From assembly GCF_017348835.2 (NCBI RefSeq), contig NZ_CP071375.1: 64,000 nucleotides of DNA. The stretch is one strand, 5' to 3'. This stretch comes from Escherichia coli. GTDB taxonomy: Bacteria > Pseudomonadota > Gammaproteobacteria > Enterobacterales > Enterobacteriaceae. The translations under genes were made by a program, and so were the position numbers. Of this stretch, positions 1 to 64,000 are shown one piece after another. The notes beneath the pieces are model-generated. The model saw only the letters and a list, made by a program, of their open reading frames with translations. It ran no database searches and had not been told where the DNA came from. Numbering within the stretch: the first letter of the stretch is position 1; the number at the start of each line of letters is the position of its first letter.

Positions 1-92
1 GTCACCGCGATTTATGCACGGCTTGAATGTATTGCTGATGTTAACTCAGGATGAAGCCAGGTAGATAGCGTAAGATGTGATTCACGATGGTA

Positions 93-491
93 TTAAACAA
101 ATGCTTTAGCAAAGGAAGGGTCAAATGGTCCCTCTTTCACCTCCATCATGAGAGCACGAGGAGACAAGCATTTGACACTGTGTATGTCTCCCGGAGAAAA
201 CTCCACAATGTTAATTTCTGTATTTTCTCCGACAATAAATTGCTTAACGACTTCTCCATCTTTGCCATGCAAACAAACCTGAAGCTGGCCCTGCATGACG
301 ATAAACATTTCCCACTGATGAGGAAGTTCATGGAAATGAGGTTCTACATAGCTACTACTGACCAGGGCAATGAGTAGTCGTTGCACCTTATCCTGATGCG
401 AACTATGCATCAAAAGATGGGAACGCAGGCGCTCGGATTGCTCTGCTTGTTCGTATAATGCCTCAAGCTGGTCATTATCAATTAATCGCAT
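93..491 (-). CDS. wbuC: WbuC-like small cupin-type protein, the usual companion of wbuB in L-FucNAc O-antigen clusters
   Basis: 132-aa ORF at the distal end of the O-antigen operon, directly downstream of and overlapping the wbuB-like gene; assigned by recognition and synteny. Confidence 0.65.
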   Translation of the reverse strand: MRLIDNDQLEALYEQAEQSERLRSHLLMHSSHQDKVQRLLIALVSSSYVEPHFHELPHQWEMFIVMQGQLQVCLHGKDGEVVKQFIVGENTEINIVEFSPGDIHSVKCLSPRALMMEVKEGPFDPSFAKAFV

Positions 492-1692
492 TGCATGCCT
501 CCAGCCTCATTTCTATCGTCCGCGCCGCAGACTCAACGGAGAACTGCTCTTTTAACAACTTGTTCGCGCCCAGACCAAATCGCTGGCGCGCATCAATGTC
601 ATAAAGCATTAACAGCGCAGAATGGTAAAGCTTGTCATCCTCTCCATTGATATGGATTAATCCTGCGTTATTTTGATTGACGATGTCGAGCAGATCATTT
701 CCAGCATTCACGCTACCTAATATAGGTAGAGACTGAACCATGTAACCTAACAACTTACCCGGAAAATTGTGAGAAGAGTGTTTGGCAGAAAGAGAAAACA
801 GGCCTATATCCATTTCCGATAAGATGAACTTAAATTCTTCCTGATTCACCGAAGCCAGATACGTGAAATTCGACAATGCCCACTCAGTAGCCAGAGAGTT
901 AATTAATTCCACTTCATCACCCTGGCCAATGAACAGGAAATGAGCTTGTGGATGCTCTGCCATACTTCGGGCAAGACGCATAAGATTTGCCATATCCTGT
1001 GCATGCCCGATATTTCCTCCATAGAAGAAAATCACTTTATCCTCTAGACCGAGGCGCTTACGCAGTGGCACATATTCTGGGGATAATACCGTCGGCGTGA
1101 GAGATGCCCAGTTACGTAGAACTTCGCAAGGATAGCCCTTGTTTGTCACCCGAAAAACATCAAGGTTTTTATCAGACATGAGTCCAATACGGTTTGCCTG
1201 ACGATAAGATGATCTTTCAAAGAGACGAAAATAACGTTCAATTGGGGATCCCTCTTTTAGCATTCCAGCATCAATTACCCATTGAGGAAACATATCTCTC
1301 AATATTAAATAAGCCGGACATTGGCAGCGGGCTTTAATCTTCTTAACTAAATGCCCCCAAAAAATAGACGGTGAGTAATAAACCACACCATCGAAAGTTT
1401 CTTCTTCTATCCGGCTTTTAATAGATTTCCAGGCCCGCCAAGACAAAAGTGTTTCATTGATGGCTCGCTGAACTTTACTTACATCCTTGAGCGGACCACT
1501 TTTAAAACGCCATGTTTTGACACCCTGAAAGCTGTCAAACGACACCTCTTCTTGCAGGCTTGTATCAGGAGTAATTACCGTAACATCATGGCCACGGCGA
1601 ATAAATTCCTGAGCTAACTCATGAAACATTTTTGCACCAACACGGGTACTATTGGGCAGGTAATCATCTATGATTAAAGCAAGTTTCATCAA
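478..1692 (-). CDS. wbuB: GT4-family glycosyltransferase, WbuB-like (L-FucNAc transferase)
   Basis: 404-aa ORF immediately downstream of fnlABC, the conserved position of wbuB in FucNAc-containing O-antigen clusters; start overlaps fnlC stop. Confidence 0.75.
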
Positions 1693-2819
1693 TATTCTTT
1701 CCAGACGACTCTCTTGACGTAATCTGTATAAGAGTGAACGATTCTGACGACCTTATCCGACACATTTGGCATACTGTAATCACTAACCTGCCGTAAGAGA
1801 CGGGTCTCCCCGCGAGGTTGTGTCGACAAAATTTCAAGCGCCTGAAGCACGCGTTCACACTCCAGTCCCACCATCATGACGGATGCTTCCTCAAAGCCCT
1901 CCGGACGTTCATGTGCTTCCCGGATGTTTACAGCAGGAAAATTCATGATGGATGACTCTTCAGTAATTGTGCCGCTGTCTGACAACACAGCACGTGAATT
2001 CTTTTGCAGGTGATTGTAATCATGGAAACCTAACGGTTTCAGCAGATTAATATTTGGGTGGAATTCAATCCCTTGCTCATTAATACGATTACGCGTCCGC
2101 GGATGTGTGGATACAATGACTGGCAGATCATATTTTTCGGCAATGGTATTTAGAATGGTCGCAAGCTTGATGAGTTGCTTCGGAGAATCGACATTCTCTT
2201 CACGGTGTGCGCTAACGACAAAGAATTCACCAGGGCGCAAATTTAGACGTGACAACACATCCGAACCATCAATTTGAGGCATATAGTACGAAAGCACTTC
2301 AAACATAGGGCTGCCGGTTTTAATGATCCGATCCGCCGGGATACCTTCAGCCAGGAGATATTCACGCGCAATATCGCTGTAGGTCATATTGATGTCAGCC
2401 GTATGATCAACAATTCGTCGGTTAGTTTCTTCAGGTACACGCTGATCGAAACAACGGTTGCCAGCTTCCATATGGAAGATAGGCACTTTACGACGCTTGG
2501 CAGGAATGGCAGAAATACATGAGTTGGTATCGCCCAGCACCAGCATTGCTTCAGGTTTTTCGGTTTCTAATACTTCATCAACTTTGATGATAACCTGACC
2601 AATGGTTTCCGCCGCATTTTTCCCTGCAGCGTTTAAGAAATAATCTGGCTTACGGACACCAAGATCGTTAAAGAATACTTCGTTCAACTCATAATCATAA
2701 TTTTGCCCAGTATGGACAAGAATATGCTCACAATGTTCGTCAAGTTTGACCAAAACACGTGATAAACGGATGATTTCAGGACGTGTCCCAACCACAGACA
2801 TAATTTTTAATTTTTTCAT
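1689..2819 (-). CDS. fnlC: UDP-N-acetylglucosamine 2-epimerase, non-hydrolysing (FnlC/Cap5G type)
   Basis: 376-aa ORF beginning [19 protein letters not shown], the typical N-terminus of non-hydrolysing UDP-GlcNAc 2-epimerases; follows fnlA-fnlB. Confidence 0.85.
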
Positions 2820-3922
2820 TACAGAGGTCTCGCAATAGTATCAGGCTCATCACGATTGAAAATTTCGTTTGCCCAGAGCATAACTATTAATTCATCATTG
2901 CCAACATTCGTGACGTCATGGGTCCAGCCGGGTACTGTTTCAACGATTTTGAACTCATCGGATGAAACATTCAGTTCATAACGTTCACCGGTAATCACAT
3001 GTTCGAATTTGAAGCACGCCTGTCCACGGATGACCAGGAACTTCTCATTTTTGGTGTGATGATAATGCCCACCACGCGTTATACCGGGATGCGCTGTGAA
3101 AAATGAAAACTGCCCCGCTGAAGGCGTTTTTAACATCTCACAAAAGATCCCGCGGGCATCACCATAGGACGGCACCGTATAAGCAAACTTTTCGGCTGGT
3201 AAGTAACTTAACCACGTCGAATATAGCGCTCGGGTCATTCCCGTCCCCACAGCTTCTGTGACAAGCGTAGAACGACTCTCCTTGAAACGATAAAGTAATT
3301 CCGCCACCTCACCAACTGTCGTTGAGTAAACCGGCACAACGCCTTTATATCCGCTATGAACCTCTCCTGTGAGAAGTTTTATCGCATGTGTGCAAACGTC
3401 ATCGATATAAACCAGATTAACCGGTGCCGAAGGGTCATTGATGGTTATGTCAATATTGTTGGCAATGTTATGGCAGAAGGTAGCCACGAACGAGTTATAG
3501 TTCGGTTTACACCATTTACCAAAAACATTTGGGTACCGATAGATATAATATGCTGCACCACTTTCTGCTGCATAACGCTCAATTTGTTTTTCAGCTGCAG
3601 CCTTACTCTGACCATACGCATTATCCAGTTCAGCCTGGATCGAAGAACTGATCATAATAGGTATGCTTTTGTTCTTCGCTAACAGAGAATCCACAATCTG
3701 CTGAGTAAAATTGCAATTCCCTTCGACAAACTCTTCGACATTTTTAGGTCGATTGATACCCGCAAGGTGATAAATGAAATCCGCATCTTGCAGGCCAATT
3801 TCAAGCTCGGCCGCACTTGAGTCACGGTCAATCTTAACAAGGTCAACATACCCTGCTTCCTGAAGGCGTAAGCACAAGTTACGTCCGATAAAGCCATCAG
3901 CTCCAGTAATCAGGATTTTCAT
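2819..3922 (-). CDS. fnlB: FnlB/Cap5F-type reductase of the UDP-L-FucNAc pathway
   Basis: Rossmann N-terminus [16 protein letters not shown]. The ORF track starts 11 codons upstream (3955); the internal ATG at 3920-3922 lies 1 nt after the fnlA stop and is the likelier start. Confidence 0.8.
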
Positions 3923-3923
3923 G

Positions 3924-4958
3924 TCAGGCGTCCAGATCGTAATTTTCACCAGCACGCAGTGCGCGAATAAACGGCAACTTAAGAAGCAGCGTTTTCATCC
4001 CTTCTACATCCAGTCGCTGTGTATTATGGGAGTTATAATCTTCAACAACGGAGATACGGCTGTCACCTTGTTCTACATATTTTCCGTAGTTAAGGTCACG
4101 CAAATCAGGTGGTACGCGATAGTAATCACCCATATCGATGGCCGCAATCATCTCTTCACGGCTCAGCAGCGCTTCATAGAGCTTTTCTCCATGGCGGGTA
4201 CCAATGACATTGACAGGATGGTGCTCGACATTCAGAAGCTCTTTCAGAGCAATTGCTAATGTTTCAATCGTAGCTGCAGGCGCTTTTTGTACAAAAATGT
4301 CGCCATTATTACCGTGCTCAAATGCATAAAGCACCAGATCGACAGCATCCTCAAGGGTCATCATGAAACGAGTCATGTTTGGATCAGTGACAGTCAGCGC
4401 TTTACCTGCTTTGATCAGATCAACAAACAGCGGAATCACCGAACCACGAGATGCCATAACGTTGCCATAGCGAGTACCACAAATCACCGTTTTATTGCTG
4501 TTTACATTTCGGGATTTAGCGACCATGACTTTCTCCATCATCGCCTTAGAGATACCCATGGCATTGATTGGATAAACCGCTTTATCAGTACTTAAACACA
4601 CAACGCGTTTTACTTCGTTTGCAATTGCAGCTTCGAGAACGTTTTCGGTGCCGAGCACGTTAGTCTTAACCGCTTCCATTGGATGGAATTCACATGATGG
4701 CACTTGTTTAAGGGCGGCAGCATGGTAGATAAAATCAACGCCACGGCTGGCATTGAGTACACTGCGATAATCCCTGACATCGCCTATGTAAAACTTAAGC
4801 TTCTCACTATTGTATTTCTTGCGCATATCATCTTGCTTTTTTTCATCGCGCGAGAAAATGCGAATTTCTTTAATATCAGTTTCCAGAAAACGATTTAAAA
4901 CTGCATTTCCAAAGGAACCTGTTCCGCCTGTAATCAAAAGCACTTTATCTGAAAACAT
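3924..4958 (-). CDS. fnlA: UDP-GlcNAc 4,6-dehydratase/5-epimerase (FnlA/CapE type)
   Basis: 344-aa ORF with LLITGGTGSFG N-terminus and extended SDR fold, as in FnlA/CapE/WbjB; first gene of the fnlABC triplet. Confidence 0.85.
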   Translation of the reverse strand: MFSDKVLLITGGTGSFGNAVLNRFLETDIKEIRIFSRDEKKQDDMRKKYNSEKLKFYIGDVRDYRSVLNASRGVDFIYHAAALKQVPSCEFHPMEAVKTNVLGTENVLEAAIANEVKRVVCLSTDKAVYPINAMGISKAMMEKVMVAKSRNVNSNKTVICGTRYGNVMASRGSVIPLFVDLIKAGKALTVTDPNMTRFMMTLEDAVDLVLYAFEHGNNGDIFVQKAPAATIETLAIALKELLNVEHHPVNVIGTRHGEKLYEALLSREEMIAAIDMGDYYRVPPDLRDLNYGKYVEQGDSRISVVEDYNSHNTQRLDVEGMKTLLLKLPFIRALRAGENYDLDA

Positions 4959-4978
4959 TTAATACCTCTTAAGAAATC

Positions 4979-6082
4979 TTATAACTTATCAATGCTGCGC
5001 ATGTACATTAAGGCCCTTTCTTTAGCCGTTGGAAGCTTGCTAAAAATTAAGTCGGCCTTTTCTTGCTTTATCACTTTATCGTGTACGCCTTCAACTCCAG
5101 AAATGATTTTGTCACAAATATCATTGGCATCATAAGGATCAAAATATATTGCGCTGTCGTCACACACTGTATGAGCAAATGGTAGATCAGACGTGAAGAT
5201 CATTTTTTTGAAATACATGGCTTCTACATAACTGGCACTGAAACACTCCAGTAACGTTGGCAAAAATAGTGCATCACAATAATGATATAATGCTGGACAT
5301 TGATTAATGGAAACTGGCCCAACATTAATTACACGATGGCTATACCGTTCGGGAATATCCGCCATCGAAGAACTTAACGTAACAATGAACTTGTAATTAT
5401 CTGGCAATAACTCAATTAGCTTGGGTATCACGGTTAGGTTTTTGTGAGGATAATCATGTGAAATTGTCAGAAGGTAAATGTCCCCCACATTCCTCTCCGG
5501 TAAATCGTCTAAGATACTATTATCGTATAAATCCTCATTCTGCAAAATCGCATTGATTGTATTAGGAACAGTGACGACATGACTGTCCTTAAAATGATAT
5601 TGTTCCACAAGTTTATTTTTAGCATCATCAGTTTCAACAAATATAAGATCTGCATTTTTTTTATAAAAATAAGGTTGTAGGCGCAGTAAAAGTATCTTTT
5701 TTACCTTTTCACAAAAACTTAACTTCGGAAATACTTGGCTCACATCATAAATCAGCCATGGCAACGCGAATCCAACGGCATGCTTAACATTCTTCGGGCT
5801 CCAGTAACTTGGGCCAAATATCGTAAAGACTTTCGTAATTTTATTTTCAGCAACGAGCTGATCTAAATCTCGTCTTGATTCAACATTGAACACATTTGAT
5901 GGTGTTTTTCTGATAATTTTGCATCTTGATAGTGTTTCTCCTGAGAGTTGTTTCGCAACTACAGGTGAAACTGCTGCAATGAAATGTTGCCCACCTTTAG
6001 TTAACTCTTCTAATACAGATACAGCAACCTGAACACCACCACCCACATACAGATTAGATGCATTAATCAGCAAACTCATCAA
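4979..6082 (-). CDS. Glycosyltransferase, GT1/GT4-like (specificity unknown, possibly a hexose transferase)
   Basis: 367-aa ORF between wzy and fnlA in the O-antigen operon; AT-rich; assigned by position and general resemblance to GT-B glycosyltransferases. Confidence 0.6.
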   Translation of the reverse strand: MMSLLINASNLYVGGGVQVAVSVLEELTKGGQHFIAAVSPVVAKQLSGETLSRCKIIRKTPSNVFNVESRRDLDQLVAENKITKVFTIFGPSYWSPKNVKHAVGFALPWLIYDVSQVFPKLSFCEKVKKILLLRLQPYFYKKNADLIFVETDDAKNKLVEQYHFKDSHVVTVPNTINAILQNEDLYDNSILDDLPERNVGDIYLLTISHDYPHKNLTVIPKLIELLPDNYKFIVTLSSSMADIPERYSHRVINVGPVSINQCPALYHYCDALFLPTLLECFSASYVEAMYFKKMIFTSDLPFAHTVCDDSAIYFDPYDANDICDKIISGVEGVHDKVIKQEKADLIFSKLPTAKERALMYMRSIDKL

Positions 6083-6129
6083 TATCTTCCCTTATTTTAA
6101 CTGCTATAGACATCTTCGTCGAAAAAGGA

Positions 6130-7443
6130 TTATTTTTTAGGTGTATTTTCTATCCTTCGAGGCTCGACTTTTCTAATGAGCAGCAAAAGGAACAACACAA
6201 TTAAGTATGGAATGATTAAGACAAATTCCCCAAAGAAATAGTTTCCAAACAGCATAAACACGATCGCTTTCATAAAACACGCCTGTAACAGACAATATTT
6301 AATATTGCTGGATGTTTTATTGTAGATAATTTGAAGCAATAAGCCAATAATAAATGAATAGAGTATTACACCAGCTAATCCTAGATCATTATAGAAATAG
6401 TATATAAATGTTTTTGCATTGAAAAAACCAACCTCATAGTCAGTGAACCCCATGGAGTTACTATCGTAATAGGTACCAAAGAACGGCTTAAGAATAAACT
6501 TAAGACCACCCCATATATATGTGGGTTCGAATGATGAGTTAATTAATAAATTCAGATTCTGAAAATTCATTGCAACATAGGTGTAAATCTGGCTAAAAAG
6601 CGAATTTGCCATCCCATCACCAAATTGAGTAGAGGCGCGACTTGTTTCTGAAATCCGCATTGCACCGATATACAAAAGCAATGCCATCGGTAGCATAACC
6701 ATCATTAGTTGTTTGAACCCTAGCGTAATTTTACGTGGAATCAGAAAAATATAGATGGCACCTAACATGAATACTAAAAATTCTCCCCTTGATACCTCAT
6801 AAACCAATGCAACTACAATACTGAAAAAAACATAGGATAGAAGGAAATACTTTCTCACACGCCCTTGTCGATATGAGTACTTAAGTTCAAATAGAGCAGC
6901 AAGTGCTATGTAAGGCATTGATACATCTATGAAATTCAACAACGGAGGCGCATTTGGAACTAATGATTTTAAATCACTTCCTGCACCAGACAGAAGTGGT
7001 GGATTAGTGAGCATCACTCCAAAGCGCATAAAGAAAGCAACGACTGATAAAGCTACAATAAAATTAAAAAATACGCGATAAAATAAGTTAAAGTCAAAAC
7101 GCTGAAAACTAAAATTATTTTTATCTATCTTTTTTGAAAATACAAATGGGGCAACAAAGAAAACACCAGCAAGTAAAATAGCACTTAGTGTTTCCAGACT
7201 TAATTCTGATTGCAATTGATGGTCATACAGAATATCAACCGTAGACAGGGAAGCTGAGAAGTACCAAAAAACAATACCAATTCCAAGAGGATGAATAATA
7301 TCTTTTGTTTTTAAAACAATTAAAGAATATAAGACCAAAGCTATTATAAAGAATGCAATTGAGATCATAATGGGCTCTACCGCGAATTTACTTATTATTA
7401 TACGCGAGATGCTTTGCGCGCGAAATGAAATAACAATAACCAA
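6130..7443 (-). CDS. wzy: O-antigen polymerase Wzy (polytopic membrane protein)
   Basis: Very hydrophobic 437-aa ORF with many predicted TM segments, adjacent to wzx. The ORF-track start overlaps wzx by 56 nt; the true start may be the internal Met near 7368. Confidence 0.6.
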   Translation of the reverse strand: MVIVISFRAQSISRIIISKFAVEPIMISIAFFIIALVLYSLIVLKTKDIIHPLGIGIVFWYFSASLSTVDILYDHQLQSELSLETLSAILLAGVFFVAPFVFSKKIDKNNFSFQRFDFNLFYRVFFNFIVALSVVAFFMRFGVMLTNPPLLSGAGSDLKSLVPNAPPLLNFIDVSMPYIALAALFELKYSYRQGRVRKYFLLSYVFFSIVVALVYEVSRGEFLVFMLGAIYIFLIPRKITLGFKQLMMVMLPMALLLYIGAMRISETSRASTQFGDGMANSLFSQIYTYVAMNFQNLNLLINSSFEPTYIWGGLKFILKPFFGTYYDSNSMGFTDYEVGFFNAKTFIYYFYNDLGLAGVILYSFIIGLLLQIIYNKTSSNIKYCLLQACFMKAIVFMLFGNYFFGEFVLIIPYLIVLFLLLLIRKVEPRRIENTPKK

Positions 7444-8590
7444 GTAACACTAACCATCCTGTAGCCAATTTTCCATATAGATAGTCTTCTAGCTCAAATT
7501 TCACATTGGCGAATACTGGGATGCAATAATATGACATCAAAATGAGACAAACAACACCACTGACACACACCATTTGTTTGCGCAAATCTAATCCATTCAT
7601 TACATGGTAATATATTGCAGTAAATGCAAAGGGGATAACAGCAAGTGTTGCCATATGTAATTCAGAAACGAGGTTTCCATACTTAGTGAAATTTTCTATA
7701 AAAAATTTCATAACAACGTTTGCAATAATTACGCCCGACAATGTTACTACAAGCATAATAAGACTCTCTTTAACAAACAAACGCTTACCACTTTGACTAC
7801 ACTGCCTAATAACTTTGACAAAAAGCAACTCCGCACAGGTCGAGGGAATTATCATTAGGGCACTAAATGCGAATATGATAACGCTATAATTACCTAGTTG
7901 CTCACGACCACCGGAATCATCAATAAAAAAACGGTCCATGACAAGATATAAAAAGGTAAATATTGCATTAAGGAATAACAAAGCCGATGGTTTAAACAAG
8001 AACTTTAATCTTGTTAACAACAACTTAGGGATCAGGAACTTTTTTAGTCCCTTTTCCACTCTATACAGTCTTATAATAGCTAAAGCATAGCAACCTAAAC
8101 TCGAGTAAATATAAACATCAAAATTGTGCGTTATGATATACAACACTAGTGGAATAAGCACAGGAAAGAACTGTGAATATAAAACTAGCCAAAGCATTTC
8201 ATCAATCCGGTTTGTCGCCCGATAGTATGCTTTAATAATATTACTTATCGATATAAATACTCCACACAAGGTGAGTATAATAACTGTCAAATTAGAATGG
8301 TTAAAAAATAAAGCCACCAACAAAATTGTTAACGCCCCAATAATATTCGTTAACAATACAGTTGTAACTAATAATTTTTTTTCTCTTTCCTTTTTTAGTG
8401 GAATAAATCGATCTAAGGAAAATCGTGCACCAAAGTGTGAGTAGTCCACAAATTGCTGCCAGGTTCTAGCAAGAGTAAGATCACCTAGCTGAGCTGTTGT
8501 GAGATATTTCATCATGACTAGACTAAGGAATATATTGAGAAATTGAATAGCATAATTTATCAATATATATATTAACCCTTTTTTAATCAT
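7388..8590 (-). CDS. wzx: O-antigen flippase Wzx (MOP/PST family)
   Basis: 400-aa multi-TM ORF with a Wzx-like N-terminus (MIKKGLIYILINYAIQFLN...); very AT-rich, typical of wzx. Confidence 0.65.
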   Translation of the reverse strand: MIKKGLIYILINYAIQFLNIFLSLVMMKYLTTAQLGDLTLARTWQQFVDYSHFGARFSLDRFIPLKKEREKKLLVTTVLLTNIIGALTILLVALFFNHSNLTVIILTLCGVFISISNIIKAYYRATNRIDEMLWLVLYSQFFPVLIPLVLYIITHNFDVYIYSSLGCYALAIIRLYRVEKGLKKFLIPKLLLTRLKFLFKPSALLFLNAIFTFLYLVMDRFFIDDSGGREQLGNYSVIIFAFSALMIIPSTCAELLFVKVIRQCSQSGKRLFVKESLIMLVVTLSGVIIANVVMKFFIENFTKYGNLVSELHMATLAVIPFAFTAIYYHVMNGLDLRKQMVCVSGVVCLILMSYYCIPVFANVKFELEDYLYGKLATGWLVLLGYCYFISRAKHLAYNNK

Positions 8591-10172
8591 GGTTTTTCAC
8601 CACGTCCTGAATTACCTCTTCATAAAAGCCATCACGCATAGGTATATTATTTTCGATATTAGCGATAATTTCTTGATATTTACTCAGGTAGACATCATTA
8701 TAATTTTCATGTGGCATGATGTGTTGCTTAGGTAAAATATCAGAATGTCTCCGGCTCAACGATACCATATAAAGCAATACTAATGCCCGTTTACGAACTT
8801 CATCATCCAGTTTTGCTAACCCCGAGATCGAATCTAAAATATTGTAATAAGATTGAACAGATTCAGGTTCAAGGGTAATACCAAAACCGGCATAGTATCC
8901 TTTTCCAGCAGTTACTGCAGGAATCCCAAGGCATGAAAATTCCAGTCCTGCCGTCCCTTTTGCCGTAACAATGCTGTCTGCAAAATCTGCAATAGAATTA
9001 GTATTCAAATCAACCGGCATCATATAAATATTATCCAGTTGATTAGCCTCAATTAAGCTCTCAACTCCTCCCTTTTCATTCCACATGTACGAACTTGGAT
9101 GAGCTTTTACAAAACAGTTAATATTTCGATTTTTATTGAGGCGAATTAGCGTTTTTTCCAAGAAATCATAATAGTCATTAAATAGTAACCCCTCACCAAC
9201 ATGAGGTGAGTCAGAGAACGCATGTGACATGACAACAACATTTTTTTTACGAATATCAACTTTAGGGTAAATAGATTTTAACTGTTCAATACTATATTTT
9301 TTCTTATTTTGATAAGCATTTTTTACATCTATTTGATCAACGTTACCTTCTAATCTGTCATAGAAATATTTATACGCTCTGTCAACAAAATCAATTGCAT
9401 GAAGGTTCTGCAAAAATGCTTCTTGCGTTGGTTTCAGGAAGTGTTCTTTAATATTTATTGCAGGTCCATAACATTTATAGGCATATATATCTTTAAGGAA
9501 TACTATGCCGTTATTGTGATGTCTAATTTGACGAGGCAACATGCCAAATTCAGCATAGACATTATGGCTAGTTACAAGATATTTCGGATTATATTTTTCC
9601 AACATTAACTCATTGTTATGAAATGTTAGAAATGATCTGAATATCAATCTTAAATGTTTAACCTCAATTTTTTTAACAGTATATTCGTTAGGTCTGAATC
9701 GAATGAGAGTATCGTAAATGAGATCACCAATCTCAACGCCGCGATAGTTTAGATTGATCAAAGATTTTGCAGACCTCGATCCTAACATGGTTTTAAGTGT
9801 TGCAATGACAGCGGGTACAAACACCTTAGGATGGAAGAATCCACGCCACCAGCAATAAAAATGATTAATATTGAAAGAATTATAAATATGACTGACATTG
9901 CTACCTGTAATATTAAAGCCTCGAATATATACAACAGGTTGGACTCCTGTTTCTTGCTGTATTGCTTTTGCTATTCTTGCCTTATCCATAATACTTGCAG
10001 GACATGCAATGATACCCTCAACCAGACAATATTCTTTTTTTCTATTAGTTTGAATTCTAGTTGATTTCTCTGACTTCCATAACCCGCTGTTCAATTCTAC
10101 AAACTTATTTTCAATTTCATCTCGCTGATAGGGTTTGAGATAGCGAAGTATCGTTTTTATTTTTGATAACAT
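8583..10172 (-). CDS. Uncharacterised 529-aa protein; candidate nonulosonic-acid (legionaminic acid) transferase
   Basis: Long soluble ORF between the nonulosonic-acid biosynthesis genes and wzx, with no counterpart I recognise. The cluster otherwise lacks an enzyme to transfer the CMP-activated sugar. Function inferred from context only. Confidence 0.45.
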   Translation of the reverse strand: MLSKIKTILRYLKPYQRDEIENKFVELNSGLWKSEKSTRIQTNRKKEYCLVEGIIACPASIMDKARIAKAIQQETGVQPVVYIRGFNITGSNVSHIYNSFNINHFYCWWRGFFHPKVFVPAVIATLKTMLGSRSAKSLINLNYRGVEIGDLIYDTLIRFRPNEYTVKKIEVKHLRLIFRSFLTFHNNELMLEKYNPKYLVTSHNVYAEFGMLPRQIRHHNNGIVFLKDIYAYKCYGPAINIKEHFLKPTQEAFLQNLHAIDFVDRAYKYFYDRLEGNVDQIDVKNAYQNKKKYSIEQLKSIYPKVDIRKKNVVVMSHAFSDSPHVGEGLLFNDYYDFLEKTLIRLNKNRNINCFVKAHPSSYMWNEKGGVESLIEANQLDNIYMMPVDLNTNSIADFADSIVTAKGTAGLEFSCLGIPAVTAGKGYYAGFGITLEPESVQSYYNILDSISGLAKLDDEVRKRALVLLYMVSLSRRHSDILPKQHIMPHENYNDVYLSKYQEIIANIENNIPMRDGFYEEVIQDVVKNHD

Positions 10173-10257
10173 TAAATTTAACTACCTCTTCATTTCCAAA
10201 ATGCAAATGTAAAAATCAACATTTCAAACTTAATATTCATTCAATAAATGATAAAAA

Positions 10258-11022
10258 CTAAAGTGAGAAACCATCATCAACGATAATGTTCTGACCTGTA
10301 ACATATCTTGATTGATCTGACAGCAAGAAAACAATGGATCCCGTCATTTCATTAACATCCAGCATTCCAGTTCCATGAGTGTTTTTTCTATATGCCTCAC
10401 AAAATTCAGCTGGTTGGTTGTCAAAAATTCCACCGGGGCTTACTGAATTAATGCGGAAGTCACTATTATTGACATACGCTACAATATACTTATTCAAATG
10501 TAATAATGCTGACTTGATTGCCGCATATTCTACAGGCATTGTCATTTGAGTATTGTCATAAATATTGAATTTAGGAGCAATTACACCGTAAATGGATGAT
10601 ATATTAACCATCGAAACTGGCTTTTTTTGTCGCATAAAAAACTGTGCAGCTTGTTGGCTAATCAGGAAGGAGCTACCCAAGTGAAGCGATAAGTTTTCAT
10701 TGAAGCTGGCAAGCGTTACATCGAATAACTTACGACCATACGTTTTATTCCTGGGATAGGTTGCATTGACAATTCCATCAATGTCCTCAAGGCTGTTAAA
10801 AAAATCAGTGACAGATTGTTCATTGGTGACATCAACCTCAGCGTAGGTTATGTTCATGCCAGATGTTGCTACACCTTGTGCACTTAATTTATTCTTTATA
10901 TGGTTTATATCAAGATCGACAGCAATAACCTTTGAACCATTTGCAAGGCATGCCTTCGTCAGGCATGCGCCAAGCAGACCACCAGAACCAAAAATGACAA
11001 TATTTTTATTTTCCAGTATCAT
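10258..11022 (-). CDS. ptmA: Short-chain dehydrogenase/reductase, PtmA-like
   Basis: 254-aa ORF with SDR N-terminal glycine-rich motif (IVIFGSGGLLG); last gene of the legionaminic-acid-type block. Confidence 0.65.
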   Translation of the reverse strand: MILENKNIVIFGSGGLLGACLTKACLANGSKVIAVDLDINHIKNKLSAQGVATSGMNITYAEVDVTNEQSVTDFFNSLEDIDGIVNATYPRNKTYGRKLFDVTLASFNENLSLHLGSSFLISQQAAQFFMRQKKPVSMVNISSIYGVIAPKFNIYDNTQMTMPVEYAAIKSALLHLNKYIVAYVNNSDFRINSVSPGGIFDNQPAEFCEAYRKNTHGTGMLDVNEMTGSIVFLLSDQSRYVTGQNIIVDDGFSL

Positions 11023-11023
11023 T

Positions 11024-11725
11024 TTAATTACATTCCTTTTTCATCGTTAGAATGGTTTCAGCCATAAGAAAATCATAAATATCATCGATATCAACAGCTC
11101 TTTCCTTCGGAACTTCAACCGAAGTAACATTCCCTGAAAACAATCCAATATTATTCAGAATAAATTCGGGAGTTGAGACATAAACGACGGTAGTAATATC
11201 GAACACATCAGGACAGTCCTGACGTCTTGAGACATCCCCTTCTGGGCTAATTACTAACTCATTCAAGCCATTGCTGTTGATTTTGACCATATTAAAATAT
11301 GGACTACGTGATGCTGGCGTTACTGCGATACAGATATCTGCATCTGTTTGCATGCGTTTAGCAATGGCACGTTCAACATCCTGCACTTCTCGCAATGGAC
11401 TCGTGGCGGGAAGGCTGACAAATTGTCCAAATGCCCCGTAATGCTCAGTTACCCACTCAATAGCATGGCGCCACGCAAACCACTCAGGACTTTTATCACC
11501 AGAAAGTTCATCAGGTCTGTCAATGACAACAACATCTTTTAATTCTAATGCTTTTTGTTTAATGTCTGCGTCATCTGTGGAGACAAATACTTTATCAATT
11601 GATGGGGACAGTTGTGCAATCTCGATTGCATAGTGTAATAAAGGCTTTCCACATAACTCTTTTATGTTCTTCCCTGGCAGGCCTTTAGAGCCTCCGCGAG
11701 CAAATATAAAAGCATAATTTTTCAT
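11024..11725 (-). CDS. legF: CMP-nonulosonic acid synthetase (acylneuraminate cytidylyltransferase family; CMP-legionaminic acid synthetase-like)
   Basis: 233-aa ORF with N-terminus FIFARGGSKGLPGKNI, characteristic of NeuA/LegF cytidylyltransferases. Confidence 0.75.
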   Translation of the reverse strand: MKNYAFIFARGGSKGLPGKNIKELCGKPLLHYAIEIAQLSPSIDKVFVSTDDADIKQKALELKDVVVIDRPDELSGDKSPEWFAWRHAIEWVTEHYGAFGQFVSLPATSPLREVQDVERAIAKRMQTDADICIAVTPASRSPYFNMVKINSNGLNELVISPEGDVSRRQDCPDVFDITTVVYVSTPEFILNNIGLFSGNVTSVEVPKERAVDIDDIYDFLMAETILTMKKECN

Positions 11726-12688
11726 TTATTCTGCCAACTTTTTTATCCGATTAACTAATGCGATGGTTTTAACTGCATCAGTCAATTTGATGCATTGATT
11801 CTCGCGCCCATGTATATAGTTATCAAAATCTTTCAACATATCCAAATACATGGTGTTTTTATCGTATTGCGGTTCATTATAAATCAAACACTCATCTGAT
11901 TTATTAATTAATTTCACTTGATTATTGATCAAATCCCATTCTACCCGTCCATCTGTACCTAAGAAACTACATTTCCTGAACGCTTTTTTCTGTAGAAAAT
12001 CCAAATGAATATTGACAACGATTTCATCTTTTGAAATAGCAATAATATCTGCTATATCTTCAACATCGATATCAAGCACACCGGAATTTCGGACTGTAGC
12101 ATGGAGAACATCTAGCTCGCCAAAAAGCCAGCGTGTATAATCCAATTCATGGCTTAACTCCAGGAGAGCCCCACCACCCAAAGCTTTATTAGCTGAGACA
12201 CTTTCTTTATAGTTTTTACTAACACGCCAGTCCGGGAGATACTGTCCGATCTCGATAAAGGCGTTAAATATTCTGCCTGCTTTCTTCTCTTCTAAAACTC
12301 TTTTTAACGAAAGCGCAGAGGGCAAATAGCGCAAACAATACCCAACAGCGACTACCGAATTAAAACGCATTGATGCATCCAGTAATGCCTCTGCATCAGA
12401 CGTCGATACCGTAACAGGTTTCTCAATTAGAACAGGTATACCGGCTTTAATAAATGGTATGGCATGTCCAGCGTGTAACGTTGCTGGAGATGCTATAATA
12501 GCCATATCAACAATATCTAAGAGTTCATCTATGATATTTACTACCTGATCACAATCACTTATTTCACCATGAATTTTGCGTCCAGAGGCTGACATCGCAT
12601 AAACTTTGATACCGGGATAAACTTTTTTGAGATTGCGACGATGTCTGTCTGCAATATTACCTAATCCAATCACCGCAACTGCTTTCAT
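11726..12688 (-). CDS. ptmF: Gfo/Idh/MocA-family oxidoreductase, PtmF-like
   Basis: 320-aa ORF with N-terminal NAD-binding fold (MKAVAVIGLGNIADRH); sits between ptmE-like and legF-like genes as in Campylobacter-type leg clusters. Confidence 0.65.
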   Translation of the reverse strand: MKAVAVIGLGNIADRHRRNLKKVYPGIKVYAMSASGRKIHGEISDCDQVVNIIDELLDIVDMAIIASPATLHAGHAIPFIKAGIPVLIEKPVTVSTSDAEALLDASMRFNSVVAVGYCLRYLPSALSLKRVLEEKKAGRIFNAFIEIGQYLPDWRVSKNYKESVSANKALGGGALLELSHELDYTRWLFGELDVLHATVRNSGVLDIDVEDIADIIAISKDEIVVNIHLDFLQKKAFRKCSFLGTDGRVEWDLINNQVKLINKSDECLIYNEPQYDKNTMYLDMLKDFDNYIHGRENQCIKLTDAVKTIALVNRIKKLAE

Positions 12689-13746
12689 TAGTCAAAACCT
12701 AGTGTAAAGTAATCTACCTGCGCCCTTTTGAAGTCATCCATTCTACCGATATCCAACCAGTACTCATGTATAGGGAACATAAGGATGTTTTCATTATTAT
12801 CCATATGCTCTTCAAGAAGAGTTGGCATATCAATACGATGATTTTTAGGCACTGCTTTGAAGATTTGTGGTGACACAACATAGATCCCTGCATTGACGAA
12901 AAATCGGTGTACAGGCTTCTCTTCCATCGAGATGATTTTATTTCCATCCCCTTTTATGACGCCATAGGGAATTTGATAATCATATTCGCGTACACACATA
13001 GTTGCGTCAGCTTTGCTTTCTATGTGGAATTTAATCAAACGCTCGTAATCAACATTGGTCAAGACGTCGCCATTTATCATGATGAGAGGATGTTCATCCG
13101 ATAAATCTTCAGGTAACAAACCTAAAGCACCGCCAGTGCCCAGCGGTTTTTCTTCATGTACATAGCGGATTTTTGAATCAAACCGCTCACCATCACCGAA
13201 ATGTTCTTTGATAATCTCAGGCATATAGTGAGTCGAGATATAGAAATTATTAAACCCAGCTTTAACAAAACTGCGAATTACGGTTTCTAATATTGGCTTA
13301 CCACCGATACAAAGCATGGGCTTTGGGCAGGAATCCGTTAATGGTTTTAATCTTGTTCCAAATCCGCCAGCCATGATAAACACAGGGTTAGGATATTTTT
13401 TCTTATTATTTACTGACTGGATAGTCTCCAGACCGATTACTTTACCATCGCGAAGGATAGGAACAGACAAAATCCCTTTTACTTTCATCAGCGTGTTTAA
13501 CTCGGCTGAAGAAACACTACTGGTCGCTGTGACTGGCTGAGTATTCATGACCTGTGAAGTTTTAGCCGAGAGATCCAGATTATTCAGCAATCCCCTTCTG
13601 ATGTCTCCATCAGTGATGACACCTAATAAATTATTTTCATTATCAACAACTAACGCGATACGTAGAGCTTCACGGTTAATAATTTCGAGCGCTTCACGCA
13701 GTGAGCTGTCCGGTCGGATCAGCACATTTTTCCAATGCTGCATCAT
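12688..13746 (-). CDS. ptmE: CBS-domain sugar-phosphate nucleotidyltransferase, PtmE-like (GlcNAc-1-P guanylyltransferase type)
   Basis: 352-aa ORF with N-terminal CBS pair (LLGVITDGDIRR) followed by a nucleotidyltransferase domain (FIMAGGFGTRLKPLT); this architecture is diagnostic of the GDP-GlcNAc route to legionaminic acid. Confidence 0.7.
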   Translation of the reverse strand: MMQHWKNVLIRPDSSLREALEIINREALRIALVVDNENNLLGVITDGDIRRGLLNNLDLSAKTSQVMNTQPVTATSSVSSAELNTLMKVKGILSVPILRDGKVIGLETIQSVNNKKKYPNPVFIMAGGFGTRLKPLTDSCPKPMLCIGGKPILETVIRSFVKAGFNNFYISTHYMPEIIKEHFGDGERFDSKIRYVHEEKPLGTGGALGLLPEDLSDEHPLIMINGDVLTNVDYERLIKFHIESKADATMCVREYDYQIPYGVIKGDGNKIISMEEKPVHRFFVNAGIYVVSPQIFKAVPKNHRIDMPTLLEEHMDNNENILMFPIHEYWLDIGRMDDFKRAQVDYFTLGFD

Positions 13747-13766
13747 GAATTACCTTTTGTAAGACA

Positions 13767-14402
13767 CTATTTGATAACCGATCTTGCCGGATAGCAAACT
13801 TGCCCATTATCTAACGACTGCACTAATACTGCGCCAGCACCCACCATTGAATTACTGCCTAGTATCATCCCAGGGATTATTGTGGAACCTGCCCCCACAA
13901 AAACTGATTCCCCCGTTTTAACCTGCCCGCACAACACCGCACCGGGTCCAATAAAGCTGTGATTTCCTATCTGGCAGTCATGTTCAATAATCGCACGGGT
14001 ATTAATTATTGAATGGCTACCAATTACTACCCCAGGATTGACTATCGTTCCTGACAGAACTTGGGCCCCGTTCATAATATGGGCATGTGCGGAAATTAAT
14101 GCATCTTTAGCAATTACACTGGCAAATTGATATCCATGGCGAAGATAGGATTCCGTAACATTCTTTCTTACCGAAGATCGCGGAACCATACCGATGCCAT
14201 TAACTAATTCAATGTCTTTATTTGAGTACTGAAAAATATCGTCATCAGTGCGGAATACTTTGATTCCAGAAAAAATTGTTCTTGCGGGGACATCATGCGG
14301 ACTCACAACAGCGATAACTTCCCGCATGTTTGAATTCAGAATGTCCAGTAGGACACTGGCATGGCCGCCACCACCAATAAGAACAACAGGTTTGCTATTC
14401 AA
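13767..14402 (-). CDS. legH: Hexapeptide-repeat N-acetyltransferase (LegH/NeuD/PglD family)
   Basis: 211-aa ORF with N-terminal VLIGGGGHASV and C-terminal left-handed beta-helix repeats; overlaps legI start by 8 nt. Confidence 0.7.
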   Translation of the reverse strand: MNSKPVVLIGGGGHASVLLDILNSNMREVIAVVSPHDVPARTIFSGIKVFRTDDDIFQYSNKDIELVNGIGMVPRSSVRKNVTESYLRHGYQFASVIAKDALISAHAHIMNGAQVLSGTIVNPGVVIGSHSIINTRAIIEHDCQIGNHSFIGPGAVLCGQVKTGESVFVGAGSTIIPGMILGSNSMVGAGAVLVQSLDNGQVCYPARSVIK

Positions 14403-15468
14403 TAATCAGATCTCCCGGCAAATATTCTTTTGTTGATATTTTTTCCAGGATATCCCAGTAGCTATAAGGCGACATCCCGTTTCCAGGTCTCTTGATTGTA
14501 ACATTCGACGCGGTAAAAGTTTCCCCCGCTCGAATTTTCTGCGCAGCCACCAGACTTTTTCTCGCAACCGACTTGTTTTTAATTTCTGAAACGGTTGGTG
14601 CTTTGACCTTATTTCCTAGCGCTATTTCTATTTGCCTGATCGCTTTTACCATTGCGGCCAGTTCATCAGGTTCAAGTGAAGCTTTATGATCCGGACCTTC
14701 CATATTTTTATCTAGCGTGAAATGTTTCTCAATAATCACAGCCCCTCTGGCAACGGCTGCTACAGGGATAGCTATCCCCTCGCTGTGATCGGAATAGCCC
14801 GCAGGAAGGTCAAAAGCTTCTCGTAAGGAATCCATTGCTCTCAAGTTAATTTCACCCATTGGCGCAGGATATTCAGTCGTACAGTGAAGAATTGTCACTT
14901 TCTCTTTCAGCAACTTCTGACCTTCACGTGTTGCATAGGCTCTTTCAAAGGCTTCGATACAAGGTTTTTCATCCTTTGAACTGATATATCCGAATGCGAT
15001 AACACCCAAAGCAGCTTCTATTTCAGAAAGAGTGGCCATCCCCGTTGAAACAATAATATCGCAACCTGTTCTGGCATGTTCCAGAACCAACGGTGCATTG
15101 GTGAGCTCACCAGAAGGCAATTTCAAGCGTTTGATTCCAAGATCATTCACCAGGAAATCAAGGCTTTCTGAATCAAAGGCCGTGGAAAGAAATTCTATCC
15201 CCAATGCTTCACAATGCTTAACCAATGCATGATGCGCTTCCCATGACAGTTCAAGACGGCTTAGCATCGCTAGTTGCGATTCCTGTCGTTGAGTATTCGC
15301 CACCTGATAATCGGCTTGCTTTGCCTGTTCGGTCACCAGGTTTTTCGCTTTAAACGTCTGGAACTTAACAATATCAGCCCCGGCCTTATAAGCAGCATCA
15401 ACAAGTTCAAAAGCCAGTTTTTCGTCGCCGTTGTGATTAACACCGGCTTCAGCAATGATAAGCGTCAT
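14395..15468 (-). CDS. legI: Nonulosonic acid synthase (NeuB family; legionaminic acid synthase-like)
   Basis: 357-aa ORF, MTLIIAEAGVNHNGD N-terminus, TIM-barrel NeuB signature and C-terminal antifreeze-like/SAF domain. Confidence 0.85.
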   Translation of the reverse strand: MTLIIAEAGVNHNGDEKLAFELVDAAYKAGADIVKFQTFKAKNLVTEQAKQADYQVANTQRQESQLAMLSRLELSWEAHHALVKHCEALGIEFLSTAFDSESLDFLVNDLGIKRLKLPSGELTNAPLVLEHARTGCDIIVSTGMATLSEIEAALGVIAFGYISSKDEKPCIEAFERAYATREGQKLLKEKVTILHCTTEYPAPMGEINLRAMDSLREAFDLPAGYSDHSEGIAIPVAAVARGAVIIEKHFTLDKNMEGPDHKASLEPDELAAMVKAIRQIEIALGNKVKAPTVSEIKNKSVARKSLVAAQKIRAGETFTASNVTIKRPGNGMSPYSYWDILEKISTKEYLPGDLIIE

Positions 15469-15474
15469 ATAGTT

Positions 15475-16644
15475 TCACTTGATGTCGTAGAACGTCTTGC
15501 CGGGAACAAAATGCATGGACTTAATCATCTCAATGATTTTCGAACTTGCATCACCCTGGCCATAAGGATTCGCAATGTCTTCATCGCGGTTTTTATAACT
15601 GCGCGTAACCGCAATTCTTAATGCCTTCGCAATCGACTCCGTCGTTGCAGGGCAATTCAACACGCTTCGGGCAGCCAACCGGCCTTTTTGCCTTTCGCCA
15701 ATGTTAACGGTAGGAACATCAAACGCAGGAACTTCAATAATCCCGCTGGAGGAATTACCTACCACTGCCGCTGCATACTTCACAGCACTGAGATAGCGCA
15801 CCTGTCCTAAAGAAGGAATCGCCAGCACACGCTCGGGTTGTCTGGCAGCATAGGCTTCGAGCAAGGGAATGATCTTTCTGCCACCATCATCTGCGTTGGG
15901 ATAGGTCAGGATGACCTGATACTCCGGGTACTCATCAAGCGCCGCTAACAACGCGTTAAAACTTGCTTCTGCAGGCTCGTCACCCAGAGTGACAGGATGA
16001 TACGTCACCAGTAAGAATGGTTTTCTAAGCGGGAATTTCAGCGAGACACCTAATTCCTCAACAGACATAAATTGTCCGCGCTTGAGATGATCCAGCCCAA
16101 TTGCGCCAACATTGACTACGCGAGAAGGATCTTCCCCTAGCTGGATAACACGATTCCGATAGGCCTCTGTTGAAGTTCCATGTAAATAACTCAGTTTAGT
16201 AATCGCGTGTCTGATCGCATCGTCGTAGGCACCCTCCGTAATTTCCCCACCATGTAGATGCAGAATGGGAATACGGAGAATCATCGCCGTCTGTGCCGCT
16301 GCAAGAGCTTCAAAACGGTCCCCGAGTATCACTAAAATATCCGGCTTTAATCTGTTCAGGGCATCAGCAAAACCCAATATCCCCAGCCCCATGCTTTTTG
16401 CAGTCCCTACTGCCGTATCCGAAGAAAGCAATATATCAATCTTCTCATCAATTGAAAAACCGTCTTTCTCAATCTGCTGCCAGGTATTTCCAAACTCGGG
16501 CGAGAGATGCATACCACTAACGAGAAGCTGAAGTTCCAGCTCTTTGTCATCCTGGATATCTTTCAACAGCCAGTAGAGCAAGCCATATTCAGCTCGCGTG
16601 CCGGTAAATACCGCAACTTTACGTTTTGCTGACCCCATTACCAT
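15475..16644 (-). CDS. legG: Hydrolysing NDP-sugar 2-epimerase (NeuC/LegG family)
   Basis: 389-aa ORF with NeuC-like N-terminus (KVAVFTGTRAEYGLL); start codon overlaps legC stop by 1 nt (translational coupling). Confidence 0.8.
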   Translation of the reverse strand: MVMGSAKRKVAVFTGTRAEYGLLYWLLKDIQDDKELELQLLVSGMHLSPEFGNTWQQIEKDGFSIDEKIDILLSSDTAVGTAKSMGLGILGFADALNRLKPDILVILGDRFEALAAAQTAMILRIPILHLHGGEITEGAYDDAIRHAITKLSYLHGTSTEAYRNRVIQLGEDPSRVVNVGAIGLDHLKRGQFMSVEELGVSLKFPLRKPFLLVTYHPVTLGDEPAEASFNALLAALDEYPEYQVILTYPNADDGGRKIIPLLEAYAARQPERVLAIPSLGQVRYLSAVKYAAAVVGNSSSGIIEVPAFDVPTVNIGERQKGRLAARSVLNCPATTESIAKALRIAVTRSYKNRDEDIANPYGQGDASSKIIEMIKSMHFVPGKTFYDIK

Positions 16645-17786
16645 TACTCCATTGGAGAGCTAGGTATGTTGATCAGGCGAGCTTCAATCTGTTCAGAGTT
16701 CTTGAGATCATCACGCATTGCATGTTCAAACATTGGCAGACGGTGCATCAATTTCCAGATTGGGCGAACCATTACTTTGGCTTCATTCATTTGTACCAGC
16801 ATTGCATCACGGGCATCCATGTTTTCACAAATGATGGCATTCAGCCAGAAGTTTGACTGAGCATATTCAGGTTCTTTCACGAACCTGAACTCTGACCCGG
16901 CAAAAAATGCCTCATAGCGCTGAGCCAACTCACGTTTTTGTTTCAGGAACGAATCAAGGCGTTCCATCTGCCCACACCCAAGCGCAGCGTTGAGGTTTGG
17001 CATACGATAGTTGAAACCTGGTTCATCATGATAAAACTCGTAGGGATGCGGTACTTTTGCTGTCGTAGTGACATGTTTCGCACGAACACCCGCTTCTGAC
17101 GAGCGACAGAGGACCATTCCGCCACCACCGGTCGTAATAATTTTATTGCCGTTAAAGCTTAACGCTCCATAGTCACCGAGCGTACCGGTGTGTTTACCCT
17201 TGTAGAAAGAGCCCAGACTTTCAGCCGCATCTTCAACAAGAACGATGTGCCACTTCTGGCAAACGGTAATAAGCTCATCCAGCTCAACCGGATGACCAAA
17301 GGTATGCATAGGCACCACAGCACGTACAACCTGCCGTGTTTTACGGTGCACACATCCTTTTTCTGTCAGCTCGGTATTTTCAGATAACCAATTATCAAGT
17401 GCGACCGGGCACAGCCCCATACTCACCGGAGAGACATCGGTAAACACCGGCTCAGCTCCCAGATGATAAAGCGCATTGCAGGTTGCAATGAAGGTCAGTG
17501 CCTGAGTGATAACAAGATCACCTCGCTTAACACCTGCCAGGTATAACGCTGCGCTTAACGCGGCTGTTCCGTTAACCGTTGCAACCGCTCTCGCCGTTCC
17601 GGTGTAAGATTCCATTTTACGTTCGAAATCATCGACATATTTACCGACGCTCGACACGAAAGTACTGTCCAGAGTATCCAGAACATATTTTTTTTCGTTG
17701 CCATTAAACACTGGCGCATGCAAAGGAATAAATTCATCCGTTTTGTATACGTCGCGAACAAATTCGATAATTGATTTGATATTCAT
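16644..17786 (-). CDS. legC: PLP-dependent aminotransferase, DegT/DnrJ/EryC1 family (LegC-like)
   Basis: 380-aa ORF of the sugar-aminotransferase family; placed between dehydratase and 2-epimerase genes. Confidence 0.8.
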   Translation of the reverse strand: MNIKSIIEFVRDVYKTDEFIPLHAPVFNGNEKKYVLDTLDSTFVSSVGKYVDDFERKMESYTGTARAVATVNGTAALSAALYLAGVKRGDLVITQALTFIATCNALYHLGAEPVFTDVSPVSMGLCPVALDNWLSENTELTEKGCVHRKTRQVVRAVVPMHTFGHPVELDELITVCQKWHIVLVEDAAESLGSFYKGKHTGTLGDYGALSFNGNKIITTGGGGMVLCRSSEAGVRAKHVTTTAKVPHPYEFYHDEPGFNYRMPNLNAALGCGQMERLDSFLKQKRELAQRYEAFFAGSEFRFVKEPEYAQSNFWLNAIICENMDARDAMLVQMNEAKVMVRPIWKLMHRLPMFEHAMRDDLKNSEQIEARLINIPSSPME

Positions 17787-17801
17787 TCGGGGATGCCTTG
17801 C

Positions 17802-19016
17802 TTACATTTTGCTGTCGAGGTATTTACCTGTTTCTTTATGTCTGAAGTCAGGGATCATTTCAAAAAACAGTTTTACAATATCGTCTTTATTCCATTCCAG
17901 AGATGCTTTCATCTCTTCGATACGTTCTTCAAAGTGGGCCAGAAGCGCAGGGTCATATAAAGGTTCATTCTTGATAATGCCCAGATTGTTAAAACGCTCC
18001 ATATCAAGCGTTTCATTATCGGTGAAGAACTCCTCGAAATCTTTCTCACCTGTCGTATCACTTGAGGTAAACAAACATGGCCATTTACCTTGTGCTGGCA
18101 GGGTTTTAGCAAGCTCACGAGCTTCGTCTTCGGTTTCACAAAGATGAGGCTCATAACCACGTTGCTTAAGGTAGAGAACCGCAATATCGGCAAAAGAAAT
18201 GAGGTGTAATGCTTCACTCAGTTTCGGGAAGAAGATGTCACGATTATCACCAAAAATACATGACATCAGACAGAGCTCACCTGATTCCTGAGGGGTGACG
18301 AAATAACGCTTGATATCATTCGGTGCAACCAGGGGTTGCTGCTTGTGGAGGCGTTGATTGAACCCATGCAGAAGGGAGCCATCAGAAAAGGCTACGTTCG
18401 CGAAACGTGCAGTAGAGATGGCGATTTGTTCACTTTTACGCATCAGGAACATTTCCATAATACGCTTAGAAGCGCCCATCATATTTACCGGATTCGCGGC
18501 CTTGTCGGTCGATACGCAGAAGAATTTCTTAACGCCAGCAGCAATAGACTGCTCAATGGTTTTGTCAGTATTGAGAATATTGACTTCAATCATGCGCATC
18601 AGGGTAAACGGATCTTTCTCACTGCGAACATGTTTCAGGGCAGATAAATTCAGAACGTAATCATATTTACCGTCAGCTTTGATAAAAGCGTCGTATTCTA
18701 CAGAGCCGATATCAAGCGCGAACGTCTGGAAATCACCAGCAATATAACCGAAGGAACTGCGTATATCACGAACCAACTCAACCATGTTGTTTTCGCTAAT
18801 ATCGACAACATGCAGTTTCTGAGGATTGCGTTTAAATATTTCTTTTACAACAGCCTGACCAATAGAGCCAGCACCGCCAAGTACAAGGAAGCGTGATTCG
18901 GAAACGATTTTTTTTAATTCTTTTTCATTTTCAGAAACATCATCACTGAATAATTCTTTATTACGCCCAATCAATTGGAGGATATTATACATTTCGAGAT
19001 CCAGTTTGTTACTCAT
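17802..19016 (-). CDS. legB: NDP-GlcNAc 4,6-dehydratase, extended SDR (LegB-like)
   Basis: 404-aa ORF with Rossmann motif VLGGAGSIGQAV; first gene after the JUMPstart/ops element, i.e. promoter-proximal gene of the O-antigen operon. Confidence 0.7.
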   Translation of the reverse strand: MSNKLDLEMYNILQLIGRNKELFSDDVSENEKELKKIVSESRFLVLGGAGSIGQAVVKEIFKRNPQKLHVVDISENNMVELVRDIRSSFGYIAGDFQTFALDIGSVEYDAFIKADGKYDYVLNLSALKHVRSEKDPFTLMRMIEVNILNTDKTIEQSIAAGVKKFFCVSTDKAANPVNMMGASKRIMEMFLMRKSEQIAISTARFANVAFSDGSLLHGFNQRLHKQQPLVAPNDIKRYFVTPQESGELCLMSCIFGDNRDIFFPKLSEALHLISFADIAVLYLKQRGYEPHLCETEDEARELAKTLPAQGKWPCLFTSSDTTGEKDFEEFFTDNETLDMERFNNLGIIKNEPLYDPALLAHFEERIEEMKASLEWNKDDIVKLFFEMIPDFRHKETGKYLDSKM

Positions 19017-19143
19017 TATATTCAGGTCAAAACGGCTTCAGTCAAAAAAAATTTCGTGGCTGCAATCGTTTCATATATATTGACATTCTTAAAAAACCGG
19101 GGGAAACCTTCGGTTTTAATTAGCATCAAGCCAGAAAATTGAT

Positions 19144-19182
19144 ACGCTACCGCCCCTGGCTTAACAGCTACCAGTGCACTGC
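19144..19182 (-). promoter_or_regulatory. JUMPstart element with ops motif (RfaH-dependent antitermination site) upstream of the O-antigen operon
   Basis: Plus strand reads acgctaccgcccctggcttaacagctaccagtgcactg; the reverse complement contains GGCGGTAGCGT (ops) within the 39-bp JUMPstart consensus, in the galF-to-first-O-antigen-gene spacer. Confidence 0.75.
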
Positions 19183-19438
19183 GAACTTTCATAGACGTGT
19201 TGAACTCTGCTTTCAGTCGCAAAGCCTCTAAACTCAAACACTAATTGTCTTACCATTCGGTGTCAGAAACAAGAAGAAATACTACAAAATCCAGTTCAAA
19301 ATTTTGTAGCTAACTCAATGAAAACAAACACCTTTCAGCAAAAACGGCAGAAACATTCTTTTCTTACCGGCATCACTGCCTCGAATGTTAACTGCTGTTT
19401 ATAGATTTTTAATCAATCAAACTGGCTAATTTGTGGTC

Positions 19439-20332
19439 TTACTCACTAAGCAATTTTTCAATGCTTTTCCGGAATTTCGGCCCTTCTTTCAGGTTACGCA
19501 ATCCGTACTTAACAAACGCCTGCATGTATCCCATTTTTTTACCGCAGTCGTAGCTGTCTCCAGTCATCAGCATGGCATCAACGGACTGTTTTTTCGCCAG
19601 TTCGGCAATGGCATCAGTCAGCTGAATACGTCCCCATGCACCTGGTTGAGTGCGTTCTAGTTCCGGCCAAATATCGGCAGAAAGCACATAGCGACCAACG
19701 GCCATGATGTCTGAGTCCAGCGTCTGCGGCTGATCCGGTTTTTCGATAAATTCGACGATGCGACTGACTTTACCTTCACGGTCCAGCGGCTCTTTGGTCT
19801 GGATGACCGAGTATTCAGAGAGGTCACCCGGCATACGTTTTGCCAGCACCTGACTGCGGCCCGTTTCATTGAAACGTGCAATCATGGCAGCAAGGTTGTA
19901 ACGCAGCGGGTCGGCGCTGGCGTCGTCGATCACAACGTCTGGCAGCACCACGACAAATGGATTGTCACCAATGGCAGGTCGTGCACATAAAATGGAGTGG
20001 CCCAAACCTAAAGGTTCGCCCTGACGCACGTTCATAATGGTCACGCCCGGCGGACAGATGGACTGCACTTCCGCAAGCAGTTGACGCTTTACGCGCTGTT
20101 CAAGGAGAGATTCTAATTCATAAGAGGTGTCGAAGTGGTTTTCGACCGCGTTCTTGGACGCGTGAGTTACCAGGAGGATTTCTTTGATCCCTGCAGCCAC
20201 AATCTCGTCAACAATGTACTGAATCATTGGCTTGTCGACGATCGGTAGCATCTCTTTGGGAATCGCCTTAGTGGCAGGCAACATATGCATCCCAAGACCC
20301 GCTACAGGAATAACTGCTTTTAAATTCGTCAT
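19439..20332 (-). CDS. galF: GalF, UTP-glucose-1-phosphate uridylyltransferase regulatory subunit
   Basis: Protein [14 protein letters not shown]... recognised as GalF; the ORF track starts 4 codons upstream (20344). Flanks the O-antigen cluster as in E. coli. Confidence 0.9.
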
Positions 20333-20506
20333 TATTTCATCCACCTGTAAAATGGTTGCTGAATTATAGCTTGTTCGATTTTTTTCGCCAGCATCAATTA
20401 CCCTGAATTGATTACTGAATTACTTGTGATGTTACGCCGCTTCGTTGTGGATTGCAGTAGCATTGTTCCTAAGTATGGCTCCATTTTTCCAGGAATGGTC
20501 GCAAAT

Positions 20507-21901
20507 CTACTCTCTCCGTTCCGGCAATCTAAAGTTAATCTTTTCCACATTAACAATATGGTGATTAATCCTGTCGATATCGACGGAGCTTTGCCCACTT
20601 TCATTCACCGCATGAACATTTGCAAGAGACAGCAGTGTTTCTTCTTTCGCCATAAAGACGCCTCGAACGTCTTTGCGCATGTCGAAGTTCATGCTCAATG
20701 CTGGTCCAACAGAGGATTCCTGCATCACTTTGATATTACGCATAAAAAGATGTTGCGGTTTGTTGTGAAGCTCCAGCGAGGCACGCTTCATCTCAATGTT
20801 AGTCAGTGCCACAAAGGAGACGGCATTCCCGGCGGAGATTTGGATGCCGCGCAATTTATAAGCAAGATGGGTGTTATCCAGTTGAATATTATTCACTCGG
20901 AAATTTTGCGGTATCGAGAGATATTTGCCTTTAATTACCCCATAGCCTATTAACATCCCGGCGCTATTAATCATTTCAATATTATCAATCACGAAATTGT
21001 CACAACCGTAAATAGCGACTGTCGCGTTATCAATGCCTGCTTTCTTACTGAAATCCGGCGTGATATTGCAGGCTTTGATATTACGAATAACAAAATGTTT
21101 ACCATTTTCAACATGGATCAACTGCCGACAATCCGATCCCGTGATATTCGCCACGACAAAGTTTTTCACTGCCTGGTCTTCCGGGTAGTTATTATCATAA
21201 GTACTCCCCGCAAGGCCTATGCCAATGCCCCAGTTGATTTTGCCGTTGGTACAGTTGATGCGCTCGATGACATGGTCGGAGATCAAAATATCACTGTCGT
21301 TAATCGCCACGTTCCATTCAATGGCGTCGCCCTGTAAGTCGCTGAACTTACAGTTGGTGATGTTGGCACCGATAATCTGGTTATGAAATCCCTGGCGCAA
21401 AATAGCGTAATTAGCGTGGTTAACGGTCAGGTTATCGATGGTCAGGTTGCGCATGACCCGTTTGTTTTTGCCGCCGATATAAATCTGCGTTACCGGGCCA
21501 AAGCCGCTCATCGCCAGCCCTTTGATGGTGCAGTCAGAACCACGCACATCCAGGGTGATGTTATGCATACTGCCGCCCTTCTCCCCTGTCACCTGGCTGC
21601 CGTCCTGTAAGACAAATCGCCCTCTGCCGTTGCCGCGCAGGCTTCCAAGGATGTGTAACGTTTTGCCGGGAGGGATGAAGATGCCGGTGTTGATATTGTC
21701 ACAAACGAATCCGGCAGGCACGACGACTGTTTGCCCTTCGCTGAAGGCTTGTTTAAATGAGGCGATCCAGTCGTGAGGGTTGTAGTCGTTAATGTTAACG
21801 CTTTGTCGGGCGGGAAGTGCGCGAGCGAAAGGGGTATGGAGGAAGGCAAGCGCCGAGCTTGCCGTCAGGAAGGTGCGTCGGGAGAGTGTTTTAAATGGCA
21901 T
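20507..21901 (-). CDS. wcaM: Colanic acid biosynthesis protein WcaM
   Basis: 464 aa, N-terminal Tat-like signal ([20 protein letters not shown]), beta-helix-like; last gene of the colanic acid cluster. Confidence 0.9.
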
Positions 21902-21911
21902 ACGTTCTCCT

Positions 21912-23132
21912 CTATAAAGCCTGTAACAAGCTGGCGAGTTCTCGATTAATCACCTGCTGGTTAAAATCGTGTTCGACTTTTTCGCGCGCACGTTTGACAA
22001 CCGGAGCCAGTTCGTCAGTGTCCAGTTGGCTAAATGCCGCCAGACGTTGCGCCAGTGCGCGAGCATCGTTCTCAGGCACCAGCCAGCCGGATTTATCGGC
22101 CTCCACCAGTTCCGGTATTCCGCTATGCAGAGTAGAAACCACCGGAATGCCGACCGCCATCGCTTCCATCAGCGCTACCGGAATGCCTTCCATATCGCCA
22201 TCCGCGCCCGTTACCGATGGCAACAGGAAGACATCCGCGTCGTCGAGCATCGCTTTCACTTCATGGCTCGGTTTAAAGCCCGGCATCTCCACCACATCTT
22301 CCAGTTGATATTGTTCGATGAGGGTGCGCAGGCGTCTTTCCCACGGGCCAATGCCGAGGATGCGATAGCGAAATGCCACGCCCTGCTCTTTCAACTGCCG
22401 ACAGGCTTCGATCGCCACATGCAGGCCTTTTTTCTCGGTTAAGCGTGCGACGGAAATGATTTCCAGCGGCGTTGCGGGCGCTTTCACCGGACGCGGGCTA
22501 AAGCGCGTCATGTCCACGCCCATACGCGATACGGCGATTTTTTCTCTGGGGCAGCCCATTTTTTGCAGCCTTCCTGCCCACAGATCGCTTATCGGTAACA
22601 TCAGGTCGCCACGGCGAAACAGTTGTTGATATTCGGGAGTGTAGTGGTTGAGCACTTCCCGACTGGAGATATCAATACCGTGGAAGATGGTGGCAATTTT
22701 GCCGCGAATGACACCCAGTTCGCGTAGTTTTGCTGCGGTTACCCCCGCCGGGCCAAAATGAGCGATAAAGACATCGGCATGAAACGGTGTTGCGACCTGG
22801 CCGCAAATGGCAGACAAAATCAGGTTTCGCGACTCAGCACCATAGCGTTTGAGGTTGAGCGCCTGCCAGGTATTTTTACGATGAATGCCGTGTAAGGTCT
22901 GGCTGGCGCGGTGGCGCAGTTTCGCAACTTTGCCTTGTGGTTCGTCCTGTAACCAGCGGGTTCTGGCGGCAAGGTTGTATTTCGTCCATGCCGCGTGGGT
23001 ATTCTGGGTGTCGCCTTTTTGCAGCGCGACAATCTCCACTTCAAAGCCCATATCAATAAACGCGGTAATTTGATTGAGGACGAAGGTTTCCGACGACAGC
23101 GGAAATTTCAGTAAAAAGAAGCCGACCTTCAT
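21912..23132 (-). CDS. wcaL: Colanic acid glycosyltransferase WcaL
   Basis: 406-aa GT4 ORF, recognised and in conserved order. Confidence 0.9.
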
Positions 23133-24409
23133 TTCACCTCCCCGATGCGTTCAAGCACAGATTGCACCATCTGCATTCCTGTATGACGCTCACGACTGAC
23201 AGCTTCGTTAAGTCGTGCGTTCAGCGCCGGAAGCTGGCCTAAGGTATCCGCAACCATCGCTTGCAGGCTGCCGTCCAGTAAATGACGGATATCAATTGCC
23301 ATCTCCGGTAGTCCCAGCTGCTGCATGATCCCGGCGGATTTATGTTCATAGTTGATGGCAATCGCCGGAGTAGCAAAGTTCATTGAGATAATAGCGGAGT
23401 GCAGACGCGTACCAACGGTGAGTTCACAGGCACCGAGAATTTTGCCCATTTCCAGATCGTTAAGTTCATCCATCACTACGTGGTAACGGGCAGGATCGCT
23501 GATATGCTGGCGCAGGTTGAGCGCCACCATGCGGTCGTCTTTGTTATAACTGTCGATGCCCGTACAGGTGGAGAGCGCAATCACCTGATAGCCTTCGTCG
23601 AGAATGCGATTGACCACCCCGGCAAAGGCTTTTTCATACGCTTGCTGAGTGGTGCCGAGACGTTTGTCGAACGGTGCCAGTTCGCGCAGGGTAATTGCCA
23701 CCGTTTTCTGTTGTGCGGCAACGTCCAGCCAGTGTTGGACGGCATAGCTGGCGGTGAAATCTTCGGTGTGGTGATCGACCAGCCACGCGGTATCGACGCC
23801 ATGTTCAACTTTTGCAGTGGTGATATTGCTGCGTTTCATCAGATCAAGACTGACCGATTCGCGCAGGATCAGCGCGTCACAGTGACCAAAAACGTAGTTC
23901 GCCAGTTGGTTAAATTGCTCATCCTGGAAGGGGCCGACGCTGTGACCAATCATAAACAGCGGCTTTTTCGCCATAAACGTGCAAAGCGCATGTTCAAACT
24001 GCGGCACGCCATAGAGATCGACAAAAAACGATCCGCCGACCTGGATAATGGCGTCGTAACCTGACAGCAGGCGCACGAAGTCGGTGAATCCCTGGGCGAT
24101 GGCGATATTACGCAGCTTGCCAGTGTCGGTGACGCGCGAGAGCAGTACCTGGTGCTGATAGCGGCGACGGAGGACTTTTTTAACGCGCCCGACAACGCCC
24201 GCCGCGCTGTTGTGTTGTTTCATTTGAAGGAACAGCGGATCACCCATTACCGGGCGGTTGAGCAGCCAGGAAGAACTGACCGGATAGCGGCTCATCACGT
24301 CCACTTCGGCTTGTGGATTGAGGATGTTGATGGCATCAAGTAAGCCGCGCAGGATGGCGCTGTCGCCACGATTGCCGCAAGTGTGGTTGCCCAGAATAAG
24401 TAATTTCAT
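23129..24409 (-). CDS. wcaK: Colanic acid pyruvyltransferase WcaK
   Basis: 426-aa ORF recognised as WcaK; overlaps wcaL start by 4 nt. Confidence 0.9.
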   Translation of the reverse strand: MKLLILGNHTCGNRGDSAILRGLLDAINILNPQAEVDVMSRYPVSSSWLLNRPVMGDPLFLQMKQHNSAAGVVGRVKKVLRRRYQHQVLLSRVTDTGKLRNIAIAQGFTDFVRLLSGYDAIIQVGGSFFVDLYGVPQFEHALCTFMAKKPLFMIGHSVGPFQDEQFNQLANYVFGHCDALILRESVSLDLMKRSNITTAKVEHGVDTAWLVDHHTEDFTASYAVQHWLDVAAQQKTVAITLRELAPFDKRLGTTQQAYEKAFAGVVNRILDEGYQVIALSTCTGIDSYNKDDRMVALNLRQHISDPARYHVVMDELNDLEMGKILGACELTVGTRLHSAIISMNFATPAIAINYEHKSAGIMQQLGLPEMAIDIRHLLDGSLQAMVADTLGQLPALNARLNEAVSRERHTGMQMVQSVLERIGEVK

Positions 24410-24468
24410 TTTTTCCTCATAAATTTGATGCCAGGTGAGGCTGTGTTTGTTGTGTCCGTTGCCGCTTT

Positions 24469-24850
24469 TTGCCTGATGCGACGCTGGCGCGTCTTATCAG
24501 GCCTACAGGTCCCGAGCACAGAACCGTAGGACGGATAAGGCGTTCACGCCGCATCCGGCATTCAGTGCCTGATGCGACGCTGACGCGTCTTATCAGGCCT
24601 ACAGGTCCCGAGCACAGAACCGTAAGACGGATAAGGCATTCACGCCGCATCCGGCATTCAGTGCCTGATGCGACGCTGACGCGTCTTATCAGGCCTACAA
24701 GATCCAAGCACAGAACCGTAGGATGGATAAGGCGTTCACGCCGCATCCGGCATTCAGTGCCTGATGCGACGCTGGCGCGTCTTATCAGGCCTACAAGACC
24801 CGAGCACAGAACCGTAGGCCGGAATAAGGCGTTTTACGCTGCACCCGGCA
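24469..24850. repeat. REP/BIME array (about four tandem units of paired, inverted REP sequences)
   Basis: Repeated gcctgatgcgacgct(g/a)(g/a)cgcgtcttatcaggcctaca alternating with the inverted gtaggacggataaggcgttcacgccgcatccggca, with a period of roughly 100 bp, in the wzxC-wcaK spacer. Confidence 0.85.
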
Positions 24851-24877
24851 ACCGTTGTCGGAACCGAAAACAACAAC

Positions 24878-26356
24878 TCACCCCGCCCGTAAAAGCATTT
24901 TCATTTTTTCGCTGCGACAAAACTGACGCTTCACTTCCACCACCAGCGGATGGCGCGACAGCACAATCATCACTACAAACGCCAGCACGCCCGCGGCTAT
25001 TTGCACCGCCAGCAGCATCCCCAGCGCCAGTTGCCCTTTCAGCACAATGCCCAGCGCATAACTGACCACCAGCGTCGGCAGCGATAGGTAAAACGGCAGC
25101 CACAAACTCAGGATGTACTGGCGATAACTGGAACCAAGAACCGGTTTAATCATCACGAAGTAACTCAGAATGGTGTTGATAATCTGCACCAGCAGGAAGC
25201 CAAGCGTGACGCCGATTGCGCCCGCCATCTGCCCACCAATAACAATCGCCGGAATAAACAGAAATGTTTTGAATACGTTGAATTTAAAGCTGATATCGAC
25301 CCGCGCTTTCGCCATCAGCAGCGAACCAATCGGGTTACCCACCGAACGCAGCAGACCCACCACACACAGCAATTGCAGCACCGGAATAATGCTGTTCCAC
25401 TTCTCACCAAAGACCAGCGGTACAAAGTTATTCGACACCACCATCAGCCCCAGCAGCGCCGGAAAGTTGATAATCCCCACCACCGACAGCAGCTTGTAGA
25501 AGTTGACGCGCAGCTTTTCGGTGTCGTCCTGAATTTTGGCAAACGCCGGAAACAACACGCGCGTGATGATTGGGTTCAGCTTCATCGGAGGCACAACGGC
25601 CACGTTGTACGCCAAGTTGTATCCCCCTGCCACGCCCGCGCCGAGAATACGCGCCAGCACCAGCGTTGAAAGGTTGGTATTGAGATAGTTGATGATGCTG
25701 TCCGCCGTCAGCCAGGCACCAAAGCGTAAGTTTGGTGCCACCGACGCCAGCGAGAAATGCAGACCGGGGCGATAAATTTTTCGACCAAAGTAGCCAAACA
25801 GCAGCGTTCTTACCGCACTATTGACCAGATAACCGAGGATCGCGGTCATCGCCAGCGGCCAGAAATGGGCGCTAACCACCGTAAAAGTGAAGCCCGCCAG
25901 CACCGCGCTGGTTTCGATCATGCCGATTTTGTTGAACTCCAGTTCCTTTTGCATCAACGCGCGGAACTGCTGCCCGTGGGGGATCACCACAAACGCCAGC
26001 GACAATGTTTTAATCAACGGTGCCAGGTCCGGGTTATTCAGCACGTCGCCGATGACATCACTCAACAGAAACACCGCCACGCACACCACGATCCCCAGTC
26101 CGACGTTCAGCCAGTACAGCGTGGTGAGTTCAAGGTGGCTGATTTCTTTTCGCTGAATAATCGAGTTAGCGATACCGAAGTCAGAAAGCGTATCTGCCAG
26201 CGCGATAATCACCAGCGACACAGTCAGCAGGCCGAACTGGTGGTTGTCGATAATCCGCGCCAGCACGGTCATCTGCACCAGCCCGAGACCGATGATGATC
26301 ACCGTAGCAATCGCCGACCACTTCGCGCCGCTGATGGTTTTTTCACGTAAGCTCAT
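24878..26356 (-). CDS. wzxC: Colanic acid repeat-unit flippase WzxC
   Basis: 492-aa polytopic membrane ORF recognised as WzxC. Confidence 0.9.
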   Translation of the reverse strand: MSLREKTISGAKWSAIATVIIIGLGLVQMTVLARIIDNHQFGLLTVSLVIIALADTLSDFGIANSIIQRKEISHLELTTLYWLNVGLGIVVCVAVFLLSDVIGDVLNNPDLAPLIKTLSLAFVVIPHGQQFRALMQKELEFNKIGMIETSAVLAGFTFTVVSAHFWPLAMTAILGYLVNSAVRTLLFGYFGRKIYRPGLHFSLASVAPNLRFGAWLTADSIINYLNTNLSTLVLARILGAGVAGGYNLAYNVAVVPPMKLNPIITRVLFPAFAKIQDDTEKLRVNFYKLLSVVGIINFPALLGLMVVSNNFVPLVFGEKWNSIIPVLQLLCVVGLLRSVGNPIGSLLMAKARVDISFKFNVFKTFLFIPAIVIGGQMAGAIGVTLGFLLVQIINTILSYFVMIKPVLGSSYRQYILSLWLPFYLSLPTLVVSYALGIVLKGQLALGMLLAVQIAAGVLAFVVMIVLSRHPLVVEVKRQFCRSEKMKMLLRAG

Positions 26357-26357
26357 A

Positions 26358-27752
26358 TCAATATGCCGCTTTGTTAACGAAGCCTTTGAATACCGTCAGG
26401 AAAACGATTTTGATATCGAACCAGACGCTCCATTCGCGGATGTACTCAAGGTCGAACTCGACGCGTTTTTCCATTTTCTCCAGCGTGTCGGTTTCGCCGC
26501 GCCAGCCGTTAATCTGCGCCCAGCCGGTAATGCCCGGTTTCACTTTATGGCGCAGCATGTAGCCTTCAATGAGCTGGCGATACTGTTCGTTATGCGCCAC
26601 CGCGTGCGGACGTGGACCCACAATCGACATCCCCCCGGTCAGCACATTGATAAACTGCGGCAGTTCATCCAGCGAGGTGCGGCGCAGAAAGTTCCCCACT
26701 TTGGTGACGCGCGGATCGTTCTGCGTCGCCTGGGTCACCACTTTGTCGTTCTCCATCACTTTCATGGAACGGAACTTCCACACTTTGATCGGCTTGCCAT
26801 CCATGCCGTAGCGAGTCTGGCGGAAAATAACCGGCCCAGGTGAACTGAGTTTCACCGCCAGCGCAATGCAGCACAGCACCGGGGAGATCAGCAGCAGGAT
26901 AAGCGTCGCCAGCACAATGTCTTCCGCACGTTTGAGCAGGCGGTTAACCCCGGAAAGCGGCGTGTCGTAAAGCGGCACCACCGGAACGCCGTTCATCTCT
27001 TCAAGACGTGAATGGAGAATGTTGAAGGTAAAGACATCGGGGATCAGCAGCACCGAACAGGTGGTGTCCGCCAATTGATGGACCAGTTTTTTCACTCGCG
27101 CGCCGTCGCACATTTGCATCGCGATATAGACGTTATGAATCTTGCCCGCTTTCGCGTCCTCGACCAGCTGTTGCAGATTACCCGCCCAGTCGTTAGAAAC
27201 GCCGCCCGGTTTCGGGTCGTGGTAAACGCCCACCACTTCAAACCCTAACCACGGCTGGTTACGGAAGCTCTCCATCAGCATTTGCCCGGCGGCTAAATCC
27301 CCCGCCACCGCGACCATGCGCTTGTTATAGCCATGATTACGCAGCCAGCCCGCCCCAATGCGAATACATGAACGGCAAACCACCAGTCCGATGCTGGTCA
27401 GCCCATACCACGCCAGCCAGATTTTCAGTTGCGTGTCGAAATCATTGTTGAACGCCACCAGTCCGGCGCTGAAAATCACGCTTAAGGTCCAGTTTTGTAG
27501 CAACAGGGCAAATTCTGTCGCTGCCCGAACACCGCGCCATGAGCGATAAAAATCGGTGATGCCACCCAGCATCTGGAACACCACCAGCGTAATCAGCGCC
27601 ACCAACAGGTGCATGTAGAGGAATGACAGGCCGCTCACTTCGCAAACCAGCCATAGTCCGGCAAACATGATGGTGATATCTGAAAAGCGTTGCACCATAG
27701 AGATTAACGATGCATTGGTTTTCGCTCGCTCGCGCTTTTTTAGATTTGTCAT
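26358..27752 (-). CDS. wcaJ: Undecaprenyl-phosphate glucose-1-phosphate transferase WcaJ
   Basis: 464-aa ORF with polyprenyl-phosphate hexose-1-P transferase C-terminus (LDELPQF...GPRP). Confidence 0.9.
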   Translation of the reverse strand: MTNLKKRERAKTNASLISMVQRFSDITIMFAGLWLVCEVSGLSFLYMHLLVALITLVVFQMLGGITDFYRSWRGVRAATEFALLLQNWTLSVIFSAGLVAFNNDFDTQLKIWLAWYGLTSIGLVVCRSCIRIGAGWLRNHGYNKRMVAVAGDLAAGQMLMESFRNQPWLGFEVVGVYHDPKPGGVSNDWAGNLQQLVEDAKAGKIHNVYIAMQMCDGARVKKLVHQLADTTCSVLLIPDVFTFNILHSRLEEMNGVPVVPLYDTPLSGVNRLLKRAEDIVLATLILLLISPVLCCIALAVKLSSPGPVIFRQTRYGMDGKPIKVWKFRSMKVMENDKVVTQATQNDPRVTKVGNFLRRTSLDELPQFINVLTGGMSIVGPRPHAVAHNEQYRQLIEGYMLRHKVKPGITGWAQINGWRGETDTLEKMEKRVEFDLEYIREWSVWFDIKIVFLTVFKGFVNKAAY

Positions 27753-27806
27753 CGTTGTTCCTGTTATTAGCCCCTTACCCGCAGTGGGGTAAGGGAAGAT
27801 CCGACA

Positions 27807-29177
27807 TTACTCATTCAGCAACGTCAGCAGAGTTCGCGTTCGCGCTTCCATCAGCGGTACATCACCGCGCGATTCCACATTCAACCGCACCACCGGTTCG
27901 GTGTTGGAGGTGCGCAGGTTAAAGCGCCAGTCGGCAAAGGTCATGCTGATGCCATCGGTGCGATCCACCGCCAGCGCCTCACGGCTAAAATGCTGTTCCA
28001 CGCGGTTAATCGCCTCAACGGGGTGCGCCAGTTTGCTGTTGATCTCACCGCTTGCCGGAAATGCTGCCATCCGGTCGCGCACCAGTTCGCCCAGCGTTTT
28101 TCCTTTCAGGCACACCAGTTCGGCGACCAGCAGCCACGGGATCATGCCGCTGTCGCAGTAAGCGAAATCACGGAAGTAATGATGGGCGCTCATTTCGCCA
28201 CCGTAGATGGCGTCTTCCTTGCGCATCCGTTCTTTAATAAAGGCGTGTCCGGTTTTCGACATTACCGGTGTGCCGCCCGCGGCGGTCACCACATCAACAG
28301 TGTTCCAGGAGAGACGTGGATCGTGGATGATCTTCGCGCCGGGATTTTTTTCGAGGAATGCTTCTGCCAACAGGCCGACAATGTAGTAGCCCTCAATAAA
28401 CTGCCCTTTTTCGTCAAACAGGAAGCAGCGATCAAAATCACCGTCAAAGGCAATGCCCATATCCGCGCCGTGTTTGATGACCGCATTGCGGGTGTCGTCG
28501 CGACATTCCGGCAGCAGCGGGTTAGGAATACCGTTGGGGAAATTGCCGTCCGGCATGTTGTGCACTTTGATTAATTCCACGGGTGCACCGAGGGCGTTAA
28601 AGCGGGCTTCGATAGCGTCCACCACCGGACCCGCCGCGCCGTTCCCGGAGTTAATCACCAGCTTGAGCGGCGTGAGGTTTTTGACGTTGATATAACCGAA
28701 CAGGTGATCAACGTAAGCGTCACGCAGATTGATTTTCTGATAGCGACCGCGTTTGGTTTCATCAACGGGAGGGAAGTCGTTGGCTTCTGCCAGGCGCTGG
28801 ACTTCGCGCAGTCCGGTATCACCGCTGATCGGGCGAGCCCCTTCGCGCACCAGCTTCATGCCGTTGTAATCCATCGGGTTATGGCTGGCGGTAACTTCGA
28901 TGCCGCCATCCACGCCGAGATGGAACGTGGCGAAATAGATCTCTTCGGTGCCGGACATGCCAATATCCAGCACATCGACGCCCGCATCCTGTAAACCTTT
29001 CGCCAGCGCCAGTTTTAAGGTTTCGCTGGTGAGGCGGACATCACCGCCTAACACAATGGTTTTCGGTTTGAGAAATTCGCCATAGGCGCGACCAATGCGC
29101 CAGGCAATATCTTCATTCAGTTCTTCGCCTAATTTCCCGCGAATATCATAGGCTTTAAAGCAGGTTAATTTTTTCAT
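27807..29177 (-). CDS. cpsG: Phosphomannomutase CpsG (ManB)
   Basis: Protein [15 protein letters not shown]... with TASHNP active-site motif; the ORF track extends 16 codons upstream to 29225. Confidence 0.9.
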
Positions 29178-29265
29178 GTCGTTACCCTTTTTCAGGCAAT
29201 AGTTGGCCCTGACCGAAGCGGCCAATTTTGTTTTTGTCGTTATTTACACCGCGGTTTCGCATTCA

Positions 29266-29368
29266 TTGCCTGATGCGACGCTGCCGCGTCTTATCAGGCC
29301 TACAAAACCGAACCGTAGGTCGGATAAGACGTTCACGCCGCATCCGACAAACAGCGCCTGATGCGACG
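29266..29368. repeat. REP/BIME element
   Basis: gcctgatgcgacgctgccgcgtcttatcaggcctac followed by the inverted gtaggtcggataagacgttcacgccgcatccgac, in the cpsB-cpsG spacer. Confidence 0.8.
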
Positions 29369-29369
29369 T

Positions 29370-30806
29370 TTACACCCGTCCGTAGCGATCCGCGAAGCGC
29401 ACCACATCATCCTCTTCGAGATAAGAGCCGGAGCGCACTTCAATTAAATCGAGCGGAATTTTCCCCGGGTTTTCCAGGCAGTGCGTCGCCCCCAGCGGAA
29501 TATAAATGGACTCGTTTTCACCAAGCAGTTTGATATCACCGTCAATAGTGACTTTTGCCGTTCCCGCGACCACCACCCAGTGTTCCGCGCGGTGATGGTG
29601 CATCTGTACCGACAAGCCTTCGCCCGGTTTCACGGTGATGCGTTTCACCTGGTAGCGGTCGCCCGCGTCGATAGAGTCATATTTGCCCCACGGGCGATAG
29701 ACTTCGCGATGTACCCGATGCTCATGGCGACCATCGGCTTTGATCTGCTCGACCACTTTTTTCACATCCTGCACCGCATTGCGGTCGGCAATCAGCACCG
29801 CATCTTTGGTCTGCACTACCACCAAATCTTTCACCCCGACGGTGGTGACCAGGCCAGATTCGGCATACACATAGCTGTTTTCAGTTTTGTGATTAATCAC
29901 ATCGCCATGGCAAACGTTGCCCTCGGCGGTGTGGGCACTGATCTCCCATAAAGAGGACCAGGAACCGACATCGCTCCAGCCCGCATCCATCGGCACCACA
30001 ACGGCATCTGCCGTACGTTCCATGACCGCGTAATCCACCGACTCTTCCGGGCAGGCGAGAAACGCTTCTTCATCCACGCGAATAAAATCGAGATCCGGAT
30101 CGACGGCGCTCATCGCTTTTTCACAGGCGTCAAGAATATCCGGGCGATATTTTTTCAGTTCTTCGAGATAGCGTCCGGCGCGGAACAGGAACATGCCGCT
30201 GTTCCAGTAATATTCGCCGCTTGCCACATAGGCCTGAGCGGTTTCCAGATTCGGTTTTTCGACAAACTGCGCCACTTCAAAGGCCACCATATCCTGCTCA
30301 CCCGCAGACACTTCACCGCGACGAATATAGCCATAACCGGTTTCAGGTAGATCCGGCACAATGCCGAAGGTCACCAGCTTGCCCGCTTCGGCATATGGCA
30401 TGGCATTACGCACGGCAGCACGGAACGCGTCTTCATCGGCAATCACATGATCCGCCGCCAATACCAGCATTAACGGGTCGTTCTCCGGGCTATGACGTTT
30501 TGCCGCCAGCGCCGCCAGCGCAATGGCAGGTGCAGTGTTACGCCCTGCAGGTTCGAGAATAATGTTCTCGGTGAGTTTGTTCAGTTGGCGCAGCTGTTCC
30601 GCGACAATAAAGCGGTGCTGCTCATTGCAAATCACCACCGGGCTTTCGCACTCTACGCCGTTCAGGCGGCAGATGGTGGTTTGCAGCATGGTGAGATCGC
30701 CTTTCAGGCATAAAAACTGCTTGGGGTAAAGTACGCGGGAAAGCGGCCATAAGCGGCTACCGGAGCCACCTGCCATCACAACTGGATAGAGTTTCGACTG
30801 CGCCAT
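29370..30806 (-). CDS. cpsB: Mannose-1-phosphate guanylyltransferase CpsB (ManC)
   Basis: 478-aa ORF ([24 protein letters not shown]) with C-terminal cupin domain. Confidence 0.9.
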
Positions 30807-30808
30807 AA

Positions 30809-32032
30809 TTATCCCCGAATATCATTTATAAATTGACGTAACACGTTCTCTTTATCGAGCGTGCGTTCGGCATATTCACGTGCCACCGTGTTGTGTTTGG
30901 GCAGCAGGAGCGCCTGACGAATCCCCGCCACCAGCGCCTCGACCGATTCCGGTTCCACGCAAACCGCAATGCCCGGAAAGGTTTCGCAAAGCTGTCCCAG
31001 TTCTGTGTGGGCTTCTGCGGTAATCACCGCGTTACCGCCTACCGCCAGAATATTGGTCAGTTTCGACGGCAATACGGCATCTGCCGCGCCGCGTTTTTGC
31101 ACCACCAGATGGCAATCCCCCATCTTCAGCAGTGCGGGTAAAGCGTCATACGATTGCAGCGGGAAAAATTGCATGTTGCGCAGTCCACGCTGCTGCGCCA
31201 TTTTTTCCAGCCGCGCTTTGCCGCCGCCCTGCCCGACAATGGCAAAAATCAGCGGTTCATCGCGCAGGCGTTCGGCAGCTTCAATAACGTTTTCCAGCCC
31301 CTGCTTTTCACCAATATTGCCGGAGTAAAGAATGATTTTTTTGTTATCCGGCAGGCCAAGCTGGTTACGAAGGGCATCAACATCGGCATCTGCAACATGC
31401 TGAAAACGGGCAATTTCCGACCAGTTGGGGAAGAAGATGACGTTCTCCTCCGCCACACCTTTTTCGATGGCTTTATTCATCATCGAACGCGAAATCGTGG
31501 AGACGTTATCGACGTTATGCAGTCCGCTACGTTCGAACGCCGTCGCCAGCTGTGCCACTTTGCCGCCTTTGCCTTTTCCGGCAAGGCCCAGCCCCAGCAT
31601 GGCGTCCACTTCGTAATCCTGAATATGCAGCACGGTACGCGCGCCAGAGAGTTTCGCCAGCAGGCGCATTCCCGGCGTGCAAAACAGCGTTGGCACTACG
31701 CCGATAATGCGCTCCGGCTTCCAGCGACGTTGCGCCATCAACGGGAAAAAACTGCTGACGGCAAAACTGCCGAGATGCAACAGGCGTTTCAGGGTGCTCG
31801 GCTGTTTTGGCACGTACAGCGGGCAGCGCCACACCGTGGCGGCCCCCTCTTCTCGTTTGTAGCGCCAGGCGGAATAGTTCTCGCCCACCTGCCACTGCGG
31901 GTAGTAAGGCGGTGCGGTAATGACCCGCACCTCATGACCTTGTGCCGCCAGCCATTCCACCATCTCGCCGGTGTATTTGCCGATGCCAGTTAACTCCGGC
32001 GAGTAGTTAATGCCGTAGACCAGAATTTTCAT
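30809..32032 (-). CDS. wcaI: Colanic acid glycosyltransferase WcaI
   Basis: 407-aa GT4 ORF recognised as WcaI. Confidence 0.9.
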
Positions 32033-32511
32033 AATCCGGGTACTCCGGCACGCTTCTCAGCGAGAAAATAGGCGCGGCTGTTAGCGTGAACATTGTCACT
32101 GGCGAGCAGTGCATCCGGCGTCAGCCAGCGGTAATCGTCATGCTGCTCATCCGGCAGTAACAGTTCTTCTTCCGCTACTCTGAAGCGAAAACCGAGCACC
32201 ACATAGTGAGTGGTGAAATCCGTGCCAGAGAAGTTATCGTCATAAAAGTGCTGCCAGACACCGTAAAACTGGCCTGCTGTTATCGGCAGACGCAGCCCCA
32301 GTTCCGCCATCGTCAGCCGCTCAAATGCGGCTTCCAGCGTTTCGTCTTTCTGCACGCGCCCTCCCGGCACAAACCAGTAACCCTGCGCCGGGCGGTTGGT
32401 TCTTTTGCCAAGCAGAAACTCGCCGCGACTGTTCTCGACAATAAAGTCGAGAGAGACAAGCGGAGTGGAGCGCACTACCGTGGCAAAGTCTTCCTGACGT
32501 AAAAACATCAT
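32029..32511 (-). CDS. gmm: GDP-mannose mannosyl hydrolase (Nudix), Gmm/WcaH
   Basis: 160-aa Nudix ORF; overlaps wcaI start by 4 nt and abuts fcl. Confidence 0.9.
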
Positions 32512-33476
32512 TACCCCCGAAAGCGGTCTTGATTCTCAAGGAACCACTGGTAAGTGCTGGCAAGCCCCGCTTCCAGTGAGATTTCGTGATACCAGCCAAG
32601 CTGATGCAGGCGCGTCACATCCAGCAGTTTGCGCGGCGTACCATCCGGTTTGCTGGCATCAAAAACCACCCGACCTTTGTAACCCACCACTTTGGCGATG
32701 GTTTGCGCTAGCTCGCGGATAGTGCAGTCAACGCCCGTGCCGACGTTAATGTGTGACAGCATCGGCTGGGTGTTTTCCAGCCAGACTTCGTGCGCCAGCT
32801 CCATCACATGAATGCTCGCCGCCGCCATATCATCGACGTGCAGAAATTCACGCATCGGTGTACCACTGCCCCACACCACCACGTCCGGCGCATTCTGTGC
32901 CGTCGCCTCGTGGAAGCGACGCAGCAATGCTGGGATCACATGCGAATTACTCGGGTGGAAGTTGTCATGCGGCCCGTACAGGTTGGTCGGCATGACAGAG
33001 CGGTAATCGCGTCCATACTGGCGGTTGTAAGATTCGCACAGTTTGATCCCGGCGATTTTGGCAATGGCGTAAGGCTCGTTGGTCGGCTCCAGCGTGCCCT
33101 GCAATAACTCGCTTTCTGCCATCGGCTGTTTTGCCAGTTTCGGGTAGATGCAGGACGATCCAAGAAACAGCAGTTTGTTCACGTCGTTCTGATGCGCGGC
33201 GTGAATGATGTTGCTCTCAATCATCATGTTCTGGTAGATGAAATCCGCCGGATAGGTGTTGTTGGCAACAATGCCGCCCACTTTCGCCGCCGCCAGATAG
33301 ACCTGGTCAATACGTTCGCTGGCAAAGAAATCATGCACGGCGCGGCTGTCCAGCAGGTTCAGCTCGTCGCGGGTGCGTAATACCAGTTCCACATCACCGC
33401 GCTGTTCGAGCTGCCGCCTGATGGCAGAACCGACCATCCCGCGATGGCCAGCGATAAAAATGCGTTGTCTACTCAT
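32511..33476 (-). CDS. fcl: GDP-L-fucose synthase Fcl (WcaG)
   Basis: 321-aa ORF ([19 protein letters not shown]) recognised as Fcl. Confidence 0.92.
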
Positions 33477-33478
33477 GC

Positions 33479-34600
33479 TTATGACTCCAGCGCGATCGCC
33501 ACGTCGTAGCCGTGAGATTTCAGCAGAGAGTGTTTTTTCGCCGCTTCGAGGTCATTAGCCACCATTTCAGACACCATCTCTCTGAGGGTGATTTCCGGTT
33601 TCCAGCCCAGTTTTTCGTGCGCTTTGGTCGGGTCGCCGAGCAGCGTTTCAACTTCTGCCGGACGGAAGTAACGCGGGTCAACGGCGATAATCACATCACC
33701 CGGTTTAACGCCCGGCGCGTCATGCCCGGTGACGGAAACCACAATGCCCTTCTCTTCAACACCCGTGCCTTCAAAGCGCAGTTTGATGCCCAGCTGTGCT
33801 GCCGCCATTTCCACGAACTGACGTACGGAGTACTGAACGCCGGTAGCAATAACGAAATCTTCCGGCTGTTCCTGTTGCAGCATCATCCACTGCATTTTGA
33901 CGTAGTCTTTGGCATGGCCCCAGTCACGCAGGGAATCCATATTGCCGAGGTACAGGCACGACTCCAGCCCCTGGGCGATGTTGGCGATTGCGCGGGTGAT
34001 TTTGCGGGTAACGAAGGTTTCGCCGCGGCGCGGGGATTCATGGTTGAAGAGAATACCGTTACAAGCGTACATGCCATAGGATTCGCGGTAGTTAACGGTG
34101 ATCCAGTAGGCGTACAGTTTGGCGACCGCATACGGAGATCGCGGGTAGAACGGCGTGGTTTCTTTCTGCGGAATTTCCTGCACCAGACCGTACAGTTCAG
34201 AGGTGGAAGCCTGATAGAAACGGGTTTTCTTTTCCAGACCGAGGAAGCGGATCGCCTCCAGCAGGCGCAGCGTACCCATCGCGTCGACGTCAGCGGTATA
34301 TTCCGGTGACTCAAAAGAAACCGCAACGTGGCTCATTGCGCCCAGGTTGTACACTTCATCCGGCTGCACTTCACGCAAAATGCGCGTCAGGTTGGAGGTA
34401 TCACTCAGGTCGCCATAATGCAGATGGAATTTCGGGTTGCAGGTGTGCGGATCCTGATAAATGTGATCCACGCGCTCGGTGTTGAATGACGATGCACGAC
34501 GCTTAATACCATGCACCTCGTAACCTTTTTCCAGCAGAAACTCTGCCAGGTAAGAACCGTCTTGTCCGGTTACACCGGTGATGAGAGCGACTTTTGACAT
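33479..34600 (-). CDS. gmd: GDP-mannose 4,6-dehydratase Gmd
   Basis: 373-aa ORF ([31 protein letters not shown]) recognised as Gmd. Confidence 0.93.
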
Positions 34601-34626
34601 GTCTTATTCCTCTGTATTTTTTGAAT

Positions 34627-35175
34627 TTATTCAGTTTCAACGCGTTCGCGTATCACCACTGCGGGATTCCCCCGGCAAACCACATTTGCCGGAAGCGATT
34701 TAAAAACACTGCTTCGTGCACCCACGACGGTGCCGTCGCCAATCGTGACGCCAGGGGCAACAAAAACATCTGTCGCCAGCCAGCATTTCTCGCCAATCAC
34801 AATAGGCGTGGCGTTAATGGTGAAATGTTGACTTGCATGGTCGTGGCTCCCGGTGCATAAATAACTTTTTTGCGATATCACCGAATGTGCGCCAATGGTT
34901 ATTTCACCGAGGGTATATAAATTGACGTCATCGCCGACCCACGCGTAATCACCTAAGGTTAATTTCCACGGATAGGTAATTTTTACTGACGGCCGAATAA
35001 CTACGTTTTTTCCTATTTTTGCGCCGAATAAACGTAATAAAAATGCCCGCCAGCGATACAATACTTGTGGCGACCAGGCAAATAATGTTGCCTGTACTGC
35101 CCACCACAATTGCACTTTAATAGCGTTGCCACCCCGGAACCCTTTCGGCACCGAGAAACCGCTTAAATCCTGCAT
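34627..35175 (-). CDS. wcaF: Colanic acid acetyltransferase WcaF (hexapeptide repeat)
   Basis: 182-aa left-handed beta-helix acetyltransferase in conserved position. Confidence 0.88.
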   Translation of the reverse strand: MQDLSGFSVPKGFRGGNAIKVQLWWAVQATLFAWSPQVLYRWRAFLLRLFGAKIGKNVVIRPSVKITYPWKLTLGDYAWVGDDVNLYTLGEITIGAHSVISQKSYLCTGSHDHASQHFTINATPIVIGEKCWLATDVFVAPGVTIGDGTVVGARSSVFKSLPANVVCRGNPAVVIRERVETE

Positions 35176-35190
35176 CGTTTTCCCTTATAT

Positions 35191-35937
35191 TCAGCTTTTG
35201 TTATATAAGGCTTTCGTCTTTGAGGTAGTACGCTGGCGTAAATGCCAGGATAATTCTGCCCAGAAGCCAGGCACATGTAATATTTGCCGTTGGACTTTTT
35301 TGGCGTCAGCACACAATTCCATATTATTGGTGGTTGATACCCCACCCATGGAAAACTCAGACACCAGGCCATTGAGTTTTTTAAATGCATAACCGGCTTT
35401 ATACATTTTAGCCGCCAGCGCGTAATCGGAAGAAACTTTATATTCCAGGTCATAACGCCATTTTTTCAAACCGGATACCGGGAAAAATATCGCCTGATGA
35501 CTGGCGGGCAGGCTGTGATAAATATACCAACCCGGTTTGGCGCTACGTTTAATTTTATGCCCGTCGCCAAAATCCAGCAGCGCATCGCCGGTGATCATCA
35601 CGTTATCTTTTTGCATTTTTAACTTACGGACAAAATTTGCGGCATCCTGATGAAAAATATCGCCCGAGTTGAGAAACAACGCGAACTTGCCTTGTGCCAT
35701 CGCAATGCCTTTGTTCATGGCGTCGTAGATACCGTTATCTGGCTCGCTGACAAAGCGTAGGTTATAGATACCATTGAGATTTTCCAGATACTCACGGGTA
35801 CCGTCGTTGGAACCGCCATCGACAACAATCCATTCGAAGCTGATATCGTCCGCCTGCGCCAGATGCGCCAGCGAGGCATGTGTTTTGACTATTCCTTCGA
35901 GGTTACGAAACGCGACAGTGATTATGCTAAGCAACAT
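35191..35937 (-). CDS. wcaE: Colanic acid GT2 glycosyltransferase WcaE
   Basis: 248-aa GT2 ORF in conserved position. Confidence 0.88.
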
Positions 35938-35947
35938 GTTCTTATTC

Positions 35948-37165
35948 TTACCTCGTAATATTTAACGCTTTTCGCAAAATAAACGGACAGACGATTAAAA
36001 ATGCATATTCCGGGCTAAATATCGAACCGGTAAAAAACAGCGATACCGGAGTAAAAAGATATAATTGCACGCGAAAATTGCGGTTATCACCAAAAGCGTT
36101 GATCATCATTTTTATCACTTTCCCCATGTACCACAGCGATAAAAACACCGCGAACCAGGAAAAATAAATAATCAGCAGATACAAACCATTGTCTATGGTT
36201 TTTCCGACATCCGCACCGTTAAATATTCCGAATGATGCGACATATTCATAAAGTGAGCCAAATCTGACTACACCGTCAATATGGGTCAAAGAATAACCGA
36301 CCATCACCAGCGGACCGACAATACGATAATACGATGACGATCCTTCCGTACCTAAATCGCCCAGGCGGGTGGAAATATAAGGAAATGCAATTACCACACC
36401 AACCAGGAATACAGCCAGAGAAATCAATGCTAACGGTAACTTTTTCTTAATCGCCTCTTTATTCAGATATTGAAATGCCCACTCCAGCAAATAAAACAGG
36501 ATAAAGGTCATAACCCCTGAAAACGATCCGGATAATATTATCCCTACGAGAATCATAGCATCTGTTTTAGGCGTTTTGATACCAAACTGTTTGATGCTGA
36601 GCCAAATTGAGATTAATGCCAGAGCGAAAAATGCCGGTTCGAAATAAAGTGCTGTCGTGCGCTTGCCGCCGAATTTGATGAAATTCAGCACATAGCTGTT
36701 GCTGTAAATCAGATATTTCGAAATCGACTCCATAATACTGCTGCCGCCGGTGAGGATAATTTGCGCCATCTCCATCGCCGCCAGCGCCACCACCAGCCCG
36801 ACCACCAGATAAAAGAAACGTAAAATCTTGCGATGGTTGTGTGGCGAAATTGTTTTAAAACGAATACTCCACACCATGCCAATAATGATCACAATATAGA
36901 CAAACAGCATGGTTGAAGTGACGTATTTACTGGCATCCAGCGACTGACCAAACAGATAGTTAAACGCCGTGAGTCCCGCACCAATCCCTAAGGCAATCAT
37001 CAATTTTTTAACGCTGATGCGTTCTAAAAACAGCAGTAACAAGACAGGTAAAAAAGTGACGATGGTGATGGGGAAACTTTCGCCAAGCTGGGCGATTTTG
37101 ACGTTAACCAGCAGGTAGATCAGCGGCAGCAGCAGGTAGCTACAGATTCTGATAGAAGTTGACAT
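35948..37165 (-). CDS. wcaD: Colanic acid polymerase WcaD
   Basis: Polytopic membrane protein; likely start [15 protein letters not shown] (the ORF track extends 24 codons upstream to 37237). Confidence 0.85.
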
Positions 37166-38357
37166 ACTCCTCCAGCATCTGTTGTCCACTGTAGGCCGCG
37201 CGGCTGCGTTGGCTGAACTCAGCCAGCGTGGTACCAAATATCGCCTGCGCGATTTCCGGTTTGCTTAACTGCACCAGTTGAAGCACGTCTTCTTCGCTGA
37301 CGGTTTTACCGCCGGATTTTTGCAACACTTCCCGCGCCGCATCGCTATGGGTGGCAATCACCGGCACGCCAATTGATAACGCCTCACACAAAATCAGCGG
37401 GTAGTTATCGACGCGAGAACTGAATACCAGCGCATCCATCTGATTGAGCGCGCTCATCAACTTGCGCTTGTCAGTTTCAAAGCCGTGATTAACCACGTTG
37501 CCAGCGGTGAACGGCGAGAACTTACCAAAGGTATGCAGTTCGATTTTGTCGCCCAGCGCCATCATCTCACGCACCAGTTGCTGGTTAGTTTTGCCGTCGT
37601 AACGCAGGTCATGCGCCACCACCGCGATTTTCGGCTTGCCCTGGGTTTCGCGCACCGGAGGCAAGTCCGCCAGAATCGCCTCGGTTGCCATATCAATACC
37701 GTTATTGATAATCCGGCAACGCCCTGGACCGTACAGGCTATTGAAAGCGTCAGCCACATGCTGGCTGGGGGAAATAAACTGACAGCCCAGCGCCAGCATC
37801 TCACGGAATAACTGGCGTTTGCCCGCCACCAGTTGGTGTGCGCGATCAATCTTCACCGGCGGATAATTATTTAAGGTCGGGCATTTCTGGCAGCCCGTTT
37901 TCCAGCCTTCGCAACCGTCGGTAAAGGCGCAGCGTCCGGTTACACTCCAGTGGTCGTGCAGCGTCCAGACCAGAGTGACGTCCGGTTTGTGGTTTTTCAC
38001 CTTTTCGCAAAAGCGCACCACGCTCTTAAGATTTAGCCAGTAGCTGTGCAGCACATGAAAATGCAGGACCACCGGACCCGGTGTGCGAGTAATGGTGCGA
38101 TATAACTCATTGAAATTGCCAAACAGATCGCGATTAAACAGACGAAACAGGGCAATATTCGCCATTGCGGTCATCCGCGGCGTATGTTTGATTACCTGCG
38201 GATAGTTCTGATGGCTGACGCTCTCTTTGCCGCCTTTGCCGTAGCCGTAGACAAAATGTGACGCCAGCCCCTGTTGCAGCGCGCGCTGGTGGAGATCTAA
38301 CGCCACACCTGCTGCCCCGCCTTCCGCCAGTCGCACATTAAATTGCAGAATATTCAT
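37140..38357 (-). CDS. wcaC: Colanic acid glycosyltransferase WcaC
   Basis: 405-aa GT4 ORF; overlaps wcaB start by 4 nt. Confidence 0.9.
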   Translation of the reverse strand: MNILQFNVRLAEGGAAGVALDLHQRALQQGLASHFVYGYGKGGKESVSHQNYPQVIKHTPRMTAMANIALFRLFNRDLFGNFNELYRTITRTPGPVVLHFHVLHSYWLNLKSVVRFCEKVKNHKPDVTLVWTLHDHWSVTGRCAFTDGCEGWKTGCQKCPTLNNYPPVKIDRAHQLVAGKRQLFREMLALGCQFISPSQHVADAFNSLYGPGRCRIINNGIDMATEAILADLPPVRETQGKPKIAVVAHDLRYDGKTNQQLVREMMALGDKIELHTFGKFSPFTAGNVVNHGFETDKRKLMSALNQMDALVFSSRVDNYPLILCEALSIGVPVIATHSDAAREVLQKSGGKTVSEEDVLQLVQLSKPEIAQAIFGTTLAEFSQRSRAAYSGQQMLEEYVNFYQNL

Positions 38358-38842
38358 TTAATTACCTTCACTCGCGCTTTTTCTCCCACCACCAGCGCGT
38401 TGTCCGGGACAGAGTCGAGCACCACGCTGCCCGCGCCCACGGTGACGTTGTTACCAAGCGTGATATCACCAAGAATAATGACGTTGGCACCGAGTTCGAC
38501 GCCGTTGCCAATGTGTGGACATGCCATGTTATCGGCACCCCGATTGCCGATAGTGACTCCGTGGCGAATGGTGAAATCATCCCCCGCCACCACGTTTTTA
38601 TTGATCACTACGGCGTAACCGTGATGGATAGTAAAGCGGCGGCCAATGGTCGCGGCGGCCTGGATTTCATAACCGAAAAAGCATTCGGTGATAATGCGAT
38701 ACAGCACCAGCAGCGGGGCCGCCCACAGATTGTTGAGGACGTTCTTTTTGCGCCACACTGAACAAAAATGAGCAACACGATAGGCAAGTACCATGCAGCA
38801 CGGGCGTAAACTCCAGCTGTTGGCGCGCAGATCTTCCAGCAT
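38354..38842 (-). CDS. wcaB: Colanic acid acetyltransferase WcaB (serine acetyltransferase-like)
   Basis: 162-aa hexapeptide-repeat acetyltransferase. Confidence 0.88.
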   Translation of the reverse strand: MLEDLRANSWSLRPCCMVLAYRVAHFCSVWRKKNVLNNLWAAPLLVLYRIITECFFGYEIQAAATIGRRFTIHHGYAVVINKNVVAGDDFTIRHGVTIGNRGADNMACPHIGNGVELGANVIILGDITLGNNVTVGAGSVVLDSVPDNALVVGEKARVKVIK

Positions 38843-38844
38843 CT

Positions 38845-39684
38845 TTAGCGCCCCCGAATACCATCAGCCAGACGTTTGCCGTTACGCACCGACAGCAGCG
38901 TCAGCAAAGTGCGCCAGGTCATATGTTTATTGCGGATCTGGTAGAGGGTAAACAGCTGATATTTTTTGCTGGCGCGGTCAAATTTGTCTTTGTGCTTGCG
39001 GTAAAAGTGGAAGTATCCGGAGAATTTTTTCGGTGACGAGGTGATCTGCATTTCACCGTGATTGATATGCAGGATCTGCGTCGCCTCTTCCACTTTCCAC
39101 GGTTCGCCGTACTCCACCACCATCCGCAGGAAGATGTCGTAATCCTGTGCCGCTTTCAGTTCGGTATCGAACAAACACTCTTTGAAACGCCATGCCCAGG
39201 TAAAGACCTGATTGCCAATGATATTGCGTTTATAGAACAGGCGGCGTGAGTACGGCGATTTGGGATACAGTGGTAAGCTTGCCGGTTGGGAATAAACTTC
39301 TCCCTGGCATACGTAGTCGTTAGCGTACAAAAAGGCGTGAGTGACCAGTTGCTGTTTATGGGCGAGGAAGACGCTCAGGCGGTTGGGGGTCCATTCGTCA
39401 TCGTCATCGATCCCGGTAATGTATTCCCCTTGCGCCAGCATAATCGCCTGGTTACGTACCGCGCACGCCCCGCTGTTAATGTCGTTGTGAATGTAGGTAA
39501 TACGCGGATCGTTGAGGGCGGTGACGTACTGTTGCAGTTGTTCCCAGGAGGTGGAGCAATCATCCACGATGATCATCTCCCAGTTGCTGTAGTCCTGGCG
39601 CAAGACCGATTTTATCGCCCGAATCGCCAGTTGTTGGCGGTTCCAGGTCGGCATATAGATTGAGATCAGCGGATTGTCTTTCAT
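38845..39684 (-). CDS. wcaA: Colanic acid GT2 glycosyltransferase WcaA
   Basis: 279-aa GT2 ORF (SIYMPTWNRQQLAIRAIKSVLRQ). Confidence 0.88.
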   Translation of the reverse strand: MKDNPLISIYMPTWNRQQLAIRAIKSVLRQDYSNWEMIIVDDCSTSWEQLQQYVTALNDPRITYIHNDINSGACAVRNQAIMLAQGEYITGIDDDDEWTPNRLSVFLAHKQQLVTHAFLYANDYVCQGEVYSQPASLPLYPKSPYSRRLFYKRNIIGNQVFTWAWRFKECLFDTELKAAQDYDIFLRMVVEYGEPWKVEEATQILHINHGEMQITSSPKKFSGYFHFYRKHKDKFDRASKKYQLFTLYQIRNKHMTWRTLLTLLSVRNGKRLADGIRGR

Positions 39685-39713
39685 AGGTTGTTCTCCCGGC
39701 TTATGAGCTGGTT

Positions 39714-39755
39714 TGCTTGCCGGATGCGGCGTGAGCGCCTTATCCGGCCTACGGG
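39714..39755. repeat. REP element
   Basis: gcttgccggatgcggcgtgagcgccttatccggcctacgg in the wzc-wcaA spacer. Confidence 0.75.
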
Positions 39756-39776
39756 GCGGTGCGAATGCAGGCGTCG

Positions 39777-41939
39777 TTATTTCGCGTCCGACTTATATTC
39801 GTATTCGTAATAGCCATAATCCTGATACGCGCTGGCGCGGCGGAAGATGGAGTTCAGAATCACCCCTTTCACCGGAATACCGTTTTGCTCAAAGCGGCTC
39901 AGACTGGTTTCCACTTCTTTCAATGTGTTGACCGCATAACGCGCCACCATTAACGTGGTTCCGACATGACGACCAACAATTGCCGCATCGGTCACTGCCA
40001 GAATCGGCGGCGTATCAATCAACACCAGGTCATAGTTTTTACTCGCCCAGTTCACCAGTTCGGCAAAGCGTTCGCTCATTAACAGTTCAGAAGGATTTGG
40101 CGGCACCTGACCGCGCGGGATCAGGTCAAATTTGGCAATAGAGGTCGGTTTAGCTACGGTAGTAATATCGCCCTGACCAATCAGAATTTCCGACAGGCCA
40201 TTAACGTTATTAGTGCCCAACAGCTCATGGGTGTAGCCTTTGCGCATATCGCAGTCGATCAACAACACCCGTTTATTGGTCTGGCTGATCACTGCCGCCA
40301 GGTTGGCGCAGACAAAGGTTTTACCGATTGACGGGCTAACCCCGGTCATCATCAACACATTGTTCTGCGCCTGCATCATCGCGAAGTGCAGACTGGTACG
40401 CAGACTACGGATGGCTTCAATCGCCAGATCGGTTGGATTCCCCACCGCCAGTAGCTGGCTCTGTTTATAGCGTTTAATCCCTTTGATGGTTTTGACGCTA
40501 TCGCGCGCTTTCTGCCACTCCGACAGCGGGATGCTGGCATAGACGCTGATACCGTGTTCTTCCAGCACCTGCGGGCTTTCGATGCCGCGATTAAACAACG
40601 AGCGCAGCAGCACACCCACGATAGAGAGCATCAGGCCAAGGATAATCGCGCCGAGGATAATCAGCCCTTTCTTCGGTTTTAGCACGCCAGGCTGGGTGAT
40701 TGCCGGGTCAACAATGCGCACATCGCCGACGGTGCTGGCTTCGGTGATTTTCAGCTCCTGCTCTTTATTCAGCAGTTGCATATAGACCTGCTGACCAGAC
40801 TCGACATCGCGGGTCAGGCGCACAATCTCCTGCTGGGTTTTCGGCATCGCCGTTACGCGACCGTTAAGTTTGGCTTTCTCTTCTTCCAGCGCCTGACGTT
40901 TCTCCAGCAGCGTGCGGTACGCCGGGTGAACTTTGGTGTACAGCTTGGAGATTTCCGCCTCTTTAAAGGTCAGTTCGTTCAACTGCGCGTCGATGTTCAC
41001 CATCGAATCGAGCACCGCTTTCGCTTCCAGCGGCAGATCAACAGAATCTTTATCCTGACGGAAGGCATTCAGTTTGTTTTCGGCAACATCAAGGCGGCTA
41101 CGTACTTCCGGTAACTGTTGCGCGAGGAAAGCGAGGCTTTTCGACGCTTCCGCCGATTTGCGCTCAATATTTTGTTCCTGATAGTTACGGGCGATGCTGT
41201 TAAGAATGTCGCGGATCTGTTCGCGATCTTCACCGGTATAAGTCAGGCTCAGTACGCCTGCGTCTTTGCCGTTCTCCGTTACCGTCAGGCTGTTTTGCAG
41301 TTGGTTGATCATCCCCAGCTTGGAGTATTTGGTGATGGTAAACTCACTGCCCGGGCTGGCGTGAATAGCTTCAACCATCAGCGTGACGCCTTCTTTTGTC
41401 AGCATCTGGCCCGCTTGCCCACGGGCGCTAAAGCCGCCATCGCTGCTCAGAGTGTAGTTTTTATCGTCCAGCACATTAAGCGTAAACACCTGATCCGCCA
41501 TCTCTTTCGGACGGTTAAAGGTAGTCACTTTCACCGTCTCGTTCTGGCGTCCCATCAGACGATCCCAGCCCGCACCGAAAATCGGGAACGTGTTTTTGCT
41601 CACCGCAATATCGAGGTCGAGATCGTCCACCGTTTTACCAAGCACCAGGCGCGAACGAATCAACTGGATCTCGGCGTCCGATGCAGGCGGTTTGTTGGCT
41701 AACGCCGATCCGATATCCTGCACTAACGAATTGCCGCTGCTTTGCTCGATTTGTACCAGTGCGTCGGCACTATAAATCGGCGTGGCGAAGAAGGTGTAAA
41801 CCACGGCACAGAGGGCAAATACGGCGGTGATGCCAATCACCCACCAGCGCGCTTCAATGACGGTGCCGACCAGGCGACCAATATCGATTTCATCACTGCC
41901 CGTTACCGGAGCGGCATGTTGTTTTACTTTTTCTGTCAT
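39777..41939 (-). CDS. wzc: Tyrosine autokinase Wzc (polysaccharide co-polymerase 2a)
   Basis: Protein MTEKVKQHAAPVTGSDEID... with C-terminal Walker A and Tyr-rich tail (YQDYGYYEYEYKSDAK); the ORF track extends 12 codons upstream to 41975. Confidence 0.92.
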   Translation of the reverse strand: MTEKVKQHAAPVTGSDEIDIGRLVGTVIEARWWVIGITAVFALCAVVYTFFATPIYSADALVQIEQSSGNSLVQDIGSALANKPPASDAEIQLIRSRLVLGKTVDDLDLDIAVSKNTFPIFGAGWDRLMGRQNETVKVTTFNRPKEMADQVFTLNVLDDKNYTLSSDGGFSARGQAGQMLTKEGVTLMVEAIHASPGSEFTITKYSKLGMINQLQNSLTVTENGKDAGVLSLTYTGEDREQIRDILNSIARNYQEQNIERKSAEASKSLAFLAQQLPEVRSRLDVAENKLNAFRQDKDSVDLPLEAKAVLDSMVNIDAQLNELTFKEAEISKLYTKVHPAYRTLLEKRQALEEEKAKLNGRVTAMPKTQQEIVRLTRDVESGQQVYMQLLNKEQELKITEASTVGDVRIVDPAITQPGVLKPKKGLIILGAIILGLMLSIVGVLLRSLFNRGIESPQVLEEHGISVYASIPLSEWQKARDSVKTIKGIKRYKQSQLLAVGNPTDLAIEAIRSLRTSLHFAMMQAQNNVLMMTGVSPSIGKTFVCANLAAVISQTNKRVLLIDCDMRKGYTHELLGTNNVNGLSEILIGQGDITTVAKPTSIAKFDLIPRGQVPPNPSELLMSERFAELVNWASKNYDLVLIDTPPILAVTDAAIVGRHVGTTLMVARYAVNTLKEVETSLSRFEQNGIPVKGVILNSIFRRASAYQDYGYYEYEYKSDAK

Positions 41940-41941
41940 TC

Positions 41942-42385
41942 TTATACCTGCTCTGCGTTCAATGCCTGCGCCCACTGGCGGGCAGACCGTTCAAGTAATG
42001 TGTACACCGCTGCAAACGTTTCCCGGCTTTTGCGATACGGATCGGGGATTTCACATTCGTTATCCCAGTGACCAAACAGCATCACTTTGCCGCGCATCTC
42101 CGGTGCCATCTCGCATAAGCGTTCGATATGGCGCTTTTCCATGGTCAAAATCAGGTCGTAGTTGCGACACAGACGGCGGCTGATTTGACGGGCACAGTGA
42201 CCTTCCAGAGACAGTTGATGTTCTGCGGCGACGCTGATAGCGGTAGGATCAGCGCCCTTACCGACCAGCGCGCCGAGTCCAGCGGACTCCACTTTCAGCT
42301 CCGGGTGATAACGTTGCAGTAAGCGTTCCGCCGTCGGGGAACGGCAAATATTGCCGACACAGACAACTAATATGTTGTTAAACAT
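41942..42385 (-). CDS. wzb: Low-molecular-weight protein-tyrosine phosphatase Wzb
   Basis: 147-aa ORF with CVGNICRSP active-site motif. Confidence 0.92.
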   Translation of the reverse strand: MFNNILVVCVGNICRSPTAERLLQRYHPELKVESAGLGALVGKGADPTAISVAAEHQLSLEGHCARQISRRLCRNYDLILTMEKRHIERLCEMAPEMRGKVMLFGHWDNECEIPDPYRKSRETFAAVYTLLERSARQWAQALNAEQV

Positions 42386-42390
42386 GACGA

Positions 42391-43530
42391 TTACCAGTTA
42401 TGAATGTCGCTGGCTGTATCCGTCATGTAACGGACACCGCTAATAGTTGGCAGCAACTGATTGATCAGACGGTTCCAGCGGGAAACCGGGGCGGTGGTGA
42501 CATACACCACGTCATAAGGTTGCAGGCGGAATTCTGTCGCCATCACCAGCGACGTGGCATCGGACATATCCAGCTGGTAGATATTGGCAATCTTGCCGTT
42601 ACGCCCGCCCTCGCCTTTCAGCGGACGAATGACAAAGATGCCGCTGGCGTTGGAGGTGGTCATGTCGATGCCTTCAGCATTGCCCAGGGCTTCGGTCAGG
42701 GTCATGCCGCTAAAGTCCATTTTCAGGGTGCTCTGTTTCTTCACTTCACCCATCACAAATACTTTCAGATCATCATTACGCGGCACGTAGAGAATATCGC
42801 CGGGGTAAAGCAGTCGATTCTGGTTGAGGTCGCCGTTTTGCATCAGCGCCTGCAAAGAAATGCGCTCTTCACGACCATTGTGTGTTAGCACCACGTTGCG
42901 CCAGTCAGCGGTGTCGGTCAGGCCACCTGCGGCGTTGATGGCATCGAGAATGGTCAGTGGTACGTTGGTAATCGCCTGTTGACCGGATTTATTCACCTGG
43001 CCGGAGATATAGGCTTTTTGCGAGCGGAAGGCGGCGATATTAACGTCCACCTGCGGGTCAGCGATGTACGTCGCTAAGCGCCCGGTAATATCACTGCGGA
43101 TTTCAGCGAGCGTTTTCCCGACTACGTGAACCTTGCCGATATACGGGTAAAACATAGTGCCGTCAGGCTGTACCCAGTTGCCGGTGTCGCTGGAGCTGCG
43201 GTACTGACCGGCTGGCGTGGTGAGTTCCGGGTGATCCCAGACGGTGACATTCAGAACGTCCCCCGGCCCGACGCGATACTGGTAATTCGCGATCTCACTT
43301 TCCAGCGTCATATTGGGGCGCGCTACATTCGGGCGTGGGCGTAATTGGTCAATCAGGCGCGGGGTCAGCGGATAAACATTCACCATTTTGTCGAGATCGA
43401 AATCAGCGTCCTGCTGTTTGATGACGTCTTTGCCCATCGTCGACATATTGCTGCCCGGAAGTACTGTGCAACCGCTTATCAAGGTTACTGACACCAATAA
43501 TGGCATCAATTTCATTTTGGATTTCATCAT
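42391..43530 (-). CDS. wza: Outer-membrane polysaccharide export lipoprotein Wza
   Basis: 379-aa ORF with lipoprotein signal (LISGC) recognised as Wza; first gene of the colanic acid operon. Confidence 0.92.
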
Positions 43531-43709
43531 TGTTTATTTATCACTTTGGCAGAGTTATTATCCTGTGCACTATTAATAGCAATGTCGCCATGCACATTTA
43601 CCTTGCAGTTAATTGAATAAAAATTTAACTGGCATCAGTCCTAAAAAAATTGATTTCATCCGCAGGCTATTGACAGAATAATTCAGACTGGTCTTTCAGG
43701 CATCCAGAC

Positions 43710-43748
43710 ACGCTACCGCCCCTGGCTTTTTAGCTACCAATACACTGA
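43710..43748 (-). promoter_or_regulatory. JUMPstart/ops element upstream of wza (colanic acid operon)
   Basis: Plus strand acgctaccgcccctggctttttagctaccaatacactg; the reverse complement carries GGCGGTAGCGT. It is a near-duplicate of the element at 19144-19182. Confidence 0.75.
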
Positions 43749-43933
43749 TTTAGCTTAATTTTTCAAACCCTCTCAACATACAGTCGTTGATGAGAAAGGG
43801 TTATTGTGGAAATTAACTTCCGAATATAAGGTGACATTATGGTAATTGAATATTGGCTCTCCAATAATGCAGGAGGAAGTGTTACAGCTAACGGAATAGC
43901 AGGCAAGGTAACAATTCGGCAATTGGCTATTTT

Positions 43934-43984
43934 TAAGAATTATATTAAGTGTCATTCAATATAGTTTTTAGGAATTTCTTTAGA
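43934..43984. promoter_or_regulatory. Candidate RcsAB-box region of the cps promoter (tentative)
   Basis: AT-rich segment with TAAGAATTATATTAAG and TAGGAATTTCTTTAGA, which loosely resemble the RcsAB-box consensus TaAGaatatTCctA about 400 bp upstream of wza; the match is imperfect. Confidence 0.3.
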
Positions 43985-44188
43985 TTGACAATAATTAATA
44001 TAGCGTCTCCACATGCGATATTTCTTAAATAATATTTTATTATTACCACTTTTAATTCAGGGATAATGCGATGTTCTAGCCCTCAAATAATGTGAGATAA
44101 ATAGTGCTGTGACATTGCATTTTTGCCCTGATTTATCCATGATCGAATTGTGACATTTGTCATACAACGAATAGGTTTTGTACTTACT

Positions 44189-45772
44189 ATGGAATGGATT
44201 GCCGATCCGTCTATCTGGGCCGGGTTAATCACGCTGATTGTGATCGAACTGGTCCTCGGCATTGATAACCTGGTCTTTATTGCCATCCTCGCCGAAAAAC
44301 TACCGCCGAAGCAGCGCGACCGCGCACGGGTTACCGGGCTGCTGCTGGCGATGTTAATGCGCCTGTTACTGCTGGCGTCAATCTCCTGGCTGGTCACCCT
44401 GACTCAACCGCTGTTCAGCTTCCGCTCGTTTACCTTTAGCGCCCGCGACTTAATCATGCTGATTGGTGGTTTCTTCCTGTTGTTCAAAGCCACGATGGAG
44501 CTGAACGAACGGCTGGAAGGGAAAGACAGCAATAATCCCACACAACGCAAAGGTGCGAAGTTCTGGGGCGTGGTGACACAAATTGTGGTACTGGACGCCA
44601 TCTTCTCACTCGACTCAGTGATTACCGCCGTCGGGATGGTCGACCATTTACTGGTCATGATGGCCGCCGTGGTTATCGCTATCAGCCTGATGTTGATGGC
44701 CAGCAAGCCGTTAACGCAATTTGTTAACAGTCACCCGACGATCGTTATTCTCTGCTTAAGCTTCCTGTTGATGATTGGCTTTAGTCTGGTGGCAGAAGGT
44801 TTCGGTTTCGTCATTCCGAAAGGCTACCTGTACGCTGCCATTGGTTTCTCGGTGATGATCGAGGCGCTCAATCAGTTGGCTATCTTTAACCGGCGACGTT
44901 TTCTTTCCGCTAACCAGACGCTGCGCCAGCGGACTACCGAAGCGGTAATGCGCCTGCTTAGCGGGCAAAAAGAGGATGCGGAACTGGACGCCGAAACCGC
45001 GTCCATGCTGGTGGATCATGGTAACCAGCAGATCTTTAATCCGCAGGAACGGCGGATGATTGAGCGGGTACTTAATCTTAACCAGCGTACCGTCAGCAGC
45101 ATTATGACGTCGCGCCACGATATTGAGCATATCGATCTCAACGCGCCGGAAGACGAGATCCGCCAGTTGCTGGAGCGAAATCAGCATACGCGGCTGGTGG
45201 TTACCGACGGTGATGACGCAGAAGATTTGCTCGGTGTTGTTCACGTTATCGACCTGCTACAACAGTCACTGCGCGGCGAACCGCTCAACCTGCGGGTGTT
45301 GATTCGCCAGCCGCTGGTGTTCCCGGAAACCTTGCCATTGTTACCTGCCCTGGAGCAGTTCCGTAATGCCCGCACACACTTTGCTTTTGTGGTGGATGAG
45401 TTTGGTTCAGTGGAAGGGATTGTGACATTAAGTGACGTCACTGAAACCATTGCCGGTAACTTACCGAACGAAGTGGAAGAGATCGACGCCCGCCATGATA
45501 TTCAGAAGAATGCGGACGGATCCTGGACGGCGAATGGTCATATGCCGCTGGAAGATCTGGTGCAATATGTGCCGCTGCCGCTGGATGAAAAACGTGAATA
45601 TCACACCATTGCCGGGCTGTTGATGGAGTATTTGCAGCGTATTCCAAAACCTGGCGAAGAAGTTCAGGTGGGGGATTATTTGCTTAAAACGTTGCAGGTA
45701 GAAAGCCATCGCGTGCAGAAGGTGCAAATTATTCCGCTTCGTAAGGATGGCGAGATGGAGTACGAGGTGTGA
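44189..45772 (+). CDS. yegH: Inner-membrane protein YegH (TerC-family membrane domain + CBS pair + CorC/HlyC C-terminal domain)
   Basis: Protein [34 protein letters not shown]...; the ORF track begins 13 codons upstream (44150). Confidence 0.9.
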
Positions 45773-45778
45773 TAAAAC

Positions 45779-45817
45779 ATCAAATGCGCAGGTTCAAACT
45801 GCGCATTTGATTTATAC
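45779..45817 (+). terminator. Rho-independent terminator-like hairpin downstream of yegH
   Basis: Perfect inverted repeat atcaaatgcgcag / ctgcgcatttgat with loop gttcaaa, followed by ttat. Confidence 0.55.
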
Positions 45818-45846
45818 AAAATTTAGTATAATCTAAGGATGGAGTA

Positions 45847-46185
45847 ATGAGAAAAAAGCTGGCTTTTCTTGATACCAGTCTTGACGATTTACGCGCATTT
45901 CCAGAATCGTCTCGACAGGAAATTGGCTATCAACTCGACAGGATCCAACAAGGGTTAAACCCATACGACTGGAAACCTTTTTCAACTATCGGCCCTGGTG
46001 TGCGAGAGATTCGTACTCGCGATGCTGATGGGATCTATCGCGTCATGTATGTCGCAAAATTTGAAGAAGCGGTTTACGTATTGCATTGTTTTCAAAAGAA
46101 AACACAGACTACCAGTCAATCGGATATTGATTTAGCCAAACGACGCTATAAAGAACTTGTTCAGGAGCGGAAAAATGAAAATTGA
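45847..46185 (+). CDS. Type II toxin, RelE/ParE-superfamily (HigB-like, Gp49-type)
   Basis: 112-aa ORF with the RelE-fold hallmark ...YRVMYVAKFEEAVYVLHCFQKKTQTT...; followed by, and overlapping by 11 nt, an XRE-HTH ORF (toxin-first order as in higBA). Confidence 0.7.
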   Translation: MRKKLAFLDTSLDDLRAFPESSRQEIGYQLDRIQQGLNPYDWKPFSTIGPGVREIRTRDADGIYRVMYVAKFEEAVYVLHCFQKKTQTTSQSDIDLAKRRYKELVQERKNEN

Positions 46186-46465
46186 AACCTTTGATAGTGT
46201 GTGGGATGCGGTGAGTGACACCCCTGAACAAGCGGAAAATATGCGGATCCGTGCCGAGCTTGTAACGATCATTAATAACTGGATTGAACAACAAGGGATT
46301 AGCCAGGCTCAGGCAGCTTCTGCTTTAGGGGTCACTCAACCTCGCATCTCTGAACTTGCCAGAGGTAAAATCCAGATCTTTAGTATCGATAAATTGATCA
46401 CCATGATGGCTCATGCAGGACTACATATTCAACGTATTGAAGTTCAATATCCACATGCTGCTTAG
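46175..46465 (+). CDS. XRE-family HTH antitoxin (HigA-like)
   Basis: HTH segment QAQAASALGVTQPRISELARGK; likely start MKIETF at 46175 (the ORF track starts 6 codons upstream), overlapping the toxin stop. Confidence 0.65.
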   Translation: MKIETFDSVWDAVSDTPEQAENMRIRAELVTIINNWIEQQGISQAQAASALGVTQPRISELARGKIQIFSIDKLITMMAHAGLHIQRIEVQYPHAA

Positions 46466-46478
46466 TGCTATAAATACA

Positions 46479-46504
46479 GATGGCGACAAATTGATGCCGC
46501 CATC
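46479..46504. terminator. Possible bidirectional terminator hairpin between the antitoxin gene and asmA (convergent)
   Basis: Inverted repeat gatggcg ... cgccatc followed by tatata; weak. Confidence 0.3.
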
Positions 46505-46517
46505 TATATAACTTGTC

Positions 46518-48371
46518 TTACATCTTCTCCAGCAACTTCTTCACATCTTTGCCATTGCGGGAATCTTTATTCCGCTCGGCCCAGTCATTCAGGCGACGTT
46601 TCGCTTCGTCCTGTAGATGTTTGCGCAGTAACTGATCCACTTGCAGACTGTAATTGAGTTGCTGCCAGTTGCCATAAACCCGCAGCGGTACTGGCGTTTC
46701 TTTGAGGAAATCAATCAGTTTGCTTTCCCCGTTCCAGCCACCCACGACCCGAATATCAAACTGGGTGTCGCAGGTTTGATCTGCCAGATTCAACATACCT
46801 TCCCCTGTCAACGCCAGCACAGGCGATTGACCTTGCATGTCGTTTAACGTCACGACGCCATCCTTCAACGTCAAATCGGTGGTAAAGCGGTCAAGACGCG
46901 TCACGTTATCGAAGTTTTCAGCGGCCTTCACATCACCACCATTACGTTCTACCGCTTGCTGAATCATCTGCTGGAAGTTCATCCCTTCCATGCGCGTATC
47001 GGCCATTTCGACATGCGCCGTCCCCTGCCAGTTGTGGCGGAATGCGTCGGCATCTATGTCAGCACCGGAGAAATCACCAGCCAGTGACATCTTTCCGGTC
47101 AACGAAATCGGATAGTTAAACGCCTTCAGAATGGTGCCAATCTCAACGTTTTCCAGCCGTGGCTGGAAGTTTATCCGCGGATTTATTGATGTCGCGTCCA
47201 GCGTGCCCGGCAGTGAAACCTGTCCACCGTTAAGTTTGCCCTGCAGTTGAGTAATTTCCAGCAAACCCGACTTGTTGGTCATTTGCGTGGCAACATCTGT
47301 AAAATTCATTCCGCGCCAGCGCACGTTACTGGCCTGCAACAAAATATCAGCCGTAAAGCCTTGCAGTCCCTGATAGGCCGGTTCATCAATACGCGAAGAA
47401 ATGACCGGGCGCGGCAACGTTGATTGGCTCTGCCCCTGCTGCGCGGCACCGTTTTCACCATTCGCGGTTTCATTAAGCGGGATGAGGTTGTCAAGATTCA
47501 GTTGCGGGAATTGCAGCCTCAGCTGCCATTCCGGTTTCTCTGTCAGCGTGACCTGTGCTTGCCCGCTCAGCGTACTATCATTGGCGGTCAAACTAATTTG
47601 GTTAAATGAAAGGCGTTTATGTGACTCCTGCCACTGGGCCTGGAAACTCCCCTGCCCCTGAATACCTTGTTTTGGTAAATCTGCACCCTGCAACTGCCAG
47701 TTAATTTGTTCAATAGCCGCCGTTAAATCATGCGGATAATCAGAAGCATCTACCGTACCGTTAAGGGATATCGTGAGATCGCGCTGATCGCGATTAACCC
47801 GCCCGGAGAACTCAAATGAGCCACGATGTTGGGGATCTTGTTCCATTTGCAGGCGGATATTGCGGATTGTCACCTGCTCGTCATCTTCATGCTGGAACAC
47901 CAGAACGCTGTCCGCCACCTTAAGACTGGATATATCAAACGACCATCCGCGATCGTCTGACAGATCCGGCAAGGTATTGTCGCGCGGTGCAACCGGAGCG
48001 TCTTCACTGCGCACCGCTTCCGTCTGCGGCGTCAGTTGGATCACTGCCCCTTTTAGCATCACCTGCTTAACGCTCAGTTGATGACTCAGTAGTGGTAAAA
48101 GCGCCACGTCCAGGCGCATGTTGTCGGCGCGAACCAGTGGCTGGCTCGCGCCCTGGGCGGTGAGAGACATTCGCCCGGAGAGGATACTAAGCTGCGGCCA
48201 GACGTGCCAACGCAGTGGCCCGTCGAGCTGCAATTGATAACCGCTACGTGCAGCAACTTGCTTGACCATATAGTCGCGGAAATCATTCGGATTCACCAGC
48301 AACACTAACGCAGATAACCCGGCCACCAGCACGACCAGGAGTATCATCAGCGTCGTCAGAAATCGTCTCAT
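46518..48371 (-). CDS. asmA: AsmA (outer-membrane assembly / AsmA-like family protein)
   Basis: 617-aa ORF with N-terminal membrane anchor (MRRFLTTLMILLVVLVAGLSALVLL) recognised as AsmA. Confidence 0.9.
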   Translation of the reverse strand: MRRFLTTLMILLVVLVAGLSALVLLVNPNDFRDYMVKQVAARSGYQLQLDGPLRWHVWPQLSILSGRMSLTAQGASQPLVRADNMRLDVALLPLLSHQLSVKQVMLKGAVIQLTPQTEAVRSEDAPVAPRDNTLPDLSDDRGWSFDISSLKVADSVLVFQHEDDEQVTIRNIRLQMEQDPQHRGSFEFSGRVNRDQRDLTISLNGTVDASDYPHDLTAAIEQINWQLQGADLPKQGIQGQGSFQAQWQESHKRLSFNQISLTANDSTLSGQAQVTLTEKPEWQLRLQFPQLNLDNLIPLNETANGENGAAQQGQSQSTLPRPVISSRIDEPAYQGLQGFTADILLQASNVRWRGMNFTDVATQMTNKSGLLEITQLQGKLNGGQVSLPGTLDATSINPRINFQPRLENVEIGTILKAFNYPISLTGKMSLAGDFSGADIDADAFRHNWQGTAHVEMADTRMEGMNFQQMIQQAVERNGGDVKAAENFDNVTRLDRFTTDLTLKDGVVTLNDMQGQSPVLALTGEGMLNLADQTCDTQFDIRVVGGWNGESKLIDFLKETPVPLRVYGNWQQLNYSLQVDQLLRKHLQDEAKRRLNDWAERNKDSRNGKDVKKLLEKM

Positions 48372-48392
48372 GGTATCCTCAATGGGCCTGAA

Positions 48393-48974
48393 TTAGTCTT
48401 TATCGATTCGGCTGGCTACCGCGCCCTGCTGGTTGCGATATTTCGCATCTTCACGGCGGTTGTAAGGTCGCGCCGCCGGGCCGGAAAGCGGCTCAAAGCT
48501 CAGCGCACCAATTAACATGCCCGGACGTAGCGCCAGCGGCAGCTTACCGGAGTTGTAGAACTCCAGCACAATGCAGCCAGACCAGCCCGGATCGATGCGG
48601 TGCGCGGTGACGTGCACCATCAGCCCCAGACGCGCCAAGGAGGAACGCCCGTCCAGCCAGCCCACCAGATCGGCTGGCAGCGTCACCGACTCCAGCGTCA
48701 CCGCCAGCGCCAGCTCTCCTGGGTGAAGATAGAACGCCTCGCTTTCATCGAGAACGATCTCATCGCTCATCACGCGATCAAGCGCGGCGCTCACTTCATC
48801 TTTGGGACCGCTCAGATCGATAAACGCTGCCGTGTGACCACGGAAGGTACGAAATTTATTGCCCAGGCGTACATCCACCGTCGCGCCGTTAATACGCTCC
48901 ACTGGCGGACGTGGGTTGATCGACAAACGGCCTTCATCAAGCCAGGCTTCAATATCTCGGTCACACAGACGCAT
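48393..48974 (-). CDS. dcd: dCTP deaminase
   Basis: 193-aa ORF ([19 protein letters not shown]) recognised as Dcd. Confidence 0.93.
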
Positions 48975-49065
48975 GGCATTTTCTCCTTTCGCGCATCACT
49001 CCCTTAACGCCAATTACGTCAAGGGCATACCAGGTTATCACTGAACGGTACACAATTTATCAAGC

Positions 49066-49707
49066 TTATTCAAAGAACTGACTTATTTTCGCTTTCAATA
49101 TATCGATCGCGATGCGGTTTTTCCCGCCGCGCGGCACGATAATGTCCGCATATTGTTTAGAAGGCTCAATGAATTGCAGGAACATTGGGCGCACGGTTTT
49201 TTGATATTGCGCCATCACGGAATCCATTGAACGCCCACGCTCGTTAACGTCACGCTTGATGCGGCGCATCAGGCAGATATCCAGCGGGGTATCAACGAAA
49301 ATGGAGAAGTTAAGTTCGTCACGCAAACGCGCATCCGTCAGCAACAAAATGCCTTCGAGAATGATGACTTTCTTCGGCTCAACCGTCACCGTTTCTTTCA
49401 TACGCGTATGTTCAACATAGCTGTAAACCGGCAGGTCAATTGCCGAGCCGCGTTTCAACGCTTGTAAATGCTCAAGCAACAGGCTGTGATCCATCGCGCT
49501 GGGATGGTCGTAGTTGGTCTTAACGCGTTCTTCCATCGACAGATGGCTTTGATCTTTGTAATAGCAGTCTTCGGGAATTACGCCGATGTGTTCATCACCG
49601 ACTTGCTCACGTAATTCACGATAAAGGGTACTGGCAATAAGACTCTTGCCGGAAGCCGATGCGCCAGCGATACCGATAATGACGCACTGATGAGACTGAT
49701 CAGTCAT
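49066..49707 (-). CDS. udk: Uridine/cytidine kinase
   Basis: Protein [22 protein letters not shown] (P-loop); the ORF track extends 21 codons upstream to 49770. Confidence 0.92.
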
Positions 49708-50024
49708 ATATTTAGCGACCTGATTAACCTGGATGTTAGGAAGGGGGCGACGAAGCGCCAAACGCGGCAATTATAGGGATTTCATCCGCCTGATACCAGT
49801 CGAATAGCGTTGCCGCGCGCTCAGAGTTAATTGTTGACGAAGAATTCCCGGTGGCAAATTACGTTGATCAGTTTTATACAAGGTAAAAATTGTTATACGC
49901 AGTTGCGCAAATTATCCGCCTTTACGTCACTTTATGAGCAATTCGCATATAAAATGTAAAACTTTTGTACTAGCATAAACACAGAAACGAATACTGGCGA
50001 CCTGGCCTTGCGGATAAAGCGGTA

Positions 50025-53000
50025 ATGAGCAAACAATCACAGCATGTATTAATTGCCCTGCCCCACCCGCTGCTTCACCTGGTCAGTTTAGGTTTAGTCT
50101 CGTTTATCTTCACCCTTTTCTCGCTTGAGCTTTCGCAGTTTGGCACCCAACTCGCCCCACTGTGGTTCCCGACGTCCATCATGATGGTGGCGTTTTATCG
50201 CCATGCCGGGCGCATGTGGCCGGGAATTGCGCTGAGCTGTTCGCTGGGAAATATCGCCGCATCCATCCTGCTTTTTTCCACCAGCTCGCTGAACATCACC
50301 TGGACGACCATCAATATTGTTGAAGCCGTGGTCGGGGCAGTGCTGCTACGTAAATTGCTGCCGTGGTATAACCCCTTGCAAAATCTGGCTGACTGGCTGC
50401 GTCTGGCACTCGGCAGCGCCATTGTTCCGCCTCTGTTGGGGGGTGTTCTTGTTGTCCTGCTGACGCCCGGAGACGATCCTCTCAGGGCATTTTTGATATG
50501 GGTACTGTCAGAATCCATCGGCGCTCTGGCACTGGTGCCGCTGGGATTGTTATTTAAACCACACTATCTGCTGCGCCATCGCAACCCACGGTTGCTTTTT
50601 GAGTCGCTGCTCACGTTAGCCATCACACTGACGTTAAGCTGGCTTTCGATGCTGTATCTGCCGTGGCCTTTTACTTTCATTATTGTGCTGTTGATGTGGA
50701 GCGCCGTGCGCCTGCCACGAATGGAAGCTTTTTTGATCTTCCTTACCACGGTGATGATGGTGTCACTGATGATGGCCGCGGATCCCTCCCTGCTTGCTAC
50801 GCCGCGTACGTACCTGATGAGCCATATGCCGTGGCTACCGTTTTTGCTGATCCTGCTGCCCGCCAACATCATGACCATGGTGATGTATGCCTTTCGTGCG
50901 GAACGCAAACACATTTCCGAAAGCGAAACCCGCTTTCGGAACGCGATGGAATATTCCGCTATCGGTATGGCGTTAGTGGGCACCGAGGGACAATGGCTGC
51001 AATCCAACAAAGCGCTCTGCCAGTTTCTCGGTTACAGTCAGGAAGAGCTGCGCGGACTCACCTTTCAGCAACTGACCTGGCCGGAGGATCTCAATAAAGA
51101 TCTCCAACAGGTTGAAAAGCTGATAAGCGGTGAAATAAACACCTATTCAATGGAAAAACGCTACTACAACCGTAATGGCGATGTTGTCTGGGCGTTGCTT
51201 GCCGTCTCACTGGTGCGCCACACGGATGGCACGCCGCTCTATTTTATCGCTCAGATTGAAGACATTAACGAGCTAAAACGCACCGAACAGGTGAATCAGC
51301 AACTGATGGAACGCATCACGCTGGCTAACGAAGCGGGCGGGATTGGCATCTGGGAGTGGGAGTTGAAGCCGAATATTTTTAGCTGGGATAAGCGGATGTT
51401 CGAGCTGTATGAAATTCCTCCACATATCAAACCGAACTGGCAGGTGTGGTACGAGTGCGTGCTGCCGGAAGATCGCCAGCATGCCGAAAAAGTGATTCGT
51501 GATTCGTTGCAATCACGCTCGCCCTTTAAACTGGAATTTCGCATTACCGTAAAAGACGGTATTCGCCATATCCGCGCCCTCGCCAACCGGGTACTGAATA
51601 AAGAAGGCGAAGTCGAACGCCTGCTCGGCATTAATATGGATATGACCGAGGTTAAACAGCTTAACGAGGCATTGTTTCAGGAAAAAGAGCGCCTGCACAT
51701 TACGCTTGATTCCATCGGTGAAGCCGTGGTCTGTATTGATATGGCGATGAAAATTACCTTTATGAATCCGGTGGCGGAGAAGATGAGCGGCTGGGCGCAG
51801 GAAGAAGTATTAGGTGTTCCGCTCCTGACGGTGTTGCATATTACTTTTGGCGACAACGGACCATTAATGGAGAACATTTACAGTGCCGACACCTCACGTT
51901 CCGCGATCGAACAAGATGTGGTGTTGCACTGTCGGAGCGGCGGCAGTTACGACGTGCATTACAGTATTACGCCGTTAAGTACTCTGGACGGCAGCAATAT
52001 TGGTTCGGTTCTGGTGATTCAGGACGTTACCGAATCACGCAAAATGCTGCGCCAGCTGAGCTACAGCGCCTCCCATGATGCACTGACGCATCTCGCCAAC
52101 CGCGCCAGTTTTGAGAAACAACTGCGTATCCTGCTGCAAACGGTAAACAGTACGCATCAGCGACATGCACTGGTGTTTATCGATCTTGATCGCTTTAAAG
52201 CGGTGAATGACAGCGCCGGGCATGCGGCGGGCGACGCTTTGCTGCGCGAACTGGCGTCGTTGATGCTGAGTATGCTGCGCTCCAGTGACGTGCTGGCGCG
52301 GCTCGGCGGTGATGAATTTGGTCTGCTGCTGCCAGACTGCAATGTTGAAAGCGCTCGTTTTATCGCTACACGTATTATCAGTGCTGTGAATGACTATCAC
52401 TTTATATGGGAAGGCCGGGTACATCGGGTAGGTGCCAGCGCCGGGATTACCTTGATCGATGACAACAATCATCAGGCGGCAGAAGTGATGTCGCAGGCTG
52501 ATATCGCCTGTTATGCCTCCAAAAATGGTGGACGGGGCCGGGTGACGGTTTACGAACCACAGCAAGCTGCCGCACATAGCGAACGGGCGGCGATGTCGCT
52601 TGATGAACAGTGGCGGATGATTAAAGAGAATCAGTTGATGATGATCGCCCACGGTGTCGCTTCGCCGCGGATCCCGGAAGCGCGTAATTTGTGGCTGATT
52701 TCACTTAAGCTCTGGAGTTGCGAAGGCGAGATTATTGATGAACAAACATTTCGTCGTAGCTTCAGCGATCCGGCGCTTAGCCATGCTCTTGACCGCCGGG
52801 TATTCCACGAATTTTTCCAGCAGGCCGCAAAAGCGGTTGCCAGTAAAGGCATAAGCATCGCCCTCCCCCTTTCCGTTGCCGGTTTGAGTAGCGCCATGCT
52901 GGTGAATGACCTGGTTGAGCAGCTGGAAAATAGCCCTCTACCACCACGGTTATTACATCTGATTATTCCGGCTGAAGCGATTTTAGATCACGCAGAAAGC

Positions 53001-53342
53001 GTGCAAAAACTGCGGCTGGCGGGATGTCGGATAGTGCTCAGCCAGGTGGGCCGCGATCTGCAAATCTTCAACTCGCTGAAAGCGAATATGGCAGATTACC
53101 TGCTACTTGATGGTGAGTTATGCGCCAACGTGCAGGGTAATTTGATGGATGAGATGCTGATTACGATTATTCAGGGGCACGCTCAGCGACTCGGGATGAA
53201 AACCATCGCCGGGCCAGTCGTTTTACCCTTAGTGATGGATACGCTTTCTGGCATCGACGTCGATCTGATTTATGGTGATGTGATTGCCGATGCCCAACCG
53301 CTGGATTTGCTGGTGAATAGTAGTTATTTCGCGATTAACTGA
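50025..53342 (+). CDS. dgcE: Diguanylate cyclase DgcE (YegE): MASE1 membrane domain, PAS domains, GGDEF, degenerate EAL
   Basis: 1105-aa ORF with hydrophobic N-terminal third, PAS repeats, RxGGDEF motif (ARLGGDEFGLL) and C-terminal EAL-like region. Confidence 0.9.
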   Translation: MSKQSQHVLIALPHPLLHLVSLGLVSFIFTLFSLELSQFGTQLAPLWFPTSIMMVAFYRHAGRMWPGIALSCSLGNIAASILLFSTSSLNITWTTINIVEAVVGAVLLRKLLPWYNPLQNLADWLRLALGSAIVPPLLGGVLVVLLTPGDDPLRAFLIWVLSESIGALALVPLGLLFKPHYLLRHRNPRLLFESLLTLAITLTLSWLSMLYLPWPFTFIIVLLMWSAVRLPRMEAFLIFLTTVMMVSLMMAADPSLLATPRTYLMSHMPWLPFLLILLPANIMTMVMYAFRAERKHISESETRFRNAMEYSAIGMALVGTEGQWLQSNKALCQFLGYSQEELRGLTFQQLTWPEDLNKDLQQVEKLISGEINTYSMEKRYYNRNGDVVWALLAVSLVRHTDGTPLYFIAQIEDINELKRTEQVNQQLMERITLANEAGGIGIWEWELKPNIFSWDKRMFELYEIPPHIKPNWQVWYECVLPEDRQHAEKVIRDSLQSRSPFKLEFRITVKDGIRHIRALANRVLNKEGEVERLLGINMDMTEVKQLNEALFQEKERLHITLDSIGEAVVCIDMAMKITFMNPVAEKMSGWAQEEVLGVPLLTVLHITFGDNGPLMENIYSADTSRSAIEQDVVLHCRSGGSYDVHYSITPLSTLDGSNIGSVLVIQDVTESRKMLRQLSYSASHDALTHLANRASFEKQLRILLQTVNSTHQRHALVFIDLDRFKAVNDSAGHAAGDALLRELASLMLSMLRSSDVLARLGGDEFGLLLPDCNVESARFIATRIISAVNDYHFIWEGRVHRVGASAGITLIDDNNHQAAEVMSQADIACYASKNGGRGRVTVYEPQQAAAHSERAAMSLDEQWRMIKENQLMMIAHGVASPRIPEARNLWLISLKLWSCEGEIIDEQTFRRSFSDPALSHALDRRVFHEFFQQAAKAVASKGISIALPLSVAGLSSAMLVNDLVEQLENSPLPPRLLHLIIPAEAILDHAESVQKLRLAGCRIVLSQVGRDLQIFNSLKANMADYLLLDGELCANVQGNLMDEMLITIIQGHAQRLGMKTIAGPVVLPLVMDTLSGIDVDLIYGDVIADAQPLDLLVNSSYFAIN

Positions 53343-53357
53343 GGCGTGCTTCCCCAT

Positions 53358-53444
53358 CGCCTGATGCGACGCTAACGCGTCTTATCATGCCTACAAATCG
53401 CTCATTCTCCAGGCCGGATAAGGCGCTCGCACCGCATCCGGCGA
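53358..53444. repeat. REP/BIME element
   Basis: cgcctgatgcgacgctaacgcgtcttatcatgcctac and the inverted aggccggataaggcgctcgcaccgcatccggcg, in the dgcE-alkA convergent spacer. Confidence 0.8.
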
Positions 53445-53450
53445 CCAACG

Positions 53451-54299
53451 TCATGCTTCGTCTGGTTGCCAGCCTTCCGTATACCAGATATGCAACAGCG
53501 CATAAGAACGCCAGGGCTTCCAGCGTTCGGCATAACGGCGGATTTGTGCTGGTGTCATTCCCGGAAATCGCTGTTTAATCAGATAATCATCCGGCAGGAA
53601 AACATCTTTCGCCTGCCAGCCACGCAAAGCGAAATAATTCGCCGTCCAGCGCCCGATACCCGGAAAAGTTTGCAGCGTTTTCATCGCTTGTTCTACGTCG
53701 CCCGGTATTGTCATTGGTAAGGTGCCCTCCAGCGCCGCATTTGCCAGATGAATCAGCGCCTCTGCCCGTTTCAACGGCATGCCTAACGCTTTTAATGCCT
53801 GCGGGTCGGCTGCTGCCAGCCGCTGAGGCGTGGGGAAGCAGATATACTCCGGAAAATCATCCAGCCGTTCGCCATAAAGCTGTGCCACTCTGGCGGTCAA
53901 TTTTGCCGCCATCGCCACGCTCACCAGTTGGCCTAAAATCGCCCGCACGCCCTGCTCAAAAGCATCAACACTGCCGGGTAAACGCAATCCAGGCCGCGCC
54001 GCGCCTAACTTGCCCAACGCACCGTTAACAATCTGCGGGTTACATTGCAGATCAAGCAGGCGGCTCATTTTCGCCAGACACTCTGCGGCAACGGGTTCTA
54101 AATCTGCACTTAAATTTATGTGCAGAGTATGGCGGGCTATATCCGGAATAGCAGTCACCACGCCGCGATATTCGCCCACCGCCAGACTACGGGCATAATA
54201 ATCGTCAGCGACCGTTTCCACACCACTCACCGCACGGGCGGCGAGAAATCCCAACATCCACGACCAGTCATACGGCGGCTGCCAGTTCAGGGTATACAT
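53451..54299 (-). CDS. alkA: DNA-3-methyladenine glycosylase II
   Basis: 282-aa ORF (MYTLNWQPPYDW...) recognised as AlkA. Confidence 0.92.
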   Translation of the reverse strand: MYTLNWQPPYDWSWMLGFLAARAVSGVETVADDYYARSLAVGEYRGVVTAIPDIARHTLHINLSADLEPVAAECLAKMSRLLDLQCNPQIVNGALGKLGAARPGLRLPGSVDAFEQGVRAILGQLVSVAMAAKLTARVAQLYGERLDDFPEYICFPTPQRLAAADPQALKALGMPLKRAEALIHLANAALEGTLPMTIPGDVEQAMKTLQTFPGIGRWTANYFALRGWQAKDVFLPDDYLIKQRFPGMTPAQIRRYAERWKPWRSYALLHIWYTEGWQPDEA

Positions 54300-54432
54300 C
54301 GCATCTCCTTATTCATCCGCTTTCAGCATAAACGTTATTCAGACGCTGCGCTTTGCTTTCATATTCCGGTTGTCGCGACGGCAACATTTCGCTAAAGTCA
54401 CGCCCCTTCTTCACCGGCATGGGGATTATTTC

Positions 54433-55785
54433 GTGTTTATTGGTTTTGATTACGGTACAGCAAACTGTTCAGTGGCGGTCATGCGTGACGGTAAACCGCA
54501 TTTGCTAAAAATGGAAAACGACAGCACGCTGCTGCCTTCAATGCTTTGCGCGCCAACGCGTGAAGCGGTAAGCGAATGGCTGTACCGCCATCATGATGTT
54601 CCGGCAGACGACGATGAAACGCAGGCGCTGTTGCGTCGGGCGATTCGTTATAACCGCGAAGAAGATATCGATGTTACAGCGAAAAGCGTGCAGTTCGGTC
54701 TTTCCTCACTGGCACAGTACATTGATGATCCAGAAGAAGTGTGGTTTGTGAAATCACCAAAATCGTTCCTCGGTGCCAGCGGCTTAAAACCGCAGCAGGT
54801 AGCGCTGTTTGAGGATCTGGTCTGCGCAATGATGTTGCACATTCGCCAGCAGGCGCAGGCGCAGCTGCCAGAAGCGATTACTCAGGCGGTGATTGGTCGC
54901 CCGATCAACTTCCAGGGGCTGGGCGGCGATGAAGCAAACGCCCAGGCGCAAGGGATTCTGGAACGCGCGGCGAAGCGTGCCGGGTTTAAGGATGTGGTAT
55001 TCCAGTACGAGCCGGTAGCGGCAGGGCTGGATTACGAAGCGACTTTGCAGGAAGAAAAACGGGTGCTGGTGGTGGATATCGGCGGTGGTACGACTGACTG
55101 TTCATTGCTGCTGATGGGGCCGCAGTGGCGTTCGCGTCTCGATCGTGAAGCCAGCCTGCTGGGTCACAGTGGTTGCCGTATTGGCGGTAACGATCTGGAT
55201 ATCGCGCTGGCGTTTAAAAACCTGATGCCGTTACTGGGCATGGGTGGCGAAACCGAAAAAGGCATCGCCCTGCCGATTCTGCCGTGGTGGAATGCGGTTG
55301 CCATCAACGACGTACCTGCGCAGAGTGATTTCTACAGTAGTGCCAACGGTCGTCTGCTTAACGATCTGGTACGCGATGCCCGCGAACCGGAAAAAGTGGC
55401 CCTGCTACAGAAAGTCTGGCGTCAGCGTTTAAGCTATCGCCTGGTGCGTAGCGCAGAAGAGTGCAAAATTGCTCTTTCAAGCGTAGCGGAAACCCGCGCC
55501 TCACTGCCTTTTATCAGCGATGAACTGGCTACGCTGATTAGCCAGCAAGGGCTGGAAAGCGCCCTCAGCCAGCCACTGGCGCGGATTCTGGAACAGGTGC
55601 AACTGGCCCTCGATAACGCCCAGGAAAAACCGGACGTTATCTACCTGACCGGCGGAAGCGCCCGTTCGCCGCTGATTAAAAAAGCGCTGGCAGAACAGTT
55701 GCCGGGCATTCCGATTGCAGGCGGCGATGACTTTGGCTCCGTCACCGCCGGGCTGGCACGCTGGGCGGAAGTGGTGTTTCGTTAA
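54433..55785 (+). CDS. yegD: Hsp70-family ATPase-like protein YegD
   Basis: Actin-like ATPase motifs (FIGFDYGTANCSVAV, VVDIGGGTTD). Likely GTG start at 54433; the ORF-track start at 54370 is a TTG and is probably an upstream extension. Confidence 0.85.
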   Translation: MFIGFDYGTANCSVAVMRDGKPHLLKMENDSTLLPSMLCAPTREAVSEWLYRHHDVPADDDETQALLRRAIRYNREEDIDVTAKSVQFGLSSLAQYIDDPEEVWFVKSPKSFLGASGLKPQQVALFEDLVCAMMLHIRQQAQAQLPEAITQAVIGRPINFQGLGGDEANAQAQGILERAAKRAGFKDVVFQYEPVAAGLDYEATLQEEKRVLVVDIGGGTTDCSLLLMGPQWRSRLDREASLLGHSGCRIGGNDLDIALAFKNLMPLLGMGGETEKGIALPILPWWNAVAINDVPAQSDFYSSANGRLLNDLVRDAREPEKVALLQKVWRQRLSYRLVRSAEECKIALSSVAETRASLPFISDELATLISQQGLESALSQPLARILEQVQLALDNAQEKPDVIYLTGGSARSPLIKKALAEQLPGIPIAGGDDFGSVTAGLARWAEVVFR

Positions 55786-55797
55786 TTGAAAAATGGC

Positions 55798-57738
55798 TCA
55801 GCAGCGGCTTAAATCTGCCTGCGCCTGAGCCAGTTTTTCTGCCGCCTGACGTAACGGTTCCATCAACGGCATGGTCCGTGCTGGAGCATGAAGGCGGAAT
55901 CGCTGCAACTCTGTCGCGCCGACAGTCAACGCCGATTCCAGCCGATGTCGTTTGGCGGCCATTTTCGCCATTACCGCTTGTCTGTCTGCAGGCGTTACCG
56001 CTTCGTTCGGCCTGAACACAAAACGGCGTTCACAGCTCGCTTTCCAGTCGATAACCGCCTGGGTCAGATGATCACCAAACCCTTTAACTTGCTTAACCCC
56101 ACGACGGGTAACATCCGCGGCTGTTTCAATACCAAAAGACCGTAACGCCGCTTTACGCGCAGGGCCAACGCCGGGAATAGAGGCAGCATCAATAAAAAAT
56201 CCCTCCAGAAACTTCTGCTTCTGCCGTTCCCTTGCGGTGTCGTGAAGTGCTGCCAGAGCACGTTTTTCTTCTTCCGGTAACCCGAGAATTTCTTCCTTCA
56301 TTTTTTCGAGCATCGTCCGTTTGGCGATAAAACCTTCCAGCCCGCCCAACTGTTGGATCTGGCTGACTAAATGGTCATAGTCCATTTTCGCGCGATTAAA
56401 TGCCTCACGGCGTTGCTGGATTTCTGCTTTATAAGCTTTGCTTGTCAGACTGCCAATAATCCAGATAGCCGCCAGCACAGGAACCAAAATAATATAACGC
56501 GGTTCTGCCTGAAGGCCGCAAAGCAGCAGCGATACCGCTGACAGTGCGATCTCAATCAGGATGATGTATTCGCGCCGTAACAGGCCTGAAGGAAGCGGCC
56601 TGCCAGTCGGTTGGAAATGATCGGGTAATGGCAGTTGCAATGCTGGCGGCGCTACTGACGCCATCACCATCGCCCAGACTTTCGCCAGCACAAAATCACC
56701 GCTGGTGGTAATGACCTCTTCGCCGAGATCAATAAAATAGATAACGCCTTGATTATCCAGCGCACACCACGGGCAGTCAGTCAAATGAGCTGGGTAAACA
56801 TGCATTGCTGAAACGGTACATTTCTTTAACTGTTGGCGTAGAGAGTCCAGTGCCGCTACCCACGCTTTAGCCGTCGGACGCCCCGTTGCCACGCCACTTT
56901 CCGTGAATGCCTGCTGAAACATGGCTTCAACATCACTCGGTAACATCGATAGCGGAATAGATCGTGGCGGCGGTTTTAAACCACGTCGCTGATTATCTGA
57001 CGCGTAGGCATAACGGAAATGGGTAATATCCGTCTCCAGCGCATTACCCGCATCAGAGATAAGCGGCACACCAGAATAAGGATGCCGCCCACCAAACAAG
57101 ACGTGAAAAATCAGCAACGCAAGGCCAAAATTATCGTGATTCGCGGTACGTTCAAAACCGACAAATGATGGCAAGGTTTGTAGCTCTGGCGGCGTAAAAT
57201 GCGACACGCCGACTTCGCATAAATGCAGTGTGCCATTGGCGTTAATCTGAAAGGAGTCACTATCGATCAACACCACTTTGCTGTCGCGACCTACCATAAA
57301 GCTGTTCTGGTTTACGTCCCCCACGACGTGCCCGTGCTCGTGAACCGTAGCAAAAGATGAAGCAATATTGCGCGCAACATAGAGTAGAAAATCCCACGCA
57401 CAATGAGGGTAACGTTGACGACGATGTGCCGGGCTATAGATCATATGAATCGGTTCTTTACCAGAAACTTTTGGCATCATAAAACCGATAACTTTTCCGC
57501 CTCGTCCACCGTGAAGCGTTGCCTGCGGCCAGGCGACATAATTCAACAACTGCGCGTCAGCTGTCGCAGCCATAAAGGCAAGTTTGTCCTGTTTTAAGGC
57601 GGGTGGCGGCGTGTGATAAATCTTGGCGACGCTATCGACAAACTCATTGATATCATAAACCGCGCCTTCGCCACCTTTGCCCAGTTCACGGCCTGGCGTA
57701 ACGCACTCACCAGTAGCAGTATATAAAGTGGGTTTCAT
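55798..57738 (-). CDS. yegI: Eukaryotic-like Ser/Thr protein kinase YegI, with membrane segment and C-terminal extension
   Basis: About 646-aa ORF with kinase-like N-terminal domain (GKGGEGAVY...HGHVVGDVNQNSF...DSDSFQ); its start lies 3 nt from the yegK stop. Confidence 0.85.
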   Translation of the reverse strand: MKPTLYTATGECVTPGRELGKGGEGAVYDINEFVDSVAKIYHTPPPALKQDKLAFMAATADAQLLNYVAWPQATLHGGRGGKVIGFMMPKVSGKEPIHMIYSPAHRRQRYPHCAWDFLLYVARNIASSFATVHEHGHVVGDVNQNSFMVGRDSKVVLIDSDSFQINANGTLHLCEVGVSHFTPPELQTLPSFVGFERTANHDNFGLALLIFHVLFGGRHPYSGVPLISDAGNALETDITHFRYAYASDNQRRGLKPPPRSIPLSMLPSDVEAMFQQAFTESGVATGRPTAKAWVAALDSLRQQLKKCTVSAMHVYPAHLTDCPWCALDNQGVIYFIDLGEEVITTSGDFVLAKVWAMVMASVAPPALQLPLPDHFQPTGRPLPSGLLRREYIILIEIALSAVSLLLCGLQAEPRYIILVPVLAAIWIIGSLTSKAYKAEIQQRREAFNRAKMDYDHLVSQIQQLGGLEGFIAKRTMLEKMKEEILGLPEEEKRALAALHDTARERQKQKFLEGFFIDAASIPGVGPARKAALRSFGIETAADVTRRGVKQVKGFGDHLTQAVIDWKASCERRFVFRPNEAVTPADRQAVMAKMAAKRHRLESALTVGATELQRFRLHAPARTMPLMEPLRQAAEKLAQAQADLSRC

Positions 57739-58496
57739 GGTAACCACAGCGCCAGTGCCAACGTTTTATCATCATCGGTACGCTCGTTTACCGCTGGGCT
57801 CGACAAAAACTGCTTTAACAATTCAGGTAATAAATCGAGTTGTTCCTGCGTTGCTGCCGCCAGTCCATTGAAAAAAGAGGTAAAGAAAGGCACATGGGGA
57901 GAATTATCCAGCATATTTAACGCCAGTCGCTGGATACCATCCGTAAATGCTGCAACTTTATGCACACGCTCAGTGCTGGTGAAAGTTTCCAGTCTGGAAA
58001 CGGCATCTTCATCGGTAATGAAGTGCGTCATATTGGCATATTCACCCACCATCGGCGTGAGCGGCAGTTCCAGACCACGACCAAAATCCACCACTACACC
58101 GCCGTCGCCAATTTGCATAATCAATGTGCCGTTAGCCGATGAAATCAATCCCAGAAACGTGCAGGCAAAATCGCGAACCGCTAATGCTTTGGCTTCCGCC
58201 TCGGCAAAAAGTCGCTGACGAATGGTCAGCACAATATCCGTGGCGAGGACATCATTAACCCCCAATTCACCGCCCTGTACTTTTTGCATCATAAACGCCA
58301 TCGCTTCATTGACGGCGAGCGTCGCGCCTTCTCCTCCCTGCGAAACGCTACCTGCGCCATCAGCAAGGAACATCACCAGTAATGGTTGCTGGTCGTTTAG
58401 CCAGGCAACCTGCATCTGGCAGGCATCCTGACAAGGTAAATCAGCGCTAATGTGCGACGTTCCAACAGCGGATGCATAAACCAGACGCCAGCTCAC
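57735..58496 (-). CDS. yegK: PP2C-family protein phosphatase YegK (PphC)
   Basis: 253-aa ORF in an operon with the kinase; overlaps yegL stop by 4 nt. Confidence 0.85.
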
Positions 58497-59152
58497 ACTG
58501 ACGTCCAGCCTTTTGGCGCTTCCAGCACAACTTCCGTTCCCGGCGTGGAGCGGGAAACCGAACGCAGCGAACTGGATAACCAGCTAAACAGTTCACGGAA
58601 TTGTAATCCCTGCAGTGGCAAAGGCTGACGAACGCTGATTTGTGCCAGCGTCTTCATATCCGCCCCCTGAACACCGATGGAAAAGAAGGCAAACTTCTTA
58701 TCTTCTTCCCCCTGAAACACTTTGTTGGCGGCAGCCTGCCACTCATCGGTTGGAGCGCCATCGGTGATCAGGAAAATCCACGGGCGATAATACGAAATAC
58801 CATTTGCGCGGTACTCACGTTTCCTCTCTTCAACCATATCCAGGGCTTTGGTAATGGCGGCCCCCATAGGCGTATCCCCCTGGGCAAACAGGATGGGCGG
58901 GAAAAAGTTAGCGGCGCTGGTAAAGGGTTGTTCCACATGCACCGGGCCGAACGTCACAATGCCGAGTTCCACTCTTTTTAAAGCCAGCGGATCAGCAAGC
59001 AGTTCATCACGAAAGGTAACCAATCCGGCGTTAAGTTCATTAATAGGTCTGCCGCTCATCGAGCCAGAAACATCCAGCAGCAGAATGCAGGGGCAACGTG
59101 GTTCCGGGTTACTGGCAAAATCGCTGGTGGCAAACGTGATTTGTTCGCTCAT
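58493..59152 (-). CDS. yegL: von Willebrand factor A (vWA) domain protein YegL
   Basis: 219-aa ORF with vWA MIDAS-like start ([12 protein letters not shown]); first gene of the yegL-yegK-yegI operon. Confidence 0.85.
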
Positions 59153-59333
59153 AAGAAATCCTTTCTTAGAGAATTATTGAGGTCCGGTATCATACCGACT
59201 GCAATAATGAAATAAGAGCAGGCAAAGCAACTTTCAGAATTCGGCCCGGCGGCGCAGAAAATTTTGCTATTCGCCTCGCAAGAACGGAGAGCCGTCGATT
59301 GACACTAAGGGCGGAGTGACATAATTTCAGGAG

Positions 59334-59480
59334 TGAGGGTTAGGGAGAGGTTTCCCCCTCCCCCTGGTGTTCTTAGTAAGCCTGGAAGCTAATCACTAAG
59401 AGTATCAGCAGTATGATGACGTGCTTCATCATAACCCTTTCCTTATTAAAAGCCCTCTTCTCCGGGAGAGGGTTTCCCGT
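59334..59480 (+). ncRNA. sib: Sib-type antisense sRNA (type I antitoxin), copy 1
   Basis: Sigma70-like promoter (TTGACA 59299-59304, 17-bp spacer, TAATTT 59322-59327); transcript fully antisense to the ibs ORF; GC hairpin gccctcttctccgggagaggg followed by a T-run at about 59453-59483. Ends are approximate. Confidence 0.6.
59374..59433 (-). CDS. ibs: Ibs-family type I toxin (19-aa hydrophobic peptide MMKHVIILLILLVISFQAY), copy 1
   Basis: Hand translation of the reverse complement of 59374-59433 gives a 19-codon ORF plus stop that matches the Ibs toxin family and lies inside the antisense Sib unit. Confidence 0.75.
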
Positions 59481-59668
59481 TTCAGCGTCCCGCTGAAATC
59501 GTCGGCTTACCTCCTTTCGCCCTGAATGCAGTCTATCGCTAACGCGTGAACAAAATAGTTCCCTCTGTGATTATTGCGTAACGACTCGCAAAGAATATTT
59601 GCTGGCAGGATCGCAGACTGCAAAGCCTGCAGATTGACAATCTTATCGTGAAGGCATACTTTCAGGAG

Positions 59669-59808
59669 TGAGGGTAGAGTGGGGTTTCCCCCGCCCTGGT
59701 AGTCTTAGTAAGCCGGGAAGCTTATGACTAAGAGCACCACGATGATGATCCACTTCATCATGACCCTTTCCTTATTTAAGGCCCCTTCCTCGGGAGGGGC
59801 TTTCCCGT
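59669..59808 (+). ncRNA. sib: Sib-type antisense sRNA, copy 2
   Basis: Promoter TTGACA 59634-59639, 17-bp spacer, TACTTT 59657-59662; terminator-like hairpin gccccttcctcgggaggggc followed by tttcccgttt near 59781-59810. Ends are approximate. Confidence 0.6.
59705..59761 (-). CDS. ibs: Ibs-family type I toxin (18 aa, MMKWIIIVVLLVISFPAY), copy 2
   Basis: Hand translation of the reverse complement; 18 codons plus stop; Ibs-like. Confidence 0.75.
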   Translation of the reverse strand: MMKWIIIVVLLVISFPAY

Positions 59809-59996
59809 TTCAGCGTCCCGCTGAAATCGTCGGCTTACCTCCTTTCGCCCTGAATTCAGTCTATCGCTAACGCGTGAACAAAATAGTTTCCTCTGTGATT
59901 ATTGCGTAACGTCTCGCAAAGAATATTTGCTGGCAGGATCGCAGACTGCAAAGCCTGCGGATTGACATTCTGAACGTGAAGGCATACTTTCAGGAG

Positions 59997-60135
59997 TGAG
60001 GGTAGAGCGGGGTTTCCCCCGCCCTGGTAGTCTTAGTATGCTGGGTAGCTAATCACTAAGAGCACCACGATGATGAGTATCTTCATCATGACCCTTTCCT
60101 TATTTATGGCCCCTTCCTCGGGAGGGGCTTTCCCG
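59997..60135 (+). ncRNA. sib: Sib-type antisense sRNA, copy 3
   Basis: Promoter TTGACA 59962-59967, 17-bp spacer, TACTTT 59985-59990; terminator-like hairpin ending near 60135. Ends are approximate. Confidence 0.6.
60033..60089 (-). CDS. ibs: Ibs-family type I toxin (18 aa, MMKILIIVVLLVISYPAY), copy 3
   Basis: Hand translation of the reverse complement; 18 codons plus stop; Ibs-like. Confidence 0.75.
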   Translation of the reverse strand: MMKILIIVVLLVISYPAY

Positions 60136-60367
60136 TTTCAGCGTCCCGCTGAAATCGTCGGCTTACCTCCTTTCGCCATGCAAGCAGTCTATCGCTAACG
60201 CGTAGATAAAATAGTTTCCTGTGTTATTACTGGATGCGTGCTCGCAAATGTGCCCGCCATTCAGACGATTCCCGATAGTGTTTCATAATTCCTCCATTTT
60301 TCTCCCTTATTGGCTGGCTACACTAGTATCATTCCGCGAAACGTTTCAGGAAGAGAAACTCTTAACG

Positions 60368-61615
60368 ATGAAAGGCAGTTATAAATCCCGTTGGGTAATC
60401 GTAATCGTGGTGGTTATCGCCGCCATCGCCGCATTCTGGTTCTGGCAAGGCCGCAATGACTCCCAGAGTGCAGCCCCAGGGGCGACGAAACAAGCGCAGC
60501 AATCGCCAGCGGGTGGTCGCCGTGGTATGCGTTCCGGCCCATTAGCCCCGGTTCAGGCGGCGACCGCCGTAGAACAGGCAGTTCCGCGTTACCTCACCGG
60601 GCTTGGCACTATTACCGCTGCTAATACTGTTACGGTGCGTAGCCGCGTGGACGGTCAACTGATGGCGTTACATTTCCAGGAAGGCCAGCAGGTCAAAGCA
60701 GGCGATTTACTGGCAGAAATTGACCCCAGCCAGTTCAAAGTTGCATTAGCACAAGCCCAGGGCCAACTGGCAAAAGATAAAGCCACGCTTGCCAACGCCC
60801 GCCGTGACCTGGCGCGTTATCAACAACTGGTAAAAACCAATCTCGTATCTCGTCAGGAACTGGATGCCCAACAGGCGCTGGTCAGTGAAACCGAAGGCAC
60901 CATTAAGGCTGATGAAGCAAGCGTCGCCAGCGCACAGCTGCAACTCGACTGGAGCCGCATCACCGCACCAGTCGATGGTCGCGTTGGTCTCAAGCAGGTT
61001 GATGTTGGTAACCAAATCTCCAGTGGTGATACCACCGGAATTGTGGTGATCACCCAGACGCATCCTATCGATTTGCTCTTTACCCTGCCGGAAAGCGATA
61101 TCGCTACCGTCGTGCAGGCGCAAAAAGCCGGGAAACCGCTTGTGGTAGAAGCCTGGGATCGCACCAACTCGAAGAAATTAAGTGAAGGCACGCTGTTAAG
61201 TCTCGATAACCAAATCGATGCCACTACCGGTACGATTAAAGTGAAAGCACGCTTTAATAATCAGGATGATGCGCTGTTTCCCAATCAGTTTGTTAACGCG
61301 CGCATGTTAGTCGACACCGAACAAAACGCCGTAGTGATCCCAACAGCCGCCCTGCAAATGGGCAATGAAGGCCATTTTGTCTGGGTGCTGAATAGCGAAA
61401 ACAAGGTCAGCAAACATCTGGTGACGCCAGGCATTCAGGACAGTCAGAAAGTGGTGATCCGTGCAGGTATTTCTGCGGGCGATCGCGTGGTGACAGACGG
61501 CATTGATCGCCTGACCGAAGGGGCGAAAGTGGAAGTGGTGGAAGCCCAGAGCGCCACCACTCCGGAAGAGAAAGCCACCAGCCGCGAATACGCGAAAAAA
61601 GGAGCACGCTCCTGA
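60368..61615 (+). CDS. mdtA: Multidrug efflux RND membrane fusion protein MdtA
   Basis: Protein [28 protein letters not shown]... (415 aa); the ORF track extends 49 codons upstream into the sib/ibs repeat. Confidence 0.9.
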
Positions 61616-64000
61616 TGCAGGTGTTACCTCCGAGCAGCACAGGCGGCCCGTCGCGCCTGTTTATTATGCGTCCTGTCGCCACCACGCTGCTGATGGTGGC
61701 GATCTTACTCGCCGGGATTATCGGTTATCGCGCCCTGCCCGTTTCGGCGCTGCCGGAAGTGGACTATCCGACCATTCAGGTGGTCACGCTCTACCCAGGT
61801 GCGAGCCCGGATGTCATGACCTCTGCCGTTACCGCGCCGCTCGAACGCCAGTTCGGGCAGATGTCTGGTCTGAAACAGATGTCGTCGCAAAGTTCCGGCG
61901 GTGCGTCAGTTATCACTTTGCAGTTCCAGCTAACATTACCGCTGGATGTCGCCGAGCAGGAAGTACAGGCCGCGATTAACGCTGCGACCAACTTGTTGCC
62001 GAGCGATCTGCCTAACCCGCCGGTTTACAGCAAAGTGAACCCGGCAGATCCGCCGATCATGACGCTCGCCGTCACCTCAACAGCCATGCCGATGACGCAA
62101 GTGGAAGATATGGTGGAAACCCGCGTCGCGCAGAAAATCTCGCAGATTTCCGGCGTCGGCCTGGTGACGCTTTCCGGCGGCCAGCGTCCGGCTGTTCGCG
62201 TCAAACTTAACGCTCAGGCGATTGCCGCCCTCGGCCTGACCAGCGAAACCGTGCGAACCGCCATTACCGGCGCTAACGTTAACTCGGCAAAAGGTAGCCT
62301 CGACGGCCCTTCCCGTGCGGTCACGCTTTCCGCGAATGACCAAATGCAATCTGCGGAAGAATATCGCCAGTTGATTATCGCCTACCAGAACGGCGCGCCG
62401 ATTCGTCTGGGCGATGTCGCAACCGTAGAGCAAGGTGCAGAAAACAGCTGGCTCGGCGCGTGGGCGAATAAAGAACAGGCCATCGTGATGAATGTTCAGC
62501 GCCAGCCCGGTGCTAACATTATCTCCACCGCCGACAGCATCCGGCAGATGCTGCCACAGCTCACCGAGAGTCTGCCGAAATCGGTGAAGGTGACGGTACT
62601 TTCTGACCGTACCACCAATATCCGCGCATCCGTCGATGATACTCAGTTTGAATTGATGATGGCTATCGCGCTGGTAGTAATGATTATCTACCTGTTTTTG
62701 CGCAATATTCCGGCGACCATCATTCCCGGCGTCGCAGTGCCGCTGTCGTTAATCGGCACCTTCGCGGTCATGGTGTTTCTCGATTTTTCAATCAATAACC
62801 TGACGCTGATGGCGTTAACTATCGCCACCGGATTCGTGGTCGATGACGCCATCGTGGTGATCGAAAATATTTCCCGCTATATCGAAAAAGGCGAAAAACC
62901 GTTGGCGGCGGCGCTCAAAGGCGCAGGTGAAATCGGCTTTACCATTATCTCGCTGACCTTCTCGCTGATTGCGGTGTTGATCCCACTGCTGTTTATGGGC
63001 GATATCGTCGGGCGACTGTTCCGCGAATTTGCTATTACCCTGGCGGTAGCGATTTTAATCTCAGCCGTGGTGTCGCTAACCCTGACACCGATGATGTGCG
63101 CACGGATGCTCAGCCAGGAGTCGTTGCGTAAACAGAACCGCTTCTCCCGTGCCTCGGAAAAAATGTTCGACAGGATAATCGCCGCCTATGGTCGTGGACT
63201 GGCGAAAGTGCTGAATCATCCGTGGCTGACCTTAAGCGTGGCGCTCAGCACGCTGCTGCTTAGCGTTCTATTGTGGGTGTTCATTCCGAAAGGTTTCTTC
63301 CCGGTACAGGATAACGGCATTATTCAGGGCACTTTGCAGGCACCGCAATCCAGCTCCTTTGCCAATATGGCCCAGCGGCAACGCCAGGTCGCGGACGTGA
63401 TTTTGCAGGATCCGGCAGTGCAAAGTCTGACCTCATTTGTTGGCGTTGATGGCACTAACCCGTCGCTGAACAGTGCGCGTTTGCAGATCAACCTCAAACC
63501 GCTGGATGAACGTGATGATCGGGTGCAAAAAGTCATCGCCCGTCTGCAAACGGCGGTGGATAAAGTGCCGGGCGTCGATCTCTTCCTGCAACCAACGCAG
63601 GACCTGACCATCGATACTCAGGTCAGCCGCACCCAGTACCAGTTTACCTTGCAGGCCACGTCACTGGATGCGCTCAGTACCTGGGTGCCACAGTTGATGG
63701 AAAAACTCCAGCAGCTGCCACAGCTATCTGATGTCTCCAGCGACTGGCAGGACAAAGGGCTGGTGGCGTATGTCAATGTTGATCGCGACAGCGCCAGCCG
63801 TCTGGGGATCAGCATGGCGGACGTCGATAACGCCCTGTACAACGCGTTTGGTCAGCGGCTGATTTCCACTATTTATACTCAGGCTAACCAGTATCGCGTG
63901 GTGCTGGAGCACAACACCGAAAATACCCCAGGGCTTGCGGCGCTGGATACCATTCGCCTGACCAGTAGCGAAGGCGGCGTGGTGCCGTTAAGCTCAATTG
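61615..64000 (+). CDS. mdtB: Multidrug efflux RND transporter permease MdtB (5' part; continues beyond the window)
   Basis: ATG at 61615 overlaps the mdtA stop (tgATG); the frame stays open to the window end and encodes [56 protein letters not shown]..., RND-type. Not in the ORF track because there is no stop in the window. Confidence 0.88.

Follow-up and report, generated by a model that had tools for sequence, protein, structure and literature searches.

The window analysed here, a 64-kb stretch of Escherichia coli DNA that is 100% identical in sequence to E. coli PE164, contains the colanic acid genes from wza to wcaM, all on the same strand and with tight junctions. A tandem array of REP sequences lies in the 468-bp spacer between wzxC, which precedes the array in the direction of transcription (stop codon TGA at 24880-24878), and wcaK, which follows it; the wider neighbours are wcaJ (upstream) and wcaL (downstream). 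The features of the spacer and its flanks are as follows.

24878-26356, minus strand: wzxC, colanic acid repeat-unit flippase (ORF list; NCBIfam NF007773, 835 bits; PGAP annotation of the identical PE164 record)
24410-24877, minus strand: wzxC-wcaK intercistronic spacer, 468 bp
24470-24850, no strand: BIME-2 array of four 96-97-bp units (Tandem Repeats Finder, REP consensus matches, unit layout and identities, Rfam RF02564 matches)
24470-24506, plus strand: Z2 REP no. 1, 37/37 to consensus; RNA hairpin of -21.9 kcal/mol in mRNA sense
24526-24560, minus strand: Y REP no. 1, 34/35; hairpin of -14.8 kcal/mol
24566-24602, plus strand: Z2 REP no. 2, 36/37
24622-24656, minus strand: Y REP no. 2; hairpin of -13.0 kcal/mol
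24662-24698, plus strand: Z2 REP no. 3, 36/37
24718-24752, minus strand: Y REP no. 3; hairpin of -12.9 kcal/mol
24758-24794, plus strand: Z2 REP no. 4, 37/37
24814-24850, minus strand: Y REP no. 4, degenerate (1-nt insertion and several substitutions), still folding at -13.7 kcal/mol
24415-24418, minus strand: wcaK Shine-Dalgarno GAGG in UUAUGAGGAAAAAAUG, read from the sequence
23129-24409, minus strand: wcaK, colanic acid pyruvyl transferase (NCBIfam TIGR04006, 935 bits; PGAP annotation)

The array thus placed by an earlier note on this DNA, a REP/BIME array between wcaK and wzxC of the colanic acid operon, is correctly identified. The same note had listed further REP or BIME copies in the cpsG-cpsB and wcaA-wzc spacers and after dgcE, and all three are located, together with the ops element of the operon.

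29267-29368, cpsG-cpsB spacer: second BIME-2-like element of the operon, with Z2 (plus), Y (minus) and a partial Z2 (plus)
39718-39752, plus strand, wcaA-wzc spacer: single Y REP
43709-43720, minus strand: ops element GGCGGTAGCGTG, the RfaH loading site, upstream of wza (single exact match in the window, 0.08 expected by chance)
53359-53442: Z2 (plus) and Y (minus) pair between the convergent genes dgcE (end at 53342) and alkA (53451-54299)

The colanic acid operon uses JUMPStart-RfaH antitermination (PMC9976346); its wca transcription unit spans ~24 kb and is highly inducible. The array sits in the transcribed wzxC-wcaK spacer of this RcsAB/RfaH-controlled operon. A consensus scan of 24000-25300 returned no sigma-70-like promoter or intrinsic terminator on either strand, and an internal promoter or terminator in the spacer was rejected on this basis.

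Four Z2/Y REP pairs form a BIME-2 array

Tandem Repeats Finder places the array at 24470-24850 with a period of 96, 3.9 copies, 92% matches, 0% indels and a score of 639. Alignment of the units agrees with the earlier description of about four near-identical units of ~100 bp: units 1-3 share 89-93/96 positions pairwise, and unit 4, 97 nt long, is more diverged, with an identity of 84-87/98 to the others. REPs were located by blastn-short matching to Z2 and Y consensus sequences, and the family definition agrees with the published one (PMC3333891). All four Z2 REPs lie on the plus strand and match the consensus at 97-100% (36-37/37; E values of 1e-14 to 1e-16). The first Y REP is matched over its full length, the second and third at 96-100% over 28-29 of 35 nt, and only the fourth is degenerate, so that the two inverted REPs per unit previously described are found throughout. 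Read on the plus strand, each unit consists of a Z2 REP (plus), a 19-nt tail-to-tail linker, a Y REP (minus) and a 5-nt head-to-head linker (TTCAG), and the REP strands alternate +,-,+,-,+,-,+,- along the array, giving eight hairpins in total.

BIME-2 elements are defined by z2 and y REPs, tandem copies, a short S linker and strain-variable copy number (PMC3333891). Z2 and Y REPs in alternating orientation, short linkers and strain-variable tandem copies are all found here, and the four Z2/Y pairs, with their eight palindromic units, constitute a BIME-2 array, the linkers being compared with the S and s, l or r motifs by length (5 and 19 nt). The array is an ordinary, previously described kind of E. 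coli palindromic repeat with textbook BIME-2 architecture. BIME-1 elements (RIB/RIP; Y and Z1 REPs, an L linker, IHF-bound) are likewise extragenic inverted REP pairs; they differ in being single-copy and in having Z1 and a long L linker with an IHF site, as opposed to the full-length Z2 REPs and 5- and 19-nt linkers of the present array. The Z1 consensus matches only as 10-nt fragments, all inside Z2 matches, and the IHF consensus (WATCAANNNNTTR) has four matches in the 64-kb window, none of them within 24410-24877, which excludes a BIME-1 assignment. IHF binding is a property of the long L linker of BIME-1 (PMC3333891) and does not apply here because the spacer has no IHF site. The proposal that the array may bind IHF or gyrase therefore fails for IHF, whereas gyrase is the relevant partner for a BIME-2 element.

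Copy number across strains and the REP144 locus

We counted the units in 59 complete E. coli genomes, a spread sample drawn from ~4,650 with both flanks. The spacer contains 0, 1, 2, 3, 4, 5 and 6 units in 4, 14, 11, 5, 11, 5 and 1 genomes, respectively; seven of the 59 carry an unrelated BoxC-like palindrome instead, and one has a single unit with most of the Z2 REP deleted. Spacer lengths in the sample are 71, 145, 161/167, 179, 275, 371, 467, 564 and 663 bp. The array had been described as expanded, which holds relative to K-12 (two units) or O157:H7 (one unit) but not in general: with four units in 11 of the 59 genomes, and five or six in 6 more, the present form is a common allele and not an unusual expansion. 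Misassembly is unlikely, since thousands of complete genomes show this architecture.

The order of the units and their linker variants is reshuffled from strain to strain, and both haplotypes of the flank beside the wzxC stop codon (AACAACAAC vs AACAACCAT) are common to empty and filled alleles. Unequal recombination or slippage between near-identical units is the most likely source of copy-number change, perhaps with help from the REP-associated transposase TnpA-REP. The persistence of alleles with 0-6 units, along with an unrelated spacer, speaks against a dosage function under strong selection.

The locus itself is already known. REPs in the wcaK-wzxC, cpsG-cpsB and wcaA-wzc spacers were published in 2011, together with a REP-including indel between O157 strains in the wcaK-wzxC spacer, for which four REPs were stated in EC95-42 (PMC3158064), so both the REPs and their strain-to-strain indels at this locus precede our analysis. 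K-12 MG1655 carries at 2118467-2118652, between the tandem gene pair wzxC->wcaK (Harris et al. supplement), the element REP144, which shares with the present array its locus, flanks, Z2/Y unit and terminal degenerate Y REP. REP144 has two units in a 275-bp spacer, as against four units in 468 bp, and the order of linker variants differs (AAGACCC, AGGTCCC in REP144; AGGTCCC, AGGTCCC, AAGATCC, AAGACCC in the window). The element named REP144 in K-12 is represented in the PE164 lineage by this four-unit allele.

In E. coli B-type strains (161-bp allele), and in at least 15 other species, the wzxC-wcaK junction holds BoxC-like repeats (CCCTCTCCC...GGGAGAGGG...GGGGTGAGGG). These repeats of Enterobacteriaceae also form very stable hairpins there but are a sequence family unrelated to the BIME-2 array. 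The name BoxC for the palindrome in this junction is provisional and given by its motif.

Our reading of the locus as a whole, a copy-number-polymorphic BIME-2 array that is an allele of REP144 and would, by analogy, have a stabilizer/attenuator effect, has in our estimate a probability of about 0.85. As it stands the array matters little, being a member of the most abundant E. coli repeat family at a published locus. For typing and assembly, the spacer behaves as a VNTR whose length classes are 71, 179, 275, 371, 467, 564 and 663 bp.

Predicted RNA structure and possible effects on wca mRNA

In mRNA sense the spacer folds at -235 kcal/mol, compared with -178 +/- 7 kcal/mol in shuffled sequences (z = -8.0; 0/100 shuffles as stable), and the individual REP hairpins range from -13 to -22 kcal/mol. 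In every allele from 0 to 6 units, the predicted minimum free energy structure pairs two segments outside the array.

24863-24886, minus strand: 5' half (mRNA sense) of the predicted bracketing hairpin, GGGGUGAGUUGUUGUUUUCGG, taking in the wzxC stop codon
24431-24465, minus strand: 3' half of the predicted bracketing hairpin, ...ACAACAAACACAGCCUCACC, with CUCACC at 24439-24434

The 71-nt empty allele is predicted to form this simple bracketing hairpin at -24.7 kcal/mol. The folding predictions suggest a short intercistronic hairpin, retained in empty alleles, with the BIME array in its apical loop. The first REP reached by RNA polymerase is the degenerate Y REP no. 4, which starts 27 nt past the wzxC stop codon; a ribosome-stalling REP, which lies no more than 15 nt after the stop (criterion quoted in PMC12306157), was rejected on this distance.

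An action of the array as an mRNA stabilizer or partial terminator of wca, which the earlier note offered as no more than a possibility, is plausible and in keeping with what has been published about elements of this kind. The closest precedent is REP325, a 6-unit BIME-2 inside yjdMN that stabilizes the upstream mRNA and partly attenuates readthrough. When this operon-internal element with its 12 hairpins is deleted, the downstream gene rises ~8-10-fold and the upstream mRNA declines. Attenuation by REP325 is partly bicyclomycin-sensitive, only with the long array, and REP fragments of 2-4 hairpins exhibit no Rho dependence. Genome-wide, tandem gene pairs with an intervening REP have a higher upstream/downstream expression ratio, and REPs serve as protective 3' structures on Rho-terminated transcripts (PMC6061677). 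The wca array has the placement of a REP325-type regulator: its hairpins lie in the same-strand operon transcript, 3' of a cistron and between co-oriented genes, and the spacer lacks promoter and terminator consensus sequences. By analogy, the eight hairpins in the wca mRNA would form a very stable structure that blocks 3'->5' exonucleases, and the upstream wza...wzxC segment of the transcript would therefore be protected. The array would also modestly reduce the transcript reaching wcaK-wcaL-wcaM, an attenuation expected to be weaker than at REP325 because RfaH-modified RNA polymerase resists Rho. As DNA, the array is likely to be bound and cleaved by gyrase. The net effect of the array is probably small.

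It is possible, though on balance unlikely, that the array is instead neutral selfish or hitch-hiking DNA whose copy number drifts without measurable consequence for wca expression, tolerated because this junction is one of the few in the operon without translational coupling. The coexistence in E. coli of alleles with 0-6 units, a deleted unit and a BoxC-like spacer is consistent with this reading, as is a junction of only 0-41 nt in 76 of 114 other Enterobacteriaceae, where the operon works without such an element. Polarity should moreover be blunted by RfaH antitermination, and basal counts in K-12 do not drop across the spacer: uninduced mean counts are ~36 for wzxC and ~91 for wcaK, the downstream gene being not lower than the upstream one and both near background (Harris et al. 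supplement, with a column meaning of DESeq type that we infer). For the stabilizer/attenuator effect these counts are uninformative or speak mildly against it. The only Rho-binding peak recorded beside REP144 is on the antisense strand, abuts the element (Harris et al. supplement) and says nothing about the wca mRNA. Against neutrality, REP325, the best-studied comparable array, has large local effects, the genome-wide bias of REP-containing tandem gene pairs is toward upstream expression, and an mRNA structure this stable (z = -8) is unlikely to be wholly inert to exonucleases.

A primary role at the DNA level is improbable, even though the array is a BIME-2 by composition. In such a role it would serve as a strong gyrase site that works independently of transcription (or as a polymerase I or HU cruciform site), and would relieve supercoiling in the wca transcription unit or form a topological barrier. 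BIME-2 elements are significantly enriched in gyrase cleavage sites, with y REPs favoured and a signal that rises when transcription is blocked, but only a subset of them is cleaved (PMC6379681), and the empty alleles indicate that the site is dispensable. The supplements of Sutormin et al. (PMC6379681), a set that may be incomplete, contain no mention of wcaK or wzxC.

We give similarly little weight to the array as a recombination substrate, whose repeats would mark, and perhaps promote, junctions for exchange of the O-antigen region, with copy number as a by-product. Comparing two O157 strains, Iguchi et al. saw sequence similarity change sharply right within the wcaK-wzxC spacer and proposed that REPs take part in exchange of the O-antigen locus, a proposal based on few cases and called speculative by its authors (PMC3158064). 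The shuffled unit order and linker variants, and the flank haplotypes common to empty and filled alleles, point in the same direction; such a role would in any case be compatible with the main explanation.

A broader reading is decidedly speculative: the wzxC-wcaK junction might be a selected slot for structured RNA, with the BIME-2 unit number (0-6) as a heritable, strain-specific rheostat for the wcaK-wcaL-wcaM transcript. Across Enterobacteriaceae, unrelated palindromic repeat families would have come to fill the slot repeatedly, with Y/Z2 REPs in Escherichia and Citrobacter and BoxC-like repeats in Enterobacter, Lelliottia, Kosakonia, Pluralibacter and E. coli B. If this were true, unit number would set pyruvylation and completion of colanic acid repeat units relative to export, and attenuation would be stronger or weaker according to how RfaH and Rho compete at long hairpin arrays. 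The alleles provide a natural series, in an RfaH-protected operon, against which to judge the recent proposal that REP arrays act in 3' UTRs as regulators that can be tuned, and could tell whether antitermination overrides REP-mediated attenuation.

Three plus-strand segments (24529-24599, 24625-24695 and 24721-24791) match Rfam family RF02564 (naRNA4/CssrE) at 72.9, 71.6 and 64.8 bits, above the gathering score of 59.5 bits, as would be expected if the units encoded naRNA4-like nucleoid-associated RNAs acting with HU to condense the chromosome, as originally proposed (PMC4550694). This is very improbable. The matches above threshold are antisense to the operon, with no promoter-like site nearby, and the mRNA (minus) strand scores only 42-49 bits, under the gathering score. 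The model was built from one REP325 unit, a Y/Z2 BIME-2 (PMC4550694), and in effect profiles any Y/Z2 pair; in a 2026 re-examination REP325/naRNA4 had no effect on nucleoid volume or REP-REP contacts. With its matches antisense and the proposed function of the family contradicted for the founding member, naRNA4 was rejected as an explanation.

The repeat also generates two long ORFs.

24417-24746, minus strand: repeat-generated ORF of 109 aa, not a gene (no Pfam match; unannotated in PE164)
24469-25065, plus strand: repeat-generated ORF of 198 aa running antisense into wzxC, not a gene (unannotated in PE164)

That either the sense or the antisense ORF is a real gene is practically untenable, even with the 109-aa ORF terminating at the wcaK Shine-Dalgarno: neither reaches any Pfam threshold (the 198-aa ORF has only a sub-threshold match, E = 0.063) or is annotated by PGAP in the identical PE164 record, both stay open across the repeat only because the 96-nt unit equals 32 codons, alleles that have 0-3 units, or the frame-breaking 97-nt units of other strains, lack them or carry shortened or frame-shifted versions, and the ATG of the 109-aa ORF lies inside a REP stem without a ribosome-binding site. 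The earlier note had rightly called both spurious. For annotation, the two ORFs are best treated as artefacts of a 32-codon repeat and the Rfam naRNA4 matches as BIME-2 units.

Comparison with other operon-internal REP elements

The stabilizer/attenuator reading leans on REP325 (yjdM-yjdN, source of naRNA1-6), which resembles the present element in being a Y/Z2 BIME-2 tandem array between co-oriented genes of an operon. REP325 has six units and 12 hairpins, compared with four units and eight hairpins in the wzxC-wcaK array, whose orientation relative to transcription is the opposite; the wca operon is RfaH-antiterminated, and yjdMN is not known to be. The analogy may not transfer, given the inverted array, the lack of Rho dependence in fragments of 2-4 hairpins and the expected suppression of Rho by RfaH. 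Intercistronic REPs at malE-malF and hisJ-hisQ, reportedly described as mRNA stabilizers by Newbury in 1987 and Stern in 1988, are said to stop 3'->5' exonucleases, to the benefit of the upstream cistron. These elements and the wzxC-wcaK array alike place hairpins in a transcribed intercistronic spacer; malE-malF and hisJ-hisQ have 1-3 REPs, whereas wzxC-wcaK has a copy-number-polymorphic tandem array of eight.

Identity and context of the array

Tandem Repeats Finder resolves 24470-24850 into a tandem repeat with a period of 96 bp (3.9 copies, 92% matches, no indels, score 639), and matching to the consensus sequences of the three E. coli REP types reveals a strict alternation of Z2 and Y REPs along it. 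The array lies between wzxC and wcaK in the colanic-acid (wca) operon, all genes of which are on the minus strand; NCBIfam equivalog models support each of the four genes listed (835-992 bits).

Features of the locus (window coordinates)
21912-23132, minus strand: wcaL (NCBIfam equivalog)
23129-24409, minus strand: wcaK (NCBIfam equivalog)
24410-24877: wzxC-wcaK spacer, 468 bp
Starts at 24470, 24566, 24662 and 24758, plus strand: Z2 REPs, each 36-37/37 to consensus
24526-24560, 24622-24656 and 24718-24752, minus strand: Y REPs matching the consensus
24814-24850, minus strand: fourth Y REP, degenerate
24878-26356, minus strand: wzxC (NCBIfam equivalog)
26358-27752, minus strand: wcaJ (NCBIfam equivalog)
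43709-43720, minus strand: ops element GGCGGTAGCGTG, upstream of wza

Aligned as the earlier note had proposed, units 1-3 are mutually identical at 89-93 of 96 positions, and unit 4 is 97 nt long and more diverged. The two REPs inside one unit are arranged tail-to-tail across a 19-nt linker, and those of neighbouring units head-to-head across a 5-nt linker (TTCAG). Individual REPs are predicted to self-fold into hairpins of -13 to -22 kcal/mol, and the entire spacer in mRNA sense to reach -235 kcal/mol, compared with -178 +/- 7 in shuffles (z = -8.0). Repeat analysis, consensus matches and fold together bear out, far beyond chance and in the same place, the earlier description of about four near-identical units of about 100 bp with two inverted REPs each.

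BIME-1 elements pair z1 with y REPs, occur singly and have a long L linker, often with an IHF site; BIME-2 elements pair z2 with y REPs, are repeated several times in tandem and have a short S linker, and as a stated family property their copy number at one locus differs among strains (Ton-Hoang et al., PMC3333891). Judged by its sequence, the window element is a BIME-2 in every respect. A BIME-1 assignment is rejected, as a full Z1 and the long linker are absent and the spacer contains no IHF consensus; of the two partners suggested for such arrays, IHF and gyrase, only gyrase therefore remains. A subset of BIME-2 elements is enriched in gyrase cleavage sites, with y REPs favoured (PMC6379681; its supplements, as far as searched, do not mention the wzxC-wcaK locus). 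Three matches to Rfam RF02564 (naRNA4) exceed the gathering score, all on the plus strand, antisense to the wca operon; scores on the mRNA strand stay under the threshold. Since this model was built on one Y/Z2 unit of REP325, the BIME-2 between yjdM and yjdN (PMC4550694), the matches restate the BIME-2 identity of the units.

Iguchi et al. 2011 reported REPs in the wcaK-wzxC, cpsG-cpsB and wcaA-wzc spacers, REP-including indels that distinguish O157 strains in the first of these spacers, and, in the text, four REPs in strain EC95-42; they also located a sequence-similarity jump in the wcaK-wzxC spacer and speculated that REPs participate in O-antigen locus exchange (PMC3158064). The K-12 element at this locus, REP144 (2118467-2118652), is listed for the tandem pair wzxC->wcaK (Harris et al. 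2026 supplement). Together with the known variability of BIME-2 elements, these records make the finding already known in kind and place; the array is real and had been read correctly except for IHF and the word "expanded".

The ops element agrees with the JUMPStart-RfaH antitermination described for the wca operon (PMC9976346), and no sigma-70-like promoter or intrinsic terminator was found in the spacer or its flanks, so the array forms a transcribed, internal segment of the long wca mRNA. The further REP copies that had been noted are confirmed: 29267-29368, between cpsG and cpsB, holds a Z2/Y/partial-Z2 element; 39718-39752, between wcaA and wzc, holds a single Y; and 53359-53442, immediately past dgcE and before the convergent alkA, holds a Z2/Y pair. 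The two long ORFs, 24417-24746 (minus strand) and 24469-25065 (plus strand), are present and, as the note held, artefacts. Both owe their open frame solely to the unit length of 96 nt, exactly 32 codons, and they are broken or shortened in alleles with 97-nt units or fewer units. They are rejected as genes on account of this frame, and because neither reaches a Pfam family threshold or is annotated by PGAP in the record of E. coli PE164 (NZ_CP114128.1), a pig isolate 100% identical to the window across the test stretch.

Elsewhere in the window, an O-antigen cluster lies downstream of galF (about 4100-19016), with wzx/wzy annotated as O108 family; its gene content (neuB, neuC, a LegC-family aminotransferase and fnlA) suggests an O antigen containing nonulosonic acid. 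PGAP annotates in PE164 a RelE/ParE-family toxin gene and an HTH antitoxin-like gene between asmA and yegH (45847-46465). This pair may be a strain-specific insertion, as K-12 is not known to have genes there. Three tandem Ibs-family type I toxin genes (ibsA and two paralogues) occupy 59373-60089, between mdtA and yegL.

Copy number and spacer states in E. coli

The two 500-bp flanks, joined into one query, were found in one place in 4,654 of 5,426 complete E. coli genomes. Spacer lengths, read from 59 full-length rows at even steps down the ranking, fall into discrete classes; one representative per class was sequence-checked, 167 bp excepted.

Spacer classes among the 59 sampled genomes
71 bp: no BIME, "empty" allele; 4/59
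145 bp: single unit, most of Z2 deleted; 1/59
161/167 bp: unrelated spacer with BoxC-like palindrome; 7/59, including a B-strain derivative
179 bp: 1 unit; 14/59, including all five sampled O157:H7 records
275 bp: 2 units; 11/59, including K-12
About 371 bp: 3 units; 5/59
About 467 bp: 4 units, the window's class; 11/59
About 564 bp: 5 units; 5/59
663 bp: 6 units; 1/59

This comparison across strains, which the earlier note had called for, gives a range of 0-6 units and shows that four units are a common allele of a VNTR-like locus, in counts that ignore kinship. The array is "expanded" only relative to K-12 (2 units) or O157:H7 (1 unit): four units occur in 11 of the 59 genomes, and five or six in 6 more. 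The order of linker variants changes from strain to strain, as expected under unequal exchange between units.

In the 145-bp allele of strain 12689 (L011:501-645), the Z2 of the single unit is mostly deleted and TGCCTGATGCGA is joined straight to GCACAG, showing decay as well as expansion at this locus. The 161-bp spacer of EC416 (L005:501-661) is REP-free and carries the BoxC-like palindrome CCCCTCGCCCCCTGGGGAGAGGGTTAGGGTGAGGGGG; its wcaK ribosome-binding context GAGGTCATA is unlike that of the window and as in other genera, with coding flanks still 96-98% identical to the window. The same length class occurs in NEBExpress/B-type and 5 other sampled genomes. Within E. coli the spacer thus takes at least three unrelated states. 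Neither 500-bp flank has a megablast match in 753 of the 5,426 genomes, and one genome, EC6, has a wcaK match at only 71.6% identity. In a sizeable minority of strains the 3' part of the wca cluster is therefore absent or strongly divergent.

The junction as a predicted hairpin and possible landing site

The 71-nt empty allele (L004:501-571) is predicted to form an imperfect hairpin of -24.7 kcal/mol, in which GGGGUGA (including the wzxC stop codon) and GUUGUUUU pair with AAAACAAC...CCUCACC. The corresponding arms in the window are 24863-24886 and 24431-24465. In every filled allele the BIME is predicted to sit in the apical loop of this pre-existing intercistronic hairpin, as does the lone Z2 of E. 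whittamii, and the outer stem is kept in the minimum-free-energy folds of alleles with 0-6 units; kinetically, long-range closure across a 400-nt insert is doubtful. The CCUCA of the 3' arm could alternatively pair with UGAGG in the wcaK Shine-Dalgarno region, a pairing that RNAfold draws in E. whittamii.

A scan of 100,044 species-representative genomes with a degenerate WcaK N-terminus pattern returned 119 loci, 114 with an identifiable wzxC-wcaK junction. The spacer has a median of 30 nt and stays below 50 nt in 76 of these loci, where it measures 0-41 nt, so that a tight junction is the usual state. The 38 longer spacers are mostly enlarged by highly stable palindromes from two unrelated families: seven hold REPs (Citrobacter, E. 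whittamii and E. coli) and 15 more hold BoxC-like CCCTCTCCC/GGGTGAGGG palindromes (carriers include Enterobacter, Lelliottia, Kosakonia, Pluralibacter, Buttiauxella and Pseudenterobacter), reaching 271 nt and a predicted -158 kcal/mol. The junction may thus be a recurrent landing site. Unrelated palindromes repeatedly filling it could reflect selection for structured RNA; alternatively, it could merely be one of the few operon junctions that tolerate insertion.

BIME composition differs at the same site in Escherichia sp. MOD1-EC7003, where the 300 nt examined upstream of wcaK are full of REPs (the wzxC end lies further out), among them Y REPs alternating with a shorter type, GTAGGCCGGATAAGCGTAAGCGCATCCGGCA, and one Z2 at the wcaK end. 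Enterobacterial wzxC-wcaK sequence also appears in assemblies of Aromatoleum evansii (421-bp contig, coverage 0.8) and Chryseobacterium sp. 18061 (799-kb contig), with WzxC at 80-83% protein identity to that of E. coli; the former is probably contamination and the latter probably a mislabelled assembly.

Possible function and comparison with REP325

Ribosome stalling by a REP is not expected, as the first REP begins 27 nt past the wzxC stop codon and PMC12306157 gives 15 nt as the limit. In K-12, an in vitro NusG-dependent Rho-binding peak (2118651-2118749, plus strand; approximately 24848-24947, plus strand, in the window) is antisense to wzxC and abuts REP144 by 1 nt (Harris et al. supplement); it might terminate antisense transcription entering the array. 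Basal K-12 counts, about 36 for wzxC and about 91 for wcaK (Harris et al. 2026 supplement, table columns inferred), are both near background and show no drop across the 2-unit element.

Genome-wide, tandem gene pairs separated by REPs have higher upstream/downstream expression ratios, and REPs are protective 3' structures of Rho-terminated transcripts (PMC6061677). Among experimentally studied elements, REP325, a BIME-2 of 6 units within the yjdMN operon, comes closest. When it is deleted, expression of the downstream gene increases about 8-10-fold and upstream mRNA declines. Its expression pattern is a ladder of species ending in hairpins, and partial sensitivity of the attenuation to bicyclomycin is confined to the full array and absent from fragments of 2-4 hairpins.

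With the identity, in-transcript position, strong RNA structure and copy-number polymorphism of the wca array established, we infer its function from this analogy. The eight hairpins would shield the wza...wzxC part of the transcript from 3' exonucleases and would somewhat reduce the transcript covering wcaK-wcaL-wcaM. A further reading, in which the number of units would tune wcaKLM strain by strain like a rheostat, competing with RfaH, and the junction would be under selection for structured RNA, seems to us improbable, at roughly one chance in eight. Any effect on the wca transcript is expected to be small, because RfaH-loaded polymerase resists Rho, because the alleles with 0-6 units persist, as does an unrelated spacer, and because the wca array is inverted, in the orientation opposite to that of REP325.

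Follow-up and report, generated by a model that had tools for sequence, protein, structure and literature searches.

The window, as the whole 64-kb stretch of Escherichia coli DNA analysed here is called, contains the genes wza (-), yegH (+), toxin (+), antitoxin (+), asmA (-), and dcd (-) in this local order. The product of yegH is 527 aa long in the RefSeq annotation of strain PE164, which shows 100% identity to the window across the 1.7 kb that were tested, and the TGA of yegH is followed by a TAA. Two hairpins lie between yegH and asmA, one on each side of the toxin-antitoxin (TA) pair. The coordinates of these features are collected in Table 1.

Table 1. Features of the yegH-asmA locus; positions are counted from the first letter of the window
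Feature	Position	Strand	Description
yegH	44189..45772	+	Core gene; TerC/CBS/CorC membrane protein (Pfam TerC, CBS, CorC_HlyC); stop codon TGA at 45770-45772
Left homology breakpoint	45773..45775		From the alignment: TGAT/AA in TA-bearing alleles, TGAT/GG in TA-less alleles
Allele-specific filler	45775..45806		Missing in the TA-less alleles and in every foreign homologue of the cassette that was recovered
Hairpin 1	45779..45811	+	Stem of 13 perfect bp around a 7-nt loop; resembles a terminator on either strand
TTGATT, -35-like	45807..45812	+	Shares its first 5 nt with the end of the 3′ arm of hairpin 1; 14 nt from TATAAT
Operator-like palindrome	45812..45831		TTATAC-AAAATTTA-GTATAA; one mismatch to the 18-nt consensus TATACAAAATTTTGTATA
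TATAAT, well-supported -10	45827..45832	+	Overlaps the right half of the palindrome; TATAaT kept at the same register in the family
Mini-ORF ATG GAG TAA	45840..45848	+	7 nt past the -10; stop overlaps the toxin ATG (TAATG)
Toxin gene	45847..46185	+	112 aa; Gp49/DUF891 (PF05973), RelE/ParE superfamily, Tad/HigB-like; WP_001227701.1
Antitoxin gene	46175..46465	+	96 aa; HTH_37 (PF13744), Ata/HigA-like; Pfam E = 1.5e-21, RefSeq
Hairpin 2	46474..46509	-	Inverted repeat flanked by the stop codons of the antitoxin gene and of asmA
Right homology breakpoint	46517..46520		From the alignment: asmA stop codon, TTA here and CTA in K-12-type alleles
asmA	46518..48371	-	Core gene, transcribed towards yegH and the TA pair; Pfam AsmA, RefSeq

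Both TA genes are already annotated in RefSeq. An earlier reading of the letters, made without database searches (the sequence-only reading), had taken the two genes for a toxin-antitoxin pair, and the Pfam matches to PF05973 (E = 1.2e-30, 105.8 bits versus a cut-off of 23.9) and PF13744 bear this out and make the pair a type II module. The toxin gene comes first and is overlapped by the antitoxin gene over 11 nt. On its domains, the cassette is classified as a Tad-Ata/HigBA-like type II pair with a Gp49 toxin and an HTH_37 antitoxin. Tad-Ata modules correspond to COG4679/COG5606 and have the toxin gene in first position, as far as Dziewit 2007 is cited in PMC2701414, and Gp49/HTH_37 pairs have been described as “reverse-order” HigBA-like type II modules (PMC7157771). 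No sequence-level match to the toxin is present in the PDB, and the nearest PDB sequence to the antitoxin is the HTH protein 2a6c. Decay of the toxin is common, and the antitoxin is intact where the neighbour was inspected (fM51a, L100/L101). The decayed forms include a frameshift in fM51a, a 104-aa variant, and an 82-aa truncation found on 326 contigs. Such truncations and frameshifts beside an intact antitoxin are consistent with a toxin that was once active.

Hairpin 2 is probably the asmA terminator, because its predicted fold is much stabler as minus-strand RNA (-23.0 kcal/mol) than as plus-strand RNA (-13.6 kcal/mol).

Hairpin 1 has the same orientation as yegH, begins 6 nt past its TGA, and nearly fills the 39 nt that separate the yegH stop codon from the regulatory region of the cassette. 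The perfect 13-bp hairpin that the sequence-only reading had put behind yegH is present as described: the 5′ arm (ATCAAATGCGCAG, 45779-45791), the loop (GTTCAAA, 45792-45798), and the 3′ arm (CTGCGCATTTGAT, 45799-45811) give 13 perfect pairs out of 13, six of which are G-C. A GC-rich core (UGCGCAG/CUGCGCA) is enclosed between complementary A-rich and U-rich tracts, and in the outermost 5 bp of the stem the TTGAT of the cassette pairs with an ATCAA located just past the yegH stop. The RNA is predicted to fold with -20.0 kcal/mol on the plus strand and -18.5 kcal/mol on the minus strand. In an 86-nt context the fold has a z of -5.25, and none of 200 shuffles folds equally well. Perfect hairpins with a stem of at least 10 bp number only two in the 64-kb window, and hairpin 1 is the longest; each of 20 shuffles contained zero to two of them. 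The other one, at 50915-50941, has an 11-bp stem (TTCCGAAAGCG-aaacc-CGCTTTCGGAA).

In bidirectional terminators, complementary A-rich and U-rich tracts lie on either side of a GC-rich core. Hairpin 1 possesses the stem-loop of an intrinsic terminator and the location behind a stop codon, and its T-tail depends on how the stem is read. Counting the outer A:U pairs into the tract gives both strands a T-tail score of 3.18, which corresponds to the 98.9th percentile of window positions; past the full stem, the score is 2.2 on the plus strand and 2.08 on the minus strand. The plus-strand tail beyond the full 13-bp stem, TTATACAA, has too few T for the terminator rule, so that a terminator can be called on this strand only if the outer A:U pairs are taken as the U-tract. 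The minus-strand tail, GTTTTATC, passes the rule, and this minus-strand reading of hairpin 1 is the sole match of the terminator scan in the region.

No Rfam family matches hairpin 1 at threshold. The best hit is STnc40, with 21 bits versus a gathering score of 45, and this sub-threshold match was set aside as the generic likeness of one hairpin to another. Further copies of hairpin 1 are likewise missing from the window, in which three matches with at most two mismatches were found against 2.95 expected, two of them being its own arms. A dispersed repeat or REP element is ruled out, as hairpin 1 is single-copy and occupies one place per genome, only at the yegH locus.

The 3′ arm of the hairpin runs into the promoter region. 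The sequence-only reading had proposed here a TTGATT/TATAAT promoter pair with a short spacer and a TATAAT-like -10 about 15 bp before the toxin ATG. Both motifs are present, the spacer is 14 nt, and the TATAAT ends 14 nt ahead of the ATG at 45847. The -10 half of this proposal is well supported, because TATAAT is conserved across the toxin family. The other half is less convincing, as TTGATT, spaced 14 nt from the -10, does not make a canonical -35, and the operator-like palindrome that fills the spacer had been missed. A sigma-70 scan, which requires a spacer of 16-18 nt, found no plus-strand promoter and did not call TTGATT/TATAAT.

The family pattern was drawn from the upstream regions of homologous toxins at 82 loci outside E. 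coli, belonging to Proteobacteria, Acidobacteria, and Actinobacteria. Of these loci, 73 have the palindrome TATACAAAATTTTGTATA just upstream of the toxin. Their -10, TATAaT, overlaps the right half of the palindrome, and 17 nt upstream of this -10 lies a TTGCC -35. The slot of this family -35 in the window (45804-45809) reads CATTTG and is taken up by the hairpin arm. A TTGnnT abutting the palindrome is also seen in Salmonella L094 (TTGAAT) and in L108 (TTGCTT). Type II TA modules are typically autoregulated through palindromes in their promoters (PMC5906591), and the palindrome of the window is probably an operator, to which the dimeric HTH antitoxin would bind.

Between the -10 and the toxin, the mini-ORF contains a GGAG and is preceded by an AAGGA at 45835-45839. 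An in-frame ATG occurs 5-8 nt past the -10 in 57 of 63 members of the toxin family, which suggests that the toxin mRNAs of the family are usually leaderless. The mini-ORF of the window may serve termination-reinitiation coupling, or it may simply hold the GGAG as a ribosome-binding site. At the equivalent position, a Cedecea homologue (L013) has ATG GAG TGA.

The distribution of this arrangement was followed in 5,426 complete E. coli genomes. With a 1.7-kb query, the flanking genes were found in 5,415 of them, and 844 genomes match most of the query. A 91-bp junction probe, which covers the end of yegH, the hairpin, the promoter, and the start of the toxin, matches 792 genomes (~15%) with an identity of at least 97.8%. 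The hairpin-bearing junction is always single copy in these genomes and always adjoins yegH. Carriers include O157:H7, O55:H7, UTI89, APEC O1:K1:H7, and E. coli W.

The sequence-only reading had regarded the terminator-promoter arrangement as the joint between core sequence and an acquired TA cassette, and had named an alignment without any indel at this position as the result that would speak against it. The alignment shows a discontinuity: 792 of the 5,426 genomes carry the junction, and the others have unrelated intergenic sequence. The alleles of the window, K-12, ZH063, TUM13066, PEC389, and EC21Z-063 were aligned for this comparison. Homology breaks on the left at the yegH stop codon, between 45774 and 45775, and identity returns at the asmA stop (~46517). 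The yegH-asmA spacer of the window measures 745 bp (45773-46517), and its alternatives measure 67 bp in TUM13066 (with one REP), 273 bp in K-12, 292 bp in PEC389, and 451 bp in ZH063. As judged from these alignments, the polymorphism is a swap of the whole yegH-asmA spacer and not a clean insertion. The joint thus stands as a real boundary, but of a spacer that was replaced as a whole.

The usual marks of an inserted element are missing from the locus. No empty site is found, as the TA-less genomes carry unrelated sequence of 67-451 bp between the same two stop codons. No target-site duplication is present, and no direct repeat spans both junctions. Terminal inverted repeats are also lacking, hairpins 1 and 2 being unrelated in sequence. 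No transposase, integrase, or recombinase gene lies between yegH and asmA, where the two TA genes are the only ones. A discrete mobile element (IS, transposon, integron cassette, or islet) was rejected on the empty site, on the duplication and inverted repeats, and on the recombinase.

The sequence-only reading had also placed the hairpin on the core side of the joint, and this part does not hold. The left break precedes hairpin 1 by 4 nt (TGAT/AA), which leaves the hairpin on the variable side. Hairpin 1 is absent from the TA-less alleles of K-12, ZH063, TUM13066, and PEC389, and also from E. fergusonii, E. whittamii, and another Escherichia species. Its 5′ arm, its loop, and most of its 3′ arm are contained in the allele-specific filler. 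Hairpin 1 is therefore assigned to the TA allele and not to the conserved yegH core, because core homology ends before it.

The cassette has relatives outside E. coli. The closest toxin, 86% identical, is encoded on a short Logan contig (L099). Two Salmonella toxins are 82% and 79% identical at the amino acid level; one lies beside an IncFII repA and the other near a TraX-like gene, and both copies are apparently plasmid-borne. The toxin of L108 is 80% identical and is located 12 nt downstream of a PTS EIIC stop codon; this locus (590-650) has the operator but lacks the hairpin. This subclade therefore also occurs directly behind a co-oriented gene with no terminator in between. Copies on Pantoea plasmids share ~71% of their amino acids. 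In the GTDB representatives, no close homologue is found on any Escherichia or Salmonella chromosome, and the best match is again Pantoea, at 71%.

The 13-bp hairpin is absent from all foreign relatives with visible upstream sequence. DNA homology to the Pantoea plasmids begins at position 45813 of the window. The palindromes of L094 and L108 are identical or near-identical to that of the window, and because these two loci share both the palindrome and the TTGnnT, the homology of the cassette family reaches back to ~45807. Some homologues elsewhere have terminators of their own in front of the operator; an example from another bacterium is L035, with a classical terminator (GGGCGCC...GGCGCCCTTTTT) just upstream.

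The E. coli records with the cassette in PLSDB include the 438-kb pNJS001-2 (NZ_CP114132.1, L009), the 43-kb NDM2 unnamed3 (NZ_CP083887.1, L007), and the 365-kb CP137936.1 (full match). The first carries the whole wza-yegH-TA-asmA-dcd-udk block, and the 43-kb record carries asmA and dcd. These records were not accepted as independent junctions, since the surrounding chromosomal genes are present in the two that were inspected. The L009 and L007 “plasmids” are probably chromosome fragments or misassemblies and not true plasmid copies.

The GC content of the cassette is 41-44%, versus 50-56% in its flanks. The E. fergusonii, E. whittamii, and other Escherichia sp. genomes that were examined lack the cassette and have a ZH063-type element between yegH and asmA instead. 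Together with the plasmid-borne relatives, with these absences, and with the missing close homologues in the GTDB representatives of Escherichia and Salmonella, the low GC content lends partial support to a foreign origin of the cassette, and to this extent the word “acquired” in the sequence-only reading may be kept. The acquisition was probably not recent, however. In L099, which represents a deep Escherichia-like lineage, the cassette lies directly beside asmA, and a hairpin of different sequence (GCGGATGGCGC-aacactt-GCGCCATCCGC) takes the position of hairpin 2. The contig begins inside the operator; a search with its antitoxin yielded just one more truncated contig, and an exact-pattern scan of JGI metagenomes for its left junction found nothing. 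Compared with the window, the DNA of L099 is 82-83% identical in the toxin-antitoxin genes and 78% in asmA, and its AsmA protein is 83% identical; AsmA of E. coli is 88% identical to that of E. fergusonii or E. whittamii. Because the cassette of L099 adjoins asmA, the cassette would have been at this site since before a deep split, or would have been exchanged very long ago. Cassette alleles of different E. coli phylogroups differ by 1.7-1.9% and the flanks by 3-4%. The acquisition is thus probably ancient, and much of the present polymorphism may reflect loss or replacement.

A hybrid allele bears on the same point. Subtracting the 792 junction carriers from the 844 genomes that match most of the 1.7-kb query leaves about 52 that lack the left junction. 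The one inspected among them, EC21Z-063, has a ZH063-type element joined to the toxin from about codon 57 (L004 774-1664), with the antitoxin intact and hairpin 2 kept. As aligned, this allele shows that an alternative element overwrote a pre-existing cassette, and it supports the view that the cassette is not recent.

The alternative alleles hold a structured element of ~350 bp, in ZH063 (L002, 774-1224) and in K-12 (L001, 774-1046). The same element is found in E. fergusonii (L103), E. whittamii (L105), and another Escherichia species (L106), at 3355-3888. Its match to the Rfam family TwoAYGGAY reaches 31.9 bits, below the gathering score of 43, and its loops read ATGGAC and ATGGAT. E. coli ZH063 and E. 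fergusonii share 98.5% identity over the entire 451-bp spacer that contains it. The element is inverted and lies between two inverted REPs in E. whittamii and the other Escherichia species. It may be an invertible or mobile element, perhaps one that encodes a noncoding RNA. In E. fergusonii CP042945 an IS110-family transposase occupies the asmA-yegH gap (L104 3903-4854), which is further evidence that the spacer is an insertion hotspot. The yegH-asmA spacer appears as an old polymorphic site common to Escherichia species.

Little variation is seen in hairpin 1 itself. The only arm variant is a C to T change in the 5′ arm, belonging to the CRE78 junction haplotype, whose 91 bp are matched exactly in 53 genomes; a loop variant occurs in one genome. 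The arm variant keeps a U.G pair in plus-strand RNA and produces an A.C mismatch in minus-strand RNA. This mildly favours a role as plus-strand RNA, the wobble-preserving change being a single event. The near-invariance of the 33 nt is not evidence of selection, because the neutral expectation is equally low: with the cassette differing by ~1.8% between lineages, ~0.6 changes are expected per 33 nt, and about one is seen.

On balance, hairpin 1 is probably an intrinsic-terminator-like structure that insulates yegH and the cassette promoter from each other, possibly in both directions. It would act as RNA. On the plus strand, yegH transcripts would end at the hairpin, and read-through would be kept out of the autoregulated TA promoter. 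On the minus strand, the hairpin would stop antisense or divergent transcripts arising in the palindromic promoter region from entering yegH. The stable GC core, the tracts on both of its sides, and the position behind the stop codon argue for this reading.

The alternative that deserves most attention, although it is unlikely, is that hairpin 1 is a neutral scar or filler at a recombination joint, originating as a template-switched quasi-palindrome or as carry-over from the donor. Such an origin fits the place of the hairpin, precisely in the gap from where core homology ends (45774) to where cassette-family sequence begins (45807), and it fits the fact that the hairpin is found nowhere else, that its conservation does not exceed the neutral expectation, and that L108 has no hairpin despite lying 12 nt past the stop of its upstream gene. 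However, a perfect 13-bp stem is very unlikely to arise by chance, the GC core with its A/U flanks 6 nt past a stop is the layout of a terminator, and the sole mutation seen in an arm is compatible with wobble pairing.

The hairpin could also work mainly on the minus strand, and we give this a rather low probability. There it would terminate a short transcript started from the TATACT in the operator, yielding a ~45-nt hairpin RNA or merely stopping divergent transcription. A promoter-like site (TTCTCA-17-TATACT, 45853 to 45825) does exist on this strand, and the only regional matches of the promoter scan and of the terminator scan are both minus-strand. Yet shuffles lead one to expect 2.6 promoter-like matches, against the one seen, the arm variant leaves its A.C mismatch on precisely this strand, and the STnc40 score of 21 bits versus 45 assigns the RNA to no Rfam family at threshold.

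It is doubtful, with a slim chance at best, that hairpin 1 is a double-stranded DNA site for a dimeric protein, either a second antitoxin/TA operator or the target of a host regulator of the cassette promoter. The idea draws on the overlap of the hairpin with the -35-like TTGATT, on its filling of the slot in which the family has its TTGCC -35, and on the common regulation of type II TA promoters through palindromes (PMC5906591). The arms, however, share nothing with the operator half-sites TATAC/GTATA, and every homologous cassette lacks the hairpin; for these two reasons hairpin 1 is not regarded as regulatory DNA of the family. In addition, the variant of 53 genomes breaks the symmetry of the DNA and keeps the pairing of the RNA. 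Finally, a native core terminator of yegH with the cassette inserted downstream, which the position directly behind the yegH stop codon might recall, is barely credible and was rejected, as hairpin 1 is restricted to the 792 genomes with the cassette junction and is absent from all TA-less E. coli alleles and from E. fergusonii, E. whittamii, and another Escherichia species, which diverge right after TGAT.

An intrinsic-terminator-like structure thus remains the preferred reading of hairpin 1. A more speculative proposal, to which only a slight probability is attached, is that a palindrome born at the junction displaced the family -35 and left a weak promoter, so that TA expression would partly come from yegH transcripts leaking through the hairpin. 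If true, an attenuator-like coupling would link a host membrane-protein gene with an addiction module, and the attenuator might work with the mini-ORF, which is sited where most family members start leaderless.

The value of these results is mainly one of annotation. They give the exact limits of an accessory TA allele present in ~15% of complete E. coli genomes, and they identify the probable operator TATACAAAATTTTGTATA of a large and barely studied Tad-Ata subfamily. The yegH-asmA spacer is of modest interest for the persistence and decay of toxin-antitoxin cassettes. A literature search on the locus retrieved no paper in which yegH, asmA, and toxin-antitoxin occur together. A hairpin at the left edge of an optional TA cassette is an ordinary arrangement of a known type, and nothing in the analysis of the locus would surprise a specialist.

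Three known systems can be compared with the locus. As in the variable intergenic regions of E. coli that contain REP/BIME sequences, the yegH-asmA spacer exists in REP-containing alleles (of 67, 273, 292, and 451 bp), and its breakpoints fall exactly at the flanking stop codons; the window allele differs in being protein-coding and without REP, and its hairpin 1 is single-copy. With Rho-independent terminators, hairpin 1 shares a stable GC-core stem-loop, an upstream A-rich and a downstream T-rich tract, a start 6 nt past a stop codon, and a layout that can be read on both strands. It departs from them in its U-tract, which is interrupted (UUUGAUUUAU) and largely absorbed into the 13-bp stem, and its plus strand fails the simple T-tail rule. 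The cassette itself resembles other Tad-Ata or Gp49-HTH_37 modules in the order of its overlapping genes, PF05973 toxin first and PF13744 HTH antitoxin second, in the -10 overlapped by a palindrome, and in having relatives on plasmids. Unlike these, the copy of the window is chromosomal, sits at one fixed intergenic site between two bounding hairpins, and has a -35 region with a spacing of 14 nt where the consensus of the family is 17 nt.

Follow-up and report, generated by a model that had tools for sequence, protein, structure and literature searches.

Between yegH, which lies on the + strand and ends at position 45772, and the convergent asmA gene (46518-48371, - strand), the 64-kb stretch of Escherichia coli DNA analysed here (the window) carries two small genes on the + strand (Table 1). 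The first is read from an ATG to a TGA codon and the second from an ATG to a TAG codon, and the two ORFs share 11 nt (46175-46185). The initial annotation had given the coordinates, lengths and overlap correctly, and the toxin-first order with overlapping ORFs and the two neighbours, yegH and asmA, are likewise found as it described them. A mechanical ORF list runs the second gene back to a TTG at 46157; the RefSeq start is the ATG, which has been adopted here. ORFs on the minus strand across the pair (46109-46294, for example) were without support and were dismissed.

Table 1. Features of the yegH-asmA spacer, in window coordinates
Feature	Position	Strand	Remarks
Hairpin, 13-bp stem	45779-45811	+	directly 3' of the yegH stop; left edge of the TA-type spacer
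Near-perfect palindrome, 20 bp	45812-45831	.	arms TTATACAAAA and TTTAGTATAA; overlaps the -10 box and abuts the 45779-45811 hairpin
TATAAT, candidate -10 hexamer	45827-45832	+	read from the sequence; in the right arm of the palindrome
Toxin gene	45847-46185	+	112 aa; Gp49 (PF05973), RelE/ParE superfamily; Shine-Dalgarno GGAG at 45841-45844
Antitoxin Shine-Dalgarno AGGAG	46163-46167	+	within the toxin gene
Antitoxin gene	46175-46465	+	96 aa; conserved N-terminal segment (residues 1-27), then HTH_37/XRE domain
Hairpin	46474-46509	.	inverted repeat between the convergent antitoxin and asmA genes

The pair is an ordinary two-gene toxin-antitoxin (TA) module of a known, HigBA-like type, and it has been annotated before. 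For O157:H7 SS52, RefSeq already lists the two genes under the names 'type II toxin-antitoxin system RelE/ParE family toxin' and 'helix-turn-helix domain-containing protein', and in the Sakai strain they are named ECs_2869 ('toxin RelE') and ECs_2870; the pair of the window is 99.9% identical to that of O157:H7. Searches of the literature by locus, protein and flanking gene found no paper, experimental or naming it, on this yegH-asmA locus, and the pair is apparently an annotated yet uncharacterised member of a well-studied kind of TA system.

Several elements of the spacer bear on how the pair might be expressed. The hairpin next to yegH (RNA fold -20.6 kcal/mol, z -7.3) was flagged by a terminator scan and is the probable yegH terminator; on comparison, neither the K-12 spacer nor the plasmid-borne modules described below have a counterpart. 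The 18-nt core of the adjoining palindrome has a single copy in the window, where 0.01 would be expected, and is kept exactly and in the same place upstream of the related Salmonella modules, where the DNA on either side of it differs. On these sequence grounds the palindrome is probably the antitoxin's operator, and we treat it as the candidate for that site. A scan of species-representative genomes with the core gave 40 matches, every one in an unrelated AT-rich genome and none in Enterobacterales, the pattern being too AT-rich and the representatives lacking the module. Since scanning for consensus promoters gave no sigma-70 site on the + strand at the pair, the promoter proposed here is a putative one; its best -35 candidate, TTGATT, is poor and stands only 14 nt upstream of the -10 hexamer. 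At the far end of the module, the second hairpin, with a fold energy of -14.3 kcal/mol as + strand RNA and of -23.7 kcal/mol (z -6.9) as - strand RNA, is a probable two-way terminator, stronger on the asmA strand. Rfam places no RNA family in the yegH-asmA spacer, in either the window or K-12.

Elsewhere in the window, three tandem Sib RNA genes (59299-60104; Rfam RF00113, 138-143 bits each) lie between a yegL-like ORF and a + strand ORF at 60221-61615. Sib RNAs are the antitoxin RNAs of the type I Ibs/Sib toxin-antitoxin pairs, and K-12 has two copies at this site, sibA and sibB. The dgcE (yegE) gene (50025-53342) is an intact ORF of 1,105 aa in the window, whereas both O157:H7 SS52 and Sakai have it as a pseudogene with a frameshift; the window therefore does not come from O157:H7, close as its TA pair is. 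A tandem array of three naRNA4 (REP-derived) elements is found at 24529-24791, amid a series of large - strand ORFs located at about 19.4-43.5 kb, and two JUMPstart elements at 19143-19181 and 43709-43747, one of them upstream of wza.

The identity of the two proteins is clear from their families. The 112-aa protein matches the Pfam Gp49 model (PF05973) over its full length (positions 1-90 of 90, E 1.5e-30) and the 96-aa protein matches HTH_37 (PF13744, E 1.7e-21), values that place the pair far beyond chance; the claims of a Gp49-type, RelE/ParE-fold toxin and of an XRE helix-turn-helix partner are both borne out. The toxin has more than 7,800 homologues in a large protein collection, PF05973 being present in all 120 of the 120 matches listed, and 3,934 representatives of a protein library clustered at 50% match it with E <= 0.001. 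It also matches the phage family phrog_2523 (E 5.7e-37).

A confident AlphaFold2 model of the toxin, built with 75 homologues (mean pLDDT 93.6, pTM 0.84), has a short strand at residues 4-7, followed by two N-terminal helices, then four beta-strands and finally a long C-terminal helix (91-111), and this model and its Foldseek matches identify it as a RelE (BECR) fold. The best matches in the PDB are to Mycobacterium tuberculosis HigB1, in the ribosome-bound structure 7nbu_Y and the free one, 7awk (TM scores 0.67-0.69), followed in order by Streptococcus pneumoniae HigB (6af3/6af4), Vibrio cholerae HigB2 and RelE proteins. The catalytic residues of HigB1 are E66, R68, R77, F93, K95, Q98 and K99 (PMC9098466). 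In a profile alignment the first six of these correspond to E54, R56, R65, F82, K84 and Q87 of the toxin, each of which is the invariant or majority residue among the 75 homologues, Q87 being the least conserved (44 of 75). The equivalent of K99 is T88, in a column where only 39 of the 75 homologues have lysine.

Could the pair then be an inactive relic, in which the Gp49 protein is not poisonous and the HTH protein is a plain small transcription factor? The threonine at position 88 would be in keeping with this, as would the precedent of Gp49 members that are not toxic, such as M. tuberculosis HigB2 and HigB3 (PMC9098466). The conservation of the six core catalytic positions argues against it, however, and the closest Salmonella relatives have T, A or S at position 88; because those toxins likewise lack the lysine, T88 is no sign of decay specific to the chromosomal copy. 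We return below to the population data that bear on the same question.

A second alternative accepts a working toxin and changes its target, from mRNA to DNA gyrase. The RefSeq name and the membership of the RelE/ParE superfamily would both accommodate a ParE-type gyrase poison, and V. cholerae ParE2 does appear in the Foldseek list. It ranks only 16th there (E 0.046, TM 0.42), below the HigB and RelE RNases, however; moreover, the Pfam scan of the 112-aa protein gave no ParE match, the RNase catalytic residues are kept, and the Gp49 family is classed under ribosome-dependent mRNA degradation (PMC11980606). We consider a gyrase poison extremely unlikely, and an mRNase remains the preferred reading of the toxin.

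The antitoxin also gives weaker matches to HTH_3 and HTH_31. By sequence its nearest solved structures are the uncharacterised HTH_37 proteins 2a6c (E 2e-14) and 2o38, with weaker matches to S. pneumoniae HigA and HipB. In its model (pLDDT 83) an XRE helical bundle follows a less confident N-terminal segment, and the fold is matched by 2a6c, 2o38, HipB antitoxins, S. pneumoniae HigA and M. tuberculosis HigA2. The HTH helices of the model include the stretch LGVTQPRISELARGKIQ, which the Salmonella relatives share without change, as they do most of the N-terminal segment MKIxTFDxVxDA..DTPEQAENM. Both proteins fall below the thresholds of the corresponding NCBIfam models, the toxin scoring 27 bits against a cut-off of 62.85 for TIGR02683 (upstrm_HI1419 toxin) and the antitoxin 18.6 bits against 47.7 for TIGR02607 (HigA antidote). 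Judged by these scores, the two are relatives of the TIGR02683 and TIGR02607 equivalogs and not members of them.

Gp49 proteins have been described repeatedly as toxin-first mRNases with HTH antitoxins (PMC11980606, PMC5906591, PMC7157771). HigBA2 of Acinetobacter baumannii has its toxin gene first, and RNase activity, neutralisation and autoregulation have been reported for it (PMC5906591); Gp49/HTH_37 pairs are also carried by Tn3-family transposons (PMC7157771), and a classification published in 2025 assigns PF05973 to ribosome-dependent mRNA degradation with the gene order toxin/antitoxin (PMC11980606). The module described here shares both Pfam families, the gene order and the gene overlap with HigBA2 of A. 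baumannii pAB120, with Tn4662a and its relatives, and with modules in Salmonella and Erwinia. Unlike these plasmid and Tn3 modules, the E. coli copy is chromosomal and occupies a fixed site, with two housekeeping genes around it and no transposon or plasmid genes nearby.

Comparison with the systems of known structure shows kinship at a distance. HigB1 of M. tuberculosis (Rv1955, the TAC toxin), the best fold match, is also a Gp49 protein with its gene placed first, a long C-terminal helix and the same catalytic E, R, R, F, K and Q, but it is only about 21-23% identical to the toxin, it has K99 in place of T88, and the third gene of the TAC system, encoding a SecB-like chaperone, is absent here. 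The S. pneumoniae HigBA pair (6af3/6af4) provides the toxin's best PDB match by sequence (profile E 1.7e-5), and its antitoxin is likewise an XRE HTH protein of about 97 aa; this pair, too, is distant (about 20-23% identity), and its antitoxin match is weak (E 0.09).

The toxin had also been described as being of the HigB type. This holds for the Gp49 family and fails for the HigB families of K-12, Proteus and Vibrio. K-12 HigBA (ygjN/ygjM), HigBA of Proteus Rts1 and V. cholerae HigBA2 all resemble the present module in having a RelE-fold mRNase encoded upstream of an HTH antitoxin, but the likeness is one of architecture only, because their toxins belong to other Pfam families (PF09907, PF05015 and PF06296, respectively; PMC11980606), none of which matched the 112-aa protein in the Pfam scan. 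'HigB' is therefore an architectural label here and not the name of a family.

Taking the families, fold and catalytic residues together with the arrangement of the genes, the pair is very probably a chromosomal type II TA operon of the 'reverse-order HigBA-like' Gp49/HTH_37 kind, with a toxin that would act as an mRNase and an antitoxin that would repress its own synthesis. The toxin would most likely be a ribosome-dependent endoribonuclease that, like M. tuberculosis HigB1, cleaves mRNA in the ribosomal A site, and its predicted toxicity would be neutralised by the antitoxin, which most likely binds it through the conserved N-terminal segment. A dimer of the antitoxin, alone or with the toxin, probably represses the operon at the 20-bp palindrome lying over the -10 box, and the overlap of the toxin stop with the antitoxin start would couple the translation of the two genes.

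Relatives of the module are found in quite different surroundings, and all those inspected have a Gp49 gene and, downstream of it and overlapping it, an HTH_37 gene (about 96-98 aa). Salmonella enterica contigs with TraW-like and TraX-like genes carry a module whose toxin is 79% identical to that of the window, another Salmonella contig has an IncFII RepA gene beside the module (toxin 82% identical), and a conjugative IncP plasmid of Erwinia persicina carries a further copy (toxin 74% identical). The gene pair thus travels jointly across these unrelated contexts. Across the Salmonella copies the toxin is 79-82% and the antitoxin 71-76% identical to the pair in the window. Homologues occur in 637 plasmid records, 303 of them predicted to be conjugative, and in 23 phage records, the best of which are Mycobacterium abscessus prophages (58% identity).

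On the Salmonella contigs that hold the closest relative there is a further Gp49 + HTH pair, distinct from the first; it lies on the other strand at a distance of about 1.5 kb and adjoins the TraX-like/TraW-like genes (positions 5913-6504 and 5014-5605 of the extracted loci L005 and L006). As regards plasmids of E. coli itself, three 'plasmid' records contain the pair at 99-100% identity, namely NZ_CP083887.1 (43 kb), NZ_CP114132.1 (439 kb) and CP137936.1 (365 kb). A plasmid-borne copy in the first of these was considered and rejected: the same record carries asmA, dcd and udk, and it is therefore a piece of chromosome that was deposited under the label of a plasmid.

The distribution of the module within E. 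coli was surveyed in 5,426 complete genomes, with a 280-nt antitoxin segment and a 328-nt toxin segment as queries. The antitoxin segment was found in 908 genomes and was full-length in all 908 of them; the toxin segment was matched in 909, at coverage of at least 80% in 790. A full-length pair is present in about 790 of the 5,426 genomes, about 59 of which have a frameshifted toxin, and in roughly 118 others only the 3' half of the toxin gene remains, next to an intact antitoxin, so that the toxin is truncated or frameshifted in some 177 genomes in all. The 59 are records with 90-95% toxin identity; the examples inspected carry a 23-bp deletion, which in one is annotated as a frameshift. The lineages with the module include O157:H7/O55:H7 and ST95 strains, and a pig strain, PE164, is the only 100% match to a 741-nt segment among the matches listed.

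The spacer of K-12 MG1655, by contrast, is 273 bp long, without an annotated gene, as the initial annotation had it for reference genomes; K-12 is without the pair, and among complete E. coli genomes no more than about 15-17% have it. The K-12 spacer is unrelated to the TA-type spacer and contains a REP-like palindrome. It was matched at 80% coverage or more in at least 3,819 genomes besides K-12. The homology of the window to K-12 is lost precisely at the stop codon of yegH and regained precisely at that of asmA. In the K-12-type spacer (L002, 5487-5759) the left part of about 210 bp has neither annotation nor Rfam match, and the REP-like palindrome is at the right end.

Decayed alleles take several forms. 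In those with the 3' half of the toxin gene, for example in MS1718, K-12-type DNA has taken the place of the promoter together with the toxin gene's first 169 nt, and the antitoxin is intact. An IS1 element lies within the toxin gene of strain G3/10, again beside an intact antitoxin, and in WB61 only the last 52 nt of the antitoxin gene and the right spacer remain while the end of yegH is gone. Both genes are frameshifted in 23CRST046, the sole disrupted antitoxin that was seen, and it stands next to a toxin that is already frameshifted. No fewer than five distinct kinds of lesion thus inactivate the toxin at this one site, and none of the alleles inspected has a damaged antitoxin beside a whole toxin.

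In every partly decayed allele inspected, then, the decay of the module is toxin-first. Loss of the toxin before the antitoxin is what one predicts if the toxin is active and has to be kept in check by its antidote, and the pattern is indirect evidence that the module functions, although selection that keeps the HTH protein for some other reason could also be its cause. The population pattern is itself of a known kind, in that a survey of 950 E. coli genomes found 11 groups of Gp49 toxins with lineage-specific prevalence and abundant orphan antitoxins (PMC10790755).

Two further observations on these strains may be recorded. MS1718 contains about 180 bp of additional inserted DNA, in which there are more GC-rich palindromes (L003, 2612-3002). 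In strain ECOL-18-VL-LA-PA-Ryan-0026, which has the 23-bp-deletion allele of the toxin, galF is directly upstream of yegH, where wza is expected (1-1410 of the extracted locus L053), and the colanic acid cluster appears to have been lost or moved.

Is the module a newcomer at this site? Comparison of the window with APEC O18, which we take to set an E-like background against phylogroup B2 ST95, gives identities of 97.1% for yegH, 97.9% for asmA and 97.3% for the antitoxin, together with 94.2% for the right spacer, 99.4% for the toxin and 100% for the left spacer. Most of the module has thus diverged like its neighbours, which indicates long residence at the site, at least since the split of these lineages. 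The flanks of the module show no direct repeats and no integrase, transposase or other mobile-element genes.

The initial annotation had seen here a strain-variable accessory insertion. Strain variability is confirmed, but the locus does not look like a recent insertion, given that the whole spacer is swapped, there are no mobile-element scars and the divergence matches that of the flanking genes. An old resident module subject to loss or replacement fits better than a recent gain. The hybrid allele of MS1718 is most simply an intermediate between the TA state and the K-12 state, and the module seems to have resided at this site for long in certain E. coli lineages, with REP-containing DNA having taken its place in most others.

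Within this locus, the toxin and the left spacer (45773-46185) are far more conserved between lineages than are the antitoxin, yegH and asmA (97-98%). Identity to the window is 99% or more for the toxin segment in 823 of 910 matching records and for the antitoxin segment in 315 of 909. Purifying selection or a recombination sweep could account for this conservation.

The question of an inactive relic can now be taken up again. The repeated loss of the toxin in E. coli, with no obvious harm, would suit a pair without function. Against this, the toxin gene is the best-conserved part of the locus, with 99% identity or more in the 823 of 910 records and 99.4% in APEC O18, whose flanking genes are at 97-98%, and the antitoxin was never lost ahead of the toxin in the alleles inspected. 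Considering these points along with the catalytic residues, we regard a relic as quite improbable, and a working TA operon remains the better account of the pair.

What physiological role might such an operon have? That its main task is not self-maintenance but to defend against phages through abortive infection, or to guard against plasmid addiction, is a minor but real possibility; the alternative concerns the role only, and the same biochemistry is compatible with it. It draws on the Salmonella relatives on conjugative-transfer and IncFII contigs, in which the operator core and LGVTQPRISELARGKIQ are identical, on the roughly 118 genomes in which an intact antitoxin stands beside a truncated toxin, and on the presence of the toxin family in phages as well. 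However, no PADLOC-DB defence model was matched significantly (the best were NsnC, E 0.0014, and PDC-M64C, E 7e-5), and plain toxin-first decay predicts retention of the antitoxin as well.

A narrower form of this idea is that the module, and above all the roughly 118 orphan-antitoxin alleles, serves as an anti-addiction device against plasmid toxins. With an identical operator core, an identical LGVTQPRISELARGKIQ and modules whose toxins are 79-82% identical, the chromosomal antitoxin could neutralise and repress the toxins on the plasmid-like contigs of Salmonella. We find this rather doubtful, somewhat more so than the broader possibility; if it were true, the host would be able to lose such plasmids without being killed.

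For a TA operon of familiar type, the finding matters little past bookkeeping, and its uses are modest. The module marks certain E. coli lineages, O157:H7/O55:H7 and ST95 among them, and the locus is a clean natural case of toxin-first decay in a chromosomal TA module. It may also lend itself to tests of cross-talk between a chromosomal copy and plasmid copies with which it has an operator in common.

What the first reader, a model, noticed from the sequence alone, without database searches (positions are those of the whole stretch)
55798..59152. vWA / PP2C phosphatase / Ser-Thr kinase operon (yegL-yegK-yegI)
Three overlapping minus-strand genes encode a von Willebrand A domain protein, a PP2C-type phosphatase and a eukaryotic-like Ser/Thr kinase with a membrane segment. 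Kinase, phosphatase and vWA triads recur in bacterial signalling and some stress or defence modules, and the physiological role of this one is still poorly defined. The operon lies directly beside the ibs/sib toxin array. It is conserved core DNA rather than new, but it is one of the least understood parts of the window.
Basis: partly seen in the sequence, partly recalled or inferred. Interest (0 to 1): 0.4.

Follow-up and report, generated by a model that had tools for sequence, protein, structure and literature searches.

The report
E. coli yegL-pphC-yegI phosphorylation triad
This is the already annotated E. coli yegL-pphC(yegK)-yegI operon, an intact three-gene kinase/phosphatase/vWA switch of the TerY-P type; the kinase is membrane-anchored and carries a likely DNA-binding tail, its enzymes are characterised, and its cellular role is still unknown.

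Summary
Three minus-strand genes, yegL (58493-59152), pphC/yegK (57735-58496) and yegI (55798-57738), are joined by 4-nt GTGA and ATGA overlaps. They lie next to three ibs/Sib repeats.

The window is E. coli. The locus is in 5417 of 5426 complete genomes and is annotated. PphC and YegI are published as active enzymes, so the finding is already known.

New here:
- All three proteins are distant homologues, in the same gene order, of the TerY3/PP2C/kinase triad of IncHI2 ter clusters. This makes the locus a TerY-P-class triad, although PADLOC's TerY-P defence models do not recognise it.
- YegI is a Hanks-fold kinase followed by an invariant Cys/His zinc knuckle, a two-helix membrane hairpin, an (HhH)2 domain and a long coiled coil.
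- The 3.4-kb cassette is mobile. It occurs across many bacterial phyla and in Methanoregula, keeps its gene order in 72 of 74 loci, and sits on megaplasmids, in a Tn7-like element and often in defence islands. It has no conserved fourth gene.
- dN/dS of 0.05-0.15 shows the genes are maintained.

The likeliest role is a nucleic-acid or mobile-element triggered stress or defence switch. This is inferred, not shown. Interest is modest.

The parts
58493..59152 (-). yegL: cytoplasmic single-domain vWA protein of TerY type (219 aa). MIDAS residues D27-x-S29-x-S31, T94 and D131; serine-rich conserved C-terminal tail.
   Evidence: ORF and RefSeq annotation. Pfam VWA 6e-10. MIDAS positions, at least 97% conserved in 84 orthologues. 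29% identity, E 1e-21, to IncHI2 TerY3. No hydrophobic segment.
57735..58496 (-). pphC (yegK): PP2C-family Ser/Thr phosphatase (253 aa), GTG start inside a GTGA overlap with the yegL stop.
   Evidence: Pfam PP2C_2 1.5e-47. Conserved Asp/Gly motifs D24, D46-G-A-G-S50, D131-G132, D186-G187, D242-D243. Published as a Mn-dependent phosphatase that dephosphorylates YegI.
55798..57738 (-). yegI: membrane-anchored Ser/Thr kinase (646 aa), ATG inside an ATGA overlap with the pphC stop.
   Evidence: AlphaFold model has mean pLDDT 94.3. Published as an active kinase.
56839..57738 (-). YegI aa 1-300: divergent Hanks-type kinase domain. P-loop G20-G25, K39, catalytic D141 in VGDVNQNS, DSD159-161 in place of DFG, TPPE182-185.
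   Evidence: Motifs. Invariant G22, E24, K39, D141, N143, D159, D161, S162, P184, E185 in 80 homologues. Profile hits to 205 PDB kinases. Foldseek best match PknB, TM 0.71. No Pfam Pkinase hit at E<=0.01.
56749..56832 (-). YegI aa 303-330: zinc knuckle/ribbon, C307, H313, C322-P-W-C325.
   Evidence: C307, H313, C322, W324 and C325 are invariant. Two short strands and a helix in the model. The same RPTA..W..AL...C...CP[WY]C segment aligns with the IncHI2 ter-cluster kinase.
56419..56574 (-). YegI aa 389-440: two-helix membrane hairpin with a short periplasmic loop; both termini cytoplasmic.
   Evidence: Hydropathy peaks at 391 and 415. Helices 389-408 and 418 onward. PhoA-LacZ fusion topology in bioRxiv 10.1101/819920.
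56020..56187 (-). YegI aa 518-573: (HhH)2 domain with two Gly-hydrophobic-Gly hairpins (G523-V-G525, G553-F-G555).
55804..55992 (-). YegI aa 583-645: long C-terminal helix or helical hairpin (coiled coil), a likely dimerisation element. Contains the published autophosphorylation sites S602 and S644.
   Evidence: Helix 583-645, or two helices in the C-terminal model. Coiled-coil matches. Phosphosites and non-first-order (published as second-order) autophosphorylation kinetics.
59153..59298 (-). 146-bp region upstream of yegL, up to the first Sib gene. Presumed operon promoter region; an AAAGGA ribosome-binding site lies before the ATG.
   Evidence: Sequence. No sigma-70 consensus match on the minus strand, in line with very low published expression.

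Best explanation
The region is an intact three-gene phosphorylation switch of the TerY-P class. It was acquired horizontally and is now fixed in Escherichia.

The three genes are made as one unit, because the start and stop codons overlap by 4 nt at both junctions.

Shown in vitro by others: YegI sits in the inner membrane with its kinase domain and tail in the cytoplasm. It switches itself on by autophosphorylation of Ser162 in its DSD activation segment, with non-first-order kinetics consistent with oligomerisation, which suggests phosphorylation in trans between molecules. PphC removes these phosphates and resets the switch.

Inferred here: the trigger is read by the conserved (HhH)2/coiled-coil tail, which would bind nucleic acid next to the membrane and bring kinase molecules together. 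YegL, the most conserved member, would be the MIDAS-metal adaptor and probably a substrate, through its conserved serine-rich tail, coupling the phosphorylation state to a target.

The most likely biological role is a conflict or stress response to incoming or damaged DNA (phage, plasmid, xenobiotic DNA stress) rather than routine growth signalling. In E. coli the operon is kept almost silent. Its identity and architecture are near certain. The role and trigger are hypotheses.
For: Identity and architecture.

TerY-P class: each protein is homologous to its counterpart in the IncHI2 ter-cluster triad, which has the same order vWA-PP2C-kinase. YegL vs TerY3 gives E 1e-21, PphC vs the PP2C gives 9e-6, and YegI vs the kinase gives 2e-5, including the zinc-ribbon segment.

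Self-contained cassette: 72 of 74 loci with enough upstream DNA keep contiguous vWA-PP2C-kinase. The vWA/PP2C junction abuts or overlaps (median -1 nt). No fourth gene is conserved.

Mobility: at least 3238 clusters of homologues, in many bacterial phyla and in Methanoregula, and on conjugative plasmids and megaplasmids.

- BrxR, JetB, SLFN helicase and ScoMcrA
- AbiH, KAP NTPase and a Tn7-like element
- GmrSD, type I RM and SymE
- type I RM and Mrr
- E1/E2/JAB, dCTP deaminase and a recombinase
- JetCD, GmrSD and PIN-TPR

Precedent: TerY-P modules act as stand-alone anti-phage systems (Gao 2020, as cited in PMC11090510, PMC7699616 and bioRxiv 2022.08.12.503731).

Maintained, not decaying: dN/dS is 0.05 for yegL, 0.15 for pphC and 0.14 for yegI, and catalytic and MIDAS residues are conserved.

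Link to DNA: overproduction of YegL or of YegI raises endogenous DNA damage (bioRxiv 354589), and YegI overexpression slows growth.

Biochemistry.
Against: - No trigger, substrate or phenotype is known, and expression is barely detectable.
- PADLOC's TerY-P models do not recognise the proteins: YegL vs 'TerY' gives only E 0.013, and there is nothing for PphC.
- The cassette has no obvious effector domain.
- It is species-core in E. coli, which is unusual for a defence system.
- There is no signal of diversifying selection.
- In 30 dereplicated loci across the wider family, the immediate neighbours are mostly ordinary and heterogeneous. Only a few are defence proteins, such as 2 GajA and 2 ResIII/DEAD, and one close context is purely housekeeping.
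- HhH domains can also mediate protein contacts (NusA AR2), and DNA binding is untested.
- YegL is 57-85% identical across phyla. That fits a universal ligand better than recognition of a variable phage protein.
Confidence: 0.5

Rival explanations
1. Ordinary physiological Ser/Thr signalling. YegI/PphC would be E. coli's counterpart of PrkC/PrpC or PknB/PstP, tuning housekeeping proteins in stationary phase or envelope stress, with YegL as a scaffold.
For: - Hanks fold, closest to PknB.
- Kinase and PP2C paired in one operon, as in many bacteria.
- Core in E. coli and under purifying selection.
- Weak stationary-phase expression reported.
- YegI is counted among the few known E. coli S/T kinases.
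Against: - No extracytoplasmic sensor domain, only a short periplasmic loop.
- Among homologues ranked by similarity, none from a named organism falls between E. marmotae (92%) and Klebsiella spallanzanii (63%); the only entry in between is an unnamed 76% metagenome fragment. So no Salmonella or Citrobacter orthologue was seen.
- The patchy, cross-domain distribution on plasmids, a transposon and islands is not what a housekeeping regulator shows.
- The strict linkage to a TerY-type vWA gene is not a feature of PrkC or PknB systems.
Confidence: 0.25
2. Metal or xenobiotic stress sensing, as proposed for TerY-P triads in tellurite-resistance (ter) clusters. The YegL MIDAS site would sense a metal, and phosphorylation would relay the signal.
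For: - Direct homology and the same gene order as the IncHI2 ter-cluster triad.
- The MIDAS site is perfectly conserved.
- Both enzymes prefer Mn2+.
- TerY-P has been hypothesised to be a metal-sensing switch (Anantharaman 2012, as cited).
- The very high conservation of YegL suits a small universal ligand.
Against: - No TerD, TerB or TerC genes lie near the E. coli locus or near any sampled relative.
- The similarity to ter-cluster proteins is remote (22-29% identity).
- This idea does not explain the HhH tail or the defence-island contexts.
Confidence: 0.15
3. A cryptic leftover. The cassette was acquired once and is now silent and without function in E. coli.
For: - Transcription is hard to detect, and PphC abundance is 0.004 ppm.
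- No consensus promoter.
- About a third of genomes carry a yegJ-like segment; in the K-12-type genomes examined it lies between pphC and yegI.
- yegI mutations recur in the long-term evolution experiment.
Against: - All three reading frames are intact in nearly all of 5400 genomes.
- dN/dS is 0.05-0.15.
- Catalytic residues are kept.
- Both enzymes are active in vitro.
Confidence: 0.07

Closest known systems
TerY-P (TerY-phosphorylation) triad of ter clusters, e.g. TerY3 / PP2C / kinase on IncHI2 plasmids (Anantharaman, Iyer & Aravind 2012, known here through PMC11090510 and PMC4978471)
   Same: Same three protein families in the same order and on the same strand. There is pairwise homology for all three. 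The vWA protein has an intact MIDAS site and a similar Ser-rich tail. The kinase is followed by a Cys-rich zinc ribbon that aligns with YegI 297-325.
   Different: - YegL lacks the TerY-C metal-binding extension (219 vs 346 aa).
- PphC is a minimal PP2C (253 vs 545 aa).
- YegI adds a membrane hairpin, an (HhH)2 domain and a coiled coil (646 vs 499 aa).
- No Ter genes lie nearby.
- Identities are only 22-29%.
TerY-P anti-phage defence system (Gao et al. 2020; active against T7-like phages and Autographiviridae)
   Same: A stand-alone three-gene vWA / PP2C / Ser-Thr kinase cassette. The kinase carries a C-terminal domain likely to bind nucleic acid.
   Different: - That kinase ends in an OB fold, not a TM hairpin plus HhH.
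- PADLOC models built for it do not match YegL, PphC or YegI.
- Anti-phage activity of the E. coli locus has never been tested.
TerY-P modules attached to type II/III-A CoCoNuT (McrBC-like) systems
   Same: TerY-like vWA, PP2C and a kinase fused to a zinc ribbon. YegI also has the zinc knuckle directly after the kinase.
   Different: No CnuB, CnuC, CnuH or CnuE genes are near the E. coli locus or the sampled relatives. YegI has the extra membrane and HhH parts.
Hanks-type kinase / PP2C pairs PknB-PstP and PrkC-PrpC
   Same: The same kinase fold, best structural match PknB. Activation-segment autophosphorylation is reversed by a PP2C encoded alongside.
   Different: - No PASTA or other external sensor.
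- VGD and DSD replace HRD and DFG.
- Obligatory vWA partner.
- Cytoplasmic HhH tail.
- Mobile distribution.
Phage-defence kinases PD-T4-6 and Mokosh MkoA kinase region
   Same: Weak profile similarity over the catalytic core, E 2.5e-4 to 5e-3.
   Different: The similarity is confined to generic kinase motifs. The architectures and partners differ.

Membership tests
TerY-P triad (comparative-genomics class) | Stand-alone TerY-type vWA protein with a complete MIDAS motif (DxSxS...T...D) | tested here: met
   D27, S29, S31, T94, D131, at least 97% conserved in 84 orthologues. BLASTP to IncHI2 TerY3: 29% over 188 aa, E 1e-21. tblastn hits to 'TerY-C metal binding domain' vWA genes on more than 2000 plasmids.
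TerY-P triad (comparative-genomics class) | Adjacent PP2C-family phosphatase gene | tested here: met
   PP2C_2 at 1.5e-47. 26% identity, E 9e-6, to the ter-cluster PP2C. Metal-binding Asp motifs conserved.
TerY-P triad (comparative-genomics class) | Adjacent Ser/Thr kinase gene, co-directional, order vWA-PP2C-kinase | tested here: met
   4-nt overlaps in the window. The same order in the IncHI2 ter cluster and in 72 of 74 related loci.
TerY-P triad (comparative-genomics class) | Kinase fused at its C-terminus to a zinc ribbon | tested here: met
   Invariant C307, H313, C322, C325. This segment aligns with the ter-cluster kinase. Zinc binding itself was not tested.
TerY-P anti-phage system (Gao 2020 / PADLOC) | Proteins recognised by the PADLOC TerY-P profile models | tested here: not met
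   YegL vs 'TerY' gives E 0.013 (13 bits). PphC has no hit. YegI hits only PD-T4-6 and MkoA weakly. The IncHI2 ter triad is also missed, so these models are narrow.
TerY-P anti-phage system (Gao 2020 / PADLOC) | Kinase with a C-terminal OB fold | tested here: not met
   The YegI C-terminus is all-helical: TM hairpin, helical bundle, (HhH)2 and coiled coil.
TerY-P anti-phage system (Gao 2020 / PADLOC) | Protects against phage when expressed | not testable with these tools
   No published test was found for yegLKI.
Hanks-type (eukaryotic-like) Ser/Thr protein kinase | Bilobal protein-kinase fold | tested here: met
   The family profile hits 205 PDB kinases. Foldseek: PknB, E 1e-7, TM 0.71. Model pLDDT is above 95 over aa 10-300.
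Hanks-type (eukaryotic-like) Ser/Thr protein kinase | Match to the Pfam Pkinase model above the curated cut-off | tested here: not met
   No Pkinase hit at E<=0.01. This is a divergent branch.
Hanks-type (eukaryotic-like) Ser/Thr protein kinase | Catalytic Lys (VAIK), catalytic Asp and Mg-binding Asp | tested here: met
   K39, D141 and D159 are present and invariant. HRD is replaced by VGD and DFG by DSD. K39D and D141N abolish activity.
PPM/PP2C phosphatase | PP2C domain above the Pfam gathering score, with conserved metal-binding aspartates | tested here: met
   162 bits against a cut-off of 24. Conserved residues. Activity published.
(HhH)2 nucleic-acid-binding domain | Two helix-hairpin-helix motifs with Gly-hydrophobic-Gly hairpins forming one globular unit | tested here: met
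(HhH)2 nucleic-acid-binding domain | Binds DNA | not testable with these tools
   Inference only. Some HhH domains bind proteins instead.

The most novel reading that the evidence does not exclude
The near-silent, species-core yegL-pphC-yegI operon could be an unrecognised branch of TerY-P immunity. A membrane-anchored kinase would detect DNA entering or accumulating at the inner membrane through its (HhH)2 tail. It would then, through the highly conserved vWA protein YegL, trigger a protective or growth-arresting response against phages or plasmids. Current defence-finding tools miss this branch even though it is present in essentially every E. coli.
Probability: 0.3. Interest if true: 0.65.

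Novelty: already known. Interest (0 to 1): 0.33.

Why it matters
E. coli has very few Ser/Thr kinases, and this operon holds its only reported PP2C-like phosphatase and eukaryotic-like Ser/Thr kinase (as described in bioRxiv 10.1101/303594 and 10.1101/819920). Even so, no trigger, substrate or phenotype is known.

Placing the operon in the TerY-P class, with a membrane-anchored tail that likely binds DNA and relatives that travel with defence islands and mobile elements, turns 'unknown signalling genes' into specific experiments:
- phage and plasmid challenge
- DNA-dependent kinase activation
- YegL as a substrate

If the defence reading holds, standard defence-system catalogues would be missing a system carried by nearly all E. 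coli. It would also give a tractable model for how TerY-P triads work. If it does not hold, the locus remains an ordinary, already annotated operon.

Tried and rejected
- **PADLOC membership.** It was tested at E up to 10 and failed for the defence models. The locus is therefore not filed as a Gao-type TerY-P system.
- **A conserved fourth gene or effector.** All-against-all clustering of flanking ORFs in 90 loci found no conserved neighbouring family beyond the three triad genes themselves. The next clusters were antisense-ORF artefacts or lineage-specific genes in at most 12 loci. The genes directly downstream differ by lineage: TetR, an SH3 protein, or unknowns.
- **Accessory genes.** A 69-aa basic protein and an exported SNase accompany the triad in some beta-proteobacterial relatives, but the window has no trace of them.
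- **Defence-island enrichment across the whole family.** The two nearest ORFs on each side in 30 dereplicated loci are heterogeneous and mostly ordinary. There was no proper control, so the association is claimed only as partial.
- **Diversifying selection within E. coli.** Rejected. pphC and yegI evolve about three times faster than their neighbours, but dN/dS is about 0.15.
- **Promoter and terminator scan.** Nothing exceeded the shuffled expectation, and no minus-strand promoter lies upstream of yegL.
- **Phage genomes.** There was only one partial kinase hit.
- **yegD as part of the system.** Rejected, because it is absent from all non-Escherichia contexts.
- **Primary papers.** Anantharaman 2012 and Gao 2020 could not be read. 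Their content is cited second-hand.
Full report
**What is there.** The window is Escherichia coli. The stretch 55600-59400 is 100% identical to strain PE164, and 5417 of 5426 complete E. coli genomes carry a matching locus. The ORF scan and the RefSeq annotation of the identical strain agree on three minus-strand genes:
- yegL, 58493-59152, 219 aa
- pphC (yegK), 57735-58496, 253 aa, GTG start
- yegI, 55798-57738, 646 aa

An upstream in-frame GTG at 57747 gives the 649-aa ORF, but annotation and the literature use the ATG. The junctions read ...TCA GTG TGA, with pphC starting at the GTG (GTGA overlap), and ...CCA TGA, with yegI starting at the ATG (ATGA overlap). The stop codon of yegI lies only 12 bp from the stop codon of the convergent gene yegD. 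Upstream of yegL there are 146 bp and then three Sib/ibs repeats.

**Domains.**
- YegL is a single vWA domain (Pfam 6e-10) with a complete MIDAS motif: D27, S29, S31, T94, D131.
- PphC is a PP2C_2 domain (1.5e-47).
- YegI gets no Pfam kinase hit. However, a profile of 80 homologues matches 205 solved protein kinases. A very confident AlphaFold model (mean pLDDT 94.3) superposes best on M. tuberculosis PknB.

The window allele keeps the P-loop, K39, D141, the DSD159-161 segment and TPPE. In the family alignment K39, D141, D159, D161 and S162 are invariant.

The kinase domain is followed by four further parts:
- an invariant C307/H313/C322/C325 zinc knuckle
- two membrane helices, about 389-408 and 418-440
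- a helical bundle with two helix-hairpin-helix motifs, whose Gly hairpins at 523-525 and 553-555 are conserved
- a 60-residue terminal coiled coil

**What was already published.** Rajagopalan and Dworkin showed that PphC is an active Mn-dependent PP2C that dephosphorylates YegI. The alleles of B and K-12 strains differ by about 8% (bioRxiv 10.1101/303594). They also showed that YegI is an active, Mn-preferring kinase that needs K39, D141 and its DSD segment. It autophosphorylates on Ser153/160/162 and on Ser602/644, with non-first-order kinetics that the authors report as second order. It is a two-pass inner-membrane protein with both ends in the cytoplasm (bioRxiv 10.1101/819920). Expression is barely detectable, and PphC abundance is listed as 0.004 ppm. 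Overproduction of YegL or YegI raises endogenous DNA damage (bioRxiv 10.1101/354589). YegI overexpression slows growth. No substrate, trigger or phenotype is reported. Co-transcription is still only inferred.

**Which family it belongs to.** YegL finds the vWA genes of ter (tellurite-resistance) clusters on more than 2000 plasmids. In an IncHI2 plasmid the last of these, TerY3, is followed by a PP2C gene and a kinase gene, the same order as yegL-pphC-yegI. Pairwise comparisons give:
- YegL vs TerY3: 29% over 188 aa, E 1e-21, with MIDAS and the Ser-rich tail aligned
- PphC vs the PP2C: 26%, E 9e-6
- YegI vs the kinase: 22%, E 2e-5, over the C-lobe and the zinc-ribbon segment RPTA..W..AL...C...CP[WY]C

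This is the 'TerY-P triad' of Anantharaman et al. 2012, as described in PMC11090510 and PMC4978471. All of its defining features that I could test are met. By contrast, the PADLOC models for the experimentally validated TerY-P anti-phage system do not recognise these proteins. That system's kinase ends in an OB fold, not an HhH tail. I therefore file the locus as a member of the TerY-P class but not of the Gao/PADLOC defence family. The PADLOC models also miss the IncHI2 ter triad, so they are narrow.

**Comparative genomics.**
- YegI-like proteins with the full ~646-aa architecture form at least 3238 clusters at E<=1e-30.
- They occur in Alpha-, Beta-, Gamma- and Deltaproteobacteria, Actinobacteria, Acidobacteria, Chlorobi, Cyanobacteria, Clostridiales, Synergistetes and Planctomycetes, and in Methanoregula archaea.
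- In 72 of 74 loci with enough upstream DNA the three genes are contiguous in the same order, and the vWA and PP2C genes abut or overlap.
- YegL is the most conserved member (median 63% identity to E. coli). PphC is at 40% and YegI at 38%.
- The nearest relatives with a named organism outside Escherichia are only about 60-63% identical. They come from Klebsiella spallanzanii and K. aerogenes, at a different chromosomal site, and from Betaproteobacteria. The only entry between 92% and 63% is an unnamed 76% metagenome fragment. This points to horizontal acquisition by an Escherichia ancestor.
- Full-length copies are also on Pseudomonas megaplasmids, Cupriavidus and Ralstonia replicons, and Rhizobium and Agrobacterium plasmids.
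- No fourth gene is conserved.

**Genomic context.** Six have recognised conflict genes within 10 kb:
- BrxR, JetB, SLFN-type helicase and ScoMcrA
- AbiH and KAP NTPase inside a Tn7-like element
- GmrSD, type I RM and SymE
- type I RM and Mrr
- an E1/E2/JAB set, dCTP deaminase and a recombinase
- JetCD, GmrSD and PIN-TPR

One context is plain housekeeping and one is uninformative. Across 30 dereplicated loci of the wider family, the two nearest ORFs on each side are heterogeneous: 143 Pfam families in 119 proteins. Only a few are defence proteins, such as two Gabija GajA. The defence-island association is real but partial, and I had no matched control.

**Selection in E. coli.** I compared six alleles. 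Mean dN/dS is 0.05 for yegL, 0.15 for pphC and 0.14 for yegI, against 0.05 for yegD and 0.03 for mdtA. The genes are maintained by purifying selection. pphC and yegI evolve about three times faster than their neighbours at the protein level, but there is no overall sign of positive selection.

**How it most likely works.**
- Shown by others in vitro: the YegI kinase is activated by autophosphorylation, with kinetics consistent with phosphorylation between molecules, and PphC reverses it.
- Shown here from sequence and models: tight translational coupling of the three genes, a strictly conserved gene trio, an intact MIDAS site, a zinc knuckle, a membrane hairpin and an (HhH)2/coiled-coil tail.
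- Inferred: the tail binds nucleic acid close to the membrane and promotes kinase clustering. YegL is the adaptor and probably a substrate. Its C-terminal serines S193, S195, S200 and S202 are at least 97% conserved and shared with TerY3.
- Also inferred: the output is a stress or defence response to foreign or damaged DNA. I give this about 0.5 overall. The class assignment is near certain, and the role is perhaps 0.3-0.4.

The rivals are ordinary growth signalling (0.25), metal or xenobiotic sensing as in ter clusters (0.15) and a functionless relic (0.07).

**Novelty and verdict.** The operon, its annotation and the activities of two of its three proteins are already known, so the finding is not new. 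This analysis adds the explicit TerY-P class assignment by direct homology, the full architecture of YegI, the mobile and cross-domain distribution with frequent defence-island contexts, and the failure of current defence-finder models to see it. These make the open question testable but do not answer it. Interest is modest (0.33). If the defence reading proved true, it would deserve about 0.65.

Noticed in passing
window 59299-60104: This strain has three tandem ibs/Sib toxin-antitoxin repeats. The Sib RNAs are at 59299-59447, 59634-59776 and 59962-60104 (+). The ibs ORFs are at 59373-59432, 59705-59761 and 60033-60089 (-). Copy number differs between E. coli strains: 2 in J53/K-12, AR_0081 and D8, and 3 in PE164, O157:H7 and Ecol_545.
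   Followed up: partly
window 57735-57738 (site of the insertion in other strains); L002 3646-4370: The yegJ gene (DUF2314, opposite strand) separates pphC from yegI in K-12-type strains and is absent from this window. A yegJ-like segment is present in 1934 of 5426 complete E. coli genomes, about 36%. That is far more than the 'K-12 strains only' stated in the papers. I did not check its position in every genome.
   Followed up: partly
window 55786-55797: yegD (+) and yegI (-) converge with only 12 bp between their stop codons and no terminator-like hairpin. The pair is listed as an 'excludon' with overlapping transcripts (PMC12288877). A sigma-S-dependent transcript antisense to yegI was seen in vitro (PMC3141248).
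   Followed up: partly
L003 7719-8474; L099 7691-8473; L009 7700-8501; L008 8075-8284; L016 4198-4404; L020 11966-12163: In several beta-proteobacterial relatives the triad is flanked by a very conserved 69-aa basic protein (MKFGMRKPSLKK...RGWGWLTNPKRAAYNRVY, 79-87% identical between loci, no Pfam family). Often there is also a staphylococcal-nuclease homologue with a signal peptide. This could be an accessory or effector module. It is absent from the window.
   Followed up: partly
window 58493-59152 (YegL): YegL is unusually conserved for a mobile gene: 57-85% identity to orthologues in other phyla, and about 60% to Methanoregula archaea. That is much higher than its partner kinase and phosphatase. 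About 70 of its 219 positions are at least 97% conserved. This is unexplained.
   Followed up: partly
window 57735-58496 (pphC): Within E. coli, pphC is the fastest-evolving gene of the neighbourhood. Protein identity to other strains is 91-95%, and dS is 0.21 against 0.09-0.14 for the flanking genes. This agrees with the ~8% B vs K-12 difference and the kinetic differences reported in bioRxiv 10.1101/303594.
   Followed up: yes
L100 8995-13197 (IncHI2 plasmid of E. coli): E. coli strains carrying IncHI2 ter plasmids have a second, distantly related vWA-PP2C-kinase triad (TerY3, a 545-aa PP2C and a 499-aa kinase) beside TerW, TerD-family and other ter genes. PADLOC's TerY model does not recognise it either.
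   Followed up: partly
window 54433-55785 (yegD): The Hsp70/actin-like gene yegD matches NCBIfam PRK11678 at 3e-243. It has a weak PADLOC hit to the candidate PDC-M61B (1e-5, a 27-residue stretch). It is not linked to the triad outside Escherichia. It is reported to be induced by yegJ overexpression (PMC13232886).
   Followed up: no

Follow-up and report, generated by a model that had tools for sequence, protein, structure and literature searches.

Published work on the ibs/sib type I toxin-antitoxin genes of Escherichia coli already covers the family and its mechanism, the tandem organisation of its members and the variation in their number from strain to strain. Overproduction of IbsC in K-12 is toxic and depolarises the membrane (PMC8309996). 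The antisense RNA Sib blocks translation of the toxin and depends on rnc (Wen and Fozo 2014, PMC4147584). Repression is cognate-only, proceeds through two domains, TRD1 and TRD2, and involves RNase III cleavage (Han 2010, PMC2943612). In SibC, TRD1 spans +46 to +68 in the P5 loop and targets the ibsC ORF, while TRD2 spans +99 to +115 in J1/7, targets the initiation region and requires the P1 stem and a P6-loop contact (Han 2010, PMC2943612). The number of genes differs between lineages: E. coli O157:H7 Sakai carries seven Ibs genes and K-12 five, with lineage-specific duplications (Fozo 2010, PMC2887945).

Here we analyse an ibs/sib array in the window, a stretch of 64,000 nucleotides of E. 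coli DNA. The array consists of three intact Ibs toxin/Sib antisense-RNA modules; it is real but ordinary. We are highly confident that it is a polymorphic ibs/sib array in its three-unit state, composed of a sibA/ibsA allele and two cassettes of the kind we call B-type, as in O157:H7.

The array between yegL and mdtA

A direct repeat occurs three times in the gap between yegL and mdtA, with start-to-start distances of 335 and 328 bp. A repeat search of the window returned three-copy direct-repeat families with a spacing of 328-335 bp that span 59320-60248, in agreement with the unit of about 330 bp that the first-pass annotation had described. The copies of one such family lie at 59454-59592, 59782-59920 (94%) and 60110-60248 (84%). 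Position and layout identify the locus: it lies between yegL and mdtA, the Sib RNAs are on the mdtA strand, and the arrangement is that of the K-12 record NC_000913. Locus, flanks and unit architecture are thus those of K-12 sibA/ibsA and sibB/ibsB, but the curated K-12 record holds two units, as the first-pass annotation had stated, whereas the window holds three.

58493-59152, minus strand: yegL, left flank of the array
59479-59633: conserved inter-unit spacer, which repeats at 59806-59961 and is truncated in its third occurrence (60134 to about 60248)
60368-61615, plus strand: mdtA, right flank of the array

Each unit starts with a TTGACA box (59299, 59634 and 59962). An Rfam scan of the whole window at gathering threshold gave three matches to SIB_RNA (RF00113, gathering score 56), the search that had been proposed for checking the array. 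All three are full-length (model positions 1-147), with scores of 137.6-143.3 bits and E-values of 1e-29 to 3e-28. Hence chance is excluded as an explanation.

59299-59327, plus strand: sibA-type promoter of unit 1 (-35 TTGACA at 59299-59304, 17-nt spacer, -10 TAATTT at 59322-59327)
59299-59447, plus strand: SIB_RNA match of unit 1, 143.3 bits, E-value 1e-29
59335-59478, plus strand: predicted SibA-allele RNA of unit 1, 144 nt, terminator hairpin at about 59450-59475
59634-59662, plus strand: promoter of unit 2 (-35 TTGACA at 59634-59639, 17-nt spacer, -10 TACTTT at 59657-59662)
59634-59776, plus strand: SIB_RNA match of unit 2, 137.6 bits
59670-59805, plus strand: predicted Sib RNA of unit 2, 136 nt, terminator hairpin at about 59778-59803
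59962-59990, plus strand: promoter of unit 3 (-35 TTGACA at 59962-59967, 17-nt spacer, -10 TACTTT at 59985-59990)
59962-60104, plus strand: SIB_RNA match of unit 3, 140.1 bits
59998-60133, plus strand: predicted Sib RNA of unit 3, 136 nt, terminator hairpin at about 60108-60129

The promoter pattern TTGACA-17-TAnTTT, read earlier from the letters, is present in all three units, but to call it near-consensus was generous: the -35 box is perfect and the -10 box matches the consensus at only three of six positions. A strict consensus scan called neither a sib promoter nor a sib terminator in any unit. It missed the promoters because of the -10 boxes, and the terminators because their U tracts are short (UUUCC). 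We transferred the +1 and the RNA ends of the Sibs from the curated K-12 annotation, where the +1 of both SibA and SibB is a G located 36 nt past the T of TTGACA. Over these 36 nt, from TTGACA to the +1, no base distinguishes unit 1 from K-12 sibA or unit 2 from K-12 sibB, which makes transcription of the Sib RNAs of units 1 and 2 likely. The promoter of unit 3 matches the other two in geometry and differs from that of unit 2 at three spacer bases.

The predicted Sibs fold stably compared with dinucleotide shuffles: -56.9 kcal/mol (z -4.6) for unit 1, -59.8 kcal/mol (z -4.8) for unit 2 and -58.1 kcal/mol (z -3.8) for unit 3. All three show the Sib layout in the MFE as well as the centroid fold, that is, a P1 closing stem, P5 and P6 hairpins and a terminator hairpin. 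A single-stranded CCUUAUU tract (J1/7, TRD2) and a GC-rich terminator hairpin appear in every fold, so that the GC hairpin at the end of the antisense RNA, claimed earlier, is borne out. The predicted folds agree with the Rfam consensus structure and with the published description (Han 2010, PMC2943612). In K-12, the affinity of ProQ for SibA and SibB is in the nanomolar range (PMC10168233), and ProQ probably binds the Sibs of the window likewise.

The minus strand carries one short hydrophobic ORF per unit.

59373-59432, minus strand: ibsA allele of unit 1, 19 aa, MMKHVIILLILLVISFQAY; ibsA in PGAP (WP_072149481.1)
59705-59761, minus strand: ibs of unit 2, 18 aa, MMKWIIIVVLLVISFPAY; Ibs family toxin in PGAP (WP_012767741.1)
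60033-60089, minus strand: ibs of unit 3, 18 aa, MMKILIIVVLLVISYPAY; Ibs family toxin in PGAP (WP_012767742.1)

These are exactly the three peptides of the first-pass annotation, and the coordinates of the ORFs coincide with those of the PGAP CDSs. They share the Ibs form MMK-(hydrophobic core)-S[FY][PQ]AY with a length of 18-19 aa. The IbsA of the window is identical to K-12 IbsA at 18 of 19 residues, with the single exchange V9L, and the unit 2 and unit 3 peptides each match K-12 IbsB (MMKLLIIVVLLVISFPAY) at 16 of 18. Sequence identity and the PGAP names assign all three to the family as predicted Ibs toxins. Each ibs ORF is enclosed, together with its ribosome-binding site, by the predicted Sib on the opposite strand (three of three units). 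The antisense RNA is therefore fully overlapping, as had been proposed. Alignment of the units with each other and with K-12 sibA and sibB, another check proposed, revealed no degenerate copies.

Over 1.6 kb the region matches E. coli PE164, a strain of pig origin, with 100% identity. Its PGAP annotation contains ibsA and two 'Ibs family toxin' genes and does not list the Sib RNAs. The toxin genes on identical sequence are already annotated in RefSeq, and little changes in this respect.

Predicted pairing between Sib RNAs and ibs messages

By homology to the K-12 paralogues, each unit would produce a constitutive Sib RNA of about 136-144 nt from its TTGACA-17-TA(A/C)TTT promoter, and the opposite strand, at a low level, an ibs mRNA that encodes a hydrophobic peptide of 18-19 aa. 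When overproduced, the peptide would depolarise the inner membrane. The Sib, whose complementarity extends over the entire ibs ORF and its ribosome-binding site, would begin to pair at TRD1 (P5 loop, in the ORF) and at TRD2 (single-stranded J1/7, in the translation-initiation region). Pairing would then spread, leading to a translation block and RNase III-dependent decay.

We mapped the positions of TRD1, TRD2 and the P6 loop in the window from the domains of K-12 SibC. Of the 136 Sib positions, 11 distinguish unit 2 from unit 3: five in TRD1, four in the P6 loop, one at position 110 and one in the P2 stem. The five TRD1 differences fall within 23 positions, and four of them are synonymous in ibs while one leads to F15Y. 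The P6-loop differences occupy positions 80-83 and lie opposite Ibs codons 4-5, which read W-I in one unit and I-L in the other. Over the 26 nt from Sib position 84 to 109, which cover the TRD2 core and the ibs translation-initiation region, the two units are identical. The longest exact run that unit 1 shares with unit 2 or unit 3 is at most 16 nt.

The same pattern is found in a wider set of sequences. We compared 12 distinct B-type Sibs drawn from seven strains; within the ibs ORF they vary in two patches only. The first (Sib positions 42, 45, 49, 54 and 57) corresponds to TRD1 and exists in two haplotypes; the second (positions 80-83) corresponds to the P6 loop and exists in four types. 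IbsB, WP_012767741, WP_012767742, WP_001386901 and WP_101685758 each combine one TRD1 haplotype with one P6-loop type. The TRD2 core does not vary among the 12 sequences.

Copy-specific pairing is a reasonable expectation for unit 1 versus units 2 and 3, judged from the sequences. Between units 2 and 3 it is plausible, because of the published data on K-12 Sibs (Han 2010, PMC2943612) and because of where the differences are placed. Any discrimination between copies would arise from changes in TRD1 and the P6 loop at the RNA level, not from amino-acid changes as such.

Alternatively, the Sibs of units 2 and 3 may each also silence the neighbouring ibs, so that the B-type units are mutually redundant. 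The exact run of 26 nt over the TRD2 equivalent speaks for such cross-repression, as does the constancy of the TRD2 core, and in K-12 a contiguous helix of 25 bp through TRD2 was enough to retarget SibC to ibsD (Han 2010, PMC2943612). However, TRD2 needs the additional P6-loop contact, and it is there that units 2 and 3 differ; TRD1 differs between them as well. Non-cognate Sibs in K-12 do not repress, with ibsA as the sole exception (Han 2010, PMC2943612). We consider mutual redundancy possible but doubtful. Cross-repression among B-type Sibs would bear on the question of why strains retain arrays of one to four cassettes.

A broader scenario would treat the units of about 328 bp as recombining cassettes that swap promoter, TRD1 and P6-loop modules, such that strains carry differing and partly cross-protecting specificities. 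This we regard as rather unlikely. If it were true, the target of selection would be the orthogonality of Sib and ibs instead of the peptides, with B-type neighbours providing mutual backup via TRD2. As a separate observation, divergence among the cassettes is concentrated in the RNA-recognition patches, next to an unchanging TRD2 core.

Expression of the toxin genes

Promoters for the toxin genes are harder to recognise than those of the Sibs. On the minus strand, the strict scan found no ibs promoter. Under relaxed criteria units 1 and 2 showed only a weak TACGCA-17-TATTTT, and no counterpart turned up in unit 3. When the position of the ibsC 5' end (18 nt past the Sib 3' end; Han 2010, PMC2943612) is transferred to the window, it falls on a conserved TTCAGCG hairpin, with no promoter visible upstream. 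The minus strand of the inter-unit spacer presumably holds the putative ibs leader and promoter region. In unit 3 the repeat sequence ends about 140 nt upstream of the ATG, at the place where units 1 and 2 carry TACGCA-17-TATTTT. Since unit 3 does not have this upstream sequence, expression of its toxin may differ from that of the other two. Given that the relaxed scan yields no comparable promoter for it either, the ibs of unit 3 might be poorly transcribed or silent.

Hence one may ask whether at least one unit is decaying: the Sibs may be made while some of the ibs genes, especially that of unit 3 next to mdtA, are silent, and the array would be only partly a functional toxin-antitoxin system. 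Besides the missing recognisable sigma70 promoters in both scans and the shortened upstream region of unit 3, two facts from K-12 are in line with such decay. The curated record terms IbsB merely a 'putative toxic peptide', and deletion of sibA is tolerated (Han 2010, PMC2943612). The sequences themselves argue otherwise. In all three units of the window the ORF, the SD-like AAGGAAAGGG stretch and the ATGATG start are intact. Frameshifts or stops are found in none of 14 units from seven strains. Together with the restriction of ORF variation to two RNA-recognition patches, this points to purifying selection on B-type ibs genes. A relic is, in our judgement, quite unlikely.

Copy number, mosaic cassettes and known arrays

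In line with the preferred reading, an ordinary polymorphic array, a third unit is nothing unusual across E. coli. The locus was matched in 5,419 of 5,426 complete E. coli genomes. We determined copy number in two systematic samples, evenly spaced down the match ranking (5,422 E. coli records).

40-row sample, window as query: about 18 with three units, 16 with two, 4 with four, 1 with one
60-row sample, four-unit array as query: 24 with three units, 25 with two, 7 with four, 1 with one

In these samples about 40-45% of the genomes carry three units, 40% carry two (the K-12 state), 10-12% four and 2% one. Four units are found in BL21-type strains and E. coli C, a single unit in a few strains. 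The three-unit state is about as common as the two-unit state of K-12 and is a common allele; the number found in K-12 is not the rule.

The first-pass annotation took the third copy as a sign of local amplification or diversification. A strain-specific recent tandem amplification should leave a near-identical neighbouring copy restricted to one lineage, and the array contains no such copy. That a K-12-like locus gained a third unit recently and then diversified within the lineage would fit the two units of K-12 and the fact that, within the window, units 2 and 3 form the most similar pair (92% over the unit), but it is largely refuted and highly improbable in view of the 11 Sib differences between these units, the unchanged presence of their peptides in distant lineages, the unit 3 Sib shared with BL21, the mismatch of both units with K-12 sibB, the chimeric nature of sibB itself and the frequency of three-unit arrays. 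The peptide of unit 2 (WP_012767741) also occurs in BL21-type strains, O157:H7, ST131 and strain 3347558, that of unit 3 (WP_012767742) in BL21-type strains, O157:H7 and strain 3347558.

The ordinary array is better understood as a mosaic. At informative sites, unit 2 of the window has the promoter of BL21 unit 2 and K-12 sibB as far as about Sib +7, and from about +45 the body of BL21 unit 3. K-12 sibB combines the promoter and ORF of BL21 unit 2 (head) with the tail of BL21 unit 4. The spacer types are mosaic between strains as well. We also considered that K-12 derives from a four-unit array by loss of units 3 and 4; this explains the head/tail chimera of sibB but not the spacer types, and we rejected it.

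Because the cassettes are mosaic, unequal recombination among them explains the copy number. The pattern fits unequal crossover and gene conversion among repeats of about 328 bp, with no direction implied, and is at odds with recent amplification from a K-12-like ancestor. Such recombination probably uses the inter-unit spacer as its substrate. The join between promoter and body in unit 2 is what would be expected as the product of an unequal crossover between units 2 and 3 of a BL21-type array. In such a process, the copy number (one to four in the sampled genomes) would change as units of about 328 bp undergo unequal homologous recombination or gene conversion, and the same recombination would shuffle promoter, TRD1 and P6-loop modules. 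Judged by their sequences, units 2 and 3 are old, diverged and widely shared cassettes, not recent duplicates of K-12 sibB; this corrects the earlier view of the third copy.

How does the array compare with the arrays that are already known? Unit 1 is close to K-12: it shares 98% identity with the sibA unit, and 142 of 144 positions of its Sib match SibA. The differences lie at Sib positions 74 and 138, and one of them produces V9L. The IbsB peptide of K-12 is missing from the window, while unit 2 has the K-12 sibB promoter.

The array of O157:H7 has three units in the same order, identical peptides in units 2 and 3 (WP_012767741 and WP_012767742) and the same combination of promoter and body in unit 2. 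The seven Ibs genes of Sakai, compared with five in K-12, fit this three-unit array. Over the intergenic region O157:H7 is 97% identical to the window (37 differences in 1,216 columns). In unit 2 the promoter region (59634-59669) shows no difference and the Sib a single one, at 59680. O157:H7 has the K-12 IbsA peptide, whereas the IbsA of the window has V9L; the other differences lie mostly in the tail of unit 1 and in the spacers.

In BL21-type strains, units 1, 3 and 4 correspond to units 1, 2 and 3 of the window, with identities of 95%, 98% and 100% over the unit, and the Sib sequence of BL21 unit 4 is identical to that of unit 3 of the window. Compared with the four units present in BL21-type strains and in E. 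coli C, the array of the window lacks the body of the IbsB cassette.

Outside the family, the nearest parallel is ldr/rdl (LDR), likewise a chromosomal type I toxin-antitoxin system with tandem copies in one intergenic region (PMC2887945, PMC4147584). Its toxin family is unrelated to Ibs and its repeats are longer; the two systems are alike by analogy only.

Annotation of the module and plus-strand ORFs

In the records compared, PE164 (identical to the window over the 1.6-kb region with the array) and K-12, only the curated K-12 record NC_000913 lists sibA and sibB. PGAP, as the PE164 record shows, annotates the ibs coding sequences and leaves out the Sib ncRNAs. Most RefSeq genomes therefore carry no annotation for the antitoxin half of this module.

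Sib itself also contains plus-strand ORFs:

59413-59496 (+), 27 aa, within unit 1 Sib
59724-59870 (+), 48 aa, within unit 2 Sib
60070-60198 (+), 42 aa, within unit 3 Sib

An ATGATG that mirrors the ibs start is the starting point of two of these ORFs and is spanned by the third. All three overrun the Sib 3' end and are without an SD, so the ATGATG...ATCATC palindrome most likely gives rise to them as mirror artefacts.

Sequences after each Sib RNA and upstream of mdtA

Directly past each Sib terminator lies a hairpin, TTCAGCG-TCC-CGCTGAA, which is kept in all three units:

59481-59497, hairpin, unit 1
59809-59825, hairpin, unit 2
60137-60153, hairpin, unit 3

The minus strand carries a strong SD-like stretch, AAGGAGGT, at 59509-59516. 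It is repeated in every unit, and in none of the three does a minus-strand start codon follow it. Hairpin and SD-like stretch are probably part of a putative ibs 5' leader.

Closer to mdtA, a strict promoter scan of the region returned a single sigma70-like site, TTCAGA-18-CATAAT (60260-60289, +). It is followed by TTTTTCTCCCTTATTGGC (60287-60304), which we take to resemble a BaeR box. The stretch 60260-60304 (+) is probably the mdtA promoter together with a regulator site.

Other structured RNAs in the window

Rfam matches in the window include three tandem naRNA4 copies with 96-bp spacing (65-73 bits):

24529-24599 (+), naRNA4 (RF02564)
24625-24695 (+), naRNA4
24721-24791 (+), naRNA4
19143-19181 (-), JUMPstart (RF01707)
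43709-43747 (-), JUMPstart
29182-29231 (-), algC RNA (RF02929)

The two JUMPstart elements and the single algC RNA fit the clusters of polysaccharide genes (O-antigen or colanic acid) that one would expect upstream in this part of the chromosome.

Cassette order in other strains

In one genome of the systematic 60-row sample, IS421 is inserted in the locus.

Cassettes of the window recur in changed order in other strains; the comparison covered ST131, WP4-S17 and strain 3347558. ST131 lacks ibsA altogether; strain 3347558 has the order IbsA, WP_012767742 (the unit 3 peptide of the window), WP_012767741 (the unit 2 peptide) and WP_001386901.
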